Positions 1 through 64,000 of a DNA stretch of 64,000 bases are shown here, in pieces. The translations under genes and the position numbers were made by a program. The stretch comes from Bacilli bacterium (GTDB lineage: Bacteria > Bacillota_I > Bacilli_A > RFN20 > CAG-826): positions 7,143 through 71,142 of the forward strand of contig JAFSPN010000024.1 in assembly GCA_017442875.1 (NCBI GenBank), written 5' to 3'. Under the pieces are notes generated by a model. It made no database searches. It was given only the letters and a program-made list of their open reading frames with translations, and was not told the DNA's origin. Numbering within the stretch: position 1 is the stretch's first letter; each line of letters begins with the position of its first letter.

Positions 1-1055
1 TTATCTTTAAATGGCAATGATGGAGGAACCACTACTTTGACATCGATTTCAATCTTTTTAATCTTGGCCTTGGTTAACTCTAGGTTGATGATTGAATTAA
101 TAACGTTATTTGAGCAAGAGAAAGAGTTAAGCACTTCTTTACTTGTATTTAAGTATTCATCAATATACTTTTTAGCCTCATCATTCTGTCCTTGTTGGAG
201 CATCACTTTTAAATATGAGAACTGATTTTTGATATCATGTCTGATCTTTTCTAATTCTTCTCTATTTGTTTGGTCGATTTCAATCGACATCTTTTCTGCA
301 TCTTCAAGTGTCTTTTGCACTTCTAAATTAGTAATTCTATGACGGTGTTCAATATTCTTATATGTCGCATAATAAGAGAACGAAAGAATAAAGAGCAAGA
401 CAACATCAAGTAGCACTAATAAGACATTAACAGCGATTTCTTGAATGCCTGAGGAATGTTCATAAACACCCGCGAATATAAGAAGCGCAGATAAAACAGA
501 AATGATAATTACCATTTCAATCGAAAGATTACGATAATGGTTAATATCAATTCTACGAATTAAATAACAAACTCCTGGGAAGACAATAAATGGGAATGAT
601 CTTGCTAAGACCACTAAGAAGAATAAGTTATTGCTGACTGTACCAATTAAGAAACCAAAGTTTTTAGATAATGCTTCAATAATAACAATCGTCGAAATAA
701 GAACGAGTGTTTTGATAAGCCAATGTAATTTTCTACCTTTAAAGAAAATAAAGGAGAACGCTAAGGTGATAAGCGGTAATGAAAGAGTGAATATCAGAGA
801 TGTTAAGAACTGTGGTCCTCTAATAGCGTTACCAATAGCAAATAACAGCGAAGAGAAAACTATTGTGATAGCATAGCTCGCTACAAAGACAATAACAGCT
901 TTAAAAACACCTTTCTTATTAATTTCCTTTGGCCAAACATAAATAGCAAGGCCAAGAGAAAAAAGAAAATAGGAAATATACGAAGTTAAATCCAAAATAG
1001 TTGTGTAATAAAAACTAAACGCTTGATCAAAACTCATATGTATTTGTGCATTCAT
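1..1055 (-). CDS. Sensor histidine kinase, AgrC/ComD-like (HPK10 type), N-terminal part; 3' end lies beyond the window
   Basis: Minus-strand frame is open from ATG 1055 (alternative ATG 1037) to the window edge. It has multiple hydrophobic TM segments, then an H-box EKIRHDIKNQFSYL typical of AgrC/ComD-type kinases. A TGtTATAAT box at 1056-1064 abuts ATG 1055, so 1037 may be the true start. Confidence 0.6.
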   Translation of the reverse strand, partial: MNAQIHMSFDQAFSFYYTTILDLTSYISYFLFSLGLAIYVWPKEINKKGVFKAVIVFVASYAITIVFSSLLFAIGNAIRGPQFLTSLIFTLSLPLITLAFSFIFFKGRKLHWLIKTLVLISTIVIIEALSKNFGFLIGTVSNNLFFLVVLARSFPFIVFPGVCYLIRRIDINHYRNLSIEMVIIISVLSALLIFAGVYEHSSGIQEIAVNVLLVLLDVVLLFILSFSYYATYKNIEHRHRITNLEVQKTLEDAEKMSIEIDQTNREELEKIRHDIKNQFSYLKVMLQQGQNDEAKKYIDEYLNTSKEVLNSFSCSNNVINSIINLELTKAKIKKIEIDVKVVVPPSLPFKD

Positions 1056-1111
1056 ATTATAACAAAAATGCACACTCGTGGATAATAGGGACAAAAGAAT
1101 AGATTTTTGGG

Positions 1112-1141
1112 ACAAAAATAAAAGGAGCGCCGAAGCGCCCC
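1112..1141 (-). terminator. Rho-independent terminator (second of two after tRNA-Ala)
   Basis: Minus strand GGGGCGC-TTCG-GCGCTCC hairpin followed by TTTTATTTTTG. Confidence 0.5.
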
Positions 1142-1220
1142 TCTATTCATAGTTAAGAAAATAATTGGTATACTTGTCACAAAAAAACGGGATTTTTGGA
1201 GAGCAGGCATTCACTAGAAC

Positions 1221-1250
1221 AAAAAAAAGAAAAGCCCTGACTTTCTCAGG
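1221..1250 (-). terminator. Rho-independent terminator downstream of tRNA-Ala
   Basis: Minus strand CCTGA-GAAAG-TCAGG hairpin followed by GCTTTTCTTTTTTTT. Confidence 0.5.
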
Positions 1251-1266
1251 ACTTAATCGACTGTTT

Positions 1267-1342
1267 TGGTGGATCCGACGAGGATCGAACTCGCTACCTC
1301 CTCCATGCCATGGAGGCGCTCTCCCAGGTGAGCTACGGACCC
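1267..1342 (-). tRNA. tRNA-Ala (anticodon GGC)
   Basis: 76-nt cloverleaf GGGTCCGTAGCTCACCTGGGAGAGCGCCTCCATGGCATGGAGGAGGTAGCGAGTTCGATCCTCGTCGGATCCACCA. It has the G3:U70 Ala identity pair, anticodon loop AUGGCAU, a T-loop TTCGATC and an encoded CCA. Confidence 0.9.
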
Positions 1343-1387
1343 ATAACCAGCCTAATTATTATACATTAAATGTTCTTTTAGGCAATA

Positions 1388-3223
1388 TCAAATTTGTGTA
1401 TTGCCTTTTTCTGTTTCTAAATCAATATAATCATCTATTATTTTATAAAGTTCTAAATAAGCATCATCGATGTATCCAAGACGCTCCCCTAATTCCATTA
1501 CTTTGTTATCAGTCGGATTATATAAAGGCCAGGTTGGTAGTCCTTCTCCATTTGGATCACCAGATTTAACATAGTTAGCCCAATATGAAGACATTGTATT
1601 CATTAAAGCATAATCACTTTCATTGTAAGCATATTGACGCGGTGATCTCTTAATGTTGCTATAAGCATAAATCATCTCACCACTATGATAGGTGCCGTGG
1701 AATCCATTTTCTTTGGTGAACTGGTAGCGGTAAACATCTAAACCATTATTAAAAGCCATATTGGACCAAGAATGATGTGGTTGAATGAACCAATAGACTG
1801 AATATATTTCGTTAAAAGCGTTAAAAGCATCCTTTTCAATTTTATCTTTATATAGGTCATAGATCCTTTGAGCAATTTCTTTACCAAACTCTTTTTCTAA
1901 TCTTCCAAGAATATTGCTCTTATTAGTGGGCACTAAGAGGTTCTTTGGAATAACAAAAGCGTCCGCTTCTTTAACGTTATAGCCGTTCAATAAACTCTCT
2001 TCGTTATTTTCTCCATCAAGATAAACATCATACGGATCCTTTGTTAAGGCATAACCGTCAAGAATCATCGATGAGTTTTCATATTTTGTTTGCACTAATT
2101 TAGAAGCGCTGACTTTTCTTAATTCTTCAATAGAAGAACAGCCTTGTTCTTTCATGATTTTTTCACCAATCTCTAATGCTTTATTCATTGGGCGATATGT
2201 ATGAGGGGCTTTTTTAACCACTAAAGAACTAGATTCACCGATTGCTCTTTTGAATAAACCTTTGGCTAGAGGAGATGTGCATAAAGCGGAGATACTTGAT
2301 GAACCAGCACTTTCTCCAGCGATGGTGATGTTATCTTTATCACCACCGAAATAAGAAGCGTTATCATTGATCCAGCTTAACGCCATGATCTGATCTAATA
2401 AGCCATAGTTACCTGTGGTGTTATTTGGGGATTCACTTGCTAAATCAGGATGGGCAAAATAACCAAAGACACCTAAACGATATTGAATGGTAATCATGAT
2501 GATACCTTTCTTGGCCATCTCCTCACCATTATAGTCATCAGCCGCGCTACTACCACTCGTTAAAGAACCACCATGGATGAACATAAGAATTGGTAAATTA
2601 GTTGAGGCGTGTGCAGGTTTCCAAATATTTAGGTATAGAGAATCTTCACTCATATTTTGAAGAGGATGCATATTGTAATCTGGATGCCAACTCTTCTCAG
2701 AATAGATATCCACGAGAGAATTAATTGCGGAATTAGTGTCCACTTGCATAGAGCGCGGTCCGAACTTACTACAATCCCTCACACCTTCCCAATTATCCAT
2801 TGGTTGAGGTTCTTTCCATCTTAATTCTCCCACTGGAGGTTTAGCGTATGGAATACCAGCGTAGACTTCCACGCTTTGATCTTGGCTATAAACACCTCTC
2901 ACATCTCCATTTGCTAAATGCATGACTTCTGTAGGAACAGGGTTTCTATAATTGACCGCTGATTTTTCTTCCATTACTGGTTTAGCTAAAGGAAGTAAGA
3001 TTGAACATAAAGTCACAAAGGCAATAAAAGGTACGAATTTAAAGAACAACTTTTTACCTGAAACAAAAACGATAGAGACTAATAAACAAACAATATTAAT
3101 GATTGATAAAACCAAAACTGGAATTGGGCCATTGGCTAAATCTAAATAGAAAATCAAAAGTAGTCCCACGAGAAGGGAGACAGATAATGCAACAGCTAGA
3201 TATACGATTCTACTTTTTTTCAT
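1388..3223 (-). CDS. Type-B carboxylesterase (para-nitrobenzyl esterase-like) with N-terminal TM helices
   Basis: 611-612 aa ORF. It carries the nucleophile elbow GESAGS, an HGG oxyanion motif (FIHGGSL) and a hydrophobic N-terminus of about 3 TM helices. ATG at 3223 is preferred over GTG at 3226. Confidence 0.85.
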   Translation of the reverse strand: MKKSRIVYLAVALSVSLLVGLLLIFYLDLANGPIPVLVLSIINIVCLLVSIVFVSGKKLFFKFVPFIAFVTLCSILLPLAKPVMEEKSAVNYRNPVPTEVMHLANGDVRGVYSQDQSVEVYAGIPYAKPPVGELRWKEPQPMDNWEGVRDCSKFGPRSMQVDTNSAINSLVDIYSEKSWHPDYNMHPLQNMSEDSLYLNIWKPAHASTNLPILMFIHGGSLTSGSSAADDYNGEEMAKKGIIMITIQYRLGVFGYFAHPDLASESPNNTTGNYGLLDQIMALSWINDNASYFGGDKDNITIAGESAGSSSISALCTSPLAKGLFKRAIGESSSLVVKKAPHTYRPMNKALEIGEKIMKEQGCSSIEELRKVSASKLVQTKYENSSMILDGYALTKDPYDVYLDGENNEESLLNGYNVKEADAFVIPKNLLVPTNKSNILGRLEKEFGKEIAQRIYDLYKDKIEKDAFNAFNEIYSVYWFIQPHHSWSNMAFNNGLDVYRYQFTKENGFHGTYHSGEMIYAYSNIKRSPRQYAYNESDYALMNTMSSYWANYVKSGDPNGEGLPTWPLYNPTDNKVMELGERLGYIDDAYLELYKIIDDYIDLETEKGNTQI

Positions 3224-3303
3224 CACTATAAATATAGCATTTAGAAAAAATCTGTCATATTATATGCTTTGGATTTTTAAGGAAAACAAATAAAATATTA
3301 CTA

Positions 3304-3810
3304 ATGGGCGACAAAAGAAGAAGCATTATCAAGGACATTTGCATCAATGGTATTATTGCCGCGACATACGCCGCGTTAACCATTGCTATTTCTCCTTTAG
3401 CGTATGGACCAATACAGTTTAGATTCTCAGAAATCATGGTTTTGCTTTGCTTCTTTAATAAAAAGCATTCAATTGGTTTAACATTAGGTTGCTTACTCGC
3501 TAATTTATTCTCACCAACCGCTGTATTAGATGTTCCGTTTGGCACTATTGCTACATTAATTGCCTGTATTGGCATTATGTTTTCTAAACAATTAGCAGTG
3601 GCCGCTTTATTCCCCGTTATCTCTAACGCCTTTATCATCGCTTGGGAATTATCGTTCTTTGGTGAACCATATTGGATGAGCGCTTTAACGGTTGGCCTTG
3701 GTGAATTAGGCGTGATGATTATTGCTTATATATTCTTCTTCTTTATTAGGAAGAGTAAATCGTTTATGAAAGTCATACACGCTAATCAGAATTTAGAATT
3801 CAAATTTTAA
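3304..3810 (+). CDS. queT: QueT-family queuosine-precursor transporter (ECF S-component-like)
   Basis: 168 aa multi-TM protein. The N-terminal pattern INGIIAATYAALTIAISPLAYGPIQFRFSE..LLCFFN matches my recollection of the QueT/DUF988 family. Confidence 0.75.
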   Translation: MGDKRRSIIKDICINGIIAATYAALTIAISPLAYGPIQFRFSEIMVLLCFFNKKHSIGLTLGCLLANLFSPTAVLDVPFGTIATLIACIGIMFSKQLAVAALFPVISNAFIIAWELSFFGEPYWMSALTVGLGELGVMIIAYIFFFFIRKSKSFMKVIHANQNLEFKF

Positions 3811-3842
3811 AAAGACACCATACACGGGTGTCTTCTTTTTTA
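3811..3842 (+). terminator. Rho-independent terminator after queT
   Basis: AAGACACC-atacac-GGGTGTCTT hairpin followed by a T-run. Confidence 0.7.
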
Positions 3843-3848
3843 TCTAAA

Positions 3849-3925
3849 TGGCGCGCTTGAGACGATTTGAACGCCCGACTTCTTCCTTAGGAGGGAAGCG
3901 CTCTATCCAGCTGAGCTACAAGCGC
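3849..3925 (-). tRNA. tRNA-Arg (anticodon CCU)
   Basis: 77-nt cloverleaf GCGCTTGTAGCTCAGCTGGATAGAGCGCTTCCCTCCTAAGGAAGAAGTCGGGCGTTCAAATCGTCTCAAGCGCGCCA. The anticodon loop is CUCCUAA and the CCA is encoded. Confidence 0.9.
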
Positions 3926-3974
3926 AGAAGAACTCTTCTATTATGAAGAATTCATTATTTCGATTCAATAAAGT

Positions 3975-4991
3975 TTATTTATCGTAACCGTTTGGGTTTT
4001 TAGACTGCCAGTTCCAGGAATCACGGCAAGCATCTTCGATATTGAGTTTGGTTTTAAAATTCATTTCTTGATAAGCTTTGCTTACTTCGGCGTAGTTTTC
4101 ATCAACATCGCCTGGACGTCTATCGCAAATGATGTATGGAATTTTGATGTTATTAGCCTTTTCAAAAGCATTAACTAGTTCCAAGACGCTAGTGCCTTTA
4201 CCAGTACCTAAGTTATAAATAACCAAACCTGGTTTTTCTTCTAGTTTCTTTAATGCGCATAAATGACCCCACGCTAAGTCAACAACATGGATATAGTCTC
4301 TAACACCTGTGCCATCGACTGTTTTATAGTCATTACCATAAACATTGAGGTGTGGGCGTTTGCCAACCGCAACTTGGGTAATATATGGCATTAGGTTATT
4401 TGGAATGCCATTCGGATCTTCACCAATTAAACCGCTTTCATGAGCGCCAATAGGATTAAAGTATCTTAGGATAGCGATATTTGCGTCCTTATGTTCTTTA
4501 GCGTAATCCTTTAAAAGATATTCGATATCTAATTTAGTTTGTCCATATGGGTTAGTGCAGCCACCAACCTTATCACTTTCTTTAAGTGGGACATGATCAG
4601 GAACACCATATACTGTCGCACTGGAAGAGAAGACTAGATTATGAACGTTAAATTCACTCATAAGCTGTAGAAGAACCTTACTTCCACCGACATTATTTTT
4701 GAAATATAGATCCGGCTTAGCAACTGATTCCGCAACGCTCTTTAAGCCCGCAAAATGAATCACGTCTGTGATATTTTCGTTTTCAAAGACCTTTTTCATA
4801 CCTTCATAATCTTGAATATCAGCAAAATAAAATTTTGGTCTTTTACCAGTGATTTGATAAATCCTATTTAAGACTTCTGGTTTTGAGTTGACGTAGTTAT
4901 CGACAATAACAACTTCGTAATTATGATTTAATAAGTCCACTACTGTATGGGAACCAATATATCCTGTTCCACCCGTTACTAAAATAGCCAT
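3975..4991 (-). CDS. galE: UDP-glucose 4-epimerase
   Basis: Rossmann motif ILVTGGTGYIGSH, an SSSATVYG region and a YGQTK catalytic YxxxK. ATG 4991 lies 9 nt after GGAGGAA (5001-5007); the longer GTG start at 5009 is unlikely. Confidence 0.9.
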   Translation of the reverse strand: MAILVTGGTGYIGSHTVVDLLNHNYEVVIVDNYVNSKPEVLNRIYQITGKRPKFYFADIQDYEGMKKVFENENITDVIHFAGLKSVAESVAKPDLYFKNNVGGSKVLLQLMSEFNVHNLVFSSSATVYGVPDHVPLKESDKVGGCTNPYGQTKLDIEYLLKDYAKEHKDANIAILRYFNPIGAHESGLIGEDPNGIPNNLMPYITQVAVGKRPHLNVYGNDYKTVDGTGVRDYIHVVDLAWGHLCALKKLEEKPGLVIYNLGTGKGTSVLELVNAFEKANNIKIPYIICDRRPGDVDENYAEVSKAYQEMNFKTKLNIEDACRDSWNWQSKNPNGYDK

Positions 4992-5035
4992 AATATTTTC
5001 TTCCTCCACACTTGTACTGTTTGTGCTTTTATATT

Positions 5036-9240
<4,205 letters not shown>

Positions 9241-9276
9241 ATATTGTTAACAATATATTACCAAAGAAAAGCGTGC

Positions 9277-9741
9277 TTATGCAATGATATATTTATCTTT
9301 TTGAGCGTTTAGAAATGCCAGGCATGAATCTTTCCCTACCACATTGGCAGTGATTACTCCTTTTTCAACCTCGACAATTGTAGGAGTACCCACGATTTTT
9401 AGGTCTTCAACTCGATTGATTCCTAATTCTATCTCATCACGAGAACAACGAGTGATTTTGTTCTCATTTTTCGAGATGTTTAAAAAGTATGTTTTGATGA
9501 TGTCTGATGTTGCAAACAATATCACGTCATCGATAATTTCTTTACAATGACCACAAGTCTCCGAGTGAAAAAAGACCAAGTATTCTTCTTCTTTTTGAGA
9601 CAGACAATCAACTAGGTTAATCTCTTGTTTGCTTGCTATTTCATATTCCTCAATCGCATTTTTACTTTTGGATTCACTTTTGCCAGACGAACAAGAAGTG
9701 AATACCGCCACTAACAAGAGTGGTAAAGTATGCAATTTCAT
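9277..9741 (-). CDS. Thioredoxin-fold lipoprotein (CGHC active site)
   Basis: N-terminus MKLHTLPLLLVAVFTSC has a lipobox, and a CGHC redox motif is present. The start is uncertain (alternative ATG 9762). Confidence 0.6.
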   Translation of the reverse strand: MKLHTLPLLLVAVFTSCSSGKSESKSKNAIEEYEIASKQEINLVDCLSQKEEEYLVFFHSETCGHCKEIIDDVILFATSDIIKTYFLNISKNENKITRCSRDEIELGINRVEDLKIVGTPTIVEVEKGVITANVVGKDSCLAFLNAQKDKYIIA

Positions 9742-9802
9742 ATCTATGAAAATAGTATACATAGTTTTTGTGATTTTGATGAGGAAAATGTAAAATATTT
9801 TT

Positions 9803-10702
9803 ATGGCACTCTTTAAGAAGAAAACAACGCTTGTTCACCATATTACCTATATGGGTATAATGGCGGCTATTAACTTAATCTTTATATTACTGGCAAAGTT
9901 TTTACCGCCTTTAATGTTTCTTTTGATTTTGTTACTGCCGTTTGCCAGCGCTGTAGTTTCATACTATTGCCTTAAACGGTATTACATAATTTACGCTTTG
10001 GCGACAATTGGACTCTGTTCACTATGCTCGTTTGATATTGCAGACACAATCTTCTATGTCGTTCCTGCCGTTATCAGTGGTTTTGTTATTGGCCTCTTAC
10101 TAGAAAAGAAAGTCCATCCATTTTGGTTAGTTCTATCATCTGCAGTTATAAACGCAGCGTTAACTTATGCCTCTATTCCATTAGTTAATCTTATTTCGAA
10201 CACCGATATCGTTTCATCTTTACTTAGGATATTCAATTTGCAAGATTTCAACTATAAGAGCGAACTCGTCTATTTATTCATCATTTTTATTTCATTAGCA
10301 CAAAGTGGTTTATCGCTATTTATCATCTTAAGTGACGCTAAAAAGATTGGTATCGAAATCAATACACGTGTCAATTATTTTTGGCCATATATTATCGGTT
10401 TGGAAGCCTCAATTGCCCTTGCGGTTGGCTTTTCTTTATTCTTTTTACCACTGGGACTAGTATTTATTTGTATCAGTTTTTATTTCGCTGCTTTCTTGCT
10501 TATTGATCTACTTTTTTCAAAGAAGCTTCTCATCTATATTTTGTTAGGTGTCTTTGTCTTAGCGATGATATTTGTCTTTGCCATTTTCTACAAAAGTTTA
10601 AACGAACCCTACGGCATTGTCTTAACTGTTATTTTCCCACTGGCGATAGGCGCGTTAAGTTTTTTGAAGAATTGTTTGCTTAAATACCCCATTAATATTT
10701 AG
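9803..10702 (+). CDS. Polytopic membrane protein, unknown function
   Basis: 299 aa ORF with about 8 hydrophobic helices. No family recognised. Confidence 0.5.
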   Translation: MALFKKKTTLVHHITYMGIMAAINLIFILLAKFLPPLMFLLILLLPFASAVVSYYCLKRYYIIYALATIGLCSLCSFDIADTIFYVVPAVISGFVIGLLLEKKVHPFWLVLSSAVINAALTYASIPLVNLISNTDIVSSLLRIFNLQDFNYKSELVYLFIIFISLAQSGLSLFIILSDAKKIGIEINTRVNYFWPYIIGLEASIALAVGFSLFFLPLGLVFICISFYFAAFLLIDLLFSKKLLIYILLGVFVLAMIFVFAIFYKSLNEPYGIVLTVIFPLAIGALSFLKNCLLKYPINI

Positions 10703-10714
10703 AATAATATTACT

Positions 10715-11383
10715 ATGGTCAATCTGTTAAAAACATTTGGAAAAGGCATATTGTATATTATTGGATTCCCATTTTTTATCGTGGCGCTTGTCGTCTTTGG
10801 CGTCGTCGGGATCTTCCTATTCATTTTCCATTTGTTTAAATCAATCATTTACTTCTTTACTGGCCAAAAGTTCTTCCCCGAACTAGCAGAGGACAAAGAG
10901 TTGAGATTAAAACAAGAAGCCGCTAACGCTGCTAATAACCCTCAACCAGTTTTCGATCAAGATCCTGCTGAACAAAATGAATCTAATCCTGCTCCAATGA
11001 TTCAGGAAGTAAAATTCGATGAAGAACCACCTTATGAAAAGCCAATTTATCAAGAGCCTAAATATAGACCACTGTATGAAGAGCCAACATTTGATGAACC
11101 AGTTCAAGAAGAACAAGTTAAAGAAGAACCAATAATGGAAGAAGCTCAAGAAGCCCCTTTAGTCGAAGAAACTAGTCTTGAACAAGAAGAAAACGATGAA
11201 GACATTCTAAGCGAATTAACTAGAGATGAACCAGAACAATCTATCGATACTTCTTCAGTAAAAGAAGAACCTATCGAAGAACCACTAGAAGAATATATTC
11301 CTAAAGGCTCGACATATATTGATGAAATTGAAGAAGACGACACCAATACCGGTGGCGTTGATATAGATTATGATGTGAGGTAA
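10715..11383 (+). CDS. Membrane protein with acidic Glu/Pro-rich tail
   Basis: 222 aa: an N-terminal TM hairpin, then a low-complexity tail of about 150 aa rich in E, P and Q (EEP/YEEP-like repeats). Confidence 0.5.
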   Translation: MVNLLKTFGKGILYIIGFPFFIVALVVFGVVGIFLFIFHLFKSIIYFFTGQKFFPELAEDKELRLKQEAANAANNPQPVFDQDPAEQNESNPAPMIQEVKFDEEPPYEKPIYQEPKYRPLYEEPTFDEPVQEEQVKEEPIMEEAQEAPLVEETSLEQEENDEDILSELTRDEPEQSIDTSSVKEEPIEEPLEEYIPKGSTYIDEIEEDDTNTGGVDIDYDVR

Positions 11384-12051
11384 TGATGAACCCAGTACTT
11401 TTAATTCAATTGACGGAGAATGATAAGCGTATTATTTTTGCTCTTTGCATTGTAATAATACTTCTTTTCGTCATTATCGGTTTGCTTGGTTCTTTAGTGG
11501 TCCGCACCATGAAATGGCAAGGCAAGAAATGTGATAGCCTAGTTAGTGACGTTGTTACAAACCGTATTATTACCACACCTCATCAATTAAGAAAATATGC
11601 GGCGGTTAAGAATAGCCGCTGCTTCTTAAAACAGGCATGGATACCACTTGTTTTGATGATTGTTGCAACCTTGATTATTGTTATTCGTGATGCAGTTATG
11701 AATAACTGGGCTTATAACCCGTTTAACATTGATAATGGTTTTGGTTCGTTGTTATTTGTTTGGAAGTTAACTTATAACAACCCAGAAGAATATACGATTA
11801 TATTTGGGGTGAAGATTCTTGCAAAATGGGTATTAGTTAACGAACCCCACTTTGTAGTAGAAGCATTATCATCATATATTGCGGTACCACTAGCCGTTGT
11901 TGGTGTTCTTTGGTATTTAGTAGCCGCTCAAGCATATTTAGCGAGAACAATTCGTTCTTGGAAACTCTCAAAAACAGTATTTGAAAAGAGTCTTGATAAC
12001 TATAATCAAAACGCTCCACAACAACCAGAAAATAGCGAACCCGTGCAATAA
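11383..12051 (+). CDS. Membrane protein, unknown function
   Basis: 222 aa with about 4 TM helices. The start overlaps the upstream stop (TAATG), implying translational coupling. Confidence 0.5.
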   Translation: MMNPVLLIQLTENDKRIIFALCIVIILLFVIIGLLGSLVVRTMKWQGKKCDSLVSDVVTNRIITTPHQLRKYAAVKNSRCFLKQAWIPLVLMIVATLIIVIRDAVMNNWAYNPFNIDNGFGSLLFVWKLTYNNPEEYTIIFGVKILAKWVLVNEPHFVVEALSSYIAVPLAVVGVLWYLVAAQAYLARTIRSWKLSKTVFEKSLDNYNQNAPQQPENSEPVQ

Positions 12052-12099
12052 AAAACCACATCATGTGATATGGCTTTTAAGTAGTCCGATAGGGCTATT

Positions 12100-13143
12100 T
12101 TATTTTTCAATCAAATTTAGAAATCTTTCAAGGCAATATAGGAGCCACTTCTGATTTCCAGAGAATTTCGACATATCAATATCCTTTTTAAACTCTGGTC
12201 TTGTTGGTCCTTTCCAGTTTTTAAAATATTCATCAACCGGTCTGGGCATAGGAATTTTGTTTGGAAGATTAAAGTCAGGATATTTAATCCTAAATAAATC
12301 ACGAATCAAATATTTAGTGTCACCACTTCTAATTCTCTTTAAATCTAGCGGTTCCGCCATCTTCAAGAATTCATATGGATCGATATAATCTAAACCTGAT
12401 GTTGAGAAAGCGTTTTCATAAGAAGCATAGCTTTCATCAATTGTGATCGTATCCATCATGCCTAAAAAATCGATATAATCACCCTTACGATACTTTTCAA
12501 ATATGTAATGTAAGTCAACTGGGTCATTTAAAACTTCAGATGGCTCGATATAAATGAAACGACGATAGAATTCTTCAAATTTCCAATCTTTAGACAATAA
12601 ACCATCCATCCCACCAAAAACGTAATCAGCAGCATCGCCGATAACCATCATATCCACACCATCTTTTTTAGCCTGCAAAGCGGCCTCCATGATTTGTGGT
12701 TCGATTGAATGAACAGGAGCGTTTTTATGTTCCATTAGTGGAACAAGGTTTTTCAAAACTGTATCCCAGGAAATATCGATATATTTTAGGTTTAATTTAT
12801 AGTGTTTAGCATATTGTTCAGCGCGCTTTAACTCTTCTTCGCCGAACTTGCCACCTAAAAATCTAAAAGTATAAGCATTTGATCCTTCTGGCATATAGGA
12901 AGCAAGAATAGCACTATCCATTCCTCCTGAAAGCATCATGCCTAGCTTTTTGCCATTTAATGAATCAAATATTTTTCTTAAAGCATTATCAATTTCTAAA
13001 GCGCTTTTAACTGCAGTTTTCTTTGAATCCGGGTGGTGCGTGTATGTTCTATGCTTTAAGCCAACAGCAAAATCTTTGTCGTTTTCATAGATATAACGAA
13101 ACGCCAAAAAGGAAGACAAACAATAATTTTTATCAACACTCAT
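12100..13143 (-). CDS. Asparagine-synthase-like PP-loop ATP pyrophosphatase (synthetase domain only), paralog A
   Basis: 347 aa with the PP-loop SGGMDSAI. There is no N-terminal Ntn glutaminase domain. By eye it is roughly 55% identical to the adjacent ORF. Confidence 0.7.
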   Translation of the reverse strand: MSVDKNYCLSSFLAFRYIYENDKDFAVGLKHRTYTHHPDSKKTAVKSALEIDNALRKIFDSLNGKKLGMMLSGGMDSAILASYMPEGSNAYTFRFLGGKFGEEELKRAEQYAKHYKLNLKYIDISWDTVLKNLVPLMEHKNAPVHSIEPQIMEAALQAKKDGVDMMVIGDAADYVFGGMDGLLSKDWKFEEFYRRFIYIEPSEVLNDPVDLHYIFEKYRKGDYIDFLGMMDTITIDESYASYENAFSTSGLDYIDPYEFLKMAEPLDLKRIRSGDTKYLIRDLFRIKYPDFNLPNKIPMPRPVDEYFKNWKGPTRPEFKKDIDMSKFSGNQKWLLYCLERFLNLIEK

Positions 13144-13160
13144 AAAAATTATCTCAACTA

Positions 13161-14210
13161 TTATTTTTCAATGCTATTTAAGAAACGTTCTAGGCAATAT
13201 AGTTGCCATTTTTGATTGCCTGATAACTTAGACATATCGATGTCGTTTCTAAATTCAGGTCTTGTTGGACCTTTCCAATCTTTAAAATATGCATCGACTG
13301 GTCTTGGCATAGGAGTTTTATTTGGAACAGGTATTTCTGGGTATCTCTTATGCATTAATTCTCTAATAAGATATTTTGGTTCACCGTTTCTCACTCTATG
13401 AAGATCGAGTTTTTCTCCCATCTTTAAATGGGCATATGGATCATAATAATCTAACTTAGCGACTGCGAAAGCGTTCCAATAACTGCTGGAACTTTCATTA
13501 GAAAAGACATCATCCATGAATTTTTCAAAATCAATCATGTTATTTGGAAGTCTATATCTTTCAAATAGATAATTCATTGAAACTGGTTCTTTCAAAACAA
13601 GTTTTGGATCTAAGAATGTGTAACGATTAACAAATTCATCAAATGTCCAGTCTTTGGCTAATAATCCATCCATGCCACCGAACACTAAATCACTACTTTC
13701 GCCCACGAGCATACAGTCGACACCATCTTGTTTAGCCTGTAAAGCCGCTTGTAAGATTTGTGGTTCAATTGAATGAACAGGAGCGCATTTTGCTTTCATC
13801 ACAGCGTCAATGTGTTTTTCCACTGTTTCCCAAGTGATATCAACATAGTGAAGCTTTAAGCCATAGAACTTAGCAAAGTATTCCGCTCTATTGAGTTCGG
13901 CTTCTTGATATTGACCACCTAAAAATCTAAATGTATACGCATCACATCCTGGCATATAGGAAGCGACAATCGCACTATCCATGCCACCAGAAAGCATGAT
14001 GCCTAGTTTTTTATATTTCTTTTTTAATTCGTTAATTTGCCTTTCGACGTTTTGGCCAATTTCATCAGCGGTATAGACCACTACTTTTCCTTCATCTGGC
14101 CAAACAGGCATATTTTGATGATGTAAGCCTTCGGCAAAATCTTTATTTGGGTCTTCAATATATCTAAAAGCGAGATATGAAGACATGCAAAACTTTTTAT
14201 CAATAGCCAT
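13161..14210 (-). CDS. Asparagine-synthase-like PP-loop ATP pyrophosphatase (synthetase domain only), paralog B
   Basis: 349 aa with the PP-loop SGGMDSAI. The C-terminal PMPRPVD.YFK.WKGPTRPEF...SGNQKW.LYCLERFLN.IEK stretch is shared with paralog A. Confidence 0.7.
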   Translation of the reverse strand: MAIDKKFCMSSYLAFRYIEDPNKDFAEGLHHQNMPVWPDEGKVVVYTADEIGQNVERQINELKKKYKKLGIMLSGGMDSAIVASYMPGCDAYTFRFLGGQYQEAELNRAEYFAKFYGLKLHYVDITWETVEKHIDAVMKAKCAPVHSIEPQILQAALQAKQDGVDCMLVGESSDLVFGGMDGLLAKDWTFDEFVNRYTFLDPKLVLKEPVSMNYLFERYRLPNNMIDFEKFMDDVFSNESSSSYWNAFAVAKLDYYDPYAHLKMGEKLDLHRVRNGEPKYLIRELMHKRYPEIPVPNKTPMPRPVDAYFKDWKGPTRPEFRNDIDMSKLSGNQKWQLYCLERFLNSIEK

Positions 14211-14212
14211 AA

Positions 14213-14656
14213 TTATTTATCCTTGTGAGGTGTTTGGAATTCATTTAAAGCGGCATTAATCTTAGTAGAAGAGATACCCTTTGTATATGGGAAATAGACG
14301 ATACGTATACCAGCTTTGGCAAATTCTTTTTCATATTGTTGCCATTTTTCTGTACCATACCAGTCGTCACCCACGAACAGGATTGATGCTCCTAATTTTT
14401 TACACATTGTGAGTTTATCCATATCGTATTGTGGGACGGCGGCATCAACGTATTTACAGCTTCTAACAATTTCGATACGATCTTCAAAAGGAATCATCGC
14501 ATGTTTACCTTTATAAGTAACAAGTTCGTCCACAGTCACACCGACAATGAGTTTGTCGCACATACCTTTGGCGTTCTTTAAAAGATTCAGATGACCAATA
14601 TGAAATAGGTCATAAACCCCTGCGGTATAGCCAATAATTAAATTGTTTTTTTTCAT
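14213..14656 (-). CDS. tagD: Glycerol-3-phosphate cytidylyltransferase (TagD/TarD-like)
   Basis: 147 aa with the cytidylyltransferase HxGH motif (FHIGHLNLL) and a GDDW region. Confidence 0.8.
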   Translation of the reverse strand: MKKNNLIIGYTAGVYDLFHIGHLNLLKNAKGMCDKLIVGVTVDELVTYKGKHAMIPFEDRIEIVRSCKYVDAAVPQYDMDKLTMCKKLGASILFVGDDWYGTEKWQQYEKEFAKAGIRIVYFPYTKGISSTKINAALNEFQTPHKDK

Positions 14657-14755
14657 ATAAAAGAACCTCTTTTGCTCAACACAATTATAATTTATCTAAT
14701 AATCATCGCAAAATAAATATTACTTAATATCTTATTTTCTTTTATTATAGTGGTG

Positions 14756-15610
14756 ATGAATCCGTTGCAAGAAAAACAATTTGAAATGCTTAAAGTCTTC
14801 ATTGGAATTTGTGAAAAACACAATCTCCAATATTTTTTAGTGGGTGGTTCCACTCTTGGAGCGGTCCGCCATAAAGGTTTCATCCCTTGGGATGACGATA
14901 TCGATGTTGGCATGGTGAGAGATGAATATGATAAATTCATCAAAATTGCGCCAAAGGAGTTAGAGGGAACTGAGTTCTTTTTACAAACTTGGAGAAGCGA
15001 TCCACACTTTACTTACCCATTTGCAAAAATAAGAAACAATAAAACAACCTATGTTGAAGATTTCTTTGCCAACCATCAAATCAATCATGGCGTGTGGATT
15101 GATATCTTACCAATTGATGGTTTGACTGATAAAAATATTCCAAAAGAAAAATGTAAGCCTCGTCTTAGAAGATACATCTTCCATATTTATATGGCTTATT
15201 TACCAGCCTTATTAAGAAAGTTCCATAAAAGAACATTCTTTAAAGATTTATTCTTTGGATTTGTTGGTCTATTATTCTATCCGCTTAATATAGCGCATTT
15301 CCATCAAAGAAGATTAGATAAAATGGCACATGAATATCCTTTGGATAAAGCCACTCTTGCGGGCAACCATCTCTACTACTTTACAGGTCGAGTGGAAGGT
15401 CTACCTCCAAAGATCTATTTAGAAACTACTGATGCAGAATTTGAGGGCATCAAAGTGAAAATCCAAAAGGATTACGATACATATCTTAAATGCTTATATG
15501 GGGATTATATGAAGTTACCTCCTGAAAATCAAAGAGAAGGTCATCACTATAACACCGGCTTTTCTCTAGATGTTGGTTGGGAAGAATATTTATACGGTAA
15601 GAAAAAATAA
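14756..15610 (+). CDS. licD: LicD-family phosphotransferase
   Basis: YFLVGGSTLGAVRHKGFIPWDDDIDVGM is the LicD signature (DxD). ATG 14756 is preferred over GTG 14750. Confidence 0.8.
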   Translation: MNPLQEKQFEMLKVFIGICEKHNLQYFLVGGSTLGAVRHKGFIPWDDDIDVGMVRDEYDKFIKIAPKELEGTEFFLQTWRSDPHFTYPFAKIRNNKTTYVEDFFANHQINHGVWIDILPIDGLTDKNIPKEKCKPRLRRYIFHIYMAYLPALLRKFHKRTFFKDLFFGFVGLLFYPLNIAHFHQRRLDKMAHEYPLDKATLAGNHLYYFTGRVEGLPPKIYLETTDAEFEGIKVKIQKDYDTYLKCLYGDYMKLPPENQREGHHYNTGFSLDVGWEEYLYGKKK

Positions 15611-15645
15611 AGCTCACAATTTTCTCAATCGTGAGCTTTTTCTTT
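15609..15645. terminator. Bidirectional rho-independent terminator (licD / asnS-small ORF)
   Basis: AAGCTCAC-13 nt-GTGAGCTT hairpin flanked by an A-run upstream and a T-run downstream. Confidence 0.6.
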
Positions 15646-15796
15646 ATTTTAAGAGCGATATAACAAGAGCGATTATTTCATAAACGGCATAGCCAAATAA
15701 CAATATATCAGCAACGATTAATACCCAGAGCATTCTGGTCTTTAATCTAGCACGTCTTGCTTCCTTTTCAGCTTGGGCGAGTTCTTCCATTTCCAT
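15644..15796 (-). CDS. Small membrane protein (50 aa), below the ORF-track cutoff
   Basis: MEMEELAQAEKEARRARLKTRMLWVLIVADILLFGYAVYEIIALVISLLK. An AGGAG sequence overlaps the asnS stop codon 8 nt upstream of the ATG. One predicted TM helix. Confidence 0.4.
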   Translation of the reverse strand: MEMEELAQAEKEARRARLKTRMLWVLIVADILLFGYAVYEIIALVISLLK

Positions 15797-15806
15797 AGGC
15801 TAACTC

Positions 15807-17198
15807 CTAGTACTTGATGCTGTTGCTTGTGCGTGGATATGGTTGCACGTCCCTGATATTTTGCATACCAGTGATGTACATTAGGAGTCTATCGAAGCCG
15901 ATACCAAAGCCTGAGTGTTTGCAGCCACCATAGCGGCGGGTATCTAAATACCAATCGAGTTCTTTGTCGTTGCCGAGTTTTTGCATTTTCTTGAGAAGAA
16001 CGTCATATCTTTCTTCTCTTTGAGAACCACCAACGAGTTCACCAACCGCTGGAACAAGTAAGTCGCAAGCGGCAACGGTCTTGCCGTCATCATTTTCTCT
16101 CATATAGAAAGCTTTGATTTCTTTTGGATAGTCAGTTAAGAATAATGGACCTTTAACGATTTGTTCAGTGAGATATCTTTCATGTTCGCTTTGTAAGTCC
16201 ATGCCCCATTCAATATTGTTGTTTTCAAAGACATGGCCTTCTTTAACGGCTTTCTTTAATAATTCAATGCCCTCAGAATAGGTCATTCTCTTGAAATCGC
16301 TATTAGCGACATGATTCAATCTTTCAATTAAGGTTTTGTCGATCATAGTGTTGAAGAAATTCATTTCTTCTGGGCACGCTGAGAGGATGTAGTTGATGCA
16401 GAATTTAACGCAATCTTCAATCACATCCATATTGCCTTCTAAATCTGTGAATGCCATTTCAGGTTCCACCATCCAGAATTCAGAAGCGTGTCTAACTGTG
16501 TTAGAGTGTTCTGCTCTAAAGGCAGGACCGAATGTATAAACATCTCTAAACGCTAAAGCAAATGGTTCAACGTGTAATTGACCAGTAACGGTTAAGTTAA
16601 CTTTTCTTCCATAGAAGGAATTTGGGTCTTTTGTGTCGTGAGTCACAACATCAAAAACATTGCCCGCACCTTCACCATCATTTGTGGTAATTAATGGGGT
16701 ATGTACATAAATAAAGCCATTGTTTTGGAAAAATTCATGAATCGCAAAAGAGAGAACACTTCTCACACGGTAAACCGCTTGGAATGTGTTAGCACGTGGT
16801 CTAATATGAGCAATTTCTCTTAAGAATTCAAAACTGTGTCTTTTCTTTTGAAGTGGATAATCATCAGCGACATCGCCTTCCAAAGAGCAAGAATCAACAG
16901 CAATCTCAAATGGTTGTTTATTCTCAGGTGTTAAAACTAATTTACCAGTGACTTTAATTGCGGCACCTGTCTTCAAAGAAGACAAAACGTCATGATTACC
17001 GCTTTTGTCTGTGTAAACTAATTGGACACTTTTAAAATAAGTGCCATCGCTGAATTCAACAAAGCCGATTGAGCCATTATCACGATTGGTCTTAACCCAA
17101 CCCTCTAGTTCAAGTTCTTCTAGTGAATTGATTTCTTCTTGATCACCATTTGTAACAATGTCATATAATTCGAAGTTAGTAATTTTCATAGGTTCCAT
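15807..17198 (-). CDS. asnS: Asparagine--tRNA ligase
   Basis: Class IIb aaRS with an N-terminal OB fold, FRAEHSNTVRHASEFWMVEPE (motif 2) and GGCKHSGFGIGFDRL (motif 3). ATG 17198 lies 7 nt after AGGAG. Confidence 0.95.
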   Translation of the reverse strand: MEPMKITNFELYDIVTNGDQEEINSLEELELEGWVKTNRDNGSIGFVEFSDGTYFKSVQLVYTDKSGNHDVLSSLKTGAAIKVTGKLVLTPENKQPFEIAVDSCSLEGDVADDYPLQKKRHSFEFLREIAHIRPRANTFQAVYRVRSVLSFAIHEFFQNNGFIYVHTPLITTNDGEGAGNVFDVVTHDTKDPNSFYGRKVNLTVTGQLHVEPFALAFRDVYTFGPAFRAEHSNTVRHASEFWMVEPEMAFTDLEGNMDVIEDCVKFCINYILSACPEEMNFFNTMIDKTLIERLNHVANSDFKRMTYSEGIELLKKAVKEGHVFENNNIEWGMDLQSEHERYLTEQIVKGPLFLTDYPKEIKAFYMRENDDGKTVAACDLLVPAVGELVGGSQREERYDVLLKKMQKLGNDKELDWYLDTRRYGGCKHSGFGIGFDRLLMYITGMQNIRDVQPYPRTSNSIKY

Positions 17199-17258
17199 AT
17201 AAATGCTCCTTGCCAATAATTATATTCCTTTAAAGTAACTTTGTAACTTTAATTTTAA

Positions 17259-18278
17259 TTAATTTTCAAATTCGTTCCACTTTTCGATAGACCAGTTAGG
17301 ATCAACACCTAAATCTAGACCAGCAAAAACTTTCATTTCATATAAATGTTCGGCGACTTTTGCAATCATCGCGGCGTTATCAGTACAGCACCACATTGGT
17401 GGAATAATAATGTTTGCTCCAAGTTTATCGCATTGGATTTTCATTTGCTCTCTTAGATAAGAGTTTGCGGACACACCGCCCGCTAAAACGACTTGCTTGA
17501 TGTTATATTCTTTAATTGCACGTGTCGCTCTGTCTATAACGATACCAACAGCGGTATCTTGGAAACTACGGCACATATCTGGCACATTGACTTTCTCGCC
17601 TTTTTGTTCAAGATTATGAACCAAATTAATAACATTTGTTTTTAATCCAGAAAAGGACATATCATAGGTATCTTCACCGCTTAAAGGTTTGGGCAAATGA
17701 TATACATGGGTGCCCTCTTTTGCTAATTTATCGATTGGGATACCACCTGGATAAGGAAGACCTAAAACACGGGCAACTTTATCATAGCATTCGCCAATTG
17801 CATCATCTCTAGTCTCGCCTATGATCTCGAAGTCCATATGGCCTTTCATTAAGACTAATTCGCTATTTCCTCCGGAAACAACGACAGCTAATAATGGGAA
17901 CTTAAGTTCCTCATTATATTCATTAGCGTAAATATGACCTGCTAAATGATGAACTGGGATGAGTTGTTTTTTATACAACATAGCCAAAGTCTTGGCGCAC
18001 TGCATGCCAACATGTAAAGCTCCAATAAGTCCCGGACCTCTTGTTACTGCGAATGCATCAACATCCTCTAATTTGATATTTGCTTTTTCTAAAGCCTCTT
18101 TTAAAACAAGGCCGATATTCTCACAGTGTAATCGCGAAGCGATTTCAGGCATGACACCGCCATATTTCTGATGGACTTCTATCTGAGTGTTTATGACATT
18201 AGAAAGTAATTTGCCATCTTTAGTAATAGCAACGCTAGTCTCATCACAGCTTGATTCAATCGCTAATATAACTGCCAT
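17259..18278 (-). CDS. tsaD: tRNA N6-adenosine threonylcarbamoyltransferase
   Basis: 339 aa with ILAIESSCDETSVAI and HxxxH (HHLAGH) Kae1/TsaD motifs. Confidence 0.95.
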   Translation of the reverse strand: MAVILAIESSCDETSVAITKDGKLLSNVINTQIEVHQKYGGVMPEIASRLHCENIGLVLKEALEKANIKLEDVDAFAVTRGPGLIGALHVGMQCAKTLAMLYKKQLIPVHHLAGHIYANEYNEELKFPLLAVVVSGGNSELVLMKGHMDFEIIGETRDDAIGECYDKVARVLGLPYPGGIPIDKLAKEGTHVYHLPKPLSGEDTYDMSFSGLKTNVINLVHNLEQKGEKVNVPDMCRSFQDTAVGIVIDRATRAIKEYNIKQVVLAGGVSANSYLREQMKIQCDKLGANIIIPPMWCCTDNAAMIAKVAEHLYEMKVFAGLDLGVDPNWSIEKWNEFEN

Positions 18279-18279
18279 A

Positions 18280-18753
18280 TTATTTCACCTTTAGTATCAT
18301 ATAGTAAGCATCTTCACCATTGTCATAGTAATGAGGCTTAGTAGTTTCAATTTCAAATCCTTGTTTCTTATAGAAATTAATCGCAGGGGTATTACTTACT
18401 CTTACTTCTAAAGTGATTGTTTGCACTTTCTTTGCGTAACAATCGTTATAAATTTCATCCATCATAGTGGTACCAAGTTGTTTTCTTTGCAGATATGGGT
18501 GGACCGCGATTTGACAAATAGTCGCGCTATCAAATGTTTCCCAATAATCACAGAACCCCACAATTTGATGCGGATCATCTTCTTTTAAAGCTAATTCTAT
18601 AACCCAGAAATGTGCGACTGGATTTTCGTTTAATTCATACAAAATATTTTCTTCTTTCCACGCACCATGAGGAAAACACAAATCTTCAATCTGCATAATG
18701 ACCGGAAGATCGTTTTTTGTCGCTTCTCTAATGTTGATAAAAAGATTTTGCAT
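18280..18753 (-). CDS. rimI: Ribosomal-protein-alanine N-acetyltransferase (GNAT)
   Basis: 157 aa GNAT fold (IAVHPYLQRKQLGTTMM). The position between tsaB and tsaD is the conserved one. Confidence 0.8.
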   Translation of the reverse strand: MQNLFINIREATKNDLPVIMQIEDLCFPHGAWKEENILYELNENPVAHFWVIELALKEDDPHQIVGFCDYWETFDSATICQIAVHPYLQRKQLGTTMMDEIYNDCYAKKVQTITLEVRVSNTPAINFYKKQGFEIETTKPHYYDNGEDAYYMILKVK

Positions 18754-18754
18754 A

Positions 18755-19336
18755 CTAATCCTTCATGTAAACTGGCTTTAAACTGAGTGGGTTAACTTCA
18801 TCCAAAGCATCTTTGAGACTTAGCATCTCTAAAATGTTATTAGTCTCTTTAATTTCTAAACCTAAATACCTGACATCTCCACACACGCTGTATGACGGAT
18901 GATCGTTGATGTATTTAAGCACTTCATCATTTTTCATAATTTGATCTTCAAGTAAGACCTTGTTTCCTTCATAAACACCGATGTAAGAACGGCCGCTTCT
19001 GGCATTTATCAAACAAATGGAAGGATTTTTGCCGTCCTTTTGCACTCTTAATGAGCTGACTGGATACAATCTGCAGCCCAAGGCAACAGCGATAGTTTTA
19101 GCGATTGTGATAGCAATTCTAACCCCTGTATATGAGCCAGGTCCCTTTGCTACCATAACTGCGGAAATTTCTTCTCTTTTGACGTTATATTTTTCTAGAA
19201 GCTTATTTAATTCTGGAATCATATATTCGGATTGTTGTTGCCAAGCTTCATAAGATATGCATTCTAAAAGAAGGTTATCACGAGCCAAACCAACAGAGAG
19301 GTTTGTATTGGAGGAATCTAGTAATACTGTATACAT
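18755..19336 (-). CDS. tsaB: tRNA t6A biosynthesis protein TsaB
   Basis: 193 aa with GPGSYTGVRIA, the TsaB/YeaZ signature. Confidence 0.85.
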   Translation of the reverse strand: MYTVLLDSSNTNLSVGLARDNLLLECISYEAWQQQSEYMIPELNKLLEKYNVKREEISAVMVAKGPGSYTGVRIAITIAKTIAVALGCRLYPVSSLRVQKDGKNPSICLINARSGRSYIGVYEGNKVLLEDQIMKNDEVLKYINDHPSYSVCGDVRYLGLEIKETNNILEMLSLKDALDEVNPLSLKPVYMKD

Positions 19337-19782
19337 TATTGAAGGCCTCCTAGGAGTGCTTGATCGTCACTGATAATGGTGATTTTTCTTTGGTTTTCAC
19401 CAAGGTTTATGATGTTAACCGTAATAGCGGTTTCAGGAATTAATTCTTTAATAAAATCGGGCCATTCAATAACAGTTAATCCTGTTTCATAACCAATGTA
19501 TTCATCTAAACCAATATCGGTGTTAACATCCGCTAAACGGTAGGCGTCGATATGAATTAATGGTTTAATTCCATCAAAATAGATTTTCATGATGTTGAAT
19601 GTCGGAGACTGAACAACGCTTTTGATATTTAAGCCTCTTGCTATTCCTCTAACAAGAGTGGTTTTACCAGCACCCAAATCGCCAGTAAAGCAAAACACGG
19701 AACCGTTGCTCGCGCTTAAGGCAAGCTTTTTACCTAGTTCCATTGTTTCTTCTGCACTATTAGAAACAAATACTTTTTCCAT
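19336..19782 (-). CDS. tsaE: tRNA t6A ATPase TsaE
   Basis: GDLGAGKTT Walker A. ATG 19782 (MEKVFV) follows the upstream stop directly, whereas the longer ORF start would overlap the upstream gene. Confidence 0.85.
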   Translation of the reverse strand: MEKVFVSNSAEETMELGKKLALSASNGSVFCFTGDLGAGKTTLVRGIARGLNIKSVVQSPTFNIMKIYFDGIKPLIHIDAYRLADVNTDIGLDEYIGYETGLTVIEWPDFIKELIPETAITVNIINLGENQRKITIISDDQALLGGLQ

Positions 19783-19783
19783 T

Positions 19784-20314
19784 TTATTCTTTCTTCGTGC
19801 TTTCCAGATACTTGTTGTAATAGTCATTGATCATTTGATCATCGAATGGGAAAACTCTTTTTTTCATTCTTTCAACTATTTCTTTTGTTTGATTTTTCAA
19901 TACAGCGTCTAGTTCGTCACTGTATTCATATGTCTTTTTATGATGTAAGTATTCTTTTTCGTCTAAGACTCTAATTTCATTGTCATGAAATAATTTAGCG
20001 TCTAAATCATAATCAATGTATTTGATGGAATCCTTATCGATGATGCTTGGAGAGGCGATATTGCAGTAATAACACACACCGTCTTTTTTAAGCATACAAA
20101 TGACGTTCCACCATTCTTTTTTTGAAAAGATAGTAACCGCTGGTTCTTTAGTAAACCAACAACGACCATTTGATTCAACGACCTTTGCTTTTTTAGAAGC
20201 GATGACAATATAGTCGTTATTATTTTCCAAAACTAAACCACGGTCCCATACGCGATGTAAAGCACCGTTATGCTTGTAACAACGGATATTGTACCAACGA
20301 CCAACTGAGGACAT
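19784..20314 (-). CDS. DUF402 / nucleoside tri-diphosphate phosphatase (Ntdp-like)
   Basis: 176 aa; the YKHNG..HR.W... and YIDYDLD patterns are typical of the UPF0374/DUF402 family. Confidence 0.7.
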   Translation of the reverse strand: MSSVGRWYNIRCYKHNGALHRVWDRGLVLENNNDYIVIASKKAKVVESNGRCWFTKEPAVTIFSKKEWWNVICMLKKDGVCYYCNIASPSIIDKDSIKYIDYDLDAKLFHDNEIRVLDEKEYLHHKKTYEYSDELDAVLKNQTKEIVERMKKRVFPFDDQMINDYYNKYLESTKKE

Positions 20315-20315
20315 A

Positions 20316-21287
20316 TTATTCCTCCGTTAATGCGTTTAAGCAAATGAGTAAGTCTTTAAATGATTGATCAAATCCTGCTTTATCAAGTGGCTTTTCAAAT
20401 GGCACAGACATAATTGTGTCATCATAGCTAATATACGCAGCGGAATGACCACTCCAGAAGACAACATTTACATTAAGTAAATGACCACCGATTTGGAGTT
20501 TCTTTAATTGTGAGATAACTTTGTTATCAATCACATCACGATAGTTAGAACCTTCTGGTCCATAAATCATGAAATCATCTTTATCTTCTAAAACCGCTAA
20601 ATCACTAACTGCATTAGGTAAATCTAATGGTTCTTTAGGATTTTTAATGACCACAACGAAGCGACCATCAAATTTTAAATCGTTTGGTAAAGAAATATAT
20701 TTACCAACGAATAAAGGTGGTACTTGTTGTTTTCTAGTAGATGGTCTAGTTAAAGCGGCTTCAGAATATAAGAAATGGTGTTTTTTATATGTGCCACGCA
20801 CAACATTTCTTGAATTGATACCGGTTGCTTCTTGATACACGCTATCGCCAATTAAGTCATCTAAGCCTAATTTTTCTTCTGGGTTAGAAGCGATTTCATC
20901 AAACTCTTGATTCTTAAATAATTCGCTATTTAATGTTTTAGAAACAAGAGCGACATAGTCCTTTGTTTTGTTCGGGAAATTCTTTCTTGTCAAAACATAG
21001 AAAAGAATCATACCAACAAGCAAAACACCAGCGAGAGAATAACCAACGATTTTTAATACCTGATTATTATTAATAACCATGAACATAATGCCAACGATGG
21101 CCGCAACGACCACAAACATTAAAATGTTGCTCACTCTTCTTGATGTCATGTAACTCTTATAAAGGGCTTTACGTGCATCTTCGATGACTTGATCATATGT
21201 TTTTGTAACGACTGATTGTTCTTCAACAGCAGGAGCTTCTTCTTTAACTTCTACTGGTTCGTTTTCTTTGATATTTTCATCAAGCAT
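20316..21287 (-). CDS. Membrane protein, unknown function (2 N-terminal TM helices plus globular domain)
   Basis: ATG 21287 is preceded by GGAGGT (21295-21300). The protein has an acidic N-terminus and two TM helices. Confidence 0.5.
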   Translation of the reverse strand: MLDENIKENEPVEVKEEAPAVEEQSVVTKTYDQVIEDARKALYKSYMTSRRVSNILMFVVVAAIVGIMFMVINNNQVLKIVGYSLAGVLLVGMILFYVLTRKNFPNKTKDYVALVSKTLNSELFKNQEFDEIASNPEEKLGLDDLIGDSVYQEATGINSRNVVRGTYKKHHFLYSEAALTRPSTRKQQVPPLFVGKYISLPNDLKFDGRFVVVIKNPKEPLDLPNAVSDLAVLEDKDDFMIYGPEGSNYRDVIDNKVISQLKKLQIGGHLLNVNVVFWSGHSAAYISYDDTIMSVPFEKPLDKAGFDQSFKDLLICLNALTEE

Positions 21288-21373
21288 AGGATAAACCTCC
21301 AAGTTAGGTAAAGTATAACATAGAAACATAATATTATGTTAGTCGTTTATATAAAGTCCTAAGTAAATAATTA

Positions 21374-21402
21374 TTAACATTATTAAAATAAGCGATTATG
21401 AT
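21374..21402 (+). promoter_or_regulatory. Putative sigma70-type promoter of the thiamine leader
   Basis: TTAACA-17 nt-TATGAT. Confidence 0.4.
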
Positions 21403-21404
21403 TA

Positions 21405-21495
21405 TTGACGGGAGCTGAACGAAATTCGGCTGAGAGGGTTCTTCTTGGAACCGACCGTACCTGATCTAGGTAATTCTAGCGGAGGGAACTTTTTT
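21405..21495 (+). promoter_or_regulatory. TPP (THI-box) riboswitch
   Basis: Contains GGGAGC...GGCTGAGAGG...ACCGACCGTACCTGATCTAGGTAATTCTAGCGGAGGGAA, which matches the conserved CUGAGA and ACCUGAUCUGGAUAAUGCCAGCG..GGGA cores. Confidence 0.85.
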
Positions 21496-21512
21496 ATTTA
21501 AATGTTCTTCCT

Positions 21513-21541
21513 CCCCTCATCGTGTTTGAGGGTTTTATTTT
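21513..21541 (+). terminator. Riboswitch expression-platform terminator
   Basis: CCCTCA-tcgtgtt-TGAGGG hairpin followed by TTTTATTTT, immediately before the RBS GGAGG of the downstream gene. Confidence 0.65.
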
Positions 21542-21551
21542 GGAGGTTATT

Positions 21552-22610
21552 ATGAAAAACACATCAAAACTAGTCACCACACTTTGTGAAATTGGTATCT
21601 TTGCCGCTCTTGGATTTGTATTAGATGAATTGCAAGGCATTATTTTCAAAGGTGTTTTCCCAAATGGTGGTTCAATTGGCTTTGCGATGATTGCTGTATT
21701 AATCATTGCTTTTAGACGCCGCTATGTTTGGCAAGCCTTACTAGCTGGCTTAATTATCGGATTGCTTGATATAGCTACAAGCGCTTATATCATTCATCCA
21801 GTTCAATTACTATTGGATTATGTCTTACCTTACATGGTTGTAGGCTTTGCTGGTATATTCAAAATTTTCTTTGATAGAAGCGAAAGCAAAGGGATGAAAA
21901 TATTGTGGCTTATCGTTGGCACAGTCGTCGGCGGCATGTTCAAATTCTTATCCCATTATTTAGCGGGCGTATTCTTCTGGTCTGATCCAAGCGCATTTGC
22001 TTGGGGTTTAGGTAATATGAGCGCACCTTTATATTGCTTTGTTTATAACATTGCTTTCATCGGTCCATCCATTGTATTAACTGGTGCCTTGATAACAGTT
22101 CTATTCATTAGAGCGCCTCAAGTGTTTGTTCCTAAATATGACGCTACAGATGAGAATCTTAAGAACGTCATTAATCCATTCAAGATTGTTCTCACAGTTG
22201 GCACAATTGCGTTTGGTTTGTTCGTCTTTATTTTCTACTTAATCAAATACGTAAATAGTTATGAATCATATGTTGACGGCAATGCGTTTGGCTATGACTT
22301 TGATCCTGATAGTATGGTAATTTTTGTACTTGGATTTTTCCTCGCTATCATGGGCGTAAATAACCTTGTTAAATATTTCAAAGATAGATTTTCTTACGTC
22401 TCATATAGTGCAGCATTATCCACCATTATATTGGTCTCCATGATTTATGATATTGCCAGATTAATTAGGATGTACGTCAAAGGAAAAGACCCAACATTAT
22501 ATTGGATCTGGTTCGTTATTGGATTGCTAAGTTTAGGCGGCGCTTTGACTTTCTTTATTATCTCTTTTGTCAAAAGAAAAAAAGAGCAACAATTAGAATC
22601 AAATATTTGA
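21552..22610 (+). CDS. thiT: ThiT-like thiamine ECF S-component fused to an extra C-terminal 4-TM domain
   Basis: ATG 21552 follows GGAGG. Residues 1 to about 195 align by eye with ThiT (..EIGIFAALGFVL.., RRR.., LLDYV.P, HYLAGVFFW). Residues about 196-352 are additional TM helices of unknown family. Confidence 0.75.
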   Translation: MKNTSKLVTTLCEIGIFAALGFVLDELQGIIFKGVFPNGGSIGFAMIAVLIIAFRRRYVWQALLAGLIIGLLDIATSAYIIHPVQLLLDYVLPYMVVGFAGIFKIFFDRSESKGMKILWLIVGTVVGGMFKFLSHYLAGVFFWSDPSAFAWGLGNMSAPLYCFVYNIAFIGPSIVLTGALITVLFIRAPQVFVPKYDATDENLKNVINPFKIVLTVGTIAFGLFVFIFYLIKYVNSYESYVDGNAFGYDFDPDSMVIFVLGFFLAIMGVNNLVKYFKDRFSYVSYSAALSTIILVSMIYDIARLIRMYVKGKDPTLYWIWFVIGLLSLGGALTFFIISFVKRKKEQQLESNI

Positions 22611-23273
22611 CCATTTTATTTCTTTTAGCCCGTTTTTGCGGAGATATTCGTTGGTTTTCTTGAAATGACCGTTACCAAACCAACCCCCATGAATCGCGGC
22701 TAAAGGAGATGGGTGAACACATTCTAAAATCAAATGAGAAGGGTTATGCAAATAGCCCTTTAATTTTCGCGCTGGACCGCCCCATAAAAGAAAGACCATT
22801 GGTTGAGATTGATGATCTAATAGTTCAAGTACACGAGAAAGGAACATTTTATATTCGTCTATATTGTGGCTCAACGCCTGATGCGCACGTACTGACAATA
22901 TGGAGTTTAGAAGCAATACTCCTTGATTGGCAAGGTAGGTTAGGTCTCCAGAAGAGAAATTCATTTTGCAATTATATTCGTCAGCAATCTCTTTATAGAT
23001 ATTTACCAACGATGGAGGAACCTTAATTCCTCTTGGTACAGAGAAAGATAAACCCATAGCTTGACCTGGTTCATGATATGGATCTTGACCAACAATAACG
23101 ACCTTAACTTTGTCAAGTGGCGTTAATTTAAAAGCGTTAAAAAGTAATTCTCTAGGAGGGTAGCAAGTATAGTCTTGATACTCTCTATTGAGGAACTTGT
23201 TTAACTTATCACAGAATTCTTCATTTTGAATTTGCTTAAAGAATTCGCTCCACGACTTGCAAACTTTTTCCAT
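22599..23273 (-). CDS. ung: Uracil-DNA glycosylase (family 1)
   Basis: 224 aa with VVIVGQDPYH, GVLLLN and HPSPL motifs. Confidence 0.95.
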   Translation of the reverse strand: MEKVCKSWSEFFKQIQNEEFCDKLNKFLNREYQDYTCYPPRELLFNAFKLTPLDKVKVVIVGQDPYHEPGQAMGLSFSVPRGIKVPPSLVNIYKEIADEYNCKMNFSSGDLTYLANQGVLLLNSILSVRAHQALSHNIDEYKMFLSRVLELLDHQSQPMVFLLWGGPARKLKGYLHNPSHLILECVHPSPLAAIHGGWFGNGHFKKTNEYLRKNGLKEIKWSNI

Positions 23274-23360
23274 ATGCCAATTTTATCATTTTTGTGTCTT
23301 TTATTAACATAAACTTTTATAATGTTTGTGTTTAGAGAAGTCTAAACAAAAATTGATAAT

Positions 23361-24524
23361 ATGCGTATTATTTATTTCACTACCGCCTTAGAAAAAGAAG
23401 ACTATGTCGCATTTTGTAAAAATTGGAGAGGTTCTTTAAATACCACTATCCAAAATTTACACAATCGTCTCATTCGTGCTTTAGCATTAACTCATGAAGT
23501 TGATGTTATTTCAGTGCGTCCTTATTCTAAGAAGTACTGCAAGCTCAAAAAATTAGACGCATCTATCACTCAAGAAGGCAAAATTACTTGGCACTATTTG
23601 GAAGTCAAAAGAAGAAAACTCTTCAGAGTTAACCACACAAAAAGAGACGCAAAGAAGATTCTTCTTAAGATGAATCTAAAAGATGCCATCATCCTAACTG
23701 ATACATTAAACCCATATATCTTAAAGGCTTCCACTTCTCTAGCGGAAGATTTCCACTTACCAATTATTGGTGTTTGCAACAATACACCAAGCGGTATCCA
23801 TGATACTGGTAAGTCATACACCACTAATTTGCATTCTATGGCGGACAATCTCTCTGGCTACATTACTCAAACTACTAATTTGAATGAATTATTTAATAAA
23901 CATAATCGCGCTAACATCACCATCGAAGGTGTTTTAGAGAATAAATATAACGAAGAAGATGTTAAAAAATATGGGAAATATATTTTCTACTATGGTAACC
24001 TCGAAGAAAGATTTGGCGTTTATGATTTAATCCAGGCCTTTATTGAACTAAACAACCCAAATATCAATTTAGTGATTGCTGGTTATCACGCAAATGAAGA
24101 GAAAATGGATAAGTTTTCCAAATTCCGCAATAACATTAAATACCTCGGCATGATATCTAACGATTTAATGCTTTCTTTAGAAAATGGCTCATTATTCAAT
24201 ATTAATTCTCGTCCATACAGCGAAGACTTTGATCGTTACTTAATCCCATATAATACTTTGGATTACCTAAATTCCAAGTCACTAACGGTTTCTGTTAGAA
24301 ACAATATTTTGCTTAAGACATTTAAAGATGATGCCTTATGGCTTGAATTAGGTGAGAAAGAAGAACTCATCAATGTGATGAACAAAGCTCTTAAGATGAG
24401 CGAAAAAGAAAAAGAAGAAATAATTAAAAAAGCTAATAACGATGCGAATAAGTTATATTCGATGTCTGTTGTTAACCATAAACTCATCCTCTTTTTAAAG
24501 CAGTTCCTGAAACAAAGGGAATAA
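23361..24524 (+). CDS. Putative glycosyltransferase (GT-B fold, GT4-like)
   Basis: 387 aa. It has a weak GT4-like C-terminal pattern and the size and layout of a GT-B enzyme. The family call is tentative. Confidence 0.45.
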   Translation: MRIIYFTTALEKEDYVAFCKNWRGSLNTTIQNLHNRLIRALALTHEVDVISVRPYSKKYCKLKKLDASITQEGKITWHYLEVKRRKLFRVNHTKRDAKKILLKMNLKDAIILTDTLNPYILKASTSLAEDFHLPIIGVCNNTPSGIHDTGKSYTTNLHSMADNLSGYITQTTNLNELFNKHNRANITIEGVLENKYNEEDVKKYGKYIFYYGNLEERFGVYDLIQAFIELNNPNINLVIAGYHANEEKMDKFSKFRNNIKYLGMISNDLMLSLENGSLFNINSRPYSEDFDRYLIPYNTLDYLNSKSLTVSVRNNILLKTFKDDALWLELGEKEELINVMNKALKMSEKEKEEIIKKANNDANKLYSMSVVNHKLILFLKQFLKQRE

Positions 24525-24580
24525 ATCGTCACCTTTATTTATTTGCATTTATGTAAAATAAATAATACAATCTACTACGC

Positions 24581-25204
24581 ATGGAAAAAGAAATTAATCA
24601 ACAAGAGTTATTAGCCAAAAACCTTGCCTTCTATCGTAAGGCAAGCGGTTTAACACAACTCGAATTAGCGGAAAAGTTTAATTATTCTGATAAATCTGTT
24701 TCCAAATGGGAAAGAGGCGAAGGTTTTCCGGATGTTTTCGTTTTAAAATCACTCGCTGATTTTTATGGCATCAGTGTTGATGATTTCTACCTTGAAGAAA
24801 AGAAAAAAATCGCATCCCAAAATCATTCGTTAACCAAGCAAGTTTATATCAAACTACTTTCAGTAGGTATTGGCTGGTTAGTAACGTTGATGGCGTTTTT
24901 TGGCTTAACATTCTTGCCACAAGAAGCCACCTTTAAGTCTTGGTTAAATTTTGTTTATGGCACTTTAATTACAGGTATCATTCTCTTAGTGTGGGATTTT
25001 ATCTATCACCATCGTTTATTAAGAGTGTTTGATACATCCATCGTTATTTGGACTGGTTTATTATCACTTTATTTAACTATTCTTGTGGTTTTAGGACCAC
25101 AACATAATTACCCATTATTATTCCTTGTGGGTATTCCGCTTGAAGTATTAGAAATACTATGGTTCTTATTCCGTAGGAATAAAAAGAAAGCTGGAACTAA
25201 GTAA
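24581..25204 (+). CDS. XRE-family HTH regulator with C-terminal 4-TM domain
   Basis: N-terminus LAFYRKASGLTQLELAEKFNYSDKSVSKWERGE is an HTH_3 motif. The C-terminal half is hydrophobic. Confidence 0.7.
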   Translation: MEKEINQQELLAKNLAFYRKASGLTQLELAEKFNYSDKSVSKWERGEGFPDVFVLKSLADFYGISVDDFYLEEKKKIASQNHSLTKQVYIKLLSVGIGWLVTLMAFFGLTFLPQEATFKSWLNFVYGTLITGIILLVWDFIYHHRLLRVFDTSIVIWTGLLSLYLTILVVLGPQHNYPLLFLVGIPLEVLEILWFLFRRNKKKAGTK

Positions 25205-25218
25205 GTAATTCCAGTTTT

Positions 25219-26073
25219 TTATTCTTCGTTTAATCCGTCGTTAATGAATAAGATACCGAGAGTTTGAGGACCGCAGTGACTTGTAATCGTTGCCCCAGCG
25301 GTTGTCTCATAAATTGTCTTGAAACCGCGTTTTCTTAAAGCATCGATGGCCACCGCAACCATTTCTGGTGTTGCTAGTGTGTGGGTCACAAACGCCACAG
25401 ATAAATCTGGATTAGCAAATTGTTCTAATGTATCACGACAATATGCTTCAATAACTTGGCTCTTACGGCCAATATACTTTTTAGCAGGTGACATTTTACC
25501 ATCCGAAACGATGATTTGTGGTTTGATTCTAAGGATTGCAGCACCGAATCTTAATAAGCCAGAACATCTACCACCCTTATGCAAATATTCAAGGGTTTGA
25601 ATGACGAAACTAGCCTGAACATAAGGGATACGTGCATTTACTTTATCGACGATTTCTTTTGGCTGTAAGCCTTTTTTCACTAACTTCGCAGCATAGATTA
25701 CTTCAAGAGCAATACCAGTCGATAAACTGCGTGAGTCAATGATATAAACGTTTTCAAACTTTTTAGCAGCGTTAATCGCTTGTGAACAAGAAGTGGATAT
25801 TTCTGAACTTAGTGAAATATGGATGATTGCCTCATATCCTTGATCAAGAAGATTTTGGAAATATTCGCGATATTGGAATTCATTCACCGCGCTTGTGCGT
25901 GGGAGAATCTTATTTTTATCAACATAATCAAAGATATCTTGTGAATTAATTTCACCATCTAAATAAGCGGTTTCGCCCAATAAAACAGTGAATGGAATGA
26001 CGTGTACGTCATATTGCTTAATTAATTCTTTTGAGAGATCTAATGTTGATTCAGCGGAAATAGCAATTTTCAT
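25219..26073 (-). CDS. DegV-family fatty-acid-binding protein
   Basis: 284 aa with typical DegV layout (MKIAI..ST.DL ... SLSSEISTS ... GGR). Confidence 0.85.
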   Translation of the reverse strand: MKIAISAESTLDLSKELIKQYDVHVIPFTVLLGETAYLDGEINSQDIFDYVDKNKILPRTSAVNEFQYREYFQNLLDQGYEAIIHISLSSEISTSCSQAINAAKKFENVYIIDSRSLSTGIALEVIYAAKLVKKGLQPKEIVDKVNARIPYVQASFVIQTLEYLHKGGRCSGLLRFGAAILRIKPQIIVSDGKMSPAKKYIGRKSQVIEAYCRDTLEQFANPDLSVAFVTHTLATPEMVAVAIDALRKRGFKTIYETTAGATITSHCGPQTLGILFINDGLNEE

Positions 26074-26092
26074 AACCGCCTAAATTGTAGGC

Positions 26093-26127
26093 AAAAAAAA
26101 CACATAAGTCTAGTACTTATGCATTTT
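26093..26127. terminator. Hairpin terminator between the ABC operon and degV
   Basis: CATAAGT-ctagt-ACTTATG hairpin flanked by an A8 run upstream and a T6 run downstream. Confidence 0.5.
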
Positions 26128-26134
26128 TTATATT

Positions 26135-27163
26135 TTAATCGCCGAATATCGCTGAGTCCGCAAGCATATCGTTCTTGCTATTTGTTACGAACATATCAAG
26201 CAGTTTTTCGATTGTTAATTTTTGTTTTTCTTCACCTTTGATATCCGCGACCACTCTTCCTTTGCTCATCATGATTAAGCGATTACCATATTTAATCGCA
26301 TCTTTCATATTATGAGTAATCATAATTGTGGTTAATTGATTCTCTTTAACGATTCTATCGGTTGTTTCTAAAACCTTTTCTGCTGTCTTTGGATCTAAAG
26401 CCGCGGTGTGTTCATCAAGCAAGAGAACTGGCTTTGTGACGTCATAACTACGGAAACTAGAATCACGTACCCCTTTAATTTCTTTTAATTTAAGTTTCTT
26501 TTCTTCTTTGCTTAAAGATGTGTTGCTTTCGATTTCCTTTTTGGAAGCATTATATTCTTCAATAATTTTGTTAAAGGCTTGATCGATTTCTTCTTTTAAA
26601 AAGTTTTTATCACCAGCGGAGAAACGGACATAATCTTTCTTAATTTGACGAGGAGATGGATGATGTCTAATCGTCGCCATAAGAAGGGTCAAAGCTTGTC
26701 TTTGACCACCAGAAAGTAAGCCAACCTTTTGATATAGTTTATTCTCTAGCCCTAAATCAAGCGTTTTAAGCTCGCTAGTGAAATATTCGACATCTTCCTT
26801 ACGATAGGACCATTTAAATAAAGAACGCCTCTGTCCGCGCCCGAATGCGAGGGCAAGGTTTTCGATCACTGTCATATCCGCGGCGGTACCGACCATTGGA
26901 TCTTGGAAAACACGACCAAAGTATTGGGCTTTTTTGTGTTCGGATACTAAACTGACGTCTTCGTCATCTAATAGAACCATACCACTATCAGGTTTGATAC
27001 TACCGGCAATAATGTTCATTAATGTGGATTTGCCCGCACCATTACCGCCGATTACTGTGATAAAGTCGCCTTCTTTTAATGTGAGATTGACATTATCAAG
27101 AGCGATTGTCTCACTGGCAGTACCTGGGTTAAATTTCTTTTTAATGTTTCTTAATTCAAGCAT
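26135..27163 (-). CDS. ABC transporter ATP-binding protein (COG1101-type) with a large internal insertion
   Basis: Walker A GGNGAGKST, signature LSGGQRQ, Walker B LLLDEHTAALD. About 75 extra residues lie between the signature and Walker B. Confidence 0.9.
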   Translation of the reverse strand: MLELRNIKKKFNPGTASETIALDNVNLTLKEGDFITVIGGNGAGKSTLMNIIAGSIKPDSGMVLLDDEDVSLVSEHKKAQYFGRVFQDPMVGTAADMTVIENLALAFGRGQRRSLFKWSYRKEDVEYFTSELKTLDLGLENKLYQKVGLLSGGQRQALTLLMATIRHHPSPRQIKKDYVRFSAGDKNFLKEEIDQAFNKIIEEYNASKKEIESNTSLSKEEKKLKLKEIKGVRDSSFRSYDVTKPVLLLDEHTAALDPKTAEKVLETTDRIVKENQLTTIMITHNMKDAIKYGNRLIMMSKGRVVADIKGEEKQKLTIEKLLDMFVTNSKNDMLADSAIFGD

Positions 27164-27165
27164 AA

Positions 27166-28116
27166 TTAACCCTCCACGTCCTGACTCTTTTTCATTTTGC
27201 GGTTCGCTAAACGCTTTTTAAAGTCATCATAATAATGGGACTTAATATATGGCACGCCTAAGAAGAGAGCCACCACAACTGCAGCGAGCATCTTTAAGAA
27301 GTCGGTATCCATACCGATAAATACAACAGTCGAGAAAATGACATAGTAGATAATGCCACCGACGACAACAGACGCCATTCTTAAACCAAAGTTTGGTGAA
27401 ATCTTTGAGAATATCGCGTGACCGATAACTACGGAGCATAGACCGATGACAATCGCGCCTCTACCCATATTGATATCAGCGAAGCCTTGATATTGGGCTA
27501 ATAAGCCACCCGCTAAAGCGACAATGCCGTTAGAAATCATTAAACCTAAAACGATATTGAACTTGGTGTTAATGCCTTGAGCTCTAGCCATCTTTTGATT
27601 GTTACCAGTGGCTCTAATAGAAGCACCAAGTTGAGTGCCAAAGAAAATATAAAGTAAAGCCACAATAATTGCGACAGCCAGGAATAATATCCATAAGGCG
27701 TTATATTTATCTAGTTGTGACACTAGAACTGTTGTTGTTCTAGCGTTAACCGATATATTAGCCGCGCCACTAGCGATCTTTAAATTAATCGACCAGCAAG
27801 CCAGTTGCGTTAAGATACCCGCTAAAATAGGCGGAATGCCTAATAATGTATGTAATAGACCTGTGACCAAGCCGCAGAGTAATCCAGCGACAAATCCTAA
27901 TAATAAACCAACAGCGAAGTTGCCACCACTTTTAATAAAGACAGCACAAACAATACCGCCCATCGCAAACGAACCATCGACAGTTAAATCAGCGACATCA
28001 AGCACTTTATAAGTAATAAAGACACCTAAGGCCATTAAACCCCAGATAATGCCGAGATTAACTGAACCTGGTAAAGATTGTACATAGTTTAATAAATAAT
28101 TAAGGAATTGTTGCAT
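27166..28116 (-). CDS. ABC transporter permease (COG4120-type)
   Basis: 316 aa polytopic protein, adjacent and co-directional with the ATPase and the SBP. Confidence 0.85.
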   Translation of the reverse strand: MQQFLNYLLNYVQSLPGSVNLGIIWGLMALGVFITYKVLDVADLTVDGSFAMGGIVCAVFIKSGGNFAVGLLLGFVAGLLCGLVTGLLHTLLGIPPILAGILTQLACWSINLKIASGAANISVNARTTTVLVSQLDKYNALWILFLAVAIIVALLYIFFGTQLGASIRATGNNQKMARAQGINTKFNIVLGLMISNGIVALAGGLLAQYQGFADINMGRGAIVIGLCSVVIGHAIFSKISPNFGLRMASVVVGGIIYYVIFSTVVFIGMDTDFLKMLAAVVVALFLGVPYIKSHYYDDFKKRLANRKMKKSQDVEG

Positions 28117-28128
28117 ATGCTTTTATTC

Positions 28129-29112
28129 TTATTGGATTGCGACATAACCATCTGGCACGGTAAGACCTAATCTTTCACAGATGGTTGGATTGTATTTTTT
28201 AACTGGTGCAGCATCATATTGCACTTTCATTTTTGAAATATGGGCGCCTTCTTTGATGATCTTAGCAGCCATTTCACCTGTTTTTACACCGATGTTGTAG
28301 TAGCTAATGGAAAGGGTGAACGCACCACAGCCTTTGCAAATACCTTCTTCACCACAGAACACTTTAAGTCCAGCAGCGGAGCATTTTGCGTCGATTGTTT
28401 CAACATTCGATGCACATGTGTTATCTGTTGGGATGAATAAAGCATCTACTTTATCTGCGACCATCTTATCTAATTGAGAAGGAAGGTCATTGGAATCTGA
28501 GAATGAATATTTATTTATTGAAATACCAGATTTTTGTTTATTTAATTCTTTTGAGATACTGTCGACTTGGTATTTAGAGTTTGCCTCTGCGGAGCAATAT
28601 AAGATACCAAACTTCTTAGCTTCAGGGAATAATTCAACCATCATCTTCGCTTGTTCATCTAATGGCGCTAAATCGCTTGTGCCAGAGACGTTGCCACCGA
28701 CGGTGTCGACAAAATTCTTGATATTTAAAGCTGTACCATAGTCAGTAATTGAAGTTCCAAGAACTGGGATATCCACTGTTGAGTTAGCAGCAGCTTGTAA
28801 GGCTGGTGTGGCATTAGCCATGATTAAGTCGACTTTCTTACTAACAAATGTGTTGGCAATTGTGACACATGCTGCGGAATCGCCAGCGGCATTTTGTTCA
28901 TCAAATACCACTTTATCGCCAAGTTCTTCTTTAAGTTTGTCTTTAAAACCTTTTGTAGCGGCATCTAAAGCTTCGTGAGTAACTAACTGGCAAATACCGA
29001 CTTGATACGTCTTATTTGGATCCCAACTAATAACGGGATCAATGTTTTTGCCACATCCTGTGACAAGTAACGCAGATGTGGATAATAGAGCAAATAATTT
29101 AGTGTGTTTCAT
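28129..29112 (-). CDS. ABC transporter substrate-binding lipoprotein (COG2984 / ABC_sub_bind-type)
   Basis: MKHTKLFALLSTSALLVTGCG contains a lipobox. ATG 29112 lies 9 nt after GAGGAGG (29122-29128). The family is the one proposed in the literature as aromatic amino-acid (TrpXYZ-like) importers. Confidence 0.8.
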   Translation of the reverse strand: MKHTKLFALLSTSALLVTGCGKNIDPVISWDPNKTYQVGICQLVTHEALDAATKGFKDKLKEELGDKVVFDEQNAAGDSAACVTIANTFVSKKVDLIMANATPALQAAANSTVDIPVLGTSITDYGTALNIKNFVDTVGGNVSGTSDLAPLDEQAKMMVELFPEAKKFGILYCSAEANSKYQVDSISKELNKQKSGISINKYSFSDSNDLPSQLDKMVADKVDALFIPTDNTCASNVETIDAKCSAAGLKVFCGEEGICKGCGAFTLSISYYNIGVKTGEMAAKIIKEGAHISKMKVQYDAAPVKKYNPTICERLGLTVPDGYVAIQ

Positions 29113-29131
29113 TTCGTTCATCCTCCTCATG

Positions 29132-29249
29132 AAATAAAAATCGGTGTTCGTGACACCAATTAATATCCATTCGTTGAGTTGGTGTCACTGATTAGTTTTC
29201 GGTAATCAATAACACCCAATAGCTAAAAGGCCAAGATTTATTGATTACC
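29132..29249 (-). promoter_or_regulatory. Transcription attenuator: chain of mutually exclusive helices ending in an intrinsic terminator
   Basis: Helix A:B is a 12-bp perfect pairing (29249-29238 with 29212-29201). Helix B':C' is 14 bp (29216-29203 with 29194-29181). Helix C:D is a 10-bp perfect pairing (29188-29179 with 29159-29150). The terminator TTGGTGT-CACGA-ACACCGA is followed by UUUUUAUUU (29159-29132). Confidence 0.6.
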
Positions 29250-29294
29250 TCTTGGATAATAATAGCTATAAAAGTAAAAAAATGCTCTTTTCAT
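29238..29294 (-). CDS. Leader peptide MKRAFFYFYSYYYPRGNQ (18 aa, Phe/Tyr-rich)
   Basis: ATG 29294 to TAA 29238-29240, translated by hand. Eight of nine consecutive codons are Phe or Tyr, and the stop codon lies inside helix segment A. No clear SD; the 5' UTR would be about 10 nt. Confidence 0.55.
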   Translation of the reverse strand: MKRAFFYFYSYYYPRGNQ

Positions 29295-29310
29295 AATTTA
29301 CTTGTCCATA

Positions 29311-29338
29311 ATTGTATCACTTATTGAAAAGATGGCAA
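29311..29338 (-). promoter_or_regulatory. Putative promoter of the ABC-transporter leader
   Basis: TTGCCA (29338-29333), 16-nt spacer, then the extended -10 TGaTACAAT (29319-29311). Confidence 0.5.
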
Positions 29339-29374
29339 TAAAAAAGACAAAACCAGGTACAAATGCACCTGGTT
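29338..29374 (-). terminator. Rho-independent terminator after the GH3 module 1
   Basis: Minus strand AACCAGGT-gcatttgt-ACCTGGTT hairpin followed by TTGTCTTTTTT. Confidence 0.6.
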
Positions 29375-29398
29375 AAGATTAAAGATTAATTCAAACAC

Positions 29399-30148
29399 CT
29401 ATTCTGGTTGAGCGAAATCAACGTCAGAAATAACAGTGAGGTTTCTGATATCTGGCATTATATAAAGACAATCATTTTTACTATCGGTATCATTATAGGC
29501 ACTTGTTGTGAGTGTGATGGTATTTTCTCCCCTGATTAAGAAGGTGTCCTTAAAGATAAGGCTTTGGAACCCATCACGGTCGGTTGACAAACTGAGTTTT
29601 TCCGTTTTAAGTTCTAACTTATTCACTTGAATTTTAATCTTATCAGTGAGGTTCTCAATTTCTTGATAGACACCCGCATTGTTGCGCCAGTTATTCCTTA
29701 GGCCAATTTCAATGTCGGAAAGGCCATAACTCTCGGTCTTGATGGTAAAGGTAATAGCACCACCCATTCTATCTAGACCGGTAATGTATTCCGCCAATTT
29801 AGAATCATCGCCATCCATCTTTTTATACTCTTGAGCTTTGTCAGTACTTAGCGGAGCAACACTAGCATCTCTAGCGTATAAAATAAGTGAATTTTTATAT
29901 TCAGATTTTGAAGAAGCAACTTTTTCACCGGCCTCGTCATAGGCAATGTATTCATTGTCGAATAAAACTTCTTCTGGTAAAGCTGGGAATGAAGCCCTAA
30001 TCTCTTCGGCGTTCTTTTCATACTGCACCAAGTAATTGTTATATTGAACTCTTGATACTAGAAAATTAACACCAGCAATAGTCAGAGAGACAAAAGCAAT
30101 ACCAATAACGACTATTTTTGTCAAATGTTTAACAAAGAAGTTTTTCAT
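29399..30148 (-). CDS. Membrane-anchored extracellular protein (beta-sandwich/CBM-like C-terminus?), unknown function
   Basis: 249 aa with an N-terminal TM anchor. GGAGGC RBS. It starts 3 nt after the GH3 stop. Confidence 0.5.
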   Translation of the reverse strand: MKNFFVKHLTKIVVIGIAFVSLTIAGVNFLVSRVQYNNYLVQYEKNAEEIRASFPALPEEVLFDNEYIAYDEAGEKVASSKSEYKNSLILYARDASVAPLSTDKAQEYKKMDGDDSKLAEYITGLDRMGGAITFTIKTESYGLSDIEIGLRNNWRNNAGVYQEIENLTDKIKIQVNKLELKTEKLSLSTDRDGFQSLIFKDTFLIRGENTITLTTSAYNDTDSKNDCLYIMPDIRNLTVISDVDFAQPE

Positions 30149-30151
30149 ACG

Positions 30152-33100
30152 TTATTCTGCCTCCTTTTCATCTTTCGCTTTTCCAAAAGGTAAGAATGGT
30201 TTTGCTATCAAGAATACGCCGATAGCAATTGCGCCATAAACAATAGCGTCCGCAGCCACAATTGCCGGTTTCCACCATTGCCATGATTGTTTTGTTTCAG
30301 CAACAACAACCGCTTCGCTTGGATCGGCAGACGCATTGTATGTCAAATTCTTATATAAAGCATGACAATAAGCATAGACGTATTCTTTAATTGCTTGTCT
30401 CATTCTGTGTTGAACACGTGCGGTAGAAGAAGCAGATAATGCAACGACTGGGCTATCGTCGCCACCCAAGTTAATATTGCCACCTGTTCTTAAGTTAGCA
30501 GCACTATCCATGTTTTCTTCGTTTTCGGTCATATCAGTGATGATGGCGCCTTTAAAGCCCCATTCATTTCTTAAAATGCCAGTCATTAAGGCTTCGTTAC
30601 CACCAGCCCAAATGCCACCTAATCTATTGAAGGAAGTCATAATACCGGTGGAGTCACCATATTTGACGCCTTCTTCGAATGTTCTTAAATAAATCTCACG
30701 CAAAGCTTGTTCACTAAGCCATGTATATAAACCCATTCTGTTGAAATCTTGATCGTTAACAACAAAGTGCTTCATGAATGAAGTTCTTCCATAGACGCCT
30801 AATCCCTTAATGATATTTCCAACGACTCTACCAGAAAGATATGGATCTTCAGATTGATATCCGGAGTTACGGCCACCATATGGAGATCTATGGATATTAC
30901 ATGCTGGAGAATATAAAGCATCTTTACCAGCTGGGCCCATGTCGTTACCTTCTGATTTACCAAACATATAAGCAAGAACTTGGTTCCATGTTTGGGCTAA
31001 GACGGTTGAACCAGGATAACCGACGCAACTAGTACTTGGTGCCATGACACCATTACCGACTTGAGAAGCACCTTCACCATGTTGGAAAGCACCATCGTCG
31101 TTGGTTCTTAAACCAATAGCAGCAATGCCTGGACTTTTATATTGTGTGTCCATAGTGAGAATTCTAATCGCTGTACCTTTAGCATCTCTATCACCAAGTG
31201 GAACTTGGTCTAAGACTTCATCCCATAATGGATCATCCCAGTATTCTGGATTGCCAAGTTTTTCACCAACGGCAGTTAAACGACCACCTTCCATGACTTT
31301 ATGGGATGTGGCGGTGCTACCCCAGGTTGGTTTTGACGTTGGAACATCGTTACCAAAATAATCTTTAGTGGCATTGTCCCAAGCGTTTGCCATTTCGGCT
31401 GTATAAACACTCTTTGGAGCAACGATACCATTAGCCCTATTAAGTAATTTATCTGTCCAAGGCTTATTTTCTTCCACTTCTGTTAATAATTCAGGGAAAT
31501 TATTGCGGTGAATTAACTCAATACCTTCACCTTCTTCTCCGCCTTGATCAACGGAACTGCCATCAATTGGCATTTCCTCATAGGCAGTATCACCAGTAAA
31601 TCTATTTTCAACCGTATTGCCAGTTTTTTCATCTTTATCAATCAAGATGTCTTGGCTGACTTTATAAGAAAGGGTATTTTTAGCCATATCTTTTAAATGG
31701 TGAGCATCGGTCATGAGTTTAAGTTCATATGTACCGTGTTCCATTTCATAGCCACAGAAATCATTGCCGTTATCATCGTAGCAATCATAGGATTTAAATT
31801 CTTTACAATCGACTTCGATTTCCACATTTGCTTCTTGCAAAGGTTTTAATTCTGGAGTCTTAGCGTACGCCACTAATTTAACAGATGATTTTTCAATACC
31901 ACCATCGTAGTATGGAGCGGTTAAAAACACTTCGATAACATCTTTGCCAGAAACGGGGCCAGCGTTTTTGACGTTAACTGTTAAATTGATTTTATCTTCG
32001 TTTGTAATATTGCTTCCTGGGGCAATGTCAACATCCGTTAGAGTCCAATCAAAAGTTGTGTATGACATGCCGAATCCAAATGGAAATTGCACGACATTGT
32101 CATAACCACCATAATCGTCCCAGAATCCTTCAGCATCTGCTGTTTCAAACCAACGGTAACCAACATAAATGCCTTCGTTATATTCGACGTAGCAAGATGT
32201 TTGATAGAAATCACCACCAGCTGTGCCCATTGTTCTACATTCTTGGGCTTTACCGCCGATATATTGATGGGTGAATTTTGTGTTCCCACGGTAGTATGTA
32301 ATGTTATATTCGTGGTTATAAGGATAAGTATCGGTTAAGTGACCAGATGGAGAAGCGTCACCCCAAATAATTTCTGGAATAGATAAAGCGCCTTGGACAC
32401 CTGTAGCGCCGACGCTTATGCAAGCATCTATGCCTGGAATATCTTCCAAGAAGTCTAATTGCATTGCGTTTGTAGAGTTGATAACAACGATAACATTTTC
32501 AAAATCTTCCCCAAGTTTTGTCAATGTGTCTTGTTCTTCTTTTGAAATTTGCAAATATGTTCTCTCGTCATCTCTTGCTTGACCATTTGTCTTCACTTGA
32601 TAATGTGGGCAGTCAGAGTTTTCACCAGCATATCTAGAAATAACCATGAAAGCGGTGTCTGAATACCCTCTAGCATTATCATAAATCTGTTGATACTCTG
32701 CTTCCGTTTCTAAAGACGGCTCTCTAATTTGGTAAGCACCCAAGCATTGGAAAATGGTATTTTCAACACCAACAGGTGATTTCCATTTTTTGTAATAAGT
32801 AGGTAATTCTTGATTTACTTCGATGCCATAGTGTTCTAATGCACTATTCAAATCATAGGATGTTTGGCCATCAGTACCAACCATTTCAGATCCAGAAGAC
32901 ATGATATACCAGTCTACGGAACCATGACCAAAAACATTAACACGATTAATAGATTTTGATAATGGTAAAGTGCTGTCTTCATTGCGAAGCAATACTATGC
33001 CTTCTCGCTCAATATCTCTCGCTAATTGGTTACCCATGTTACGAGCGGCTTCCGCTTCAGCTGAATGCGGTTCACCGTTAGGAGCAAGGTGGTGAGAAAT

Positions 33101-33229
33101 AACAGCCGAGTAACGGTTAAAAGCAAGATCATTGCCAATTCCAAGGCCCACACCAACTGCAATCATGGCAAGAAGTGCAGCACCCGAAACAATGAGCCTT
33201 ACTTTGTTTTTAGCAAAAAAATTGCCCAT
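30152..33229 (-). CDS. Glycoside hydrolase family 3 (beta-glucosidase/xylosidase-like), domain-permuted, TM helix at both termini
   Basis: 1025 aa. The GH3 C-domain start (IVLLRNEDSTLPL) is near the N-terminus. FGFGMSYTTF is present. The GH3 N-domain motifs KHFVVNDQ..NR and WGFKGAIITD (nucleophile Asp) are in the C-terminal third. Both ends are hydrophobic. Confidence 0.9.
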   Translation of the reverse strand: MGNFFAKNKVRLIVSGAALLAMIAVGVGLGIGNDLAFNRYSAVISHHLAPNGEPHSAEAEAARNMGNQLARDIEREGIVLLRNEDSTLPLSKSINRVNVFGHGSVDWYIMSSGSEMVGTDGQTSYDLNSALEHYGIEVNQELPTYYKKWKSPVGVENTIFQCLGAYQIREPSLETEAEYQQIYDNARGYSDTAFMVISRYAGENSDCPHYQVKTNGQARDDERTYLQISKEEQDTLTKLGEDFENVIVVINSTNAMQLDFLEDIPGIDACISVGATGVQGALSIPEIIWGDASPSGHLTDTYPYNHEYNITYYRGNTKFTHQYIGGKAQECRTMGTAGGDFYQTSCYVEYNEGIYVGYRWFETADAEGFWDDYGGYDNVVQFPFGFGMSYTTFDWTLTDVDIAPGSNITNEDKINLTVNVKNAGPVSGKDVIEVFLTAPYYDGGIEKSSVKLVAYAKTPELKPLQEANVEIEVDCKEFKSYDCYDDNGNDFCGYEMEHGTYELKLMTDAHHLKDMAKNTLSYKVSQDILIDKDEKTGNTVENRFTGDTAYEEMPIDGSSVDQGGEEGEGIELIHRNNFPELLTEVEENKPWTDKLLNRANGIVAPKSVYTAEMANAWDNATKDYFGNDVPTSKPTWGSTATSHKVMEGGRLTAVGEKLGNPEYWDDPLWDEVLDQVPLGDRDAKGTAIRILTMDTQYKSPGIAAIGLRTNDDGAFQHGEGASQVGNGVMAPSTSCVGYPGSTVLAQTWNQVLAYMFGKSEGNDMGPAGKDALYSPACNIHRSPYGGRNSGYQSEDPYLSGRVVGNIIKGLGVYGRTSFMKHFVVNDQDFNRMGLYTWLSEQALREIYLRTFEEGVKYGDSTGIMTSFNRLGGIWAGGNEALMTGILRNEWGFKGAIITDMTENEENMDSAANLRTGGNINLGGDDSPVVALSASSTARVQHRMRQAIKEYVYAYCHALYKNLTYNASADPSEAVVVAETKQSWQWWKPAIVAADAIVYGAIAIGVFLIAKPFLPFGKAKDEKEAE

Positions 33230-33344
33230 ATTGTTTATTCTCCTTTTTTGTATTCGTCTTTATTTTATTATTTATTTTTAATAAATAGCAAAAGAAACAT
33301 TAGTGATAGCAACATAATCTTGTATTTGTCAAAATATAGGCCGA

Positions 33345-34381
33345 TTATTTATCTTCTAACAATTTCTTTAATTGTTCTTTTGAAGGAAGATTTATTTCGT
33401 ATTCACTAGGGAATATTTGCTTGTTGTCTTCTGGAAGAGTTAATTCCACTACTGAGGCGTTTTTATCTTTGCAAAGCAAAATGCCAATTGTTTTGTTCTC
33501 TTCAGGTGTTTTTACGTATCTATCAAAATAATTGATATACATTTGCATTTGGCCGATATCTTGATGCTTTAATTGCCCTATTTTTAAATCGATAACCACA
33601 AAACATCTAAGAAAGCGATGATAAAACACTAAATCAGCGTAATAGTTTTGATTATCAAAGGATAAACGCATCTGTCTTTTGACAAATGCAAAGCCTTTAC
33701 CAAGTTCAAGCAAGAAATCCTGTAGTTTATTAATAATCTTTGTTTCTAAATCCTTTTCTGTATATATACTTTCTCCTTTGAGTTCTAAAAAGTTTAAAAC
33801 TAGTGGACTTTTATAGCATCAATTGGCTTCTCAATTACTTGACCAACTTGTGCTAACTTTTTTATTTCGCCTTTGTTTCTAGATAAAGCAAGCCGTTCAT
33901 ACAAAGATGAATCATATTGACGCTTCAGTTCCCTAGCACTCCATTTATTAGCGTATGATTCTATTTCATAGAAATGTCTTTCATCACTATTATCAATGCG
34001 TGTTAAAATTACATAATGTAACCAACTAAGAAAGAATACTTTCCCATCAGTTGTTTTATGATAATTATGTGATTGTGCAATCAGTGATTGCGGAATCTTG
34101 ACATTGGAATAGACAAGATAAAATCGACGAATTAACCAGAGATTTCTAATTGAATATCCTCTTCCAAACTCTTTTGTCAATTCTGATGACAATTTTTGCA
34201 ATATTTCTTTTCCATATTCGGCTCTACTTTTGCCGTTTTGTTCTTCGCTAACTATTCTCCTTCCAATTTCATAATAGGTGTAAACCATAGCGATATTTAT
34301 CGCTACGACCGCTCTTTCTTTGGCGCTTTGAAGTAGTTTCTTTATTTCTTCAATAAAAGATATCTTGTTTTCTTTAGACAT
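33345..34381 (-). pseudogene. YhcG/DUF1016-type PDDEXK nuclease gene disrupted by a frameshift
   Basis: The N-terminal ORF (34381-33800) and the C-terminal ORF (33713-33345) join into ..IDAIK(S)PLVLNFLELKGESIYTEKDLE..LELGKGFAFV.. if one base is added in the A4 run at 33809-33812. The C-terminal part has a PDDEXK-like core D..IDLK. Confidence 0.75.
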
Positions 34382-34443
34382 AAAAAGTCCTCCTAATTAC
34401 TAATCGGGAGATTTTTCATTTTTGTCCAAAAAAGTTGAAGCAA

Positions 34444-34471
34444 TAAAAAATACCTAATCTTTGATTAGGTA
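34444..34471 (-). terminator. Rho-independent terminator after ssrA
   Basis: Minus strand TACCTAAT-caaag-ATTAGGTA hairpin followed by TTTTTTATTG. Confidence 0.6.
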
Positions 34472-34483
34472 AAATTTTCAGTT

Positions 34484-34879
34484 TGGTGGAGCCGAGGAGA
34501 ATTGAACCCCTGTCCCGAGAAGGCTCTTCAATAACGTCTACAGTTTAGACGATATTAAGATTTAGCATGCTTTCGTATATCGACTCACTAGGGCATGCGA
34601 GATAACCTAAGTTTCGGTGCTTGTAACTTATCGACTCATCACACCTATCCTTTTGGTATGACAACCTACCTAAGCGTGAAAGGATAAAACCTTAGGGGAT
34701 GCTCTGCCCGGCGCCTAGCGTCGGAATCCTATATCGGTTGCTTAAATTAAGCTAAGCAGAGTTGTTGAGCTCTAGGAGCTCTCATATAACTGTTGTCAGT
34801 TATTTTTATTTTGATGATAACGTCATCACTCGACTGCAGTTAGAGCCTAACCATTCCCGGTCGAAACCAATACGACCCC
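34484..34879 (-). ncRNA. ssrA: tmRNA (transfer-messenger RNA)
   Basis: 5' GGGGTCGTATTGGTTTCGAC pairs with the 3' ...GGGGTTCAATTCTCCTCGGCTCCACCA (tRNA-Ala-like acceptor with G3:U, a T-arm and CCA). An internal tag-like frame ends ...TTA GCT TAA. Confidence 0.9.
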
Positions 34880-34922
34880 ATGGGCCTATATTTTATATTA
34901 AAAAGGATTATAAATGCAACAA

Positions 34923-34954
34923 TACAAAAACCAGGCACGCTAGGCGCACCTGGT
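34923..34954 (-). terminator. Rho-independent terminator after the GH3 module 2
   Basis: Minus strand ACCAGG-tgcgcctagcgtg-CCTGGT hairpin followed by TTTTTG. It resembles the terminator at 29338-29374. Confidence 0.55.
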
Positions 34955-35000
34955 ATTGTTTGTTAATAATTAGAATTGTTTGAACCTTAAGTTATTAGTT

Positions 35001-36275
35001 TTAGATGACTTCAACTTTAACTTCGGCTTCAAAATCATTCCATTTCGCTTTAACAGATTGTTCACCTGTCTTGCTTGTATCAATATCTGTCCAAGTAACT
35101 TGTTCAGGTCTGAAAACAGCAGAAGCAGATAAGTTGTTACGAACAACCATGACGCTCCAGTCACTGCGTGAGAATTCTGAATCTTTTTTGACTTGGATAA
35201 CTTGACCTTCCTCTTTGATCAAACCATTAGTATCGATATAAATACCGATGATTGGATAATAAGGATAACCACTCATCTTACATGTTCTATTGCCAGTCAC
35301 TAAGTCTGTGAACCACATATATGGTGAACCTTGGTCAGCTTTTCTACAAACCATGTCATTACCACTTGTCGCTTTCAAAACCAAGCAATCAATGCCATCT
35401 TCGTTAATGTTATACCAATAACCTCTTTGGTTATTAGATCCAGAATAAAGACCATCTGCATAGACTGTAATATTGTAGTAATTGTAGTTATATTGGTCAT
35501 GATAAGCTTCTGTGTACTTACCTTCAAATTCGTAAACTACCCAAGTGTCATTGCGGTTATTTAGAGCACTATTGACATCTGAAGAGGAAGCGCCTTCATA
35601 AGGATTCTTAAATTCGCTGTCATCTTCTGCGCCTTGTTGATATTTAATTGATAATGGATCGTTTTCATAATCAACCACTAAATCTCTAAAAGCTTCAACT
35701 GGATTATAAACTTTTTCTTCCACTTCTTTAGAACCGCTATTAGAGAACACCAAAACGAGAGCAAAGACAAGACCGACAACACCGACAACACCGGCAGCGC
35801 CAGCTTTGATGATGCCTTTCTTTTCTTTGAGTTTTGGTTCGGCTTGTTCGCCTTCTTCAGTTAAGGAATCAGTGAACGCCACATAAATTGCGGAAGCAAT
35901 AATGATGACTTGTAAAATCACATAGCTTAATTGGATGAAAAAATTGCCACCTTGGAAGTGAACACCGGTAACCATATCGGCGGACACTGGAGGAATTAAT
36001 TCGAGTTCTTTCATGAAAGAAAGGGCATAGCCTGCGATGGCAAATAAATGCACCCATCTGTACTTTGGAACTATCAAAGCAGCGACTTCGAAAATCGCAC
36101 CAGCGAAAGCAAAAATCCAAACCCATTCTGGTCTATGAGTGCTAGCGCTGTTAGCAAGAGAAATATTTTTGGTAGCTAAGAAATAAATACCTAAGATGAT
36201 CGCTAATAAGCAATCAGCCATCATGATGAAATACGGTATCTTTTTACCTTTAAAGAAATTCTTAATCTTTTCCAT
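35001..36275 (-). CDS. Membrane protein (about 5 TM helices) with a large extracellular C-terminal domain, unknown function
   Basis: 424 aa. GGAGGAA RBS. It starts 18 nt after the GH3 stop. The extracellular part is rich in Tyr, Asn and Trp. Confidence 0.5.
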   Translation of the reverse strand: MEKIKNFFKGKKIPYFIMMADCLLAIILGIYFLATKNISLANSASTHRPEWVWIFAFAGAIFEVAALIVPKYRWVHLFAIAGYALSFMKELELIPPVSADMVTGVHFQGGNFFIQLSYVILQVIIIASAIYVAFTDSLTEEGEQAEPKLKEKKGIIKAGAAGVVGVVGLVFALVLVFSNSGSKEVEEKVYNPVEAFRDLVVDYENDPLSIKYQQGAEDDSEFKNPYEGASSSDVNSALNNRNDTWVVYEFEGKYTEAYHDQYNYNYYNITVYADGLYSGSNNQRGYWYNINEDGIDCLVLKATSGNDMVCRKADQGSPYMWFTDLVTGNRTCKMSGYPYYPIIGIYIDTNGLIKEEGQVIQVKKDSEFSRSDWSVMVVRNNLSASAVFRPEQVTWTDIDTSKTGEQSVKAKWNDFEAEVKVEVI

Positions 36276-36293
36276 GATCTATTCCTCCTTTCT

Positions 36294-39200
36294 TTATCCG
36301 GCTACTTCTTCGTCTTTTTTCTCTTTTTTGTCAAAGACGAGAATTGTTAAAGCGAACATCGTGATTGCGGCGGCCGCTAAGACACCAACGCCGATATCGA
36401 CGCCAACAACAACTTTCTTCCACCATGGATTCTTATTTCTAGCGATGAGAGCTTCATCGATAGTAAGTTCTTTCATGGATGATTGAAGCATAGCGTACAT
36501 GATATTCTTGTTGGCTTGTTTGACAAGACGGAACAAATATCCATCATCGCCAACGGCGTTAGCGATACCTCTACTACCGTCTAAACAGAACATTTGTGTA
36601 CCACCATAGAGCATAGCTTTGGTATTTGTATAGGCACTGTTTTCGCCTTGGAGAGCGTCATCGATAACAAAGCCTTCATAACCCCATTCGCCTCTAAGGA
36701 CATCTTCAACAAGTGTTCTATGGCAAGCAGCATATCTACAACCGATTCTGTTATAGGATGTCATGATGCCTAAGCCTTCACCTTTGGTTAAAGCGCCTTC
36801 GAATGGTCTTAAGTAGATTTCACGAATGGCTTGTTCGTTACAGTATGTAGCAACACCTTGTCTATTGGTTTCTTGGTTATTTAAGAAGCAGTGCTTAATG
36901 TTCATGATTAAGCCTTTCTTTCTTGCTGCACCAACAATGTTGGCAGCGCAGTAATAATTGAAGACAGCGTCTTCTGACATATATTCGGAAGCACGTGAAC
37001 CATAAGGTGTTCTATTGATGTTACAACCTGGAGCGTTAACACAAGCAACACCACAGAATAAACATTCTTCAGCGTAGAAATCGCCGAACTTTTTTTGAAT
37101 TTCATGGTCCCAAGAACCGGAATAGATAGCACCGGTTGCGAAACCAGTAGCTTTTCTCTTATCACCAAATTGGAAGGTAGCAAGTAAGCCTTCTGGACCT
37201 TCAGTAACAGAGTTATCTGGTTTTAAGACTTTTTCAACCGCACTAATACCACGGTTATCGAGCATAGAAATGGTCATGTCTTTTAATGACATTTGAGAAA
37301 CGAATTCTTCCCAAATTTCTTCACCGTCCATTGCTTCACCAGTTTTTGGGTGAATAGCGTCACCATGGAGTGGAATATCAACCATATCTTTGAAATAGAT
37401 TTTATATGGGTTACCATTAGCATCTTCGAGCACGCGCTCATATTCAATGCCTTTTAATTCAGCATAAGTTGGAGCATCGGCCGGCTTGGTGTATTCATTG
37501 CCCATATTCATCGCTGCTGACATACGAGAGTTAATGGTCAAACCAGTTAATTTGGTTGGGAAGGTGGTTTGCCAGTTGTTACGGGTTAAGTATTCAAACT
37601 TAAATGATGAATCACACCAATAATTCAAATCAGCGTCATCAAATTTATTTGTGACTTCTTCATCGGTATAATGTGATTTTTTAAATGTTTCATAGTCTTC
37701 TGCAACATCGACTTTAATAGCGGTATTGACACCAGCTGTATAAGCGTTGCCATCGTGGTCTACTAAACCAGTAGCGCCTTTGAGTGCCAAAACGTTGTTA
37801 AGAGCTTCATGGGCACCATTACCAATAGCAAAGTAATAATCGCCAGCTTCAAGAATATATTGTTTATTAACTCTCCAATCGTAAGAGGCTAAGAAGTATC
37901 TATCGAATTTAACAGTCACTGTTTCGCTAGCGTTTGCGGCTAATTCAGATGTTTTTTCATAACCACATAATTGGATAGCGGATTTTTCTAATTTGTTTGT
38001 AACATCCCAATCTGTGTATGGAAGTTGAGCGTAAATTTGAACTGATGATTTAGCAGGATAATCACCAATGTTTTTAACTTTAACTTTAACTTCGTATTGG
38101 TCTGTCTTGGTATTTAATTTGACTTCTTCGATTGTTTGTTCAAATTCGGTATATGATAAGCCGAAACCAAATGGATAAGCGACTTCGCGATCATATGCCC
38201 AATTTGTTTCGCCATCATAACAACCAGCACTACCGTTAGCGTTACCACGATTTAAGATGCAGTCTTCATATCTGGTTTCGTAATATTTATAACCAACGTA
38301 AATACCTTCTTTATAAGTGACATAACCTTTTTCTCTGTCGAAGTCACCAGCGCTTTCTTTACCACTGAATCTAATGTCACCAAAGTTTTGGTAAGCGGCT
38401 GAGTTAGAAGCGTGGGCTGAGAATGTATCAGGAGCATGGCCAGATGGGCTTAATTGTGTAGCGCCTTCTTCATTTCCGTTTTTGCCCATTAAAACATCAA
38501 CGACACCGGCTAAAGAATAATAGCCAGGAACGCCGACGAACAAAACGGCATCAACACCATATTGTGGATCATCGACCCAGTTACAACTCATTGGCATAGC
38601 GCCATTCAATAGAACAATTGTCTTACTGAATTTGCCTGAGTTTTTAATCATTTTGAGAAGTTCAGCTTCATCAGAATTCAAATCTAAAAGGCCAGTTGCT
38701 GGGTCTTCATTTTCGGTACCGACTCTTGTAAAGGTCACAATTGCCGCATCGCGATAATCGTTCTCATAGCTTGCTTTAATAGCGTCTGTGTACTTGCTAG
38801 GCGCAAGTTCTTTGACGTCGTTAACTGATGGATAACCGGCAGTTGTGTTTAGCTTCCAAACTGTTGGGTTGACGGTGAAGCCACGTAATTCAAAGGCTTC
38901 GTTAAGGTGAACGACCAACTTATCATTTGGAGCCGCACCACCAGCACCCGATCTTAAGATCATGTTAGCGCTGTTACCACCGAAGATTGTGATACGTCTT
39001 TCGTTTTCTTCGAGAGGAAGAACTGGATTGCCATTTTCATCTTCGTTTTTAAGCAAAACAGAGCCTTCTCTTTCTTCTTGGACACAGAAATCATAGGAAT
39101 CTTTGATGAGTTTCATACATCCTTCGTTCGTTAATTTTCCTTCTACGGCGTAGGAAGAAAAGTTGGAATCGGAGTATGGATTCTTGATACCAAGAAGGTC

Positions 39201-39308
39201 ATTGATTAGCATTTTGTATTCATCCGTGATGGCAGTAACCGCTAAAAAGAATGTGGTAAGCAAAATGCCGACCGCGGATAAACCTAACCAAAGTTTTGAT
39301 TTTTTCAT
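36294..39308 (-). CDS. Glycoside hydrolase family 3, domain-permuted, TM helix at both termini (paralog)
   Basis: 1004 aa with SVLLKNEDENGNPVLPL, FGFGLSYTEF, KHCFLNNQETNRQG and WGYEGFVIDD, in the same permuted order as 30152-33229. Confidence 0.9.
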   Translation of the reverse strand: MKKSKLWLGLSAVGILLTTFFLAVTAITDEYKMLINDLLGIKNPYSDSNFSSYAVEGKLTNEGCMKLIKDSYDFCVQEEREGSVLLKNEDENGNPVLPLEENERRITIFGGNSANMILRSGAGGAAPNDKLVVHLNEAFELRGFTVNPTVWKLNTTAGYPSVNDVKELAPSKYTDAIKASYENDYRDAAIVTFTRVGTENEDPATGLLDLNSDEAELLKMIKNSGKFSKTIVLLNGAMPMSCNWVDDPQYGVDAVLFVGVPGYYSLAGVVDVLMGKNGNEEGATQLSPSGHAPDTFSAHASNSAAYQNFGDIRFSGKESAGDFDREKGYVTYKEGIYVGYKYYETRYEDCILNRGNANGSAGCYDGETNWAYDREVAYPFGFGLSYTEFEQTIEEVKLNTKTDQYEVKVKVKNIGDYPAKSSVQIYAQLPYTDWDVTNKLEKSAIQLCGYEKTSELAANASETVTVKFDRYFLASYDWRVNKQYILEAGDYYFAIGNGAHEALNNVLALKGATGLVDHDGNAYTAGVNTAIKVDVAEDYETFKKSHYTDEEVTNKFDDADLNYWCDSSFKFEYLTRNNWQTTFPTKLTGLTINSRMSAAMNMGNEYTKPADAPTYAELKGIEYERVLEDANGNPYKIYFKDMVDIPLHGDAIHPKTGEAMDGEEIWEEFVSQMSLKDMTISMLDNRGISAVEKVLKPDNSVTEGPEGLLATFQFGDKRKATGFATGAIYSGSWDHEIQKKFGDFYAEECLFCGVACVNAPGCNINRTPYGSRASEYMSEDAVFNYYCAANIVGAARKKGLIMNIKHCFLNNQETNRQGVATYCNEQAIREIYLRPFEGALTKGEGLGIMTSYNRIGCRYAACHRTLVEDVLRGEWGYEGFVIDDALQGENSAYTNTKAMLYGGTQMFCLDGSRGIANAVGDDGYLFRLVKQANKNIMYAMLQSSMKELTIDEALIARNKNPWWKKVVVGVDIGVGVLAAAAITMFALTILVFDKKEKKDEEVAG

Positions 39309-39458
39309 ACTTTTTCCTTTCTCGCGTATATACGCGTGTTAAAACTTTAAAAAATAATCATTATGGAATATTTTTTTGTTCTTCGTTTATATTTTGTCTT
39401 TTTTAGGTCTCAAACGCGTATGACATTTATGCTATAGATGCCTGTATGAATGCGTTAA

Positions 39459-39490
39459 AGAAAAAAAGCCATCCTTTTATTAAGGTGGCT
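39459..39490 (-). terminator. Rho-independent terminator after the araC-type gene
   Basis: Minus strand AGCCACC...GGATGGCT imperfect hairpin followed by TTTTTTTC. Confidence 0.45.
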
Positions 39491-39504
39491 TTGAATTCTA
39501 ATAA

Positions 39505-40476
39505 TTATTGGTTATCTTTTTCAAACGCTTCAAGAGCGTTGATGGAATCGGAAACACTATATATTGTTTCTGTTTCGTGAATCACTTGTTTTACTTCCAC
39601 TTGCTCCGTGCCCATTCTACGACGATATTCTTTAGGAGTATAACCAAAGTGTTTAATAAACATACGGTTCATATATTTTGGATCAGAGAAGCCAGATTCA
39701 TAAGATATTTCTAATAACGTTTTCTCTTTATTAGGCATTAATCTAATACACTGTTCCATTCTCTTGATATTGACGTAATCTTGGAAAGTGACACCAAATA
39801 AAGAAGTGAATAGATGTGAGAAGTGTGTTGGAGAAAGGTTCTCTTGTTCGGCAAGATCTTGAAGTCTAATTTGCGTTTCAAAATTAGCGTCGATATAGGA
39901 AATAATTCTTTCAATTCTTAAGTTCTTTTGTTTTAAGTTGTTCTTTTGTGCTTCAGAAATGATTTCGTATGGCACTTTTTCATAGCAGCGTGTTAACACA
40001 CGAGCAATATTACCTAATACTTTTAATGGATATAGGTTTTCCTCTAAGAAATAGGCTTTCGCGGATGAAACAAGTAAACCAGTAACTTCTTTGACCTCGG
40101 CTTCTGATAAATAATCTCTTAAATTGCAGGAGTTAAAAACAGTTGTTCTAATTTGTGGGAAATATTCTCTTAAACAGTGATTAGAGATTTGTGCGAATAA
40201 GAATAATGGAGCGGAGTCTTTTTCTCTATCGAGAATGATGTTGCTAACAGGATTACGTGAGTAAGCATGCACTTCACCCGAATTAATAAGATAAATGTCA
40301 CCTTGTTTGATTTCACAAGTATGACTCTTAATTCTAGCGACACCTTCACCACGCAACACCAAAAATAGTTCAAATTCATTATGGATATGTTCTTGTCGAT
40401 GTTGAATGCGATTAACTAAAAACTTAATATGTTTTAATTTTTCATAACGAACAAGTTCGATATCTAATTGTTTCAT
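39505..40476 (-). CDS. AraC-family transcriptional regulator (N-terminal cupin, C-terminal double HTH)
   Basis: ATG 40476 follows AGGAG. The cupin-like segment is HIHNEFELFLVLRGEG..GDIYLINSGEVHA. The C-terminus SGFSDPKYMNRMFIKHFGYTPKEYRR is an AraC signature. Confidence 0.85.
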   Translation of the reverse strand: MKQLDIELVRYEKLKHIKFLVNRIQHRQEHIHNEFELFLVLRGEGVARIKSHTCEIKQGDIYLINSGEVHAYSRNPVSNIILDREKDSAPLFLFAQISNHCLREYFPQIRTTVFNSCNLRDYLSEAEVKEVTGLLVSSAKAYFLEENLYPLKVLGNIARVLTRCYEKVPYEIISEAQKNNLKQKNLRIERIISYIDANFETQIRLQDLAEQENLSPTHFSHLFTSLFGVTFQDYVNIKRMEQCIRLMPNKEKTLLEISYESGFSDPKYMNRMFIKHFGYTPKEYRRRMGTEQVEVKQVIHETETIYSVSDSINALEAFEKDNQ

Positions 40477-40742
40477 TTTTATGACTCCTATATTCCCCAA
40501 AAACAATATTACCACAAAGGAAAGAAAAACGCACAATAATCTTAATGACGATTATGCGTTTTGTTATCCATCACTATAATCATCTTTTGAGATACACAAT
40601 GTGTAATTCTAGACAATTATTTGTCAAAGTATCTTAATAAAATATCGATAGCATCCTATAAAAATGAAGAAAACCGCAAACATAACCATTTTTATGAAGA
40701 AAAGCGTTTAGTTTATGCCTTATTTTGCTGATGTTTCTTAAA

Positions 40743-40770
40743 ACAAAAAAAGGGAAAGATTGGCTTTCCC
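40743..40770 (-). terminator. Rho-independent terminator after xylA
   Basis: Minus strand GGGAAAG-ccaat-CTTTCCC hairpin followed by TTTTTTTGTTTT. Confidence 0.65.
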
Positions 40771-40793
40771 TAATTATTTGATTTAGATAATGA

Positions 40794-42116
40794 CTATTTA
40801 CCAAAGAGGATGTCATTAACGACTGCTTCGAGCATTTCTTGACGACCACTTCCTGGAAGTTCAGGAGCACCCATCTTGCAAGCATAGTCGCTTAACTCTT
40901 TAAGGTCTGTCTTATCGCTTAAGATCTTCTTACCAACTTCTGTGTTGTGGAAGGAAGAGTATTTTTCTTTGATGAAGTTATCAACACGGCCATCTTCGAT
41001 GATTGCAGCGGCTTTTAATAAACCGAGGGCGAATGTATCCATACCTAAGATGTAGGCATAGAACATATCTTCTTTTGTATATGATGGACGTCTGTTCTTA
41101 CTATCGAAGTTGAAGCCGCCTGTGAGACCACCGTTCTTTAAGACTTCATACATACATTGTGTCGCACTGTAGACATCGAATGGGAATTCATCGGTATCCC
41201 AACCTAAGAGCATATCGCCTTGGTTAGCATCGATGGAACCTAACATACCGTTCATAGCAGAGATTCTTAAATCGTGTTGGAATGTATGACCCGCTAAAGT
41301 AGCGTGGTTAGCTTCGATGTTCATCTTGAAGTCTTTATCAAGACCATATTGTCTTAAGAAACCAATCGCTGTGGCAGCGTCGAAATCATATTGATGTTTC
41401 ATTGGTTCTTTTGGTTTTGGTTCGATATAGAAGTCGCCTTTGAAGCCGATTGAACGACCATACTTAACGGCCATCTTCATTAAACGAGCAATGTTTTGTT
41501 GTTCGAATAAGACATCGGTATTGAGTAATGTTTCATAGCCTTCTCTACCACCCCAGAAGACGTAACCTCTACCACCTAATTTAACGGTGATATCTAAGGC
41601 TTTCTTAACTTGAGCAGCGGCGAAAGCGAAGACATCCGCACTATTTGTGGAACCCGCCCCATTGCAGAATCTTGGATTACTGAACATGTTCGCGGTGCCC
41701 CATAAGCACTTAATATCTGTACCTTTCATCTTTTCTAAGATGTAGTCAGAAATTTCATCTAATTCTTTGTTTGTATCTTTAATATCTTTGCATTCTGGGA
41801 CTAAGTCGACATCATGGAAGCAGAAATATTTGATACCGAGTTTCTTCATGAATTCGAAACCAGCATCGACTTTGGCTTTGGCGTGTTCCATTGTGCCAGG
41901 TCTCGCACCGAAGGATTTATCGGCTATGCCCGCACCAAACATATCAACACCAGTAGCGCCTAAGTTATGCCACCATGCCATTGCAAATGGCAAATGTTCT
42001 TTCATTGGTTTGCCTAAAACTAATTGATCCGGATTGTAATAATGGAAAGCTAAAGGATTTTTGCTATCTTTACCTTCAAATTTAATTTCCGGAATATTTG
42101 GGAAAAATTCTTTCAT
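40794..42116 (-). CDS. xylA: Xylose isomerase
   Basis: 440 aa with FCFHD, EPKP.EP and [12 protein letters not shown] class II XylA signatures. Confidence 0.97.
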
Positions 42117-42307
42117 ATTTTGACACCTCTTCGATTGTATATTGTCATAAAAAAGACTATGAGAAAGTGATTATCTTGCTATCGTATAAGTATTTTGGGG
42201 TTAAAACGCGTAGCCACATGCATATGTCCTAGTATGAAGGAATTCTTAAATATTATTTACCTTAGCCACATTTTTATTTATAATAATTTGACTGCGAGGA
42301 AAGTAGT

Positions 42308-43366
42308 ATGAGAGATAGAACAAAAGAAATAATAAAAGACGGTTTCGCGAGTTTAGTTAATAACGCCGCGGCAATTAGAGGGGCAAAAGCAGGGCCACTA
42401 TGGTTAACCATAGTTATGTTTGTCTTGTCTGTCTTTCTTCCTGTTGTTCCAATCTTTGTTTCTAACATCAACACGAATGGCGACTCTTTCCTAAACAGTT
42501 ATTCCTATGGACTTGAAAGATATGTCACTAAAGTTGGTATGGATTTAGAAGATGAACTCTATAAATTCGGTATCGATAGCGAACATATGTTAACAATCAA
42601 AAAAGATGGTATTGATGTTGATTTTGATGCCTATGGCGCTACTAAACCACTTGCCTCTTATAAAGATCAAGTCACTAATGAATACACGCTTCAACTCTAT
42701 ATCAGCAGTGCAATTAAAACCGCTGATAAGAAAGAAGTTTATAACGACATTAGTAATAGATACTATGCAACTGGCTCGGACACCATGACAGAATATGATA
42801 AGAATGATGCCTCCGCTAGTTATCGTCCGAGTTATTTAATTCTTTTCAAAGACAGCGTTTTCATGCAAATTAATAAAGGTTCTAAAGCCATTAAGAATTC
42901 TTTAGGTGGCGACTATAAAACCATTAAAGAAAAAGATGATTATCTTGCTGAATTATTAACTGTCACAAGCAAAGAAGGCGTTTTAGTGGAACAAGATATC
43001 ACCAATAGAAGTTATACCGATGGTGTTTATAAAAACTTTAGAAGATTCTTAAATAAGTCTTATGAAACACTTAAAATTAGAAATACATTTGCTACTTCTG
43101 GTATCTACCTCGGTATCTTCTTTGGTTTATCAATTATCATGGGCTTCTTAATGTGGTTATTAACACGTGGTAAAAATAATCCAAATAACTACTATACACC
43201 ATGGCTCACAATGAAAATTCAAGGCCGTTTAGGTTTGGCCCCTGCTCTTATTACATTAATCGTTGGCTTCTTCTTAACAAGCTACGCTCCACTTATCTAC
43301 ATCATGGCCATCGGTCTAAGAGCGATGTGGATCTCAATGAAAGAGTTAAGACCAGTTCAACAATAA
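42308..43366 (+). CDS. Membrane protein, unknown function
   Basis: 352 aa: one N-proximal TM helix, a large loop, then C-terminal TM helices. Confidence 0.5.
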   Translation: MRDRTKEIIKDGFASLVNNAAAIRGAKAGPLWLTIVMFVLSVFLPVVPIFVSNINTNGDSFLNSYSYGLERYVTKVGMDLEDELYKFGIDSEHMLTIKKDGIDVDFDAYGATKPLASYKDQVTNEYTLQLYISSAIKTADKKEVYNDISNRYYATGSDTMTEYDKNDASASYRPSYLILFKDSVFMQINKGSKAIKNSLGGDYKTIKEKDDYLAELLTVTSKEGVLVEQDITNRSYTDGVYKNFRRFLNKSYETLKIRNTFATSGIYLGIFFGLSIIMGFLMWLLTRGKNNPNNYYTPWLTMKIQGRLGLAPALITLIVGFFLTSYAPLIYIMAIGLRAMWISMKELRPVQQ

Positions 43367-43708
43367 CTAGTCACCATAGTCACTACCACGTGATTTATCT
43401 TCCGCAAATATTTGTAAGGCATCGGTCACGTCAGTAATTTCTAAATAAATATAATTGTCGACATCTGTTAACGGATTCTCAAAGTTACCGGTGAAGACAA
43501 TTTTTTTATTCTTCTTCACGAGTTCTTCCATCTTATTGATAATCAAATGATATTTATCTGGGAAATGGTCTTTAAAACCCATCAGTTGGGTATAAAAGAC
43601 TGGTTCTAAATAAAAAGATTCACCACTTTCATATTCGTAAAGCGCACAAAAAGGATTACACGGGTCTTCTTTTTTCTTTAAATGTTTGAACTCTGGATAA
43701 TCTTTCAT
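43367..43708 (-). CDS. Hypothetical cytosolic protein
   Basis: 113 aa. Its ATG overlaps the rlmH stop (ATGA), implying translational coupling. Confidence 0.45.
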   Translation of the reverse strand: MKDYPEFKHLKKKEDPCNPFCALYEYESGESFYLEPVFYTQLMGFKDHFPDKYHLIINKMEELVKKNKKIVFTGNFENPLTDVDNYIYLEITDVTDALQIFAEDKSRGSDYGD

Positions 43709-44184
43709 TTGTGGTAAACCTCGTTTCTATTAATCTTAAAAGCGCGATATATTTGTTCTAATAGTATGAGTCTCGTCATTTGATGAAGGAATGTCATGTT
43801 TGATAAACCTATACGGTCATTACATCTATTTTTAAGTTCATCGCTTAAGCCATATGAACCACCGATAACAAATGATAGATTAGATCCACCTAAAACAAAC
43901 TTATCTTCTAAGTATTTAGCAAATTCTACACTAGTTGGTTGTTTCTTAACTAAATCTAAACCGACTAAATATTCATCGTTTTTTAATAGTTTAATCACTC
44001 TTTGGCATTCTTTGTCCTTAGCCATTTCGATTTCTTTTTGACTTGGATTATTAACGATGCTTTCATCATTGACTTCAATGATTTCCACTTGCGTGTATGG
44101 TTTTAGTCTTTCTAAATATTCATTAATACCTTGTTTTAAATAAGCATCTTTTAGATGACCAATCGCATATATTTTAATTTTCAT
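43705..44184 (-). CDS. rlmH: 23S rRNA (pseudouridine1915-N3)-methyltransferase
   Basis: MKIKIYAIG..., FVIGGSYGLS and LSNMTFLHQMTRLILLEQIYRA are SPOUT RlmH motifs. The internal ATG 44184 is preferred. Confidence 0.9.
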   Translation of the reverse strand: MKIKIYAIGHLKDAYLKQGINEYLERLKPYTQVEIIEVNDESIVNNPSQKEIEMAKDKECQRVIKLLKNDEYLVGLDLVKKQPTSVEFAKYLEDKFVLGGSNLSFVIGGSYGLSDELKNRCNDRIGLSNMTFLHQMTRLILLEQIYRAFKINRNEVYHK

Positions 44185-44932
44185 GAGGAATATGACCTCC
44201 TGAAAGCGATTTTCTTTGCCACGCTGTTCTAACGTTGTAGTTTTGAATATTAACACCAAAATGTTTGAATATTTTTTGATAAGCCTCTAAGGCTACTTCT
44301 GGCGTATTAGCCTCTTCCGAAAGATGGGCTAAAGTGATTTCTTTGGTGCTATTACCAATAATCGATATCACTGCGATCGCACTATCTTCATTACAGAGAT
44401 GTCCTTTATCAGACATAATGCGGTTTTTTAATTCAAATGTGCGATTAGTGTTTAAAAGCATCTTAATATCATGATTAGATTCAATGATGAGATAAGTTGG
44501 ATTTTTGACTAATGGCAAACACTCATCTAAAAAGACACCTGTATCCGTCATATAAAATAACGACTCATCTTTATCTTTAATTAAATACGCACATGGGTTA
44601 GTCGCGTCATGGCTTGTTTCAATCGGTGTAATTTCAAAATCACCAATTGTAAAAGGTTTATTAATATAAACAACATTTGATAATGAGGAAGGAAGCGTTC
44701 CTTCTAAGGCGTACATGATCTTTGGAGAAATGAATTTTAAGCCACTGATATGATCGGTATGGTCATGAGTGAATAAGGCACCCGTGATATCATTAACCGT
44801 TAAATTAACTTCGGCGAGTCCTTCTTCTAAACGCGATAAAGAAATACCCATATCAATGAGTATTACTGTTTTATTAGAAACTACGATTGTAGCGTTACCT
44901 TTAGAACCAGAAGCAATAATATGGTAATACAT
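44174..44932 (-). CDS. MBL-fold metallo-hydrolase (YycJ/WalJ-like)
   Basis: 252 aa with the THDHTDH motif and SGSKGNAT near the N-terminus. Confidence 0.8.
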   Translation of the reverse strand: MYYHIIASGSKGNATIVVSNKTVILIDMGISLSRLEEGLAEVNLTVNDITGALFTHDHTDHISGLKFISPKIMYALEGTLPSSLSNVVYINKPFTIGDFEITPIETSHDATNPCAYLIKDKDESLFYMTDTGVFLDECLPLVKNPTYLIIESNHDIKMLLNTNRTFELKNRIMSDKGHLCNEDSAIAVISIIGNSTKEITLAHLSEEANTPEVALEAYQKIFKHFGVNIQNYNVRTAWQRKSLSGGHIPHEN

Positions 44933-46431
44933 TAGTTCGCCGCGTTTTCATTAATCTCGCGCATTTGCTTGAGCCATTCTTCACTTGGTTCATCAAATCG
45001 ACCAAAGGATTTATAGAAGAATAAATATGATTTACCGGTTTGACCGTTTCTATTTTTAGCGATGTTAACTTCGACGAAGGAAACATCACCCACCATGGAT
45101 TCACCAGTATTTCTTTCTTTTTGTTCTTTAACCATTTCAAAACGTTCGCTACCGGTGAGGTTTTTCATCTTCTTATCACCAGCATTGCTATTTGGACTCT
45201 TGGAGTCTTTATAATAGTCTTCACGGTATAAAAGCATGACGACGTCAGCGTCTTGTTCGATAGAACCAGAGTCTCTTAAGTCAGAGAGGATTGGGCGTTT
45301 ATTTTCACCACGTTGTTCAACAGAACGAGATAACTGTGATACAACAATAACAGGCACTTTTAATTCACGGGCTAAAGCCTTTAGGGCTAAGGATGCTTTT
45401 CTTACTTCTTCTTGACGCGAATCACTGCTCTTGGTGTTACCAGAAGAAACTAGACCTAAATAGTCAACAATGATTAAACCTAAATCAGGTTCTTTGGCTT
45501 GGAGTTTTCTACTCTTAGCGATGATGTCCATTAACTTACCGTTTGGGGAATCATCAATCCAAATTGGTAAACTACCGATTTTATAAATCGCATTAGCGAC
45601 TTTTGCCCTATCAACACCCACTAAGTTACCTGTTGTAATTTTACTTAATGAAACGGATGATTCGGTGCCCACTAAACGGGTAACGAGTTGCTCCGCTGGC
45701 ATTTCTAGAGAAAATATAGCGACTGGTTTATTAGTACGATTAGCGGCTCTATAAGCAAAGTTAAGGGCTAAGGCTGTTTTACCAACAGAAGGACGAGCGG
45801 CAACAATAATCATGTCGCCAGCGTGGAAACCTTGGGTAATTTTATTGATAGAATCAAAACCAGTAGTTAAACCATTAACACCATCGGTTTTAATCTCTTT
45901 TGGTGTTTCGATATTTAATCGCACTGCTTCGGCCACTTGTTCGGCTTTTTTAAATTCTGAGACTCTTCTTTTTTCAGTAGCGTCTTTAAGTAACTTTTCG
46001 CTATCAGCGATAAAGCCATTTACATCATCAATTTCTTCGTTTAAGAACTTATAATCGATATCTCGACATGATTGAATTAATTTCCTTAAAGCGGATTGGT
46101 CATTAACAATGTTAATGTAATAATCAATTGATGAAAGAGCAACCATTGCGTCGGAGCATTGTTGAAGGTATTCAACACCACCGATGGTTTCAAGTTCCTT
46201 CATATTCATTAATTCTTCAGTAACAGTTAAAACATCAACCGCGGATTGTTTATCGAATAAGTTTCTAATCGCACGATAGATGAGTTGATGTTTACCTAAA
46301 TAGAAGTCATCTTCATTTAAAGATGAAAAGACGGTAAATAAGCAGTCTCTACTTAATAAAGCGGAGCCTAAAACAGCTTGTTCAGCTTGTTCGTTATATG
46401 GAAGATCTCTTTGACCTTTAGGACGCGCCAT
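44932..46431 (-). CDS. dnaB: Replicative DNA helicase
   Basis: 499 aa with Walker A ARPSVGKT and SQLSR. It is the DnaB family, with an insertion of about 45 aa before the last conserved block. Confidence 0.95.
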   Translation of the reverse strand: MARPKGQRDLPYNEQAEQAVLGSALLSRDCLFTVFSSLNEDDFYLGKHQLIYRAIRNLFDKQSAVDVLTVTEELMNMKELETIGGVEYLQQCSDAMVALSSIDYYINIVNDQSALRKLIQSCRDIDYKFLNEEIDDVNGFIADSEKLLKDATEKRRVSEFKKAEQVAEAVRLNIETPKEIKTDGVNGLTTGFDSINKITQGFHAGDMIIVAARPSVGKTALALNFAYRAANRTNKPVAIFSLEMPAEQLVTRLVGTESSVSLSKITTGNLVGVDRAKVANAIYKIGSLPIWIDDSPNGKLMDIIAKSRKLQAKEPDLGLIIVDYLGLVSSGNTKSSDSRQEEVRKASLALKALARELKVPVIVVSQLSRSVEQRGENKRPILSDLRDSGSIEQDADVVMLLYREDYYKDSKSPNSNAGDKKMKNLTGSERFEMVKEQKERNTGESMVGDVSFVEVNIAKNRNGQTGKSYLFFYKSFGRFDEPSEEWLKQMREINENAAN

Positions 46432-46432
46432 A

Positions 46433-46885
46433 TTACTTACCCTCCTCTTCTAAATGAACATGGACTTTACCGATAACACCTTTATATAACTCGACTCCTA
46501 AATGATGGAAACCGAGTTGATCAAGGGGACCTTTGTCCACGAATTTTCTTTTATCGACATCAATAGAATATTGTTTATTTAATTCTTCGGCGACTTGCTT
46601 TAAAGAAATCGCACCAAATAATTTGCCTTCTCGACCAGTTTTTACTTTAAAAGTAATGATGATACCATCTAATCTTTTAGCCAAAGCTTCGGCTTCCGCT
46701 TTCATTTTGGCATCGTTTTCTCTTCTTTCTTCTTGTTGGTTTTCTAAAACTTCAACGCTCTTTTTGGTCACTTGTACCGCTAAATGACGAGGAAAAAGAA
46801 AGTTATTAGCGTAGCCATCGCTAACTTCGATAGTTTGATCTTTTTTGCCGAGTTTTTTAACATCGGCTAATAAAATAACTTTCAT
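46433..46885 (-). CDS. rplI: 50S ribosomal protein L9
   Basis: MKVILLADVKKLGKKDQTIEVSDGYANNFLFP is the L9 N-terminal signature. ATG 46885 is preferred over the longer ORF. Confidence 0.9.
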   Translation of the reverse strand: MKVILLADVKKLGKKDQTIEVSDGYANNFLFPRHLAVQVTKKSVEVLENQQEERRENDAKMKAEAEALAKRLDGIIITFKVKTGREGKLFGAISLKQVAEELNKQYSIDVDKRKFVDKGPLDQLGFHHLGVELYKGVIGKVHVHLEEEGK

Positions 46886-46889
46886 CGCA

Positions 46890-48926
46890 TTAATCCTCCT
46901 CGTTATTCTTTGGTAATCCGGCATTAGTGGCTTCAGTTAATGAAGACTCTAAGACCATCAATATCTTTTGTTTGACGACTTTCATGTCGTTACCGTTGAA
47001 TGTCGCAGCAGCTGAGGTGAAATGACCACCACCACCGAGCTTCTCGGTTAATAAGGAGACATTTATTGTGCCATCGCTACGAGCGGATAATCTGATTTCA
47101 CGTTGGCTGACTTTGCCGAAGACGAATGAGGCGTGAACACCTTTATAGGTGAGACACATATTAGCCGCTTTAGCGATTGTAGCATGGTCATATAAACGAT
47201 CTGGATTAGCGGTTGCAATAACAACGCCATAGAATGGTGTTTCTAAGTTAGAAGTAATTTCTGAGACTTCTTTATGTTCTTCATAATCGTCTTTAAGGAA
47301 GTCATCCGCTAAAGAGTTATCAGCGCCATATTCCTTAAGAATAGTGGCCGCTTCAAATGTTCTAATACCAGTATTTCTACTCTTGAAATAAGCGCTATCA
47401 AGGAAGATACCAGATAGCATAATTGTGGCGTATGTGCTTGGAAGTTCAATTCTTGGGTTAATAGACGAGAATCTAATAAATTCGGAAATTAATTCACAAG
47501 TTGAAGATGCGGCTGGATCGATATGGTTAAAGACAGGAGAATCGATATATTCTTCTGCACGTCTATGGTGGTCGATGACAACGATTTTAGCGGCCTTGTC
47601 CACTAGTTTTGGTGCCATAACCATATTTGGAATGTGGACATCCACGACCACTAATAATGTATTACCGTTAATTAAATCTTCAGCGTCTTTCGAACTGACG
47701 ATTAACTTTTCCAATTCATCTTTACTAAATGAAGAAGTCAAAGCCGCTCTTGTTTTGGCTTCGGTATTTTTCAAATCAACGACGACGAAAGAATTCTTCT
47801 TTAAACGTGCACAGATGGCTTTCATACCTAAACAGGCACCAAAGGCATCCATGTCCATCATCGCATGGCCCATAATGAGGACGCGTTCAGAAGCGTTGAT
47901 TAAAGAGATAAGGGAGTCAGCAAGAACACGAGTTTTAACTCTATTACGTTTTTCTTGAGCTTCGCTTTTACCACCATAGAATTTCATTTCTTGTCCATAA
48001 GCGGAAACAACAACTTGGTCACCACCACGAGACATAGCGATGTCTAAAGCATCATTAGCTAAATCGTTTAATTTATTAACATCTGGGAAATCATGAGCAA
48101 TACCGATTGATAGAGTTAATGGGATTTCACCACGGGTGGATTCACCACGCACCTTATCAATAATTGAAAATTTATCTTCGAGCATTCTAGTAAATGAAGC
48201 GTAGTTACAAAGCATTGAATAACTATCATCTTTAAGTCTTCTTAAGAGGATGCCATAGTCTTTAGCGTAGCCAAAGATATCATTTTTAACTTTGGTAACG
48301 ACGTCATTAAAGTCATCATCGCCACGGACAACGTCATCATAGTTATCAATCGCTAAGATGCCAACGACAGGGGCTTGTTCTTTGGAATAGTTAAAGATTT
48401 GTTCGTAGTCAGTTATATCTTTAAAAATCCATAAGCCCGCCTCTGGAAGCAACTTAACAGCGTAGGTTCTTGAGTTAACTACTACTTTAACGCTTTGTTC
48501 GCCATTATTAACTTCTCTAAGCGCGGTTAATTCTGGTTGCCAGGCAATGATATCCATATCCATGATCTCGATATGTCTAGCTTTAAATAAATCATTTGTC
48601 CAGAGGACAACATTCTTATCATCAGTAATGGCTAAACCAATCATCGCAAAGTTATAGGCTTCTTGAATATCACCGCCTATTACTTCTGCGGCCCTTAGGT
48701 CCGTCTTTTGTCTTAATGAAGAGAGCAATAAAATCACAATCCAAACGAATAAGCAGTTAATCACTAAGATAGCTATAGATACTAAAGCGATATAAAACGG
48801 AGTAACTTTAGTTTGGAATTCAAAGAAATTATTAAAATAGAGAATAGAGAAAGCCGCTCCAAAGATGATTTCTAGGAGGATGATAATAAAAGCAACAGTC
48901 TTGATTCTCTTAATGGTTTTTCCCAT
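46890..48926 (-). CDS. gdpP: Cyclic-di-AMP phosphodiesterase GdpP (2 TM, PAS-like, degenerate GGDEF, DHH/DHHA1)
   Basis: DHH motifs (MGHAMMDMDAFGA, VIDHHRR), GGGH in DHHA1, and the conserved gdpP-rplI-dnaB synteny. ATG 48926 (MGKTIK) is preferred. Confidence 0.9.
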   Translation of the reverse strand: MGKTIKRIKTVAFIIILLEIIFGAAFSILYFNNFFEFQTKVTPFYIALVSIAILVINCLFVWIVILLLSSLRQKTDLRAAEVIGGDIQEAYNFAMIGLAITDDKNVVLWTNDLFKARHIEIMDMDIIAWQPELTALREVNNGEQSVKVVVNSRTYAVKLLPEAGLWIFKDITDYEQIFNYSKEQAPVVGILAIDNYDDVVRGDDDFNDVVTKVKNDIFGYAKDYGILLRRLKDDSYSMLCNYASFTRMLEDKFSIIDKVRGESTRGEIPLTLSIGIAHDFPDVNKLNDLANDALDIAMSRGGDQVVVSAYGQEMKFYGGKSEAQEKRNRVKTRVLADSLISLINASERVLIMGHAMMDMDAFGACLGMKAICARLKKNSFVVVDLKNTEAKTRAALTSSFSKDELEKLIVSSKDAEDLINGNTLLVVVDVHIPNMVMAPKLVDKAAKIVVIDHHRRAEEYIDSPVFNHIDPAASSTCELISEFIRFSSINPRIELPSTYATIMLSGIFLDSAYFKSRNTGIRTFEAATILKEYGADNSLADDFLKDDYEEHKEVSEITSNLETPFYGVVIATANPDRLYDHATIAKAANMCLTYKGVHASFVFGKVSQREIRLSARSDGTINVSLLTEKLGGGGHFTSAAATFNGNDMKVVKQKILMVLESSLTEATNAGLPKNNEED

Positions 48927-49084
48927 AGTGCCATTATTATAAACAAAGTTTAATAAATAATAAATACAAAAAAGCAAAGCAATTTGTATTTATTAACCTC
49001 AAATTTGCTTCGCTTATATCTTACTGTTGTTGTGCTAGTATTATAGACCAGTTTTTTAATAATGCCTAATAAAATATTAGAAAT

Positions 49085-49594
49085 CTAAAATAGCGTTGAT
49101 ATTTCGGCCAAATATTTCTGTTCTCTTTTCTTTTTATATCGCTTAGAACAAACAATTTCTCTTAAATAAATGGTCTTATCAGCGTTAGAAATTATCCTCG
49201 CTTCTTTGGTTTTAGGAAATTCTTTAAAATTAACTGGCCACATATGAGACTCAATGACCTTTTTAATCTTAGGTGAGATATTAAAATCCCTCATGGCGTT
49301 TTGCGCAGCGGTATAAGGATGGGAACCCATATGATGTTTCATTTTTGAATGGTCATTTCGCCAATCATAAAGGTAGTAATCATGAAGGATAGAACCTAGC
49401 AAAATCACGTACAGGTCGCCTCTTTTGTGTCTTAAAGCCCTCTTAATAGCGAGCTTAGCGACCTTAAAAGAATGGATATAACAGTTCGATCCACGATGCA
49501 TTGAAATCTCTTTCATTTTTAAGATTTTTTCATCGTGGAGGAATGTTTGATAGATGGTTTCTAATTCCTTTTTTCTTTCTTCAGTTAATTCCAT
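49085..49594 (-). CDS. HD-domain phosphohydrolase
   Basis: 169 aa with H...HD (SILHDYY) and further His/Asp metal ligands. Confidence 0.65.
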   Translation of the reverse strand: MELTEERKKELETIYQTFLHDEKILKMKEISMHRGSNCYIHSFKVAKLAIKRALRHKRGDLYVILLGSILHDYYLYDWRNDHSKMKHHMGSHPYTAAQNAMRDFNISPKIKKVIESHMWPVNFKEFPKTKEARIISNADKTIYLREIVCSKRYKKKREQKYLAEISTLF

Positions 49595-49630
49595 ATTTCT
49601 ATTTAAACATATTTTATTGTTTAAATCATA

Positions 49631-50089
49631 TTATCTTTTCGCTAAATATATCCTTATTCCTTCTTTTAGTATTTCTGTTGCAAATATTTCATTCCCCATC
49701 ATTTGCCTGTGAGTGTGGATATCAACCTCTTTTTTTAAGTGTTCTTCCAAAGTAGCGGCTATGGCAAAGAATCTCATGCCCATAGCTGGACATACAACCA
49801 ATATATCAATATCGCTATCTGAAGTTGCTTCGCCCCTTGCATAACTGCCGAACAAATAAGCACATTCAACTTCAGGGAATTGTGATAAGACATCCTTACA
49901 AACACTTTTTATATATCCAAGGCTAAGCACACTGGCACTGCTAAGTTTTTTAACTAAATCATTATATTTCTGACTGTTGTCACTTAATTCTTCATAGGTT
50001 TGGTATGTTCTGCGAGAAATACCACAGACGTTTGCGGCTTGTATTTGTGTTAGTCCTAATTCTTTTCTTTTTTGCTTTAGTAGATTCAT
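49631..50089 (-). CDS. HTH (XRE) - minimal nucleotidyltransferase (MNT-like) fusion protein
   Basis: LLKQKRKELGLTQIQAANVCGISRRTYQTYE is an HTH. YLFGSYARGEATSDSDIDILV is a Pol-beta NTase GS..D.D motif. ATG 50089 sits 6 nt after a TATAAT box, so the mRNA would be leaderless; the longer ORF start is at 50110. Confidence 0.6.
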   Translation of the reverse strand: MNLLKQKRKELGLTQIQAANVCGISRRTYQTYEELSDNSQKYNDLVKKLSSASVLSLGYIKSVCKDVLSQFPEVECAYLFGSYARGEATSDSDIDILVVCPAMGMRFFAIAATLEEHLKKEVDIHTHRQMMGNEIFATEILKEGIRIYLAKR

Positions 50090-50166
50090 GCTTTTATTAT
50101 ATCTGCGCATTTTATTTTGCGCAACTACAACAGAAAGCGTTTTTAAAGAAAAAGTGGCACCACCAC

Positions 50167-50823
50167 TTATTCTTTATTGTCTTCCTCTTTTGGAGCTTCT
50201 TCCAAAGGAACTTCTTCTTGAGGCAATTCTGCTTGTTCGGTGACTGCCTTTTTCTTTTTCGAATCAACAATAAAGAACGCTAATGCAACAAAGAAGCCTG
50301 CACCAAATAAACCAATAACGAAGTACGGAGATTGGATAAATGACACAAAGGCACCTGCTTTAGGAACAACATTGATTACTTTGCCTCTTACGTAAGAATA
50401 TTTAACTGGAGCATCGATTGTTGAGTTTGCATCACCCTTGAAAACAACATACTTCTCGCCATTTTCTTCATATTTATCCACCACTCTGTGGCAGATTAAT
50501 AAGGACTTACCTGAATAATATGTTGCGACATCATAAATCTTAATCTCGTCGAAACTTTGATATTGTCTGGTAGTAATGACATCGTCCTTTTGAATCTGTT
50601 TCATGTCACTAGTTATATAGCTTTCATTTGCAGGATTCACTGTCGCCATTGATGGAGAAGTAATAACAGAGGTTCTTAAACCAAAGATTGGATACCTGTA
50701 TCCAGATCTGATATCGATAAAAGTAATCACAACAACGGCAAGCATTAAAGATAGCACTGTGAAAAATGCTATATTTAGCACTAATCTTGTTTTACTCTTT
50801 TTAGCCTTGTTCTCGTTTTCCAT
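50167..50823 (-). CDS. sipW: Signal peptidase I, SipW (ER/archaeal) type
   Basis: SPSM (Ser box), LICHRVV (His box), FKGDANSTID, and both an N-terminal and a C-terminal TM helix. No Ser/Lys LepB-type boxes were seen. Confidence 0.7.
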   Translation of the reverse strand: MENENKAKKSKTRLVLNIAFFTVLSLMLAVVVITFIDIRSGYRYPIFGLRTSVITSPSMATVNPANESYITSDMKQIQKDDVITTRQYQSFDEIKIYDVATYYSGKSLLICHRVVDKYEENGEKYVVFKGDANSTIDAPVKYSYVRGKVINVVPKAGAFVSFIQSPYFVIGLFGAGFFVALAFFIVDSKKKKAVTEQAELPQEEVPLEEAPKEEDNKE

Positions 50824-50824
50824 A

Positions 50825-51628
50825 TTAGATTGTCGACCAGTTATTGTCATCGGAACTATCCCAAGCACCATTCGGGACAGTATAGCAATTTCTTAAATCA
50901 TCGAGATTTAATGACAAATCTCCTGTTTGGTTCCACTTAACACCTTCGTTAAAGTTGTTATCCGCTGTTCCAGGATTCATTCTGCAGAAGATGACGTTTG
51001 TATAACCACCATCAGGAATACTCACTTCGTAGGTTCCATCGCTATCGGTATCAGCCATGCTAACCCAGGTATTCCCACCATCTTTAAAGAAATACGCAGC
51101 GAAACGGGCGCTATCTTGTGTCCAGTTCGAATTAGGCGTTAGATATAGCTTTGTTTTATCAGCCATGGCGTATGCTTCGGTAGAACCGTTATTAAAAAGT
51201 TTGAAATAGAAAGTATAAGTACTTTCGCTCATTGGAATGATGTAATTGCCATCCAAAGAAGGCGTTATATTATTGTCCCCATTCCATTTATCTTTATAAG
51301 TTGATGAATAGAAGTTTCCGTACTCATCAGCAAATTTTATTTCATCATCCTTATTAAGAGAAACACCAGAAATAGTAAATTCTTTAACTTTTCCTTCTTC
51401 AGGAGACATGGTATTTGTCATATCTGTTAATTTGTTTCCGTTTAATTGAGCCCAAGCTGGTGTCGTAAAAGAACCTCTTAAATAGAGATCTGGGAAAACA
51501 CCTTCAAAAGCAACTGCAATACTGTTGCCCATATTTTGGTAAAGAGCAAAGCTCTTACCAATTGAGGCAGTAACTAATATCGCACATGCTGGGAGCAATA
51601 TAAGCGGAAATAATTTCCTGTTGTTCAT
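50825..51628 (-). CDS. Secreted protein with SipW-type signal peptide and two starch-binding-module-like domains (P3)
   Basis: The signal is MNNRKLFPLILLPACAILVTASIGKSFALYQNMG. The patterns LYLRGSF..W...EIKF and NW..SARFAAYFF..W..M...YEVSIP..NVIFCR..WNQTGDL resemble CBM48/20-like and CBM25/26-like modules (pattern recall only). Confidence 0.55.
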   Translation of the reverse strand: MNNRKLFPLILLPACAILVTASIGKSFALYQNMGNSIAVAFEGVFPDLYLRGSFTTPAWAQLNGNKLTDMTNTMSPEEGKVKEFTISGVSLNKDDEIKFADEYGNFYSSTYKDKWNGDNNITPSLDGNYIIPMSESTYTFYFKLFNNGSTEAYAMADKTKLYLTPNSNWTQDSARFAAYFFKDGGNTWVSMADTDSDGTYEVSIPDGGYTNVIFCRMNPGTADNNFNEGVKWNQTGDLSLNLDDLRNCYTVPNGAWDSSDDNNWSTI

Positions 51629-51724
51629 AATTCTGTTTCGTTTAATAACACATCAGCAAGATCAAATCTTGGACAGATAAGGCCTATTAAGGTTGCCTTT
51701 TTCAGTCTTACCTTTAGTTTTTAA

Positions 51725-52723
51725 TTAGTCTTGATAAATGTTGGTGTCAACAACGTTGAATCCGCCTCTATCCTCGCCTTTGTAAGTTACAAAGTATGTG
51801 ATTGCAGGATCGCAAACAATGTTCGCAGAGTTGTCGGCTTTTGAACCAAATTGTGCCCATTTTGTTTCGTTCCAAATATCAGCGGTATCTTTTCCGTTTT
51901 TATTTAATAAAACTTTCATGGCAGAGAATGAGTGATTGGCATCACTATTTAAGTCTTTGAAGCACCATTCGTATGTACCGGCACCAAGATTTGGAACCAT
52001 GCCATATTCGTCTTCGATGGTCCAACCTGTACCATCACCAACGATATATGGTCTACCAAAATCATTGTCAGGTTCAGTATAGGAAACATCTAATGCGTAT
52101 TGACCTTCATCTAAATCGACGAAATCAGCGGCAGAAATATCATTTAATGATACTGTCACGTGAACTGTTAAATACTTATTATTTGTGACAGCAGTAGCCA
52201 TATCCGCAGCAATGCTTGTTGGAGCAGGAATATGAGCACTAATTGTATTAGCGTCTTCAGCACCTAATGTTCTTGCGGATAATGAATCGGCTTTGGCCCA
52301 ATAATTTTGCTCTACTGTTTCAACGATGTGTGATTCATAACCATCAACATAAGCACTGATAGAGAGATTGCTCGCTAATGAGCCTGATTTTGTGATTGAT
52401 AATTTACCAATAATGGCATCTTGTTTAACTAAACCAGGAGAAGCTGTTGCATATCCAGCAGCAATTTTGAATGAATATGTAACGGTATTATTTGTTGGGG
52501 ATAAAGCAGCGTTTCCGCTTTCGACGGTAAAGCCTTCGTTTCCAGCAGCAACAAGTGATGATAAATACTTATAAGAACCGCCAGATGGACTGTAATTAAT
52601 ACCACCGAATCCAACGCCTTGCTCAACGCCGAAACCGCTTTGATAAAGGGCGAACGCAGCGCTCATCGAACCAATTGTACCTAGAGAGGCAATAGCAATA
52701 GCCAATAATTTACGTTTTTTCAT
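51725..52723 (-). CDS. Secreted protein with SipW-type signal peptide, beta-rich N-domain and C-terminal CBM-like module (P2)
   Basis: The signal is MKKRKLLAIAIASLGTIGSMSAAFALYQSG. Strong RBS GGAGGC. The C-terminal YIVGDGTGW...YEWCFK...FSAMKV region resembles a carbohydrate-binding module. Confidence 0.55.
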   Translation of the reverse strand: MKKRKLLAIAIASLGTIGSMSAAFALYQSGFGVEQGVGFGGINYSPSGGSYKYLSSLVAAGNEGFTVESGNAALSPTNNTVTYSFKIAAGYATASPGLVKQDAIIGKLSITKSGSLASNLSISAYVDGYESHIVETVEQNYWAKADSLSARTLGAEDANTISAHIPAPTSIAADMATAVTNNKYLTVHVTVSLNDISAADFVDLDEGQYALDVSYTEPDNDFGRPYIVGDGTGWTIEDEYGMVPNLGAGTYEWCFKDLNSDANHSFSAMKVLLNKNGKDTADIWNETKWAQFGSKADNSANIVCDPAITYFVTYKGEDRGGFNVVDTNIYQD

Positions 52724-52736
52724 AAACTATGCCTCC

Positions 52737-53303
52737 TTATGCGTTAGCCCAAGCAGAATTCAATGTTACTGTTCCGCTCAAAGTTTCATTAGCGCCGATT
52801 GGTGAACCATCATAATCAAAAGCAATTGCAAAGTAAGCGCTTGTTGCATGGCTTGCAGAATCATCGTCAACTGTGAATGTTGCGTTACCGGTTAAATGGC
52901 TGCCATCTAACTCAAATCGCTTGTTTCCTTCGACAGCGTATGTCGCAACGTTTTCAGAAGTGATCTCTGCACTTGCTTGATAAACTGTGACTGTTAAGCC
53001 AGTAAGAACGCCTGTTTTTGCATTGGCATCTTGTGCAGCCAAAGTGAATGAAATTGTGACAGTACCAGCAACGCTCTTAGAAGAATTAACTGTTGCACCA
53101 ACATAAGAATATTGGCGGACACCACCTTTAAGAGATTCAATTGATGGAATAGAGTTTTGATTCCAAGAAAACACTACTGCACTATCAACGTTGTTTTTAA
53201 TCGCGCCATTAGCAGCTGTTGTTGTTAAAGCGACTGCGCCACCGACGCTGCCCAATAAACAAAGTGCCATTACGCCGATTAAAGCATTTCTTTTTAATCC
53301 CAT
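52737..53303 (-). CDS. Small secreted beta-rich protein with SipW-type signal peptide, TasA/CalY-sized (P1)
   Basis: 188 aa. The signal is MGLKRNALIGVMALCLLGSVGGAVALTTTAANG. The mature part is rich in Thr, Ser, Ala and Val with alternating beta-strand patterns. Confidence 0.55.
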   Translation of the reverse strand: MGLKRNALIGVMALCLLGSVGGAVALTTTAANGAIKNNVDSAVVFSWNQNSIPSIESLKGGVRQYSYVGATVNSSKSVAGTVTISFTLAAQDANAKTGVLTGLTVTVYQASAEITSENVATYAVEGNKRFELDGSHLTGNATFTVDDDSASHATSAYFAIAFDYDGSPIGANETLSGTVTLNSAWANA

Positions 53304-53481
53304 AATGTTTGTTCCTTTCTAAACTATGAAATCATTAGAACATAAAGATTGTGAATTCTACTAATCAACTATGTTCTGATAGACACTAAAAAGCTTACAT
53401 ATGTAAACTGTAAGAATGTCTAGTAGCAATATAATTATATATTGTTGTCTAAAAATAGAATAATACTTTTTATTAAGGTAC

Positions 53482-53508
53482 TAAAAAAGCCACTGCTAGA
53501 GTGGCTCT
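53482..53508 (-). terminator. Rho-independent terminator separating the amylase operon from the P1-sipW operon
   Basis: Minus strand AGCCACT-ctagc-AGTGGCT hairpin followed by TTTTTTAG. Confidence 0.6.
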
Positions 53509-53526
53509 TATAGTAAGTAGTTTCTA

Positions 53527-54447
53527 CTAGCCTAGTGCAATATACACTTGGTCTTGTTGATACTTAATCTTGATATAGATTTCAGAAGCGTTGAAGTCTT
53601 GTAAGACTGTGTAGTACTTCTCATCGCCTGATCTAGCGAGATACTTTTGCCATTCGTTTGGTTGGGTTTCAGAACCACCAAATGAGTACTTATCGATTGG
53701 GACAGTCCATGTGCCTTTACTACCGAAATCATAAAGGGCGAATTCTTGACCTTTTTTGAATGCACGCTTCGAGAATTTATATTGCTGGAAGCCATCAAAT
53801 GGATCAACTTCTTGGCCCGCCATATAGGCTTCGTGAGCTCCGAAGAACTTGAAGCCGAAGCCAGTTCCTGTCGCTTCTTCTGCGGTCGCAGGTGTGAATT
53901 CACTTGGAGTGACACTACCGCCACCACCGCTGGAACCACCACCTGATCCACCACCTTGTGATGGGTTGTCTGGATCTTCGCCAAAGGAAGCATATAGAAT
54001 CGCATCCTTAATTGCTGGAACCTTGGTGTATTCGGTTAATTTACCATCGTTTTTATACATTACCCAGTTAAGGAAAATTCTTCCTTCGACTGCGGAGGTA
54101 ACTTTATCTTTGCCTGGTAAATCACTACCAACGGTCATATTTTCCATCTTCTTAACATGTTCTAAGAATAAGGAATCTTCTTTAGTAGTTACTAATTCGC
54201 CTTCGTATTTGCCATATTGGCCAAACACTAAGTAAACAGTAATTTTTTCGCCTGTAGGAGTATCATCTGGCGTTTCATGTGGCGCTGGATTTGGAGGCGT
54301 GACACTTGAAGTATCAGGTGAAACTGAACTTGATGGAGTAGGAGTCGCACTCTTACCACCTGGTTTGCCTTGTCCGTTATAAAGGACACAGCTCGATAAA
54401 CCTAGTGTGAGGAGTGGGATTAATAAGAGTAATAATTTCTTTTTCAT
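53527..54447 (-). CDS. Lipoprotein, starch-locus accessory (repeat-domain plus Gly/Ser linker plus C-terminal domain)
   Basis: MKKKLLLLLIPLLTLGLSSC contains a lipobox. A GGGSGGGSSGGGGS linker is present. ATG 54447 lies 8 nt after GGAGG. Confidence 0.6.
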   Translation of the reverse strand: MKKKLLLLLIPLLTLGLSSCVLYNGQGKPGGKSATPTPSSSVSPDTSSVTPPNPAPHETPDDTPTGEKITVYLVFGQYGKYEGELVTTKEDSLFLEHVKKMENMTVGSDLPGKDKVTSAVEGRIFLNWVMYKNDGKLTEYTKVPAIKDAILYASFGEDPDNPSQGGGSGGGSSGGGGSVTPSEFTPATAEEATGTGFGFKFFGAHEAYMAGQEVDPFDGFQQYKFSKRAFKKGQEFALYDFGSKGTWTVPIDKYSFGGSETQPNEWQKYLARSGDEKYYTVLQDFNASEIYIKIKYQQDQVYIALG

Positions 54448-54459
54448 CATCATGTCCTC

Positions 54460-57018
54460 CTATTTTTTAAATGCCGATACGGACCATTTAACCGCACCGA
54501 TATCGCCACCAGCAGCGCTTGGAGCGCCACCCATGGCCTTGATATTTGTGTAACCACTACCTGGATTCATTAAGTAGCTACTTTGATCACGGCCAGTATT
54601 GATATAAATCCATAATTCTTTACCGTCACCATAGACGTGTAAGCCTAAGACGTTACCGCTTGAACTCTTATATTCAAGTTTGGCGCCCTTTGGATATTGT
54701 TTCTTGATTTCAATCAAGTCTTTATACCACTTGTACATGGAATTGGAATCCGCTTTTTGTTGATCAACGTCTTTTAGGCCAGCATTATAAGAATCAAATT
54801 CAAATTTGTATTGACCAGATTTGTAATTGGCTCTCTTTGTGCTGTCTGCCCATTTGAATGGTTGACGGTACCAAATATCTTCGCAGTTTTCACTACCATA
54901 GGTGGCAACGTGTGTGTCTGTATTAGAAGACATACCAAGTTCATCACCATAGTAGATCCAAGAACAACCTGGATTTAATAATGTGATTGCCGCGTGGACT
55001 TTGGCTTTATAAACTTGATCGCCATCACCAGTGACTTTATTTAATGGTGTGGTATCCATAACTGTTGCGCCAGTTCCATTAGCCTGGTTAATCGCTCTCA
55101 TAACGTCGTGGTTAGAAGTGAATGCACCATCGATGAAGTCTGGTCTATTGCCACCAGGAATGTTGTAGTTTTGACCATTGTTTGTAATAGTGACATCATT
55201 CGCGCTCGCAAATGGAACGAATGTTTCACTCGCTTGACTATTATCAAAGTGTGTCGCACTGCCTGCATCAGAATATAAGTATGAGCAGATATGATAATAG
55301 GTCGCGAAGGAGAACTGAGAATCCATCGCTTGATAATATGGAGCGGTTCTTGTGCCCCAACCATCGAAGTTTTCACCGACTAAGAAGCAGTTTGGATAAT
55401 CGGCTTTAACACCATGGGCGAATTCTTTCCACCACATCATGTTCTTGGTTAAGTTAGATGAATAGTCGTATGCTTTAGTAATATATCTACCTTTTTCATC
55501 GTCATAGCTTTCTTTACTACCAACGTCAACGATAATGTAGTCGCCTGGTTGGAAACATTCATCTCTCATGAAGATGTGTTTGACTGCGTCAAGACGGAAG
55601 CCATCTAAACCAAAGCTCATCCAGTATTTAGCCATATCAATGACTAATTTCCTTGTTGATGAACTTAAGTAATTAATTTCAGGCATACCACTACCGAACT
55701 TGCCATAATAGTAGTAATTGGACTCACCATCTCTATACCATGATGGATTGTCGCTTTCAGCGTCCTCTTGGACAGTAATTGTTTCATAGGATCCTGTAGT
55801 AGGATTATATTTTTCAATACGGTCTGTCGCGTATTTCCAGTTATAAACGTCTCTCCAGTTCATACCAGTGGCTTCATCTTTTACACCCCATTGGGAGTTA
55901 ATGAACCAGACGTTGCTCTTACTGGTGTGGTTGAGAACTAAGTCCATCAAGACCTTCATGCCTTTTTGATGAGCTTTATATAATAATTCACGATAATCTT
56001 CAATTGTGCCGAAGCGTTTATCAACGGCGAAGTAGTCAGAAATATCGTACCCGTGATATGAATCAGACTTTTGAATTGGTGTGAGCCATAACGCTTGGAC
56101 GCCTAATTCGCTTAAGTAATCTAATGAATCAATAACACCACGGATATCGCCAATGCCATCACCATTGCTATCTCTAAACGAGGCAACAAACACTTGATAG
56201 CCAACACCAACATCTTTGAAACTGTCAGATGTTGAGCTGACGCCTAGGTTATTGCTATAAGCAGCGTTGAAGTCACTACGATAGTTACCGGTGGTATCTA
56301 AATCGATTGGGTTAGTAATGGCATCTGGAACTCCTTCACCAACGCGATAACGATAATCATACAACGCACCAGTACTGACGAAGATGTGGATGGCTTTACC
56401 ACCACCGGCTAAAGTACGCCAGTTTTCTGTATTGGCAATATCGTCCAAATATGTTTCTCTACCACCATCAGACACCCAGTTTGTTTCACCACTCATTGAG
56501 CTTTGTCTTGGTAACAAGAAACCAATTTCATTCATGCCTTCAAAGGAAGTTTCTTTGCCAGTCTTACCACCGACAAGATTTGCAGCTTTAAGATCGACAT
56601 CAGCAATAACACCAAATGAGTCAACATACATGTCATTACCTTCTTTGCCGACTTCTTCAGCGGTCATCCAGTGAGTGGTCATTGGTTTTAATTCGACATT
56701 CTTTTCAGCATTAACCACAGGATTCGCGGAGAAGGCATATAAAGCACCTTCTAAGTCTTCTGGGGCGTGTTGCCATAACCAAAGGCAGTAGTTTTCATAT
56801 TCGCCTTTACTACCTCTGTTATAGTGGAAATATAGGTGGTCTGGTTGGCTCCAAGAGTCTAACCATTGATCGTATGCATCAGCGTCGTCTACTGGAATAA
56901 TAGGAGCGGTGCCACCACCTCCACCTTGGGAATTACTTCCTGAATTACCACTAGGACTACCATTACAGGCACCTAATAGTAATAAGGGAATTAAAAGGAA
57001 AACGAGTTTATTTTTCAT
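54460..57018 (-). CDS. GH13 alpha-amylase/neopullulanase-type lipoprotein
   Basis: MKNKLVFLLIPLLLLGAC contains a lipobox. GH13 regions DLVLNHTS, GFRLDAVKH, a GENF region and FTSNHD are present, preceded by an N-terminal pullulanase-associated-like domain. Confidence 0.9.
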   Translation of the reverse strand: MKNKLVFLLIPLLLLGACNGSPSGNSGSNSQGGGGGTAPIIPVDDADAYDQWLDSWSQPDHLYFHYNRGSKGEYENYCLWLWQHAPEDLEGALYAFSANPVVNAEKNVELKPMTTHWMTAEEVGKEGNDMYVDSFGVIADVDLKAANLVGGKTGKETSFEGMNEIGFLLPRQSSMSGETNWVSDGGRETYLDDIANTENWRTLAGGGKAIHIFVSTGALYDYRYRVGEGVPDAITNPIDLDTTGNYRSDFNAAYSNNLGVSSTSDSFKDVGVGYQVFVASFRDSNGDGIGDIRGVIDSLDYLSELGVQALWLTPIQKSDSYHGYDISDYFAVDKRFGTIEDYRELLYKAHQKGMKVLMDLVLNHTSKSNVWFINSQWGVKDEATGMNWRDVYNWKYATDRIEKYNPTTGSYETITVQEDAESDNPSWYRDGESNYYYYGKFGSGMPEINYLSSSTRKLVIDMAKYWMSFGLDGFRLDAVKHIFMRDECFQPGDYIIVDVGSKESYDDEKGRYITKAYDYSSNLTKNMMWWKEFAHGVKADYPNCFLVGENFDGWGTRTAPYYQAMDSQFSFATYYHICSYLYSDAGSATHFDNSQASETFVPFASANDVTITNNGQNYNIPGGNRPDFIDGAFTSNHDVMRAINQANGTGATVMDTTPLNKVTGDGDQVYKAKVHAAITLLNPGCSWIYYGDELGMSSNTDTHVATYGSENCEDIWYRQPFKWADSTKRANYKSGQYKFEFDSYNAGLKDVDQQKADSNSMYKWYKDLIEIKKQYPKGAKLEYKSSSGNVLGLHVYGDGKELWIYINTGRDQSSYLMNPGSGYTNIKAMGGAPSAAGGDIGAVKWSVSAFKK

Positions 57019-57019
57019 A

Positions 57020-57439
57020 TTATTGTTCTCCTTTCTTAATCACAGCTTCTTCATCCTCTTTTTCTTTGGCTTTTTCAGCGTGCTTAAGGACTAAGCCAAA
57101 AGACACTAAAGCGCCCATTGAGAGGAGATAAGCTGGAATAGCCGTGCCTTTATAAGCTGCAGAGTTTTTTGCGGTGATAATCTTAAAGTCTTCGTTGACT
57201 TTGTTCCACCATACTGCAGCGCTATGATAGGCACTTGTGTTAGTATCTTCTAACGCTGTACTATCAGCGTCGAGGATTTTATTTAATCTGTTTTGACACA
57301 TTAACTGTGTATTTAAGGAAGCTTGATATTTAGCTTTCTCATATTGAGAAATCGTAAAGAAAGTCATCGCTAAAACAGCACATCCACCGATGATACCAAC
57401 ATAGGCTAAAAGTCTTTTTGTTTTTTTAGCTAGTTTCAT
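57020..57439 (-). CDS. Small 2-TM membrane protein, unknown function
   Basis: 139 aa, tightly packed between the ATPase and amylase genes. Confidence 0.45.
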   Translation of the reverse strand: MKLAKKTKRLLAYVGIIGGCAVLAMTFFTISQYEKAKYQASLNTQLMCQNRLNKILDADSTALEDTNTSAYHSAAVWWNKVNEDFKIITAKNSAAYKGTAIPAYLLSMGALVSFGLVLKHAEKAKEKEDEEAVIKKGEQ

Positions 57440-57447
57440 GTGACCTC

Positions 57448-58794
57448 CTATTCCTCAATATCAGATTTTGGTAATTCTTCTTGCTTTTCTTGTTTGACGA
57501 TGTCAGCGTCAAGCTCATAAGCATCCGCATTTGTGATATCGACAAGTAAATTCTTTTCACTTTCTGGATCAAAGAAGTGCATCGCTTTACCAGAGAATGA
57601 CACTTTGATTTGTGTACCATTGACCATATTCGCTCTTTCTTCATCGCTTAAGGATAAAGTAGGAATACGAACAATGAGTTTTTCACCTTGTTCAGTGGTG
57701 ACGTGTAAGTGATATTCACTGCCCATCATTTCATTGACTTGAATGGTCACTGGAACGCCATCTTTACCAGATGATAATTGAATATGTTCTGGTCTAATGC
57801 CTAAGATGATTGGACGAGACTCTATGTCTCTATCTAATAAGGCTTTACCTTTATCGCCATCCACTGGAAGTTTATAACCATAAGGATTAACGAAGTATTT
57901 GTTACCTTCTCTAATCAAATCGCAGTGCACGGTATTCATCATTGGGGCACCGACGAATTGAGCGACGAATAAGTTAGCAGGCATATCGAATAATTCAGTT
58001 GGTGTACCAACTTGCATAATGAAGCCATCTTTCATACAGACGATTCTATCGCCTAAAGTCATCGCTTCTGTTTGGTCGTGGGTAACGTAAATGAAGGTGG
58101 TATTAATTCTCTTTCTTAAGAGGATGATTTCCGCTCTCATTTGGTTACGGAGTTTCGCGTCTAAGTTAGATAATGGTTCGTCCATTAAGAACACTTTACA
58201 GTCTTTGACCATCGCTCTACCGATGGCAACACGTTGTCTTTGACCACCGGACATCGCTTTTGGTTTACGAGTTAAGAACTGCGTAATACCTAATACTTGA
58301 GCCGCATTAATGATACGTTCATAGATTTGATCATCGGTATAGCCTTTTTGTTTACGACCATTAGCGATTTCATCTTCTAACTTATCAGCTTTATCGTTTT
58401 TACCTTGTTTTCTAAGTTCTTCGACTTCTAAGCGCGCTTTTTCTTTTTCTTCATCGCTTAAAGGCATGATTCTTTCCTTCTTATCAATACGAAGTGGGAA
58501 CGCCATGTTTTCATAAACAGTTAAGTGTGGATAAAGAGCGTAGTTTTGGAAGACCATGGAAATGTGACGGTCTTTTGGTTGTAAGTCGTTAACGACTTCA
58601 CCATCGATACTGATCGTACCTTCAGAAATATCTTCTAAGCCAGCGACCATTCTTAGGGTTGTGGATTTACCACATCCAGAAGGGCCGACGAAGACGATAA
58701 ATTCTTTATCTTTAATGTGAAGGTTGAAGTCATGGACCGCGGTCACATTACCGGAATAAATTTTCTTAACATTTTTAATAATTACTTCTGCCAT
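57448..58794 (-). CDS. msmK: Sugar ABC transporter ATP-binding protein (MalK/MsmK-like) with helical-domain insertion
   Basis: GPSGCGKST, MSGGQRQRVA, FLMDEPLSNLDA and a C-terminal TOBE-like domain. There is an insertion of about 45 aa and an acidic C-terminal tail. Confidence 0.9.
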   Translation of the reverse strand: MAEVIIKNVKKIYSGNVTAVHDFNLHIKDKEFIVFVGPSGCGKSTTLRMVAGLEDISEGTISIDGEVVNDLQPKDRHISMVFQNYALYPHLTVYENMAFPLRIDKKERIMPLSDEEKEKARLEVEELRKQGKNDKADKLEDEIANGRKQKGYTDDQIYERIINAAQVLGITQFLTRKPKAMSGGQRQRVAIGRAMVKDCKVFLMDEPLSNLDAKLRNQMRAEIILLRKRINTTFIYVTHDQTEAMTLGDRIVCMKDGFIMQVGTPTELFDMPANLFVAQFVGAPMMNTVHCDLIREGNKYFVNPYGYKLPVDGDKGKALLDRDIESRPIILGIRPEHIQLSSGKDGVPVTIQVNEMMGSEYHLHVTTEQGEKLIVRIPTLSLSDEERANMVNGTQIKVSFSGKAMHFFDPESEKNLLVDITNADAYELDADIVKQEKQEELPKSDIEE

Positions 58795-58806
58795 AATAGA
58801 TTTCTC

Positions 58807-59673
58807 CTATCCTTTAACTGCACCACCAGTAACACCCTCAACATAGTATTTTTGTAAGAAGAGGAATAAGACCATTACTGGAATAGCGACAATGACACCA
58901 CCCGCACAGAAGTGAGCGAAGTGTTGACCGATGTTAGCGGCGCTCAACCAGGAATTAAGACCAGCGGCCACATTCATACCTGATTGGCTACCAAGTGAGA
59001 CTGTATAGGCGAACACGAAGTCACCCCATGGTCCCATAAATGATGTAAGAATTGTGTAAATAAGAATTGGTTTACATAGAGGCACGATGACCTTTAAGAA
59101 GATCTGCGCTCTTGTCGCGCCATCCACTAATGCGGCTTCATCGAGTGATTTCGGCATCGTATCAAGGAAGCCCTTAATAACGTAATAGCCCATACCAGAA
59201 GAAGCGACATAGACAAGAATTAAGCCTGGGACAGCATTATCACCAGTTAAGCCAATGCCTTTTAAGATTTGATAAAGAACAATCATTGTTAAGAAGCCAG
59301 GGAACATACCAAGCACTAACATGAAGTTCATCATTGGCTTACGTAAAGCAAATCTAAATCTACTTAAGACGAATGACATAGCAAACTGCATCGCGGTTTG
59401 CACAACGCACACCACCAAAGCGATGATGAATGTGTTGAAATACCACTGTAAGAAGTTGCATTCGCTGCTGAATAAGTAAATATAGTTATTAAAGCCAAAG
59501 GCCTTTGGTATGACGTTAGAAGTCACACCAGGATTTTCAACGTCGAATGATTTCAATACTAAGAAGATGAACGGCATAATCCAAATAATTGAAATCAAGC
59601 CTAATGTGATATAAGAGGCGATATTTCCAATACGTCTCTTCGTGGACAGTTTCATTGATTTTTTCTCTGCCAT
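58807..59673 (-). CDS. malG: Maltodextrin ABC permease (MalG-like)
   Basis: 6-TM CUT1 permease with the EAA loop LDEAALVDGA. ATG 59673 follows GAGGAGGG. Confidence 0.85.
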   Translation of the reverse strand: MAEKKSMKLSTKRRIGNIASYITLGLISIIWIMPFIFLVLKSFDVENPGVTSNVIPKAFGFNNYIYLFSSECNFLQWYFNTFIIALVVCVVQTAMQFAMSFVLSRFRFALRKPMMNFMLVLGMFPGFLTMIVLYQILKGIGLTGDNAVPGLILVYVASSGMGYYVIKGFLDTMPKSLDEAALVDGATRAQIFLKVIVPLCKPILIYTILTSFMGPWGDFVFAYTVSLGSQSGMNVAAGLNSWLSAANIGQHFAHFCAGGVIVAIPVMVLFLFLQKYYVEGVTGGAVKG

Positions 59674-59674
59674 A

Positions 59675-61159
59675 TTATTGGAAACCCTCCTCATTTCTTG
59701 TACTTGGAATCAAGTTATAGACCACTAAGGATAAGCCAGCGACCACGATAAACACCATGATACCGATGACCGCGGCGAGCTTATAGTTAGAATCGTTAAC
59801 CGCCAAGTTAAATAACCAAGTAATAAGTAAGTCTGTTTTACCAGCGTTACCGAAATACTCTTGGACATTTGGTCCACCACCAGTTAATAAGTAAATAACA
59901 TTGAAGTTATTCATATTACCCGTGAAACTGGTTAATAGGTATGGACCAGTAATAAATAACATATATGGTAAGGTGATCTTGGTGTATTGTTGGAAAGCAT
60001 TCGCTCCATCAATATTCGCGGATTCATATAAGTCCGCTGGAATGTTCATCAAGATACCAGTGACAACTAACATCAAATATGGAACGCCAATCCAAATGTT
60101 AACAATAATAACGGTGATTCTTGCTAACCATTGGTCGCCCCAGAAATCGATGTGGGTGCCAAATAAACCATTGATAATACCATCTGTTTTGAACATGTTT
60201 GAAACAAACAAGATGGAGATGAACTGTGGAATCGCAATGGAGAAGACTAAAACTGTTCTCCATACTTTCTTAAGTTTGATACCTTTCTTATTGATGAGCA
60301 TCGCGACACCCATACCTAAGAAGTAGTTAGTGAATGTGGCAAAGAAGGCCCAAACTAAAGTCCAAAGTAAGATTTGACCAAATGTCATGGAGAAAGATGC
60401 GCCACCACTATTGGTCCATGTAAATAATTGATTGAAGTTATCAAAACCAACCCAACCGAATAAGTTAAGCGGTGGATTATGAGCCGCGTCGTAGTTTGTG
60501 AAAGCGACGAGAATCATAAAGAAGATTGGTAAGACCGTAAAGATCAAAATACCTAATGTTGGTAAGGCTAATAAAGTCTTATGGAAGTTTTTATCAACGA
60601 GTTATCTTAAATCATCCATCCCAGTCTCAAGTTTCTTTTGATCCTTAAGGATTTGTTCATTAATTCTATTTTGTTTAATATTAAGGTTCCATGTGTATAT
60701 GAACGCGACGATGAAGAATAAGGTCAAAACGCCATATAACATGATGTTAAATGAGTTTTCACCATAAATAACTGTACCATCGTCAAGTGTTTGGGAAGCT
60801 TGTGTACCTAAGATATATAATCTTGATAAGTACTTACCACCAAAACCAACCATATAAACGATGAAGATAACTTCAAAGGCAAAGAAGAGAAGACCTCTTA
60901 AAATTTGCTTTCTTGTCACATTACCAAAGCCCATGATGAAGTAAGAAACTTTTGTCTTCCAATCACCATGCACAAATGTGAGACCTAAATCTCTAATCCA
61001 ATGCCAGATACCAATACCGAGGTTTTTAAAGAACAAACCGATTTTGATACCGAGGTTTTTTAGCTTGCCTGGGATGGAAGCGAAGAACGAAGTGAATTTG
61101 ACACCAAATCGCTTCATCTTACCCATCTTTAGCATTTCTAAATCTGTGTATTGCTTCAT
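59675..61159 (-). pseudogene. malF: Maltodextrin ABC permease (MalF/MdxF-like) interrupted by one in-frame TAA at 60602-60604
   Basis: ORFs 61159-60602 and 60547-59675 are in the same frame. The 18 codons between them are open (LVDKNFHKTLLALPTLGI). Joined, they give a typical 8-TM MalF with the EAA loop YESANIDGA. Confidence 0.7.
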
Positions 61160-61170
61160 GGTCTCACCTC

Positions 61171-62466
61171 CTAATCTTCACTTAATAAATCAGGTAAACC
61201 GTTCTTATAGTTATTAAGAATGGCTCTGATTTGATCGTCGGTGCTATTAGTTGTCACTGCTTTAGCAGTTGTGCTTAAAGCGACGAACCAAGCACCTGGA
61301 CATTGTCCTTGTTGTTTAGCGTATTCGTGTTGTTTGGCTAAAGCCGCTAAACCTGGGTGTGATTTAACTTCGTCTCTAGCGGAGGCATCATTATTTGTTG
61401 GGCCCCAAGAAACTTCTTTAAATCTTTCTGTTTGGCAACTAGCACCAGTCAAATATTTCGCTAATTTTCGACACACGGATGCTTTCTTTGCATCGACTTG
61501 TGGCTTAACGCCCATTAATTTATAGCCATCGAATGAACTTAAGTGATAATCTTGTCCATCGACGGTAAAGTATGGCATTTCCGCACAACCTAAACGATCT
61601 GGCCCAATTCTATTAAGGGCGACTTCATATTCCCAAACACCAGAGATAACCGCAGCAGCGGTACCATTGAGTTTGGATGCTTGCGAGTTAGAAGCGACCA
61701 CTGATGTATCAGCGATTTCTTTTAAGCCTTTAGCGGCAATTAAGCCTTTATCATCACTTGCGAAGTCATCTTCGTAACCCACGAACTTACCAGATCTTTC
61801 ATCGAGTTCCCAAGTGGAAGAGCAACCTGTTGCTAAGAAGTAGCTAGCGGCATAGAAGCCGTTACTTCTACCTTCAAAGTTAAGAACTTTTCCAGCGGCT
61901 CTACATTTCGCTAAGATGCTTGTCATATTTGTCGCATCAGCGTCAGAGATATATTGCTTATCGTAATATAAGAAATAACCATTATCGCTTGTGATTGGAT
62001 AAGCGTAGATATTGTCATTGATTGAAGCCGCTTTAACGGAATCCGCACTATTATTGCTTCTTACAAATGAATCGTAGCTGCCAGTTAATCTAGAAACCGC
62101 ACCAGCGACTTTTAATCTCGCTAATTGGTCTTGCGCAAAGACGAAGATATCCGCACCGCTTTGAACGTCTTGTAACATTGAGGAAGCAGCCGTTCCTTCG
62201 GATTGTGGTTCGACCGTAGCGTTAATGGTGTATTTACCACCACTAGAAGAAACAAATTCTTGAATTTGTGTTTGTGTGAGAGGAACGATTTTATCGTCAA
62301 CCCACACTTTGATGTTGTATGTGCCGGCGTCATCGATACCATCATCGACTTCGTCCATATCATCTCCACCCATTACTAAGCCTTTAATTGTATAGGAGTA
62401 TTTGAAATTACAGCTCGCTAATAAGAGGGCTGGGAGGATAAATAATAATTTAAATCTATTTTTCAT
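61171..62466 (-). CDS. malE: Maltodextrin-binding lipoprotein (MalE/MdxE-like)
   Basis: MKNRFKLLFILPALLLASC contains a lipobox. ATG 62466 lies 7 nt after GAGGAGG. The protein is SBP-sized and sits upstream of the permeases. Confidence 0.75.
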   Translation of the reverse strand: MKNRFKLLFILPALLLASCNFKYSYTIKGLVMGGDDMDEVDDGIDDAGTYNIKVWVDDKIVPLTQTQIQEFVSSSGGKYTINATVEPQSEGTAASSMLQDVQSGADIFVFAQDQLARLKVAGAVSRLTGSYDSFVRSNNSADSVKAASINDNIYAYPITSDNGYFLYYDKQYISDADATNMTSILAKCRAAGKVLNFEGRSNGFYAASYFLATGCSSTWELDERSGKFVGYEDDFASDDKGLIAAKGLKEIADTSVVASNSQASKLNGTAAAVISGVWEYEVALNRIGPDRLGCAEMPYFTVDGQDYHLSSFDGYKLMGVKPQVDAKKASVCRKLAKYLTGASCQTERFKEVSWGPTNNDASARDEVKSHPGLAALAKQHEYAKQQGQCPGAWFVALSTTAKAVTTNSTDDQIRAILNNYKNGLPDLLSED

Positions 62467-62480
62467 CTTCATACCTCCTC

Positions 62481-62960
62481 CTATTCATTACTGACCCAAA
62501 TACCATAAAGGTTAAGGATGTTAAATTGTTTATAGTCTTGTTTGAAGTCCCAAAGATTAGAGCCAATTGATGATGGATACTCTGAATAACCTAAGAACTT
62601 CGTATAAAGAGGATCGGCCGCATTAGCGCTTGTTAACATCGCTTTAGCTGGGCATTCACCTAAAGGTTTGAGCATGTACCATCTCATAACGTAAACTGGT
62701 TCGTTAGCGTTAGCTTGGACATACTCTTCATCGGTCTTATCTGTTGATGGAAGTTCACTATGTGAATAATCCAAATAGAAATAGATGGTCATATTGAATT
62801 CCGCGTCAATATCCGGAAGAGCGGGATCCGCACCTTCGTTTTGATTGAATGGATCGCCTGGATATGGCATATCCTCTCCTGGATCATAAACATAGTTATT
62901 ACAAGCCGCTAAGGCTGGAATGAGCAATAAGCTCATAAGAAATAATTTACTCTTTTTCAT
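62481..62960 (-). CDS. Small lipoprotein, starch-locus accessory
   Basis: MKKSKLFLMSLLLIPALAAC contains a lipobox. GGAGGGC RBS. The C-terminal F.GY....W.....LYGIW pattern resembles the Listeria-Bacteroides (InlB B) repeat. Confidence 0.5.
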   Translation of the reverse strand: MKKSKLFLMSLLLIPALAACNNYVYDPGEDMPYPGDPFNQNEGADPALPDIDAEFNMTIYFYLDYSHSELPSTDKTDEEYVQANANEPVYVMRWYMLKPLGECPAKAMLTSANAADPLYTKFLGYSEYPSSIGSNLWDFKQDYKQFNILNLYGIWVSNE

Positions 62961-62972
62961 CTTATTGCCCTC

Positions 62973-64000
62973 CTAATTATTCGTACCATGACGGTCATAA
63001 TATAAGACCGCATTGTTAGCCACTCCACCAAAGTGAACAGCGTTATCATAAACGTTGCCAGTTGGAGAAATGCCATATTCAAATTTTAATGACCAAGCAT
63101 TCATCTTATCGCAGTCGCATTGGATGTAGTCATTAGCGCCAACAATACCAGCACATGTATAAACAAACGCTTCGTTAGCTTGGAATGCTACAGCATTACC
63201 AAAGTTACCAGCTTCTGACCAGTATCTATTCATAACACCTGCACCTGCGGAAGTTGAACCAACAAAGGCGCCATAGCCATTGTTTTCGCCTCTCTTCTTG
63301 AGTAAACCCTTATGGGATTTAATCAAATCAGCGAACTTTTCAACGTAATGGAATACTTCATTAGTAATCTTATCGTTAGCGTCATGACCAATGACTTCAA
63401 CTTTGTTACCCCATTTGAAGGAGTTGAGTTCTAAAGGAGCGTTATAGGAGTTGTGAGAAATCTTATGACCCCACATCTCTGTATAACTATCTTTAGTGAC
63501 ACCAGCGTAATCTTCTGGATTGATGCCTTTATATTCTTTTGTTCTTAATAACTCTTCACCACCGAGGATGAAAGCGGCGCTATTGCCAGCCATCACTAAG
63601 GCGTGAGCTTGCAAAGAACCTCTCATAATCGATTCGATTGTAGCAGGTCTACTACCATCCGCGCTCTTTGGCATTGTATTAAAGAGTTGATCTCTCACTG
63701 TCCAGTTATCGTGACAGGACACGTAGTTAACGGTTTGTTCTGGATAGTAACCAGCAATTTGACCGTTAGTGTTAACGTTTCTATTAACGCCCCACATGCC
63801 GTCTGAAATCTTATCTAAACGATCGTAATCACAGTACCAATTACCGTTACCATCTTGTTTCCAGTTACCGGTTTGGACAAAACCCGCTTGTGGGTAAGTG
63901 ATTTCTTGACCCCACATACTGTTTTCGCCTCTCACAGCGTTTCTAAAGCAGTCATTGAAACCGCCTAAGTATGTACTTTGAGGATTGCCTTTAAATTGAT
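62973..64000 (-). CDS. Pullulanase / GH13 debranching enzyme, C-terminal part (5' end beyond the window)
   Basis: The frame is open to the window edge (..QFKGNPQSTYLGGFNDCFRNAVRGENSMWGQ..). NYVSCHDNWTVRDQL is the pullulanase-type region IV. Confidence 0.8.
   Translation of the reverse strand, partial: QFKGNPQSTYLGGFNDCFRNAVRGENSMWGQEITYPQAGFVQTGNWKQDGNGNWYCDYDRLDKISDGMWGVNRNVNTNGQIAGYYPEQTVNYVSCHDNWTVRDQLFNTMPKSADGSRPATIESIMRGSLQAHALVMAGNSAAFILGGEELLRTKEYKGINPEDYAGVTKDSYTEMWGHKISHNSYNAPLELNSFKWGNKVEVIGHDANDKITNEVFHYVEKFADLIKSHKGLLKKRGENNGYGAFVGSTSAGAGVMNRYWSEAGNFGNAVAFQANEAFVYTCAGIVGANDYIQCDCDKMNAWSLKFEYGISPTGNVYDNAVHFGGVANNAVLYYDRHGTNN

Follow-up and report, generated by a model that had tools for sequence, protein, structure and literature searches.

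What does the leader in front of an ABC transporter operon sense, and by what kind of sensor? The window, which is the whole stretch of 64,000 nucleotides analysed here, comes from an uncultured gut bacterium of the class Bacilli and carries such an operon behind a promoter, a short upstream open reading frame (uORF) and several overlapping helices. An earlier note had mapped these elements on the minus strand, and all of its coordinates and sequences were correct to the base. The leader comprises the following features.

29338-29311, minus strand: promoter, with -35 TTGCCA, a 16-nt spacer and an extended -10 TG-n-TACAAT
29294-29238, minus strand: uORF of 18 codons plus TAA, reading MKRAFFYFYSYYYPRGNQ (ATG at 29294, TAA at 29240-29238)
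29282-29256, minus strand: regulatory codons 5-13, F F Y F Y S Y Y Y; the sensing positions in the model are codons 7-12
29269-29219, minus strand: hairpin P1, in which ATAGCTA (29269-29263) pairs with TAGCTAT (29225-29219) and CCAAGA (29255-29250) with TCTTGG (29236-29231)
29249-29238, minus strand: segment A (GGTAATCAATAA), which holds the uORF stop codon
29216-29201, minus strand: segments B' (29216-29203) and B (29212-29201) (GGTGTTATTGATTACC), whose partner is A or C'
29194-29179, minus strand: segments C' (29194-29181) and C (29188-29179) (TAATCAGTGACACCAA), whose partner is B' or D
29161-29139, minus strand: intrinsic terminator hairpin D:E, the 5' arm of which doubles as segment D (29159-29150) of the antiterminator C:D
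29140-29132, minus strand: terminator U-tract UUUUUAUUU, directly 3' of the terminator hairpin
29128-29122, minus strand: Shine-Dalgarno sequence GAGGAGG serving the binding-protein gene, whose probable start ATG (29112) lies 9 nt downstream

The promoter agrees with the consensus at 10 of 12 positions and has the extended -10 TG, and eight of the nine codons from 5 to 13 encode Phe or Tyr. In five related loci (L081, L084, L087, L092 and L095), -35 elements TTGCGA or TTGACC and a -10 element TGnTAnAnT are spaced from the uORF ATG as in the window, by 16 nt. A terminator is located between the uORF and the first gene, and a mutually exclusive antiterminator uses its 5' arm, which is the arrangement of a leader-peptide attenuator. 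The switch drawn in the earlier note, with A:B and C:D set against B':C' and D:E, was retained, but its count of four helices was replaced by six segments that include P1. Hairpin P1 (about -13 kcal/mol) encloses segment A together with the stop codon, and its 5' strand is formed by the Tyr codons. Both P1 and the lack of a Shine-Dalgarno sequence before the uORF had been overlooked. The GAGGAGG of the binding-protein gene is not sequestered by the terminator.

Because these elements, the covariation of both folds, the constraint on the codons, an in silico switch and a Tyr-type binding pocket all agree, we consider it likely that the leader is a ribosome-mediated (leader-peptide) transcription attenuator that responds mainly to tyrosyl-tRNA and secondarily to phenylalanyl-tRNA and controls a Tyr ABC importer. 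In the proposed mechanism, transcription would start about 10 nt upstream of the uORF. If the uORF were untranslated, or if a ribosome reached the stop codon in A, segment A would be caged in P1 or covered by the ribosome; with A unavailable, B' would pair with C' once C' emerges, D would be free to form D:E and the polymerase would terminate at 29140-29132. Under a shortage of charged Tyr-tRNA (or Phe-tRNA), the ribosome would stall at codons 7-12, melt the 5' strand of P1 and leave A exposed for pairing with B. The freed C would then pair with D, no terminator would form, and the polymerase would continue into the genes for the binding protein, permease and ATPase, and possibly DegV. The geometry and the codon content point to Tyr being sensed more than Phe. 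Three parts of this mechanism are inferred, namely termination at the U-tract, a ribosome that keeps pace with the polymerase along the leader and a response of expression to the supply of Tyr or Phe.

The helix energies were -17.9 kcal/mol for the extended A:B, -16.6 for B':C', -12.4 for C:D and -9.0 for D:E. The first three lie 3.3-6.6 standard deviations below dinucleotide shuffles, and D:E, a modest terminator stem with 3 G-C pairs, lies 3.2 below. For the leader as a whole, the fold has an energy of -51 kcal/mol (z = -4.66) and is the terminator state. One may ask whether an AT-rich open reading frame and some hairpins merely overlap in intergenic DNA, since the window has a G+C content of only 37% and TTT and TAT codons are therefore common. 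When ATG-initiated open reading frames with a length of 9-60 codons are considered, the uORF is the single case in the 64-kb window with at least six Phe or Tyr residues in nine codons. Eight of nine never occurred in 100 windows simulated with a first-order Markov model, and seven of nine occurred in 10 of them. These simulations, the z scores of -3.2 to -6.6 for the whole leader and its four helices, and the comparative data given below, in which a covarying element is kept in 36 distinct leaders with the same gene family always downstream, leave coincidence with next to no credibility, and the comparative data rule it out.

Relatives were found by a leader-motif scan of metagenomes and by looking up orthologues. 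The metagenome contigs were used for the window's own lineage because a scan of genome contigs gave only orthologues with at most 64% identity, mostly from Clostridia, none of which carried a window-type leader; about 50 of these 75 had no terminator within 220 nt upstream. The metagenome pattern gave 61 matches, from which 17 without a Phe/Tyr uORF were left out (most look like chance, and a handful are truncated where the contig stops). Altogether 52 loci with the uORF were collected, representing 36 distinct leaders. The downstream gene was readable at 42 loci and encoded a PF04392 substrate-binding protein (SBP) in all 42, 68-141 nt past the uORF stop. Identity to the window SBP ranged from 34 to 100% among these loci, and the leader is far more conserved. 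One window-type leader (L096) comes from the order Erysipelotrichales; in a high-GC relative (P0016/L091) this type is absent. At L110, with about 1x coverage, the leader is present and the downstream ORF is not intact.

In the set of 36 distinct leaders, pairing amounts to 95.5% for the terminator state, where both partners have changed at 8 pairs, and to 94.1% for the antiterminator state. By element, it is 95% for the D:E hairpin, in which both partners differ at 5 pairs, 92.8% for C:D, in which 3 pairs are compensatory (AU in 21 and GC in 13 leaders, for example), and 96-97% for P1. Sliding the partner columns as a control lowered pairing to 20-61%. Compensatory changes are present in B':C', C:D and D:E; no true compensatory pair was seen in A:B among the 36 leaders, where all changes are one-sided and compatible with wobble pairing. 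Hence an alignment of relatives, which the earlier note had suggested as a check, bore out the aromatic run, the position of the stop codon and both folds, with compensatory changes outside A:B.

The uORF itself was compared in 17 distinct versions. Codons 5-9 and 11-13 make up the eight aromatic positions; of the 136 codons found there, only 5 are non-aromatic and the rest are TTT, TTC, TAT or TAC. Variation in the uORF is almost solely synonymous or between Phe and Tyr, and segment A always holds the in-frame stop codon, either TAA or TGA. Part of this apparent peptide conservation is RNA conservation, because the 3' half of the uORF (YSYYYPRGNQ and the stop) is largely constrained by pairing in P1 and A. 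Every window-type leader inspected lacks a Shine-Dalgarno sequence before the uORF and has a 5' UTR of about 9-14 nt; that of the window is only about 9-10 nt because the uORF begins 16 nt past the -10 box. The same organism places a strong Shine-Dalgarno sequence on the SBP gene. Initiation without a Shine-Dalgarno sequence is the weakest link of the model, and on this account we infer translation of the uORF from codon-level conservation only, namely the synonymous and Phe-Tyr-only variation and a frame that is always open from ATG to stop.

These features would also suit a trans-acting factor that sets the real switch through P1 or the loop of A, for example. Such a factor could be an RNA-binding protein, a tRNA or a small ligand; the uORF would be untranslated and its aromatic codons a by-product of U/A-rich structure. 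The absent Shine-Dalgarno sequence, the very short 5' UTR and the location of the uORF 3' half within the conserved helices P1 and A fit such a factor, as does a leader conserved far beyond its genes, as expected of a ligand- or protein-binding RNA; sensors of this kind are typical of Firmicutes. Nevertheless, codons 5-9 lie outside the helices P1, A:B, B':C', C:D and D:E, and yet their variation is nearly confined to TTT, TTC, TAT and TAC, including the two-step change between TAT and TTC; in addition, the frame is open from ATG to stop in every case. We therefore regard a trans-acting switch as unlikely, and the folding simulations and the orthologous leaders described below also count against it.

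To follow the ribosome-position logic, the leaders were folded with ViennaRNA under a ribosome mask, using the transcript before E is made. With the ribosomal A-site at the Tyr codons eight and seven positions before the stop, A:B and C:D formed in 35 of the 36 leaders. A ribosome placed on the stop codon gave B':C' in 21 of 36, with C:D still seen in 14 of 36 in this equilibrium model, and without a ribosome B':C' formed in 20 of 36. The window leader switched cleanly, being in the antiterminator fold at codons 7-12 and permissive for the terminator with no ribosome or with one at codon 5, codon 13 or the stop. The simulated positions thus change the fold as the earlier note had proposed (antiterminator on stalling, terminator at the stop), and a ribosome-position model suffices to reproduce the switch with no trans-acting factor.

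When P1 was omitted, the two full-length states were near-isoenergetic (about -30 kcal/mol each), whereas before E exists the antiterminator was favoured (-31.9 versus -23.2 kcal/mol); in these calculations, P1 decides which of the two folds prevails. In full-length equilibrium folding, the masked ribosome included, the antiterminator was never seen. The comparison of energies between the alternative folds, also suggested in the earlier note, hence supported the switch on the pre-E transcript and failed to yield the antiterminator at full length. A purely thermodynamic switch was rejected, since switching was seen only on the transcript truncated before E, and a co-transcriptional switch is therefore preferred. 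As 14 of the 36 leaders keep C:D with a ribosome at the stop, the model relies on the order of co-transcriptional folding. In Bacillus subtilis, RNA polymerase outruns the ribosomes ('runaway transcription', PMC13323073), which would disfavour attenuation unless a pause synchronises ribosome and polymerase.

Whether the controlled genes suit a Tyr signal can be judged from the operon.

29112-28129, minus strand: substrate-binding lipoprotein, PF04392/COG2984 (PF04392, 174.9 bits), with the CD0873-type Tyr signature Glu255 and Tyr271
28116-27166, minus strand: ABC permease, PF02653 (113.1 bits)
27163-26135, minus strand: ABC ATPase, PF00005 (80.1 bits)
26073-25219, minus strand: DegV-family gene, possibly co-transcribed

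Between the ATPase and DegV genes there is no terminator-like site, and the next one lies at 25214-25191. An SBP, a permease and an ATPase in one operon make up a PF04392/COG2984 aromatic-amino-acid importer. In phmmer comparisons the window SBP matched CD0873 (E = 4e-43), SP1069 (5e-41) and VC_1101 (6e-39). The closest solved homologue is CD0873, a tyrosine-binding lipoprotein of Clostridioides difficile (PDB 6HNI), in which Glu-263 hydrogen-bonds the Tyr hydroxyl and Tyr-279 excludes Trp (PMC6816091). Glu255 and Tyr271 align with these two residues and are held by the window SBP and by all 50 related SBPs examined. Assignment as TrpX was rejected, the score against the NCBIfam equivalog NF041285 being 226 bits with a cut-off of 390 and position 271 being Tyr rather than the Gln that accommodates Trp. 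CD0873, VC_1101 (3LKV, Phe) and SP1069 (3LFT, Trp) belong to the same Pfam family as the window SBP at a distant relationship, and its ligand is a prediction; with that reserve, the homology to CD0873 and the two specificity residues predict a Tyr pocket, in line with the suggestion that the transporter imports Tyr and/or Phe. No description of how CD0873 itself is regulated turned up in the literature consulted.

Control by a known RNA element was sought in the window and in orthologues. A search of window positions 28000-30500 against Rfam 15 gave no family matching the leader at E ≤ 10, T-box included, which again speaks against a trans-acting factor; the sole overlapping row was a chance-level match to the sRNA SSRC38, with 16.9 bits where the gathering score is 80. 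T-box control of the window operon was rejected in the absence of an RF00230 match in the leader, with the T-box of one orthologue (L034, 83 bits) as a positive control. In 11 related loci searched with permissive thresholds no leader, T-box or riboswitch family was found, only rows at chance level, and in 20 Clostridial loci searched at gathering thresholds no known RNA was found upstream of the SBP genes. Among the loci analysed, a T-box is present only at L034. The L034 T-box lies upstream of the orthologue and has the specifier loop GAAAG-UAC-A, which makes it probably Tyr-specific. Several Clostridia carry a structurally different Phe/Tyr leader with a strong Shine-Dalgarno sequence before the orthologues. 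These Clostridial leaders and the L034 T-box are different sensors that point to the same signal, and the aromatic uORFs of the structurally unrelated Clostridial leaders also count against a trans-acting factor.

The orthologues also bear on whether the uORF may instead sense translation stress or a ribosome-targeting compound (stalling of the erm/ABCF type) or encode a functional small hydrophobic peptide. Leaders in which the ribosome stalls without amino-acid specificity are the commoner leader-peptide kind in Firmicutes (PMC2965389, PMC4191407, PMC9226507), and the peptide sequence is highly conserved. We nevertheless hold this to be very improbable, as the regulated genes encode an amino-acid importer with a Tyr-type pocket that matches the codon content, aromatic character is kept rather than one peptide (FFYFY, FYYFY, NYYYYYYF, YAYYYYYY), and the orthologue at L034 bears a probably Tyr-specific T-box.

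Attenuation by amino-acid-specific stalling, the preferred reading, has known counterparts. In the enterobacterial his, pheA (pheL) and pheST (pheM) leaders, a terminator and an overlapping antiterminator follow a short uORF in which several cognate codons stand in a row; the position of the ribosome picks the fold, and lack of translation leads to termination. The six-segment relay of the window (P1, A:B or B':C', C:D or D:E) is laid out like that of the his leader, with A:B, C:D and E:F against B:C and D:E. The enterobacterial leaders act on biosynthetic or tRNA-synthetase genes, whereas that of the window precedes an importer, has mostly Tyr codons and a uORF without a Shine-Dalgarno sequence, occurs in an uncultured member of the Bacilli, and shows no sequence or covariance-model likeness to any Rfam family. 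The pheL leader is reviewed in PMC3082878 and the general attenuation model is given in PMC1183508.

Leader-peptide attenuation in Firmicutes is rare but known (PMC9413887, PMC5794164, PMC2965389). His leaders occur in Erysipelotrichales, Peptostreptococcaceae and the Bacillus cereus group (PMC9413887, PMC2965389), ilv-leu of Staphylococcus aureus has a Leu-rich attenuator (PMC5794164), and Lactococcus lactis has the Leu/phe leader RF01743 (PMC2864571). These share phylum and mechanism class with the window leader, down to Erysipelotrichales, but they sense other amino acids (His, Leu or Leu/Phe). Those characterised in these papers control biosynthetic or hisS genes, and none is reported to control a PF04392 transporter; they are unrelated to the window leader in sequence, as nothing in Rfam matches. 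A T-box controls TrpXYZ of Streptococcus suis, which belongs to the transporter family of the window (PMC9382623), and Tyr control in Gram-positive bacteria is ascribed to T-boxes (PMC1262725). The T-box and the window leader would share the signal, uncharged cognate tRNA, and the output, terminator versus antiterminator. They differ in the sensor, which is a direct tRNA-RNA contact in the T-box and, as proposed, a translating ribosome in the window, whose leader has no T-box elements.

We know of no described Tyr attenuator, and our literature search found no earlier description, to our knowledge, of leader-peptide control by Tyr or of such control of PF04392/COG2984 importers. If correct, this would be the first Tyr-responsive leader-peptide attenuator and the first case of such control for the aromatic importers of this family. 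Taken all together, the data allow a wider reading, which we put forward tentatively and at slightly less than even confidence, in which Tyr leader-peptide attenuation arose at least twice independently on orthologous Firmicutes importers, with a T-box elsewhere and with two very divergent cassettes swapped under a recombination-stable leader. One version would be the six-segment leader without a Shine-Dalgarno sequence in uncultured gut Bacilli/Erysipelotrichales, and the other the structurally unrelated Phe/Tyr leader with a Shine-Dalgarno sequence in Oscillospiraceae and other Clostridia. A regulatory uORF that starts without a Shine-Dalgarno sequence and an exchange of cassettes under an unchanged leader would each be a minor puzzle in itself.

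If these leaders work, transcription and translation would be synchronous in these Firmicutes, and a 5'-proximal AUG without a Shine-Dalgarno sequence would initiate well enough to report tRNA charging. As classical attenuation needs a ribosome close behind the polymerase, the leaders, strongly conserved in lineages of Bacilli and Clostridia, would offer natural test cases in the debate on coupled versus 'runaway' transcription (PMC13323073, PMC7858274). The leader would also serve as a cis-encoded label that marks dozens of uncharacterised gut and rumen operons as Tyr, possibly Phe, importers, in agreement with the residues of the binding pocket.

On the minus strand of the window, we recovered every element that an earlier note had listed between 29338 and 29110, each at its proposed coordinates. 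The features of the leader (29338-29132) and of its upstream border are as follows.

29374-29351: terminator of the upstream gene 29399-30148 (terminator scan)
29338-29311, minus strand: promoter TTGCCA-16-TG-TACAAT with an extended -10, 10 of 12 consensus matches
29294 (ATG) to 29240-29238 (TAA), minus strand: uORF, the 18-codon Phe/Tyr-rich leader-peptide ORF, encoding MKRAFFYFYSYYYPRGNQ (sequence check)
29269-29219, minus strand: hairpin P1, about -13 kcal/mol (folding)
between uORF start and terminator, minus strand: pairing segments A, B/B', C'/C and D (sequence check)
29161-29139, minus strand: terminator hairpin, then UUUUUAUUU (sequence and terminator scan)
29128-29122, minus strand: GAGGAGG of the substrate-binding lipoprotein (SBP) gene, 9 nt before the ATG at 29112

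The ATG at 29112 was taken as the real SBP start because of homologue lengths, and since the upstream gene has its own terminator, the leader forms a transcription unit of its own. Profile matches downstream of the leader identified a PF04392 (COG2984) SBP, a PF02653 permease, an ABC ATPase and a DegV gene, with no terminator-like site ahead of 25214-25191. The ATPase (26135-27163, minus strand) is long at 342 aa, and its Pfam and NCBIfam matches are split into two blocks, as if some 80 residues had been inserted in the nucleotide-binding domain; a length of 340-342 aa is kept in close relatives. Elsewhere in the window, a TPP riboswitch (21398-21505, plus strand; 55.3 bits, gathering score 54.3) lies directly upstream of ORF 21522-22610, and a tmRNA gene (34484-34879, minus strand) carries the tag peptide DNSYMRAPRAQQLCLA. 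Two GH3-family proteins of about 1000 aa are encoded on the minus strand at 30152-33229 and 36294-39308; in the former, the Glyco_hydro_3 C-terminal-domain match (78-358) precedes the N-terminal-domain match (736-904). Many relatives likewise have a GH3 gene in synteny with the leader.

The whole leader folded into the terminator state (P1 + B':C' + D:E, the letters denoting leader segments) at -51 kcal/mol with z = -4.66. Isolated helix energies were -17.9 and -12.4 kcal/mol for A:B and C:D, which make up the antiterminator, and -16.6 and -9.0 kcal/mol for B':C' and D:E. In P1, which the earlier note overlooked, Tyr codons of the uORF form the 5' strand, and segment A with the stop codon is caged inside. 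A window-type leader was present upstream of every close SBP homologue looked up (84-60% identity), and also in a Bacilli MAG (GCA_017619815.1) and an Erysipelotrichaceae MAG (GCA_012837435.1). LigA encoded in the window is 88-89% identical to proteins from Bacilli MAGs; with these leader occurrences, this places the host among uncultured members of the class Bacilli represented solely by metagenome assemblies. A metagenome scan for a motif covering both the uORF stop and the 3' strand of P1 returned 61 loci. Together with the earlier ones, 52 loci had an F/Y-rich uORF whose stop lies within segment A, and all 42 with a readable downstream gene encoded a PF04392 SBP lipoprotein, starting 68-141 nt past the uORF stop and 34 to 100% identical to that of the window. 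The leader is conserved far above the downstream proteins.

In an alignment of 36 distinct leaders (A2), 95.5% of cells were paired in the terminator state (28-48% when slid by 1-3 columns) and eight pairs were changed on both sides, as in a B'/C' pair with AU 18, GU 10 and GC 6; the terminator hairpin had five pairs with compensation. For the antiterminator, 94.1% were paired (20-61% when slid by 1-3 columns) and four pairs were changed on both sides, three of them in C:D (AU 21/GC 13, GC 27/AU 5 and GC 12/AU 7). Helix A:B was 95% paired, but true covariation was not found there in the 36 leaders, and its support is weaker because the changes were one-sided and wobble-compatible; few compensations are expected, since the segment is constrained by coding, A:B and B':C'. 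At positions common to two alternative helices, changes fit both: for example, an A to G change in B gives U.G with the stop-codon U of A and G-C with C'. The uORF and the alternative helices suggested by the earlier note are both kept in relatives.

The uORF starts just 16 nt past the -10 box in the window and in all window-type leaders except L093 (21 nt). No Shine-Dalgarno sequence (SD), a point also overlooked earlier, precedes it in the window (29295-29310) or in the equivalent regions of L081, L084, L087, L092, L093 and L095. The predicted 5' UTR in window-type leaders is about 9-14 nt, with a conserved CAAG(A/T)AA stretch between -10 box and ATG, whereas a perfect GAGGAGG stands before the SBP gene of that operon. 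The missing SD would favour an alternative that we regard as improbable, in which a factor controls the switch and the pseudo-uORF is not translated; the codon record speaks against it. Within the 64-kb window, the uORF is the sole short ORF in which a run of nine codons holds 6 or more F/Y, and its 8 of 9 was reached in 0 of 100 Markov-1 simulations. Among 17 distinct uORFs, just 5 of 136 codons at the eight aromatic positions (codons 5-9 and 11-13) were non-aromatic, the codons being almost exclusively TTT, TTC, TAT and TAC. Changes were synonymous or Phe/Tyr swaps, including the two-step TAT/TTC (variants include MKKAFNYYYYYYFPRGNR and MKQAYKVYAYYYYYYPRSNQ), and each uORF read without interruption from its ATG to a stop (TAA or TGA) inside A. 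RNA pairing in the P1 inner stem and A accounts for the C-terminal PRGNQ. Judging from these comparisons, the preserved feature is the aromatic, mostly Tyr, codon content, and we infer that the SD-less uORF is translated.

To model the switch, ribosome-covered nucleotides were masked (A-site codon plus 10 nt, an assumed footprint) and folding was run on the transcript at the length it has prior to synthesis of segment E, which is an equilibrium approximation. In the window, B':C' formed and D was free, a termination-permissive state, with no ribosome or when the A-site was placed on codon 5, on codon 13 or on the stop; placing it on any of codons 7-12 (Y F Y S Y Y) gave A:B + C:D. The antiterminator formed in 35 of 36 leaders at stop-8 or stop-7, both Tyr codons, and in 24-32 of 36 at Phe/Tyr positions farther upstream; B':C' formed in 21 of 36 at the stop and in 20 of 36 without ribosome. 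At full length the terminator state was the minimum in every case, so the switch is kinetic, as in classical systems. With P1 intact the terminator state is ahead by about 13 kcal/mol; when a stalled ribosome covers the P1 5' strand, the states differ little in energy at full length, and before E is made the antiterminator leads (-31.9 vs -23.2 kcal/mol). This energy balance explains the switch design. Both the comparison of alternative folds and the simulated switching agree with the proposed logic of read-through on stalling and termination at the stop. A ribosome stalled on Tyr codons would occupy the P1 5' strand and allow A:B + C:D, leading to antitermination; with a ribosome at the stop, or none, B':C' would form, leaving D free for termination. 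Ribosome and polymerase are assumed to be synchronised; runaway transcription is documented in Firmicutes (PMC13323073). Four of codons 7-12 are Tyr, against one each for Phe and Ser, so Tyr is predicted to be the chief signal. The leader is probably a ribosome-mediated Tyr/Phe attenuator.

The solved structures closest to the window SBP are CD0873 of C. difficile (6HNI), SP1069 (3LFT) and VC_1101 (3LKV), which bind Tyr, Trp and Phe, respectively (PMC6816091). In CD0873, Tyr specificity was ascribed to Glu-263 and Trp exclusion to Tyr-279 (PMC6816091). These align with Glu255 and Tyr271 of the window SBP and are present in 50 of 50 related SBPs examined, which fits the earlier hint at import of Tyr and/or Phe. 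The window SBP scored below the cut-off of NCBIfam TrpX.

In two pairs of very close relatives (L101 vs L128 and L146 vs L122; locus syntenic with window 25219-29340), the cassette is swapped under a fixed leader. Nucleotide identity is 98.4% across the 255 nt that comprise the leader and the first 40 nt or so of the SBP gene, and 96.7% across 974 nt of the DegV flank, while the three genes in between are of two deeply divergent types (identity to the window about 57-60% vs 36% for SBP, 60-67% vs 36% for permease and 72-74% vs 55% for ATPase). Tyrosine-signature residues are kept in both.

We surveyed about 75 orthologues with 55-64% identity, largely clostridial; in most of them, no terminator within 220 nt upstream and no known RNA element was found. 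Six (L029, L030, L037, L062, L068 and L073) had an unrelated F/Y leader with a strong SD, a terminator and an F/Y-rich uORF such as MNSIRFAQAYRFYYFYFFTDKKVKVICDAHKRNEA; in most of them, the aromatic codon run can pair with a purine stretch to form a hairpin. Five conserve GUGAUUUGUGAUGC, complementary to the 5' arm and loop of the terminator, and L068 retains just UUUUGUGAUGC; the recurrent 'ICDA' of these peptides is explained by this conserved RNA segment. Of four such leaders simulated, L029, L037 and L062 behaved as expected and L030 gave an ambiguous pattern; the terminator arm of L062 remained paired even when the ribosome was placed at the stop. A third subtype seems to be represented by L038 and L069. 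The clostridial orthologue L034 instead carries a T-box (2626-2844; 83 bits, below the Rfam gathering score of 93), and by our own alignment its specifier loop, GAAAG-UAC-A, probably reads a Tyr codon.

Enterobacterial his, pheA and pheST leaders work by leader-peptide attenuation (PMC3082878 for the pheA leader, PMC1183508 for the general model). The window leader shares their logic. Such attenuation was long thought absent from Firmicutes (PMC1262725, PMC2965389); since then, His leaders have been reported in bacilli, Peptostreptococcaceae and Erysipelotrichales (PMC2965389, PMC9413887), Leu leader attenuation in S. aureus (PMC5794164) and a Leu/Phe leader in L. lactis (RF01743, PMC2864571). 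In streptococci, the PF04392 transporter family is under T-box control (PMC9382623). We searched the literature in full text without finding any account of a Tyr-rich leader peptide or of a PF04392 transporter under leader-peptide control, and no Rfam 15 family matched the leader. The mechanism is not new; within these searches, what is new is the amino acid, together with the target and lineage.

Follow-up and report, generated by a model that had tools for sequence, protein, structure and literature searches.

A SipW-type signal peptidase cassette with predicted starch-binding substrates within a starch-utilisation locus of gut Bacilli

Results

Gene content and boundaries of the locus

Four co-directional ORFs, encoding three proteins with predicted signal peptides (P1, P2 and P3) and a signal peptidase, lie between two terminators on the minus strand of the window, that is, the whole 64-kb stretch of DNA analysed here (Table 1). 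The first terminator, in which the stem AGCCACT...AGTGGCT is followed by TTTTTT, has a fold energy of -20.3 kcal/mol (z = -3.6), and 0 of 200 shuffled sequences folded equally well. It closes the upstream GH13/lipoprotein unit and sets the P1 operon apart from it. At the other end, a consensus scan picked up a terminator-like hairpin with a 7-bp stem and a T-run, right behind the peptidase stop codon. P1, P2, P3 and the peptidase therefore form a single bounded unit, in agreement with an earlier note made from the sequence letters, which had described four co-directional genes following a terminator: all four ORFs are present, and the GC stem and its T-run are real.

Immediately upstream of the operon lie the starch genes. 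Pfam and NCBIfam confirm the placement of the cassette downstream of pullulanase, MalEFGK and GH13 genes: the flank comprises a 308-aa lipoprotein, an 852-aa GH13 lipoprotein amylase (Pfam, 1.8e-75), a 139-aa membrane protein, MalK, MalG, MalF, a MalE-like SBP, a 159-aa lipoprotein and, truncated where the window ends, a pullulanase-like gene. The malF gene carries an in-frame premature TAA in this assembly, which could reflect either a miscalled base or a defective neighbouring transporter.

Table 1. Features of the cassette and its surroundings (positions in the window)
Feature	Position	Strand	Residues	Basis and remarks
Terminator-like hairpin, operon end	50152-50168	-		Consensus scan
Signal peptidase I, ER/archaeal type (SipW/Sec11-like)	50167-50871	-		ORF; TIGR02228, NF046067 and PDB profile matches
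P3	50825-51628	-	267 aa	ORF; predicted cleavage SFA↓LYQ
P3 signal peptide	51545-51628	-	1-28	Predicted
P3 N-domain, SusE/F-like	51179-51496	-	45-150	hhalign to domain family of locus L004
P3 C-domain, CBM26-related	50828-51163	-	156-267	hhalign to CBM26 sequences
P2	51725-52723	-	332 aa	ORF; signal residues 1-25, predicted cleavage AFA↓LYQ
P2 N-domain	52061-52648	-	about 26-221	Conserved N-terminal mature segment ...N/D-x-IGIG...
P2 C-domain	51728-52060	-	222-332	Motif VRGDxSDW...MVPN...EW
P1	52737-53303	-	188 aa	ORF; predicted cleavage AVA↓LTTT
P1 signal peptide	53229-53303	-	1-25	Predicted
Intrinsic terminator	53484-53507	-		Stem and T-run; closes upstream unit
Flanking starch genes	53527-63935	-		Pfam and NCBIfam

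The signal peptidase

The peptidase has transmembrane helices at its N- and C-terminus and a tail rich in Lys, Glu and Pro. The SPSM, CHRVV and KGDANSTID boxes and the C-terminal helix pointed out in the earlier note are all there, and Ser74 (within SPSM), Met75, His128, Asp147 and Asp153 are invariant in an alignment of 24 homologues. Its HMM matches are to archaeal signal peptidase I and SipW only: TIGR02228 (2.9e-10, 40.3 bits, curated cut-off 51.85) and NF046067 SipW (4e-8, 33 bits, curated cut-off 190). Pfam, S24/S26 included, gave no match at E <= 1, and none of these curated family-model cut-offs is reached. The top PDB profile matches are SEC11C and SEC11A (E 0.04-0.08), in which the His and Asp-Asp boxes are aligned: His128, Asp147 and Asp153 fall on IVHRV...KGDNNxVDD of human SEC11A/C (HRV...GDxNxxDD boxes). 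As judged from these residues, the enzyme is of the Ser/His/Asp ER/archaeal type (MEROPS S26B; SipW/Sec11) and not a Ser/Lys LepB peptidase, as had been proposed, and its sub-cut-off scores assign it to a divergent clade. Most homologues lack the first 16 codons of the ORF, which overlap P3, so the true start is probably Met17, at about 50823.

Signal peptides

A simple hydrophobicity and lipobox screen of the window found a cleavable signal of the non-lipoprotein kind in P1-P3 alone; the remaining seven exported proteins carry lipoboxes. The predicted cleavage sites share a common motif, AVA↓LT in P1, AFA↓LY in P2 and SFA↓LY in P3. The related post-core motifs quoted in the earlier note (GGAVALTTT, SAAFALYQSG and GKSFALYQNMG) are conserved within their families across about 20 related loci, with the consensus GGVGTAxALTR in the P1 family and FGTAFALY in the P2 family. 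Conservation thus reaches beyond AxA, to positions +1/+2 (Leu-Tyr or Leu-Thr) and to an upstream Gly-Thr. The h-region ends in a conserved G-T-x-x-A-aromatic/Leu motif, and a sipW-type gene lies alongside, an adjacency that extends to 23 loci.

Whether such signals belong to the SipW-cognate class, as had been claimed, receives a divided answer. The P2 signal is in register with SGTFAWIT of enterococcal BsaA-like proteins that hit TIGR04090. The cognate-signal profile TIGR04088 (34 positions, 19-bit cut-off), on the other hand, gave no match at E <= 1 for P1-P3 or for 18 members of the P1 family, and none at E <= 10 for 16 members of the P2 family; as a positive control, a neighbouring protein in locus L064 scores 20.4 bits.

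The exported proteins

As single sequences, P1-P3 match no Pfam or NCBIfam model. Of the cassette's components, P1 (beta-rich, about 163 aa in its mature form) varies the least. Its homologues, which immediately precede P2 in 18 loci and have an invariant Ala25, bear only the label 'hypothetical protein' in the source annotations. Searches of Pfam, NCBIfam and PDB, profile search included, returned no match for P1, and sequence and profile comparison with the P2 N-domain revealed no similarity past the signal peptide.

P2, aligned over 16 loci, likewise has no match in Pfam, NCBIfam or a PDB profile search. The sole model covering its N-domain is an AF2 prediction with a mean pLDDT of 45, which is unreliable; Foldseek with this model placed the TasA fibre (8aur) at rank 37, with a probability of 0.33. 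The TasA-like nature suggested earlier found no support: Pfam, NCBIfam, PDB profile searches and hhalign detected no homology of P1 or the P2 N-domain to TasA, camelysin or BsaA, and in hhalign of the substrates against the matrix proteins the signal region alone was aligned. The C-terminal module attributed to P2 was borne out. It aligns with the P3-N family (hhalign 62%, E 8e-5) and is probably of that SusE/F-like type.

P3 itself has no direct Pfam match, either to CBM26 (PF16738) or to SusF_SusE (PF16411), and its modules were reached through relatives. The third substrate of locus L004 matches PF16411 over residues 153-266 (31.2 bits, cut-off 27.5), and the family of this domain aligns with the P3-N family at 96% (hhalign, E 3e-9). 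A profile of 30 P3-C-type domains aligns with four Pfam-positive CBM26 segments at 98.4% (hhalign, E 6e-15, 75 columns). The AF2 model shows a confident beta-sandwich for the C-domain (pLDDT about 95) and a less certain N-domain (60-75). The best Foldseek probabilities for P3 were obtained with SusE (0.99), CBM41 (0.94) and CBM25 (0.91), all at E > 1e-3; TM-scores against single CBMs were 0.4-0.5, also at E > 1e-3, and CBM25 matches of the P3-C model had probabilities of about 0.5-0.9 and TM-scores of 0.40-0.43, again at E > 1e-3. The profile alignments establish homology of both P3 modules to starch-binding modules and make P3, by transitive homology, a predicted starch-binding protein. The two starch-binding-type modules seen by the earlier note thus stand, as a SusE/F-like N-domain and a CBM26-related C-domain; its specific CBM48/20 assignment was conjectural.

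Conservation of the cassette and its linkage to amylolytic genes

The combination of P1, P2, the peptidase and a third protein with a signal was found in 23 loci, with peptidase identities of 34-57%, and this synteny is kept down to about 34% identity in differing flanks. The lineage, poorly known and uncultured, is represented in samples from the rumen and from horse and human gut. The peptidase gene, last in the operon described here, is third in most relatives. The third substrate varies: locus L084 has a bare CBM26 protein (154 aa) in this role, and that of one member contains CBM26 (7e-15). P2 and the third substrates have in common the mature N-terminal stretch A-L-Y-x(6-9)-N/D-x-I-G-I-G/S.

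A check for co-occurrence with amylolytic genes, put forward in the earlier note, gave a positive result: GH13 or pullulanase homologues lie within 10 kb in 14 of the 23 loci, and a further 3 have a CBM26 protein in or beside the cassette. Four of the 6 loci with none of these are contigs shorter than 10 kb; L010 and L017 have no amylolytic gene in the sequence examined. L003 has the same surrounding genes in a different order, with malK on one side of the cassette and the GH13 gene on the other, whereas at the present locus the genes for the GH13 enzyme and the 308-aa lipoprotein both precede it; the starch linkage therefore survives rearrangement.

Farther members of the peptidase family adjoin proteins of the BsaA family (TIGR04090) and cognate-signal proteins (TIGR04088), and some enterococcal genomes hold 13-15 copies of this wider family with BsaA-type substrates. 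In locus L010 a LepB-type gene (Pfam Peptidase_S26) follows the cassette at a distance of about 0.6 kb; the SipW-like enzyme is therefore extra and specialised in at least that genome. The CBM26-related module of about 105 aa is widespread, being found in at least 1884 representative proteins.

Discussion

Resemblance to known systems

The closest parallels are the tapA-sipW-tasA operon of Bacillus subtilis and sipW-calY of B. cereus, in which a Ser-His-Asp peptidase of the ER/archaeal type, with N- and C-terminal transmembrane helices, shares an operon with a few small beta-rich substrates whose signal peptides end in a special motif. The present cassette differs from tapA-sipW-tasA in several respects: P1-P3 have no detectable homology to TasA, TapA or camelysin and leave TIGR04088 unmatched, there are three substrates, two with starch-binding-type modules (that of P2 being probable), and the setting is a sugar-utilisation locus of uncultured gut Bacilli or Mollicutes-like MAGs instead of a biofilm regulon. 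A second parallel is sipW-bsaABC of Clostridium perfringens, with one peptidase and three secreted proteins, one small and major, two accessory (PMC7395162). The number of components, the register of the P2 signal and the TIGR04090 neighbours of distant peptidase kin are shared with BsaA systems; the gene order is different, the mature parts have no BsaA homology, a two-component regulator is lacking, and carbohydrate-binding modules are present.

On the side of starch capture, SusE/SusF of Bacteroides thetaiotaomicron are also non-catalytic proteins with tandem beta-sandwich starch-binding domains inside a starch-utilisation locus, as predicted for P3, for which SusE gave the best Foldseek probability (E > 1e-3) and a relative's third substrate matches Pfam SusF_SusE. 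Those, however, are diderm outer-membrane lipoproteins processed by signal peptidase II, whereas P1-P3 have no lipobox, come with their own type-I SipW-like peptidase and belong to a monoderm or wall-less lineage. Gram-positive gut bacteria, too, show CBM26-type modules outside the cell for starch capture, as in the amylosome of Ruminococcus bromii and in sortase-anchored multi-CBM amylases such as Amy13K of Eubacterium rectale, through cohesin-dockerin scaffolds or LPXTG/sortase wall anchoring. The genes described here predict a comparable display; our sequence and domain scans detected no cohesin-dockerin or LPXTG/sortase elements, and export is proposed to proceed via the dedicated SipW-type peptidase.

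A dedicated export cassette for starch capture

The reading that we find probable, though well short of certain, is that of a dedicated-peptidase export cassette belonging to the starch-utilisation locus. P1, P2 and P3 would be made with Sec-type signals ending in small-x-Ala before Leu-Tyr or Leu-Thr, and the co-encoded SipW/Sec11-type peptidase, rather than another, would cut them at the membrane and release them outside the cell. P3, with its SusE/F-like and CBM26-related modules, and P2, with its probable SusE/F-like C-terminal module, would then bind alpha-glucan. Acting jointly and remaining cell-associated, the three proteins may keep starch near the products of the neighbouring genes: the lipoprotein amylase, the pullulanase and the MalEFGK importer. 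A point against is that cleaved P1-P3 have no obvious means of staying on the cell.

Retention is precisely what a polymer would solve, and a TasA- or BsaA-like fibre is possible, if unlikely: P1 would polymerise after SipW-type cleavage, and P2 and P3 would join via their N-terminal segments, for example by donor-strand complementation, yielding a filament that displays starch-binding modules. The spacing of the mature N-terminal stretch conserved in P2 and the third substrates presumably echoes the N-terminal strand of TasA and camelysin, and in P3 this stretch is of low confidence and detached in the AF2 model, as expected of a strand used in trans. As far as is known, all characterised SipW operons export polymer-forming matrix proteins, with one major and accessory subunits, be it tapA-sipW-tasA (PMC9674648, PMC10151520) or sipW-bsaABC (PMC7395162), an arrangement mirrored by three substrates with a small, uniform P1. 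Against this stand the lack of sequence or profile similarity of P1 and the P2 N-domain to TasA, camelysin, BsaA or each other beyond the signal, the unreliable P2 model with its low-ranking TasA match, and P1 and P2 alignments devoid of an invariant Lys or Asn/Asp-Glu set indicative of BsaA-like isopeptide bonds. The fibre as put forward in the earlier note found no backing, and the accompanying premise of a wall-less organism was a supposition. We also consider rather unlikely a bolder version, a 'fibre amylosome' in which a P1 filament of a new fold family, with P2 and P3 plugged in by their N-terminal strand, would form a starch-capturing polymer replacing sortase or cohesin-dockerin wall anchoring in Mollicutes-like gut bacteria that otherwise have lipoproteins at their surface.

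It is very unlikely that the peptidase is a general type-I enzyme, P1-P3 ordinary secreted proteins and their motif a mere expression of the AxA rule. The motifs do have small residues at -3/-1, as that rule demands, the dominance of lipoproteins in the window's export suggests that few type-I substrates may exist, and no LepB-type gene was seen in the 64 kb; yet the four-gene synteny outlasts divergence to about 34% identity in differing flanks, the motif is conserved past AxA, a relative has a separate Peptidase_S26 gene, and 13-15 copies beside BsaA-type substrates are incompatible with a housekeeping role. An adhesion or biofilm matrix unrelated to starch, next to amylase genes by coincidence or shared regulation only, seems to us very unlikely too. 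P1 and the P2 N-domain bear no carbohydrate-related signature, and L010 and L017 would fit such a matrix, but the substrates themselves bear CBM26 or SusE/F-type modules, and the link to GH13 or pullulanase genes recurs in most loci and withstands rearrangement, as L003 illustrates.

As predicted from its genes, the cassette varies in a new way the known pairing of SipW with cognate substrates and would put it to use in starch capture. We found no description in the literature of a SipW-type peptidase paired with starch-binding substrates; to our knowledge, the only role described for such peptidases is the dedicated processing of polymers of the biofilm matrix, such as TasA, camelysin and BsaA. 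Here, a private peptidase and a few private-signal substrates with starch-binding modules are wired into a nutrient-acquisition locus. The analysis also defines three protein families absent from Pfam and NCBIfam models: P1, P2 and the CBM26-related module. If confirmed, the cassette would represent a third route by which gut bacteria present glycan-binding proteins, besides the lipoprotein Sus systems and the wall-anchored or cohesin-dockerin systems.

Operon layout and the signal peptidase

P1, P2 and P3, the three exported proteins encoded beside the SipW-type signal peptidase, and the peptidase itself are specified by four head-to-tail ORFs on the minus strand, in the order P1-P2-P3-peptidase. 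The true start of the peptidase is probably Met17, at about position 50823, since this is where most homologues begin. The GC-rich hairpin and T-run upstream of the operon fold unusually stably (z-score -3.6, with 0 of 200 shuffles folding equally well), the P1 ATG is preceded by a Shine-Dalgarno-like purine-rich stretch, and a second hairpin follows the peptidase stop. With hairpins at both ends, the four genes therefore form one bounded transcription unit. The window is part of a 308-kb metagenomic contig, and the operon region is identical to the contig record.

Coordinates of the operon and of other features in the window
Feature	Position	Strand	Remarks
Hairpin upstream of operon	~53484-53507	-	GC-rich, then T-run; -20.3 kcal/mol
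P1	52737-53303	-	ORF, 188 aa
P2	51725-52723	-	ORF, 332 aa; 13 nt downstream of P1
P3	50825-51628	-	ORF, 267 aa; 96 nt downstream of P2
P3-C	50828-51163	-	P3 residues 156-267; CBM26-related module
Signal peptidase	50167-50871	-	ORF, 234 aa; as listed, 47-nt overlap with P3
Second hairpin	50152-50168	-	terminator-like; immediately past peptidase stop
HTH and MntA-like nucleotidyltransferase gene	49085-50110	-	NF047752, 64.5 bits; directly downstream of operon
308-aa lipoprotein	53527-54453	-	Gly/Ser linker; no family match
139-aa membrane protein	57020-57439	-	no family match
malF-like permease	59675-61159	-	maltodextrin transporter; in-frame TAA at 60602-60604
Permuted GH3 protein, ~1000 aa	30152-33229	-	
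Permuted GH3 protein, ~1000 aa	36294-39308	-	
tmRNA	34484-34879	-	tag DNSYMRAPRAQQLCLA
TPP riboswitch	21398-21505	+	55.3 bits, just above gathering score of 54.3

No Pfam model matched the peptidase. Its only NCBIfam matches were TIGR02228 (archaeal-type signal peptidase I; 2.9e-10, 40.3 bits, below the cut-off of 51.85) and NF046067 (Bacillus SipW; 4e-8). The protein database contains 133 homologues; in none does a Pfam domain cover the peptidase part, and sources that name them say only 'signal peptidase I'. Ser74 (SPSM box), His128 (CHRV box), and Asp147 and Asp153 (GDANxxxD) are invariant in an alignment of 24 homologues, and hydrophobic helices are found at both the N- and the C-terminus. 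Human SEC11C and SEC11A were the top matches of the peptidase profile among solved structures, a weak similarity (E 0.04-0.08) in which the His box and the Asp-x-x-x-x-x-Asp box are aligned. The enzyme thus has the ER/archaeal Ser-His-Asp arrangement claimed in the earlier note, not the Ser-Lys arrangement of LepB, and its clade is a divergent one, beyond the reach of curated models. Fusion to DUF2188 (PF09954) is seen in several homologues of 350-400 aa (P0013, P0041, P0049, P0071, P0082, P0097, P0105 and P0108), one of which also has PF22251.

A conserved cassette linked to starch utilisation

A scan of species-representative genomes revealed about 20 loci with a 34-56% identical peptidase, in gut MAGs labelled Bacilli, Mollicutes, Candidatus Fiminaster and similar, to which three further metagenomic contigs were added for a set of 23 loci. 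Homologues of P1 (~190 aa) and P2 (300-380 aa) are encoded directly upstream of the peptidase in these relatives, whose cassettes also contain a third signal-bearing protein. The latter precedes the peptidase in the window and in L003, L020, L083 and L085, and follows it in most remaining loci, where it reaches 300-450 aa. Because the third substrates of all loci align with P3 as a single family, P3 is the short form of a conserved substrate, not an accessory insertion. Wherever the source gives a name, the cassette substrates are called only 'hypothetical protein'.

In the window, the cassette follows genes for the 308-aa lipoprotein, a GH13 lipoprotein amylase, MalK, MalG, MalF, a MalE-like binding protein and a pullulanase-like protein. 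The same starch genes are present in L003, with the cassette between malK and the amylase gene; this different placement indicates that the linkage survives rearrangement. A GH13 or pullulanase homologue occurs in the sequence available around 14 of the 23 cassettes (L014 having GH77 and malEFGK in addition), and a CBM26 is found in the cassette or an adjacent lipoprotein in three more (L019, L020 and L084); four of the other six loci are on contigs shorter than 10 kb. The association with amylolytic genes noted in the window is therefore clearly conserved in relatives. The 308-aa lipoprotein and the 139-aa membrane protein may also belong to the starch system, as both are kept with GH13 and malK genes in L003.

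The malF gene is interrupted by a stop codon. In the ENA copy of the contig, C stands for A at this stop and makes a sense codon; over 20705 bases the copy departs from the window at just two more positions, window 45110 and 44370, three in all. The L003 homologue encodes Ala here. Either the base was miscalled or the strain is a variant whose transporter is broken. Genetic code 4, which the in-frame stop had raised, was ruled out, as the stop is TAA and five genes end in TGA.

Signal motifs of the putative substrates

In each substrate family, conservation at the end of the hydrophobic core goes well past the AxA rule. The conserved motif is GGVGT-A-x-A↓L-T-R in the P1 family (Ala25 invariant), F-G-T-A-F-A↓L-Y in the P2 family (Ala25 and Tyr27 invariant), and N-H/S-A-L/F-A/S-x-Y or S-F/Y-A↓L-Y in third substrates (arrows, putative cleavage points). 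P2 and third substrates also have in common a stretch at the mature N-terminus that ends in N/D-x-I-G-I-G/S. These signals had been likened to the SipW-cognate class, and the P2 family does align in register with enterococcal BsaA-like proteins over the signal and ~20 further residues (hhalign 44%, E 2e-4), FGTAFALY falling on SGTFAWIT. However, the SipW-type signal model TIGR04088 gave no score for P1-P3 or their relatives, which thus stand formally outside it. The enterococcal BsaA-like proteins and neighbours of peptidase relatives in Mollicutes MAGs match TIGR04090 (BsaA family) and TIGR04088, so the wider peptidase family does keep company with classical SipW substrates. The sipW-linked BsaA is known to be exported with accessory BsaB and BsaC (PMC7395162).

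In Enterococcus pallens, Ca. E. ferrettii and Ca. E. moelleringii (L023-L065), each genome has 13-15 paralogues of a single cassette. Its members are a SipW-like peptidase whose N-terminus is long and disordered, three proteins of the BsaA family (TIGR04090), a cell-wall amidase and a LepB-like fragment, and a tyrosine-recombinase-like ORF is often found upstream. This multiplicity is unusual for a matrix-protein system.

Among ORFs of at least 90 aa in the 64-kb window, a simple screen for hydrophobicity and lipoboxes identified cleavable non-lipoprotein signals in P1-P3 only; the seven other exported proteins that it picked out have lipoboxes. A Pfam Peptidase_S26 gene lies ~0.6 kb after the cassette in L010, so that, at least in this genome, the SipW-like enzyme is a second, specialised peptidase.

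Predicted starch-binding modules and the proposed fibre

Direct scans of P3 with Pfam and NCBIfam gave no match. An exhaustive search retrieved at least 1884 representative proteins, almost all via P3 residues 150-267, and the best 150 of these (P0132-P0281) contain 371 copies of a ~105-aa P3-C-type module, often 2-8 in tandem and up to eight per protein, in surface proteins of which some are longer than 4000 aa and the largest ~4700 aa. The module co-occurs or interleaves with CBM26, pullulanase X25 and AMPK-type CBM domains. Since 30 diverse copies match four Pfam-positive CBM26 segments at 98.4% (hhalign, E 6e-15), P3-C is a divergent CBM26 relative. The module looks like an unclassified family of predicted starch-binding modules. 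AlphaFold2 models P3-C as a beta-sandwich (pLDDT about 95; P3-N, 60-75). Foldseek returned nothing at E <= 1e-3 for the P3 model, the top probabilities being SusE (0.99), CBM41 (0.94) and CBM25 (0.91), and the P3-C profile found nothing meaningful among PDB sequences. The L004 third substrate has a Pfam SusF_SusE domain above threshold (residues 153-266), and the P3-N family matches the family of this domain at 96% (E 3e-9). Another third substrate contains CBM26 (7e-15), and that of L084 consists of the special signal, the N-terminal stretch and one CBM26, nothing more. The proposal of two starch-binding-type modules in P3 is thus supported, with P3-N being SusF_SusE-like and P3-C CBM26-like.

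P2 had been credited with a C-terminal module, and its residues 222-332 (P2-C) indeed form a domain that matches the P3-N family at 62% (E 8e-5), its sole match. An X25 identity was ruled out for P2-C and P3-N (hhalign probability <1%). Direct Pfam and NCBIfam scans of P1 and P2 found no match, members of both families scanned one by one gave noise only, and profiles of P1, P2 and P2-C found nothing meaningful among PDB sequences. In hhalign, the P1-P2 alignment is confined to the signal peptide, and neither P1 nor P2-N matched the X25, CBM26, AMPK-CBM or P3-N sets. Word-indexed searches with P2, profile query included, gave only 7 and 8 matches. As the AF2 model of P2 reached just pLDDT 45 from 12 sequences, its fold search is uninformative, and its matches, which include pilins, viral jelly-rolls and, ranked 37th at a probability of 0.33, the TasA fibre, are unusable.

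These results bear on the earlier suggestion that P1-P3 polymerise into a SipW-dependent fibre. To our knowledge, the SipW operons characterised to date all export polymers, and the N-terminal stretch common to P2 and P3 would suit strand complementation; TasA polymerises via donor-strand exchange (PMC9674648, PMC10151520). However, a TasA-like or BsaA-like fold emerged from none of the tests made, whether Pfam, NCBIfam, PDB profiles or hhalign. We regard a fibre as rather unlikely.

Other features of the window

A single N-terminal TM helix anchors each of the two ~1000-aa GH3 proteins, in both of which the GH3 C-terminal domain comes ahead of the N-terminal one, a permuted order. The MntA-like nucleotidyltransferase gene is followed by an HD-domain gene, not a HEPN toxin; together they may act in nucleotide signalling or as a toxin-antitoxin pair of variant type.

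Discussion

The best-supported reading of these sequences is that a dedicated export cassette of the SipW type was recruited for capturing starch. P1-P3 would be exported by Sec, cut after the A-x-A of the special motif and thereby freed from the membrane; P3, and probably also P2, would then bind alpha-glucan near the lipoprotein amylase, the pullulanase and the ABC importer. A wall-less host, as had been suggested, would be in keeping with the predominance of lipoproteins and with the taxa to which relatives are assigned (Mollicutes, Tenericutes). Literature searches combining SipW with starch, carbohydrate-binding modules or Mollicutes found nothing relevant, and P1, P2 and the P3-C module are without any Pfam or NCBIfam model. 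A SipW-type peptidase with cognate substrates is a known theme; what is new here is the predicted function and the lineage.
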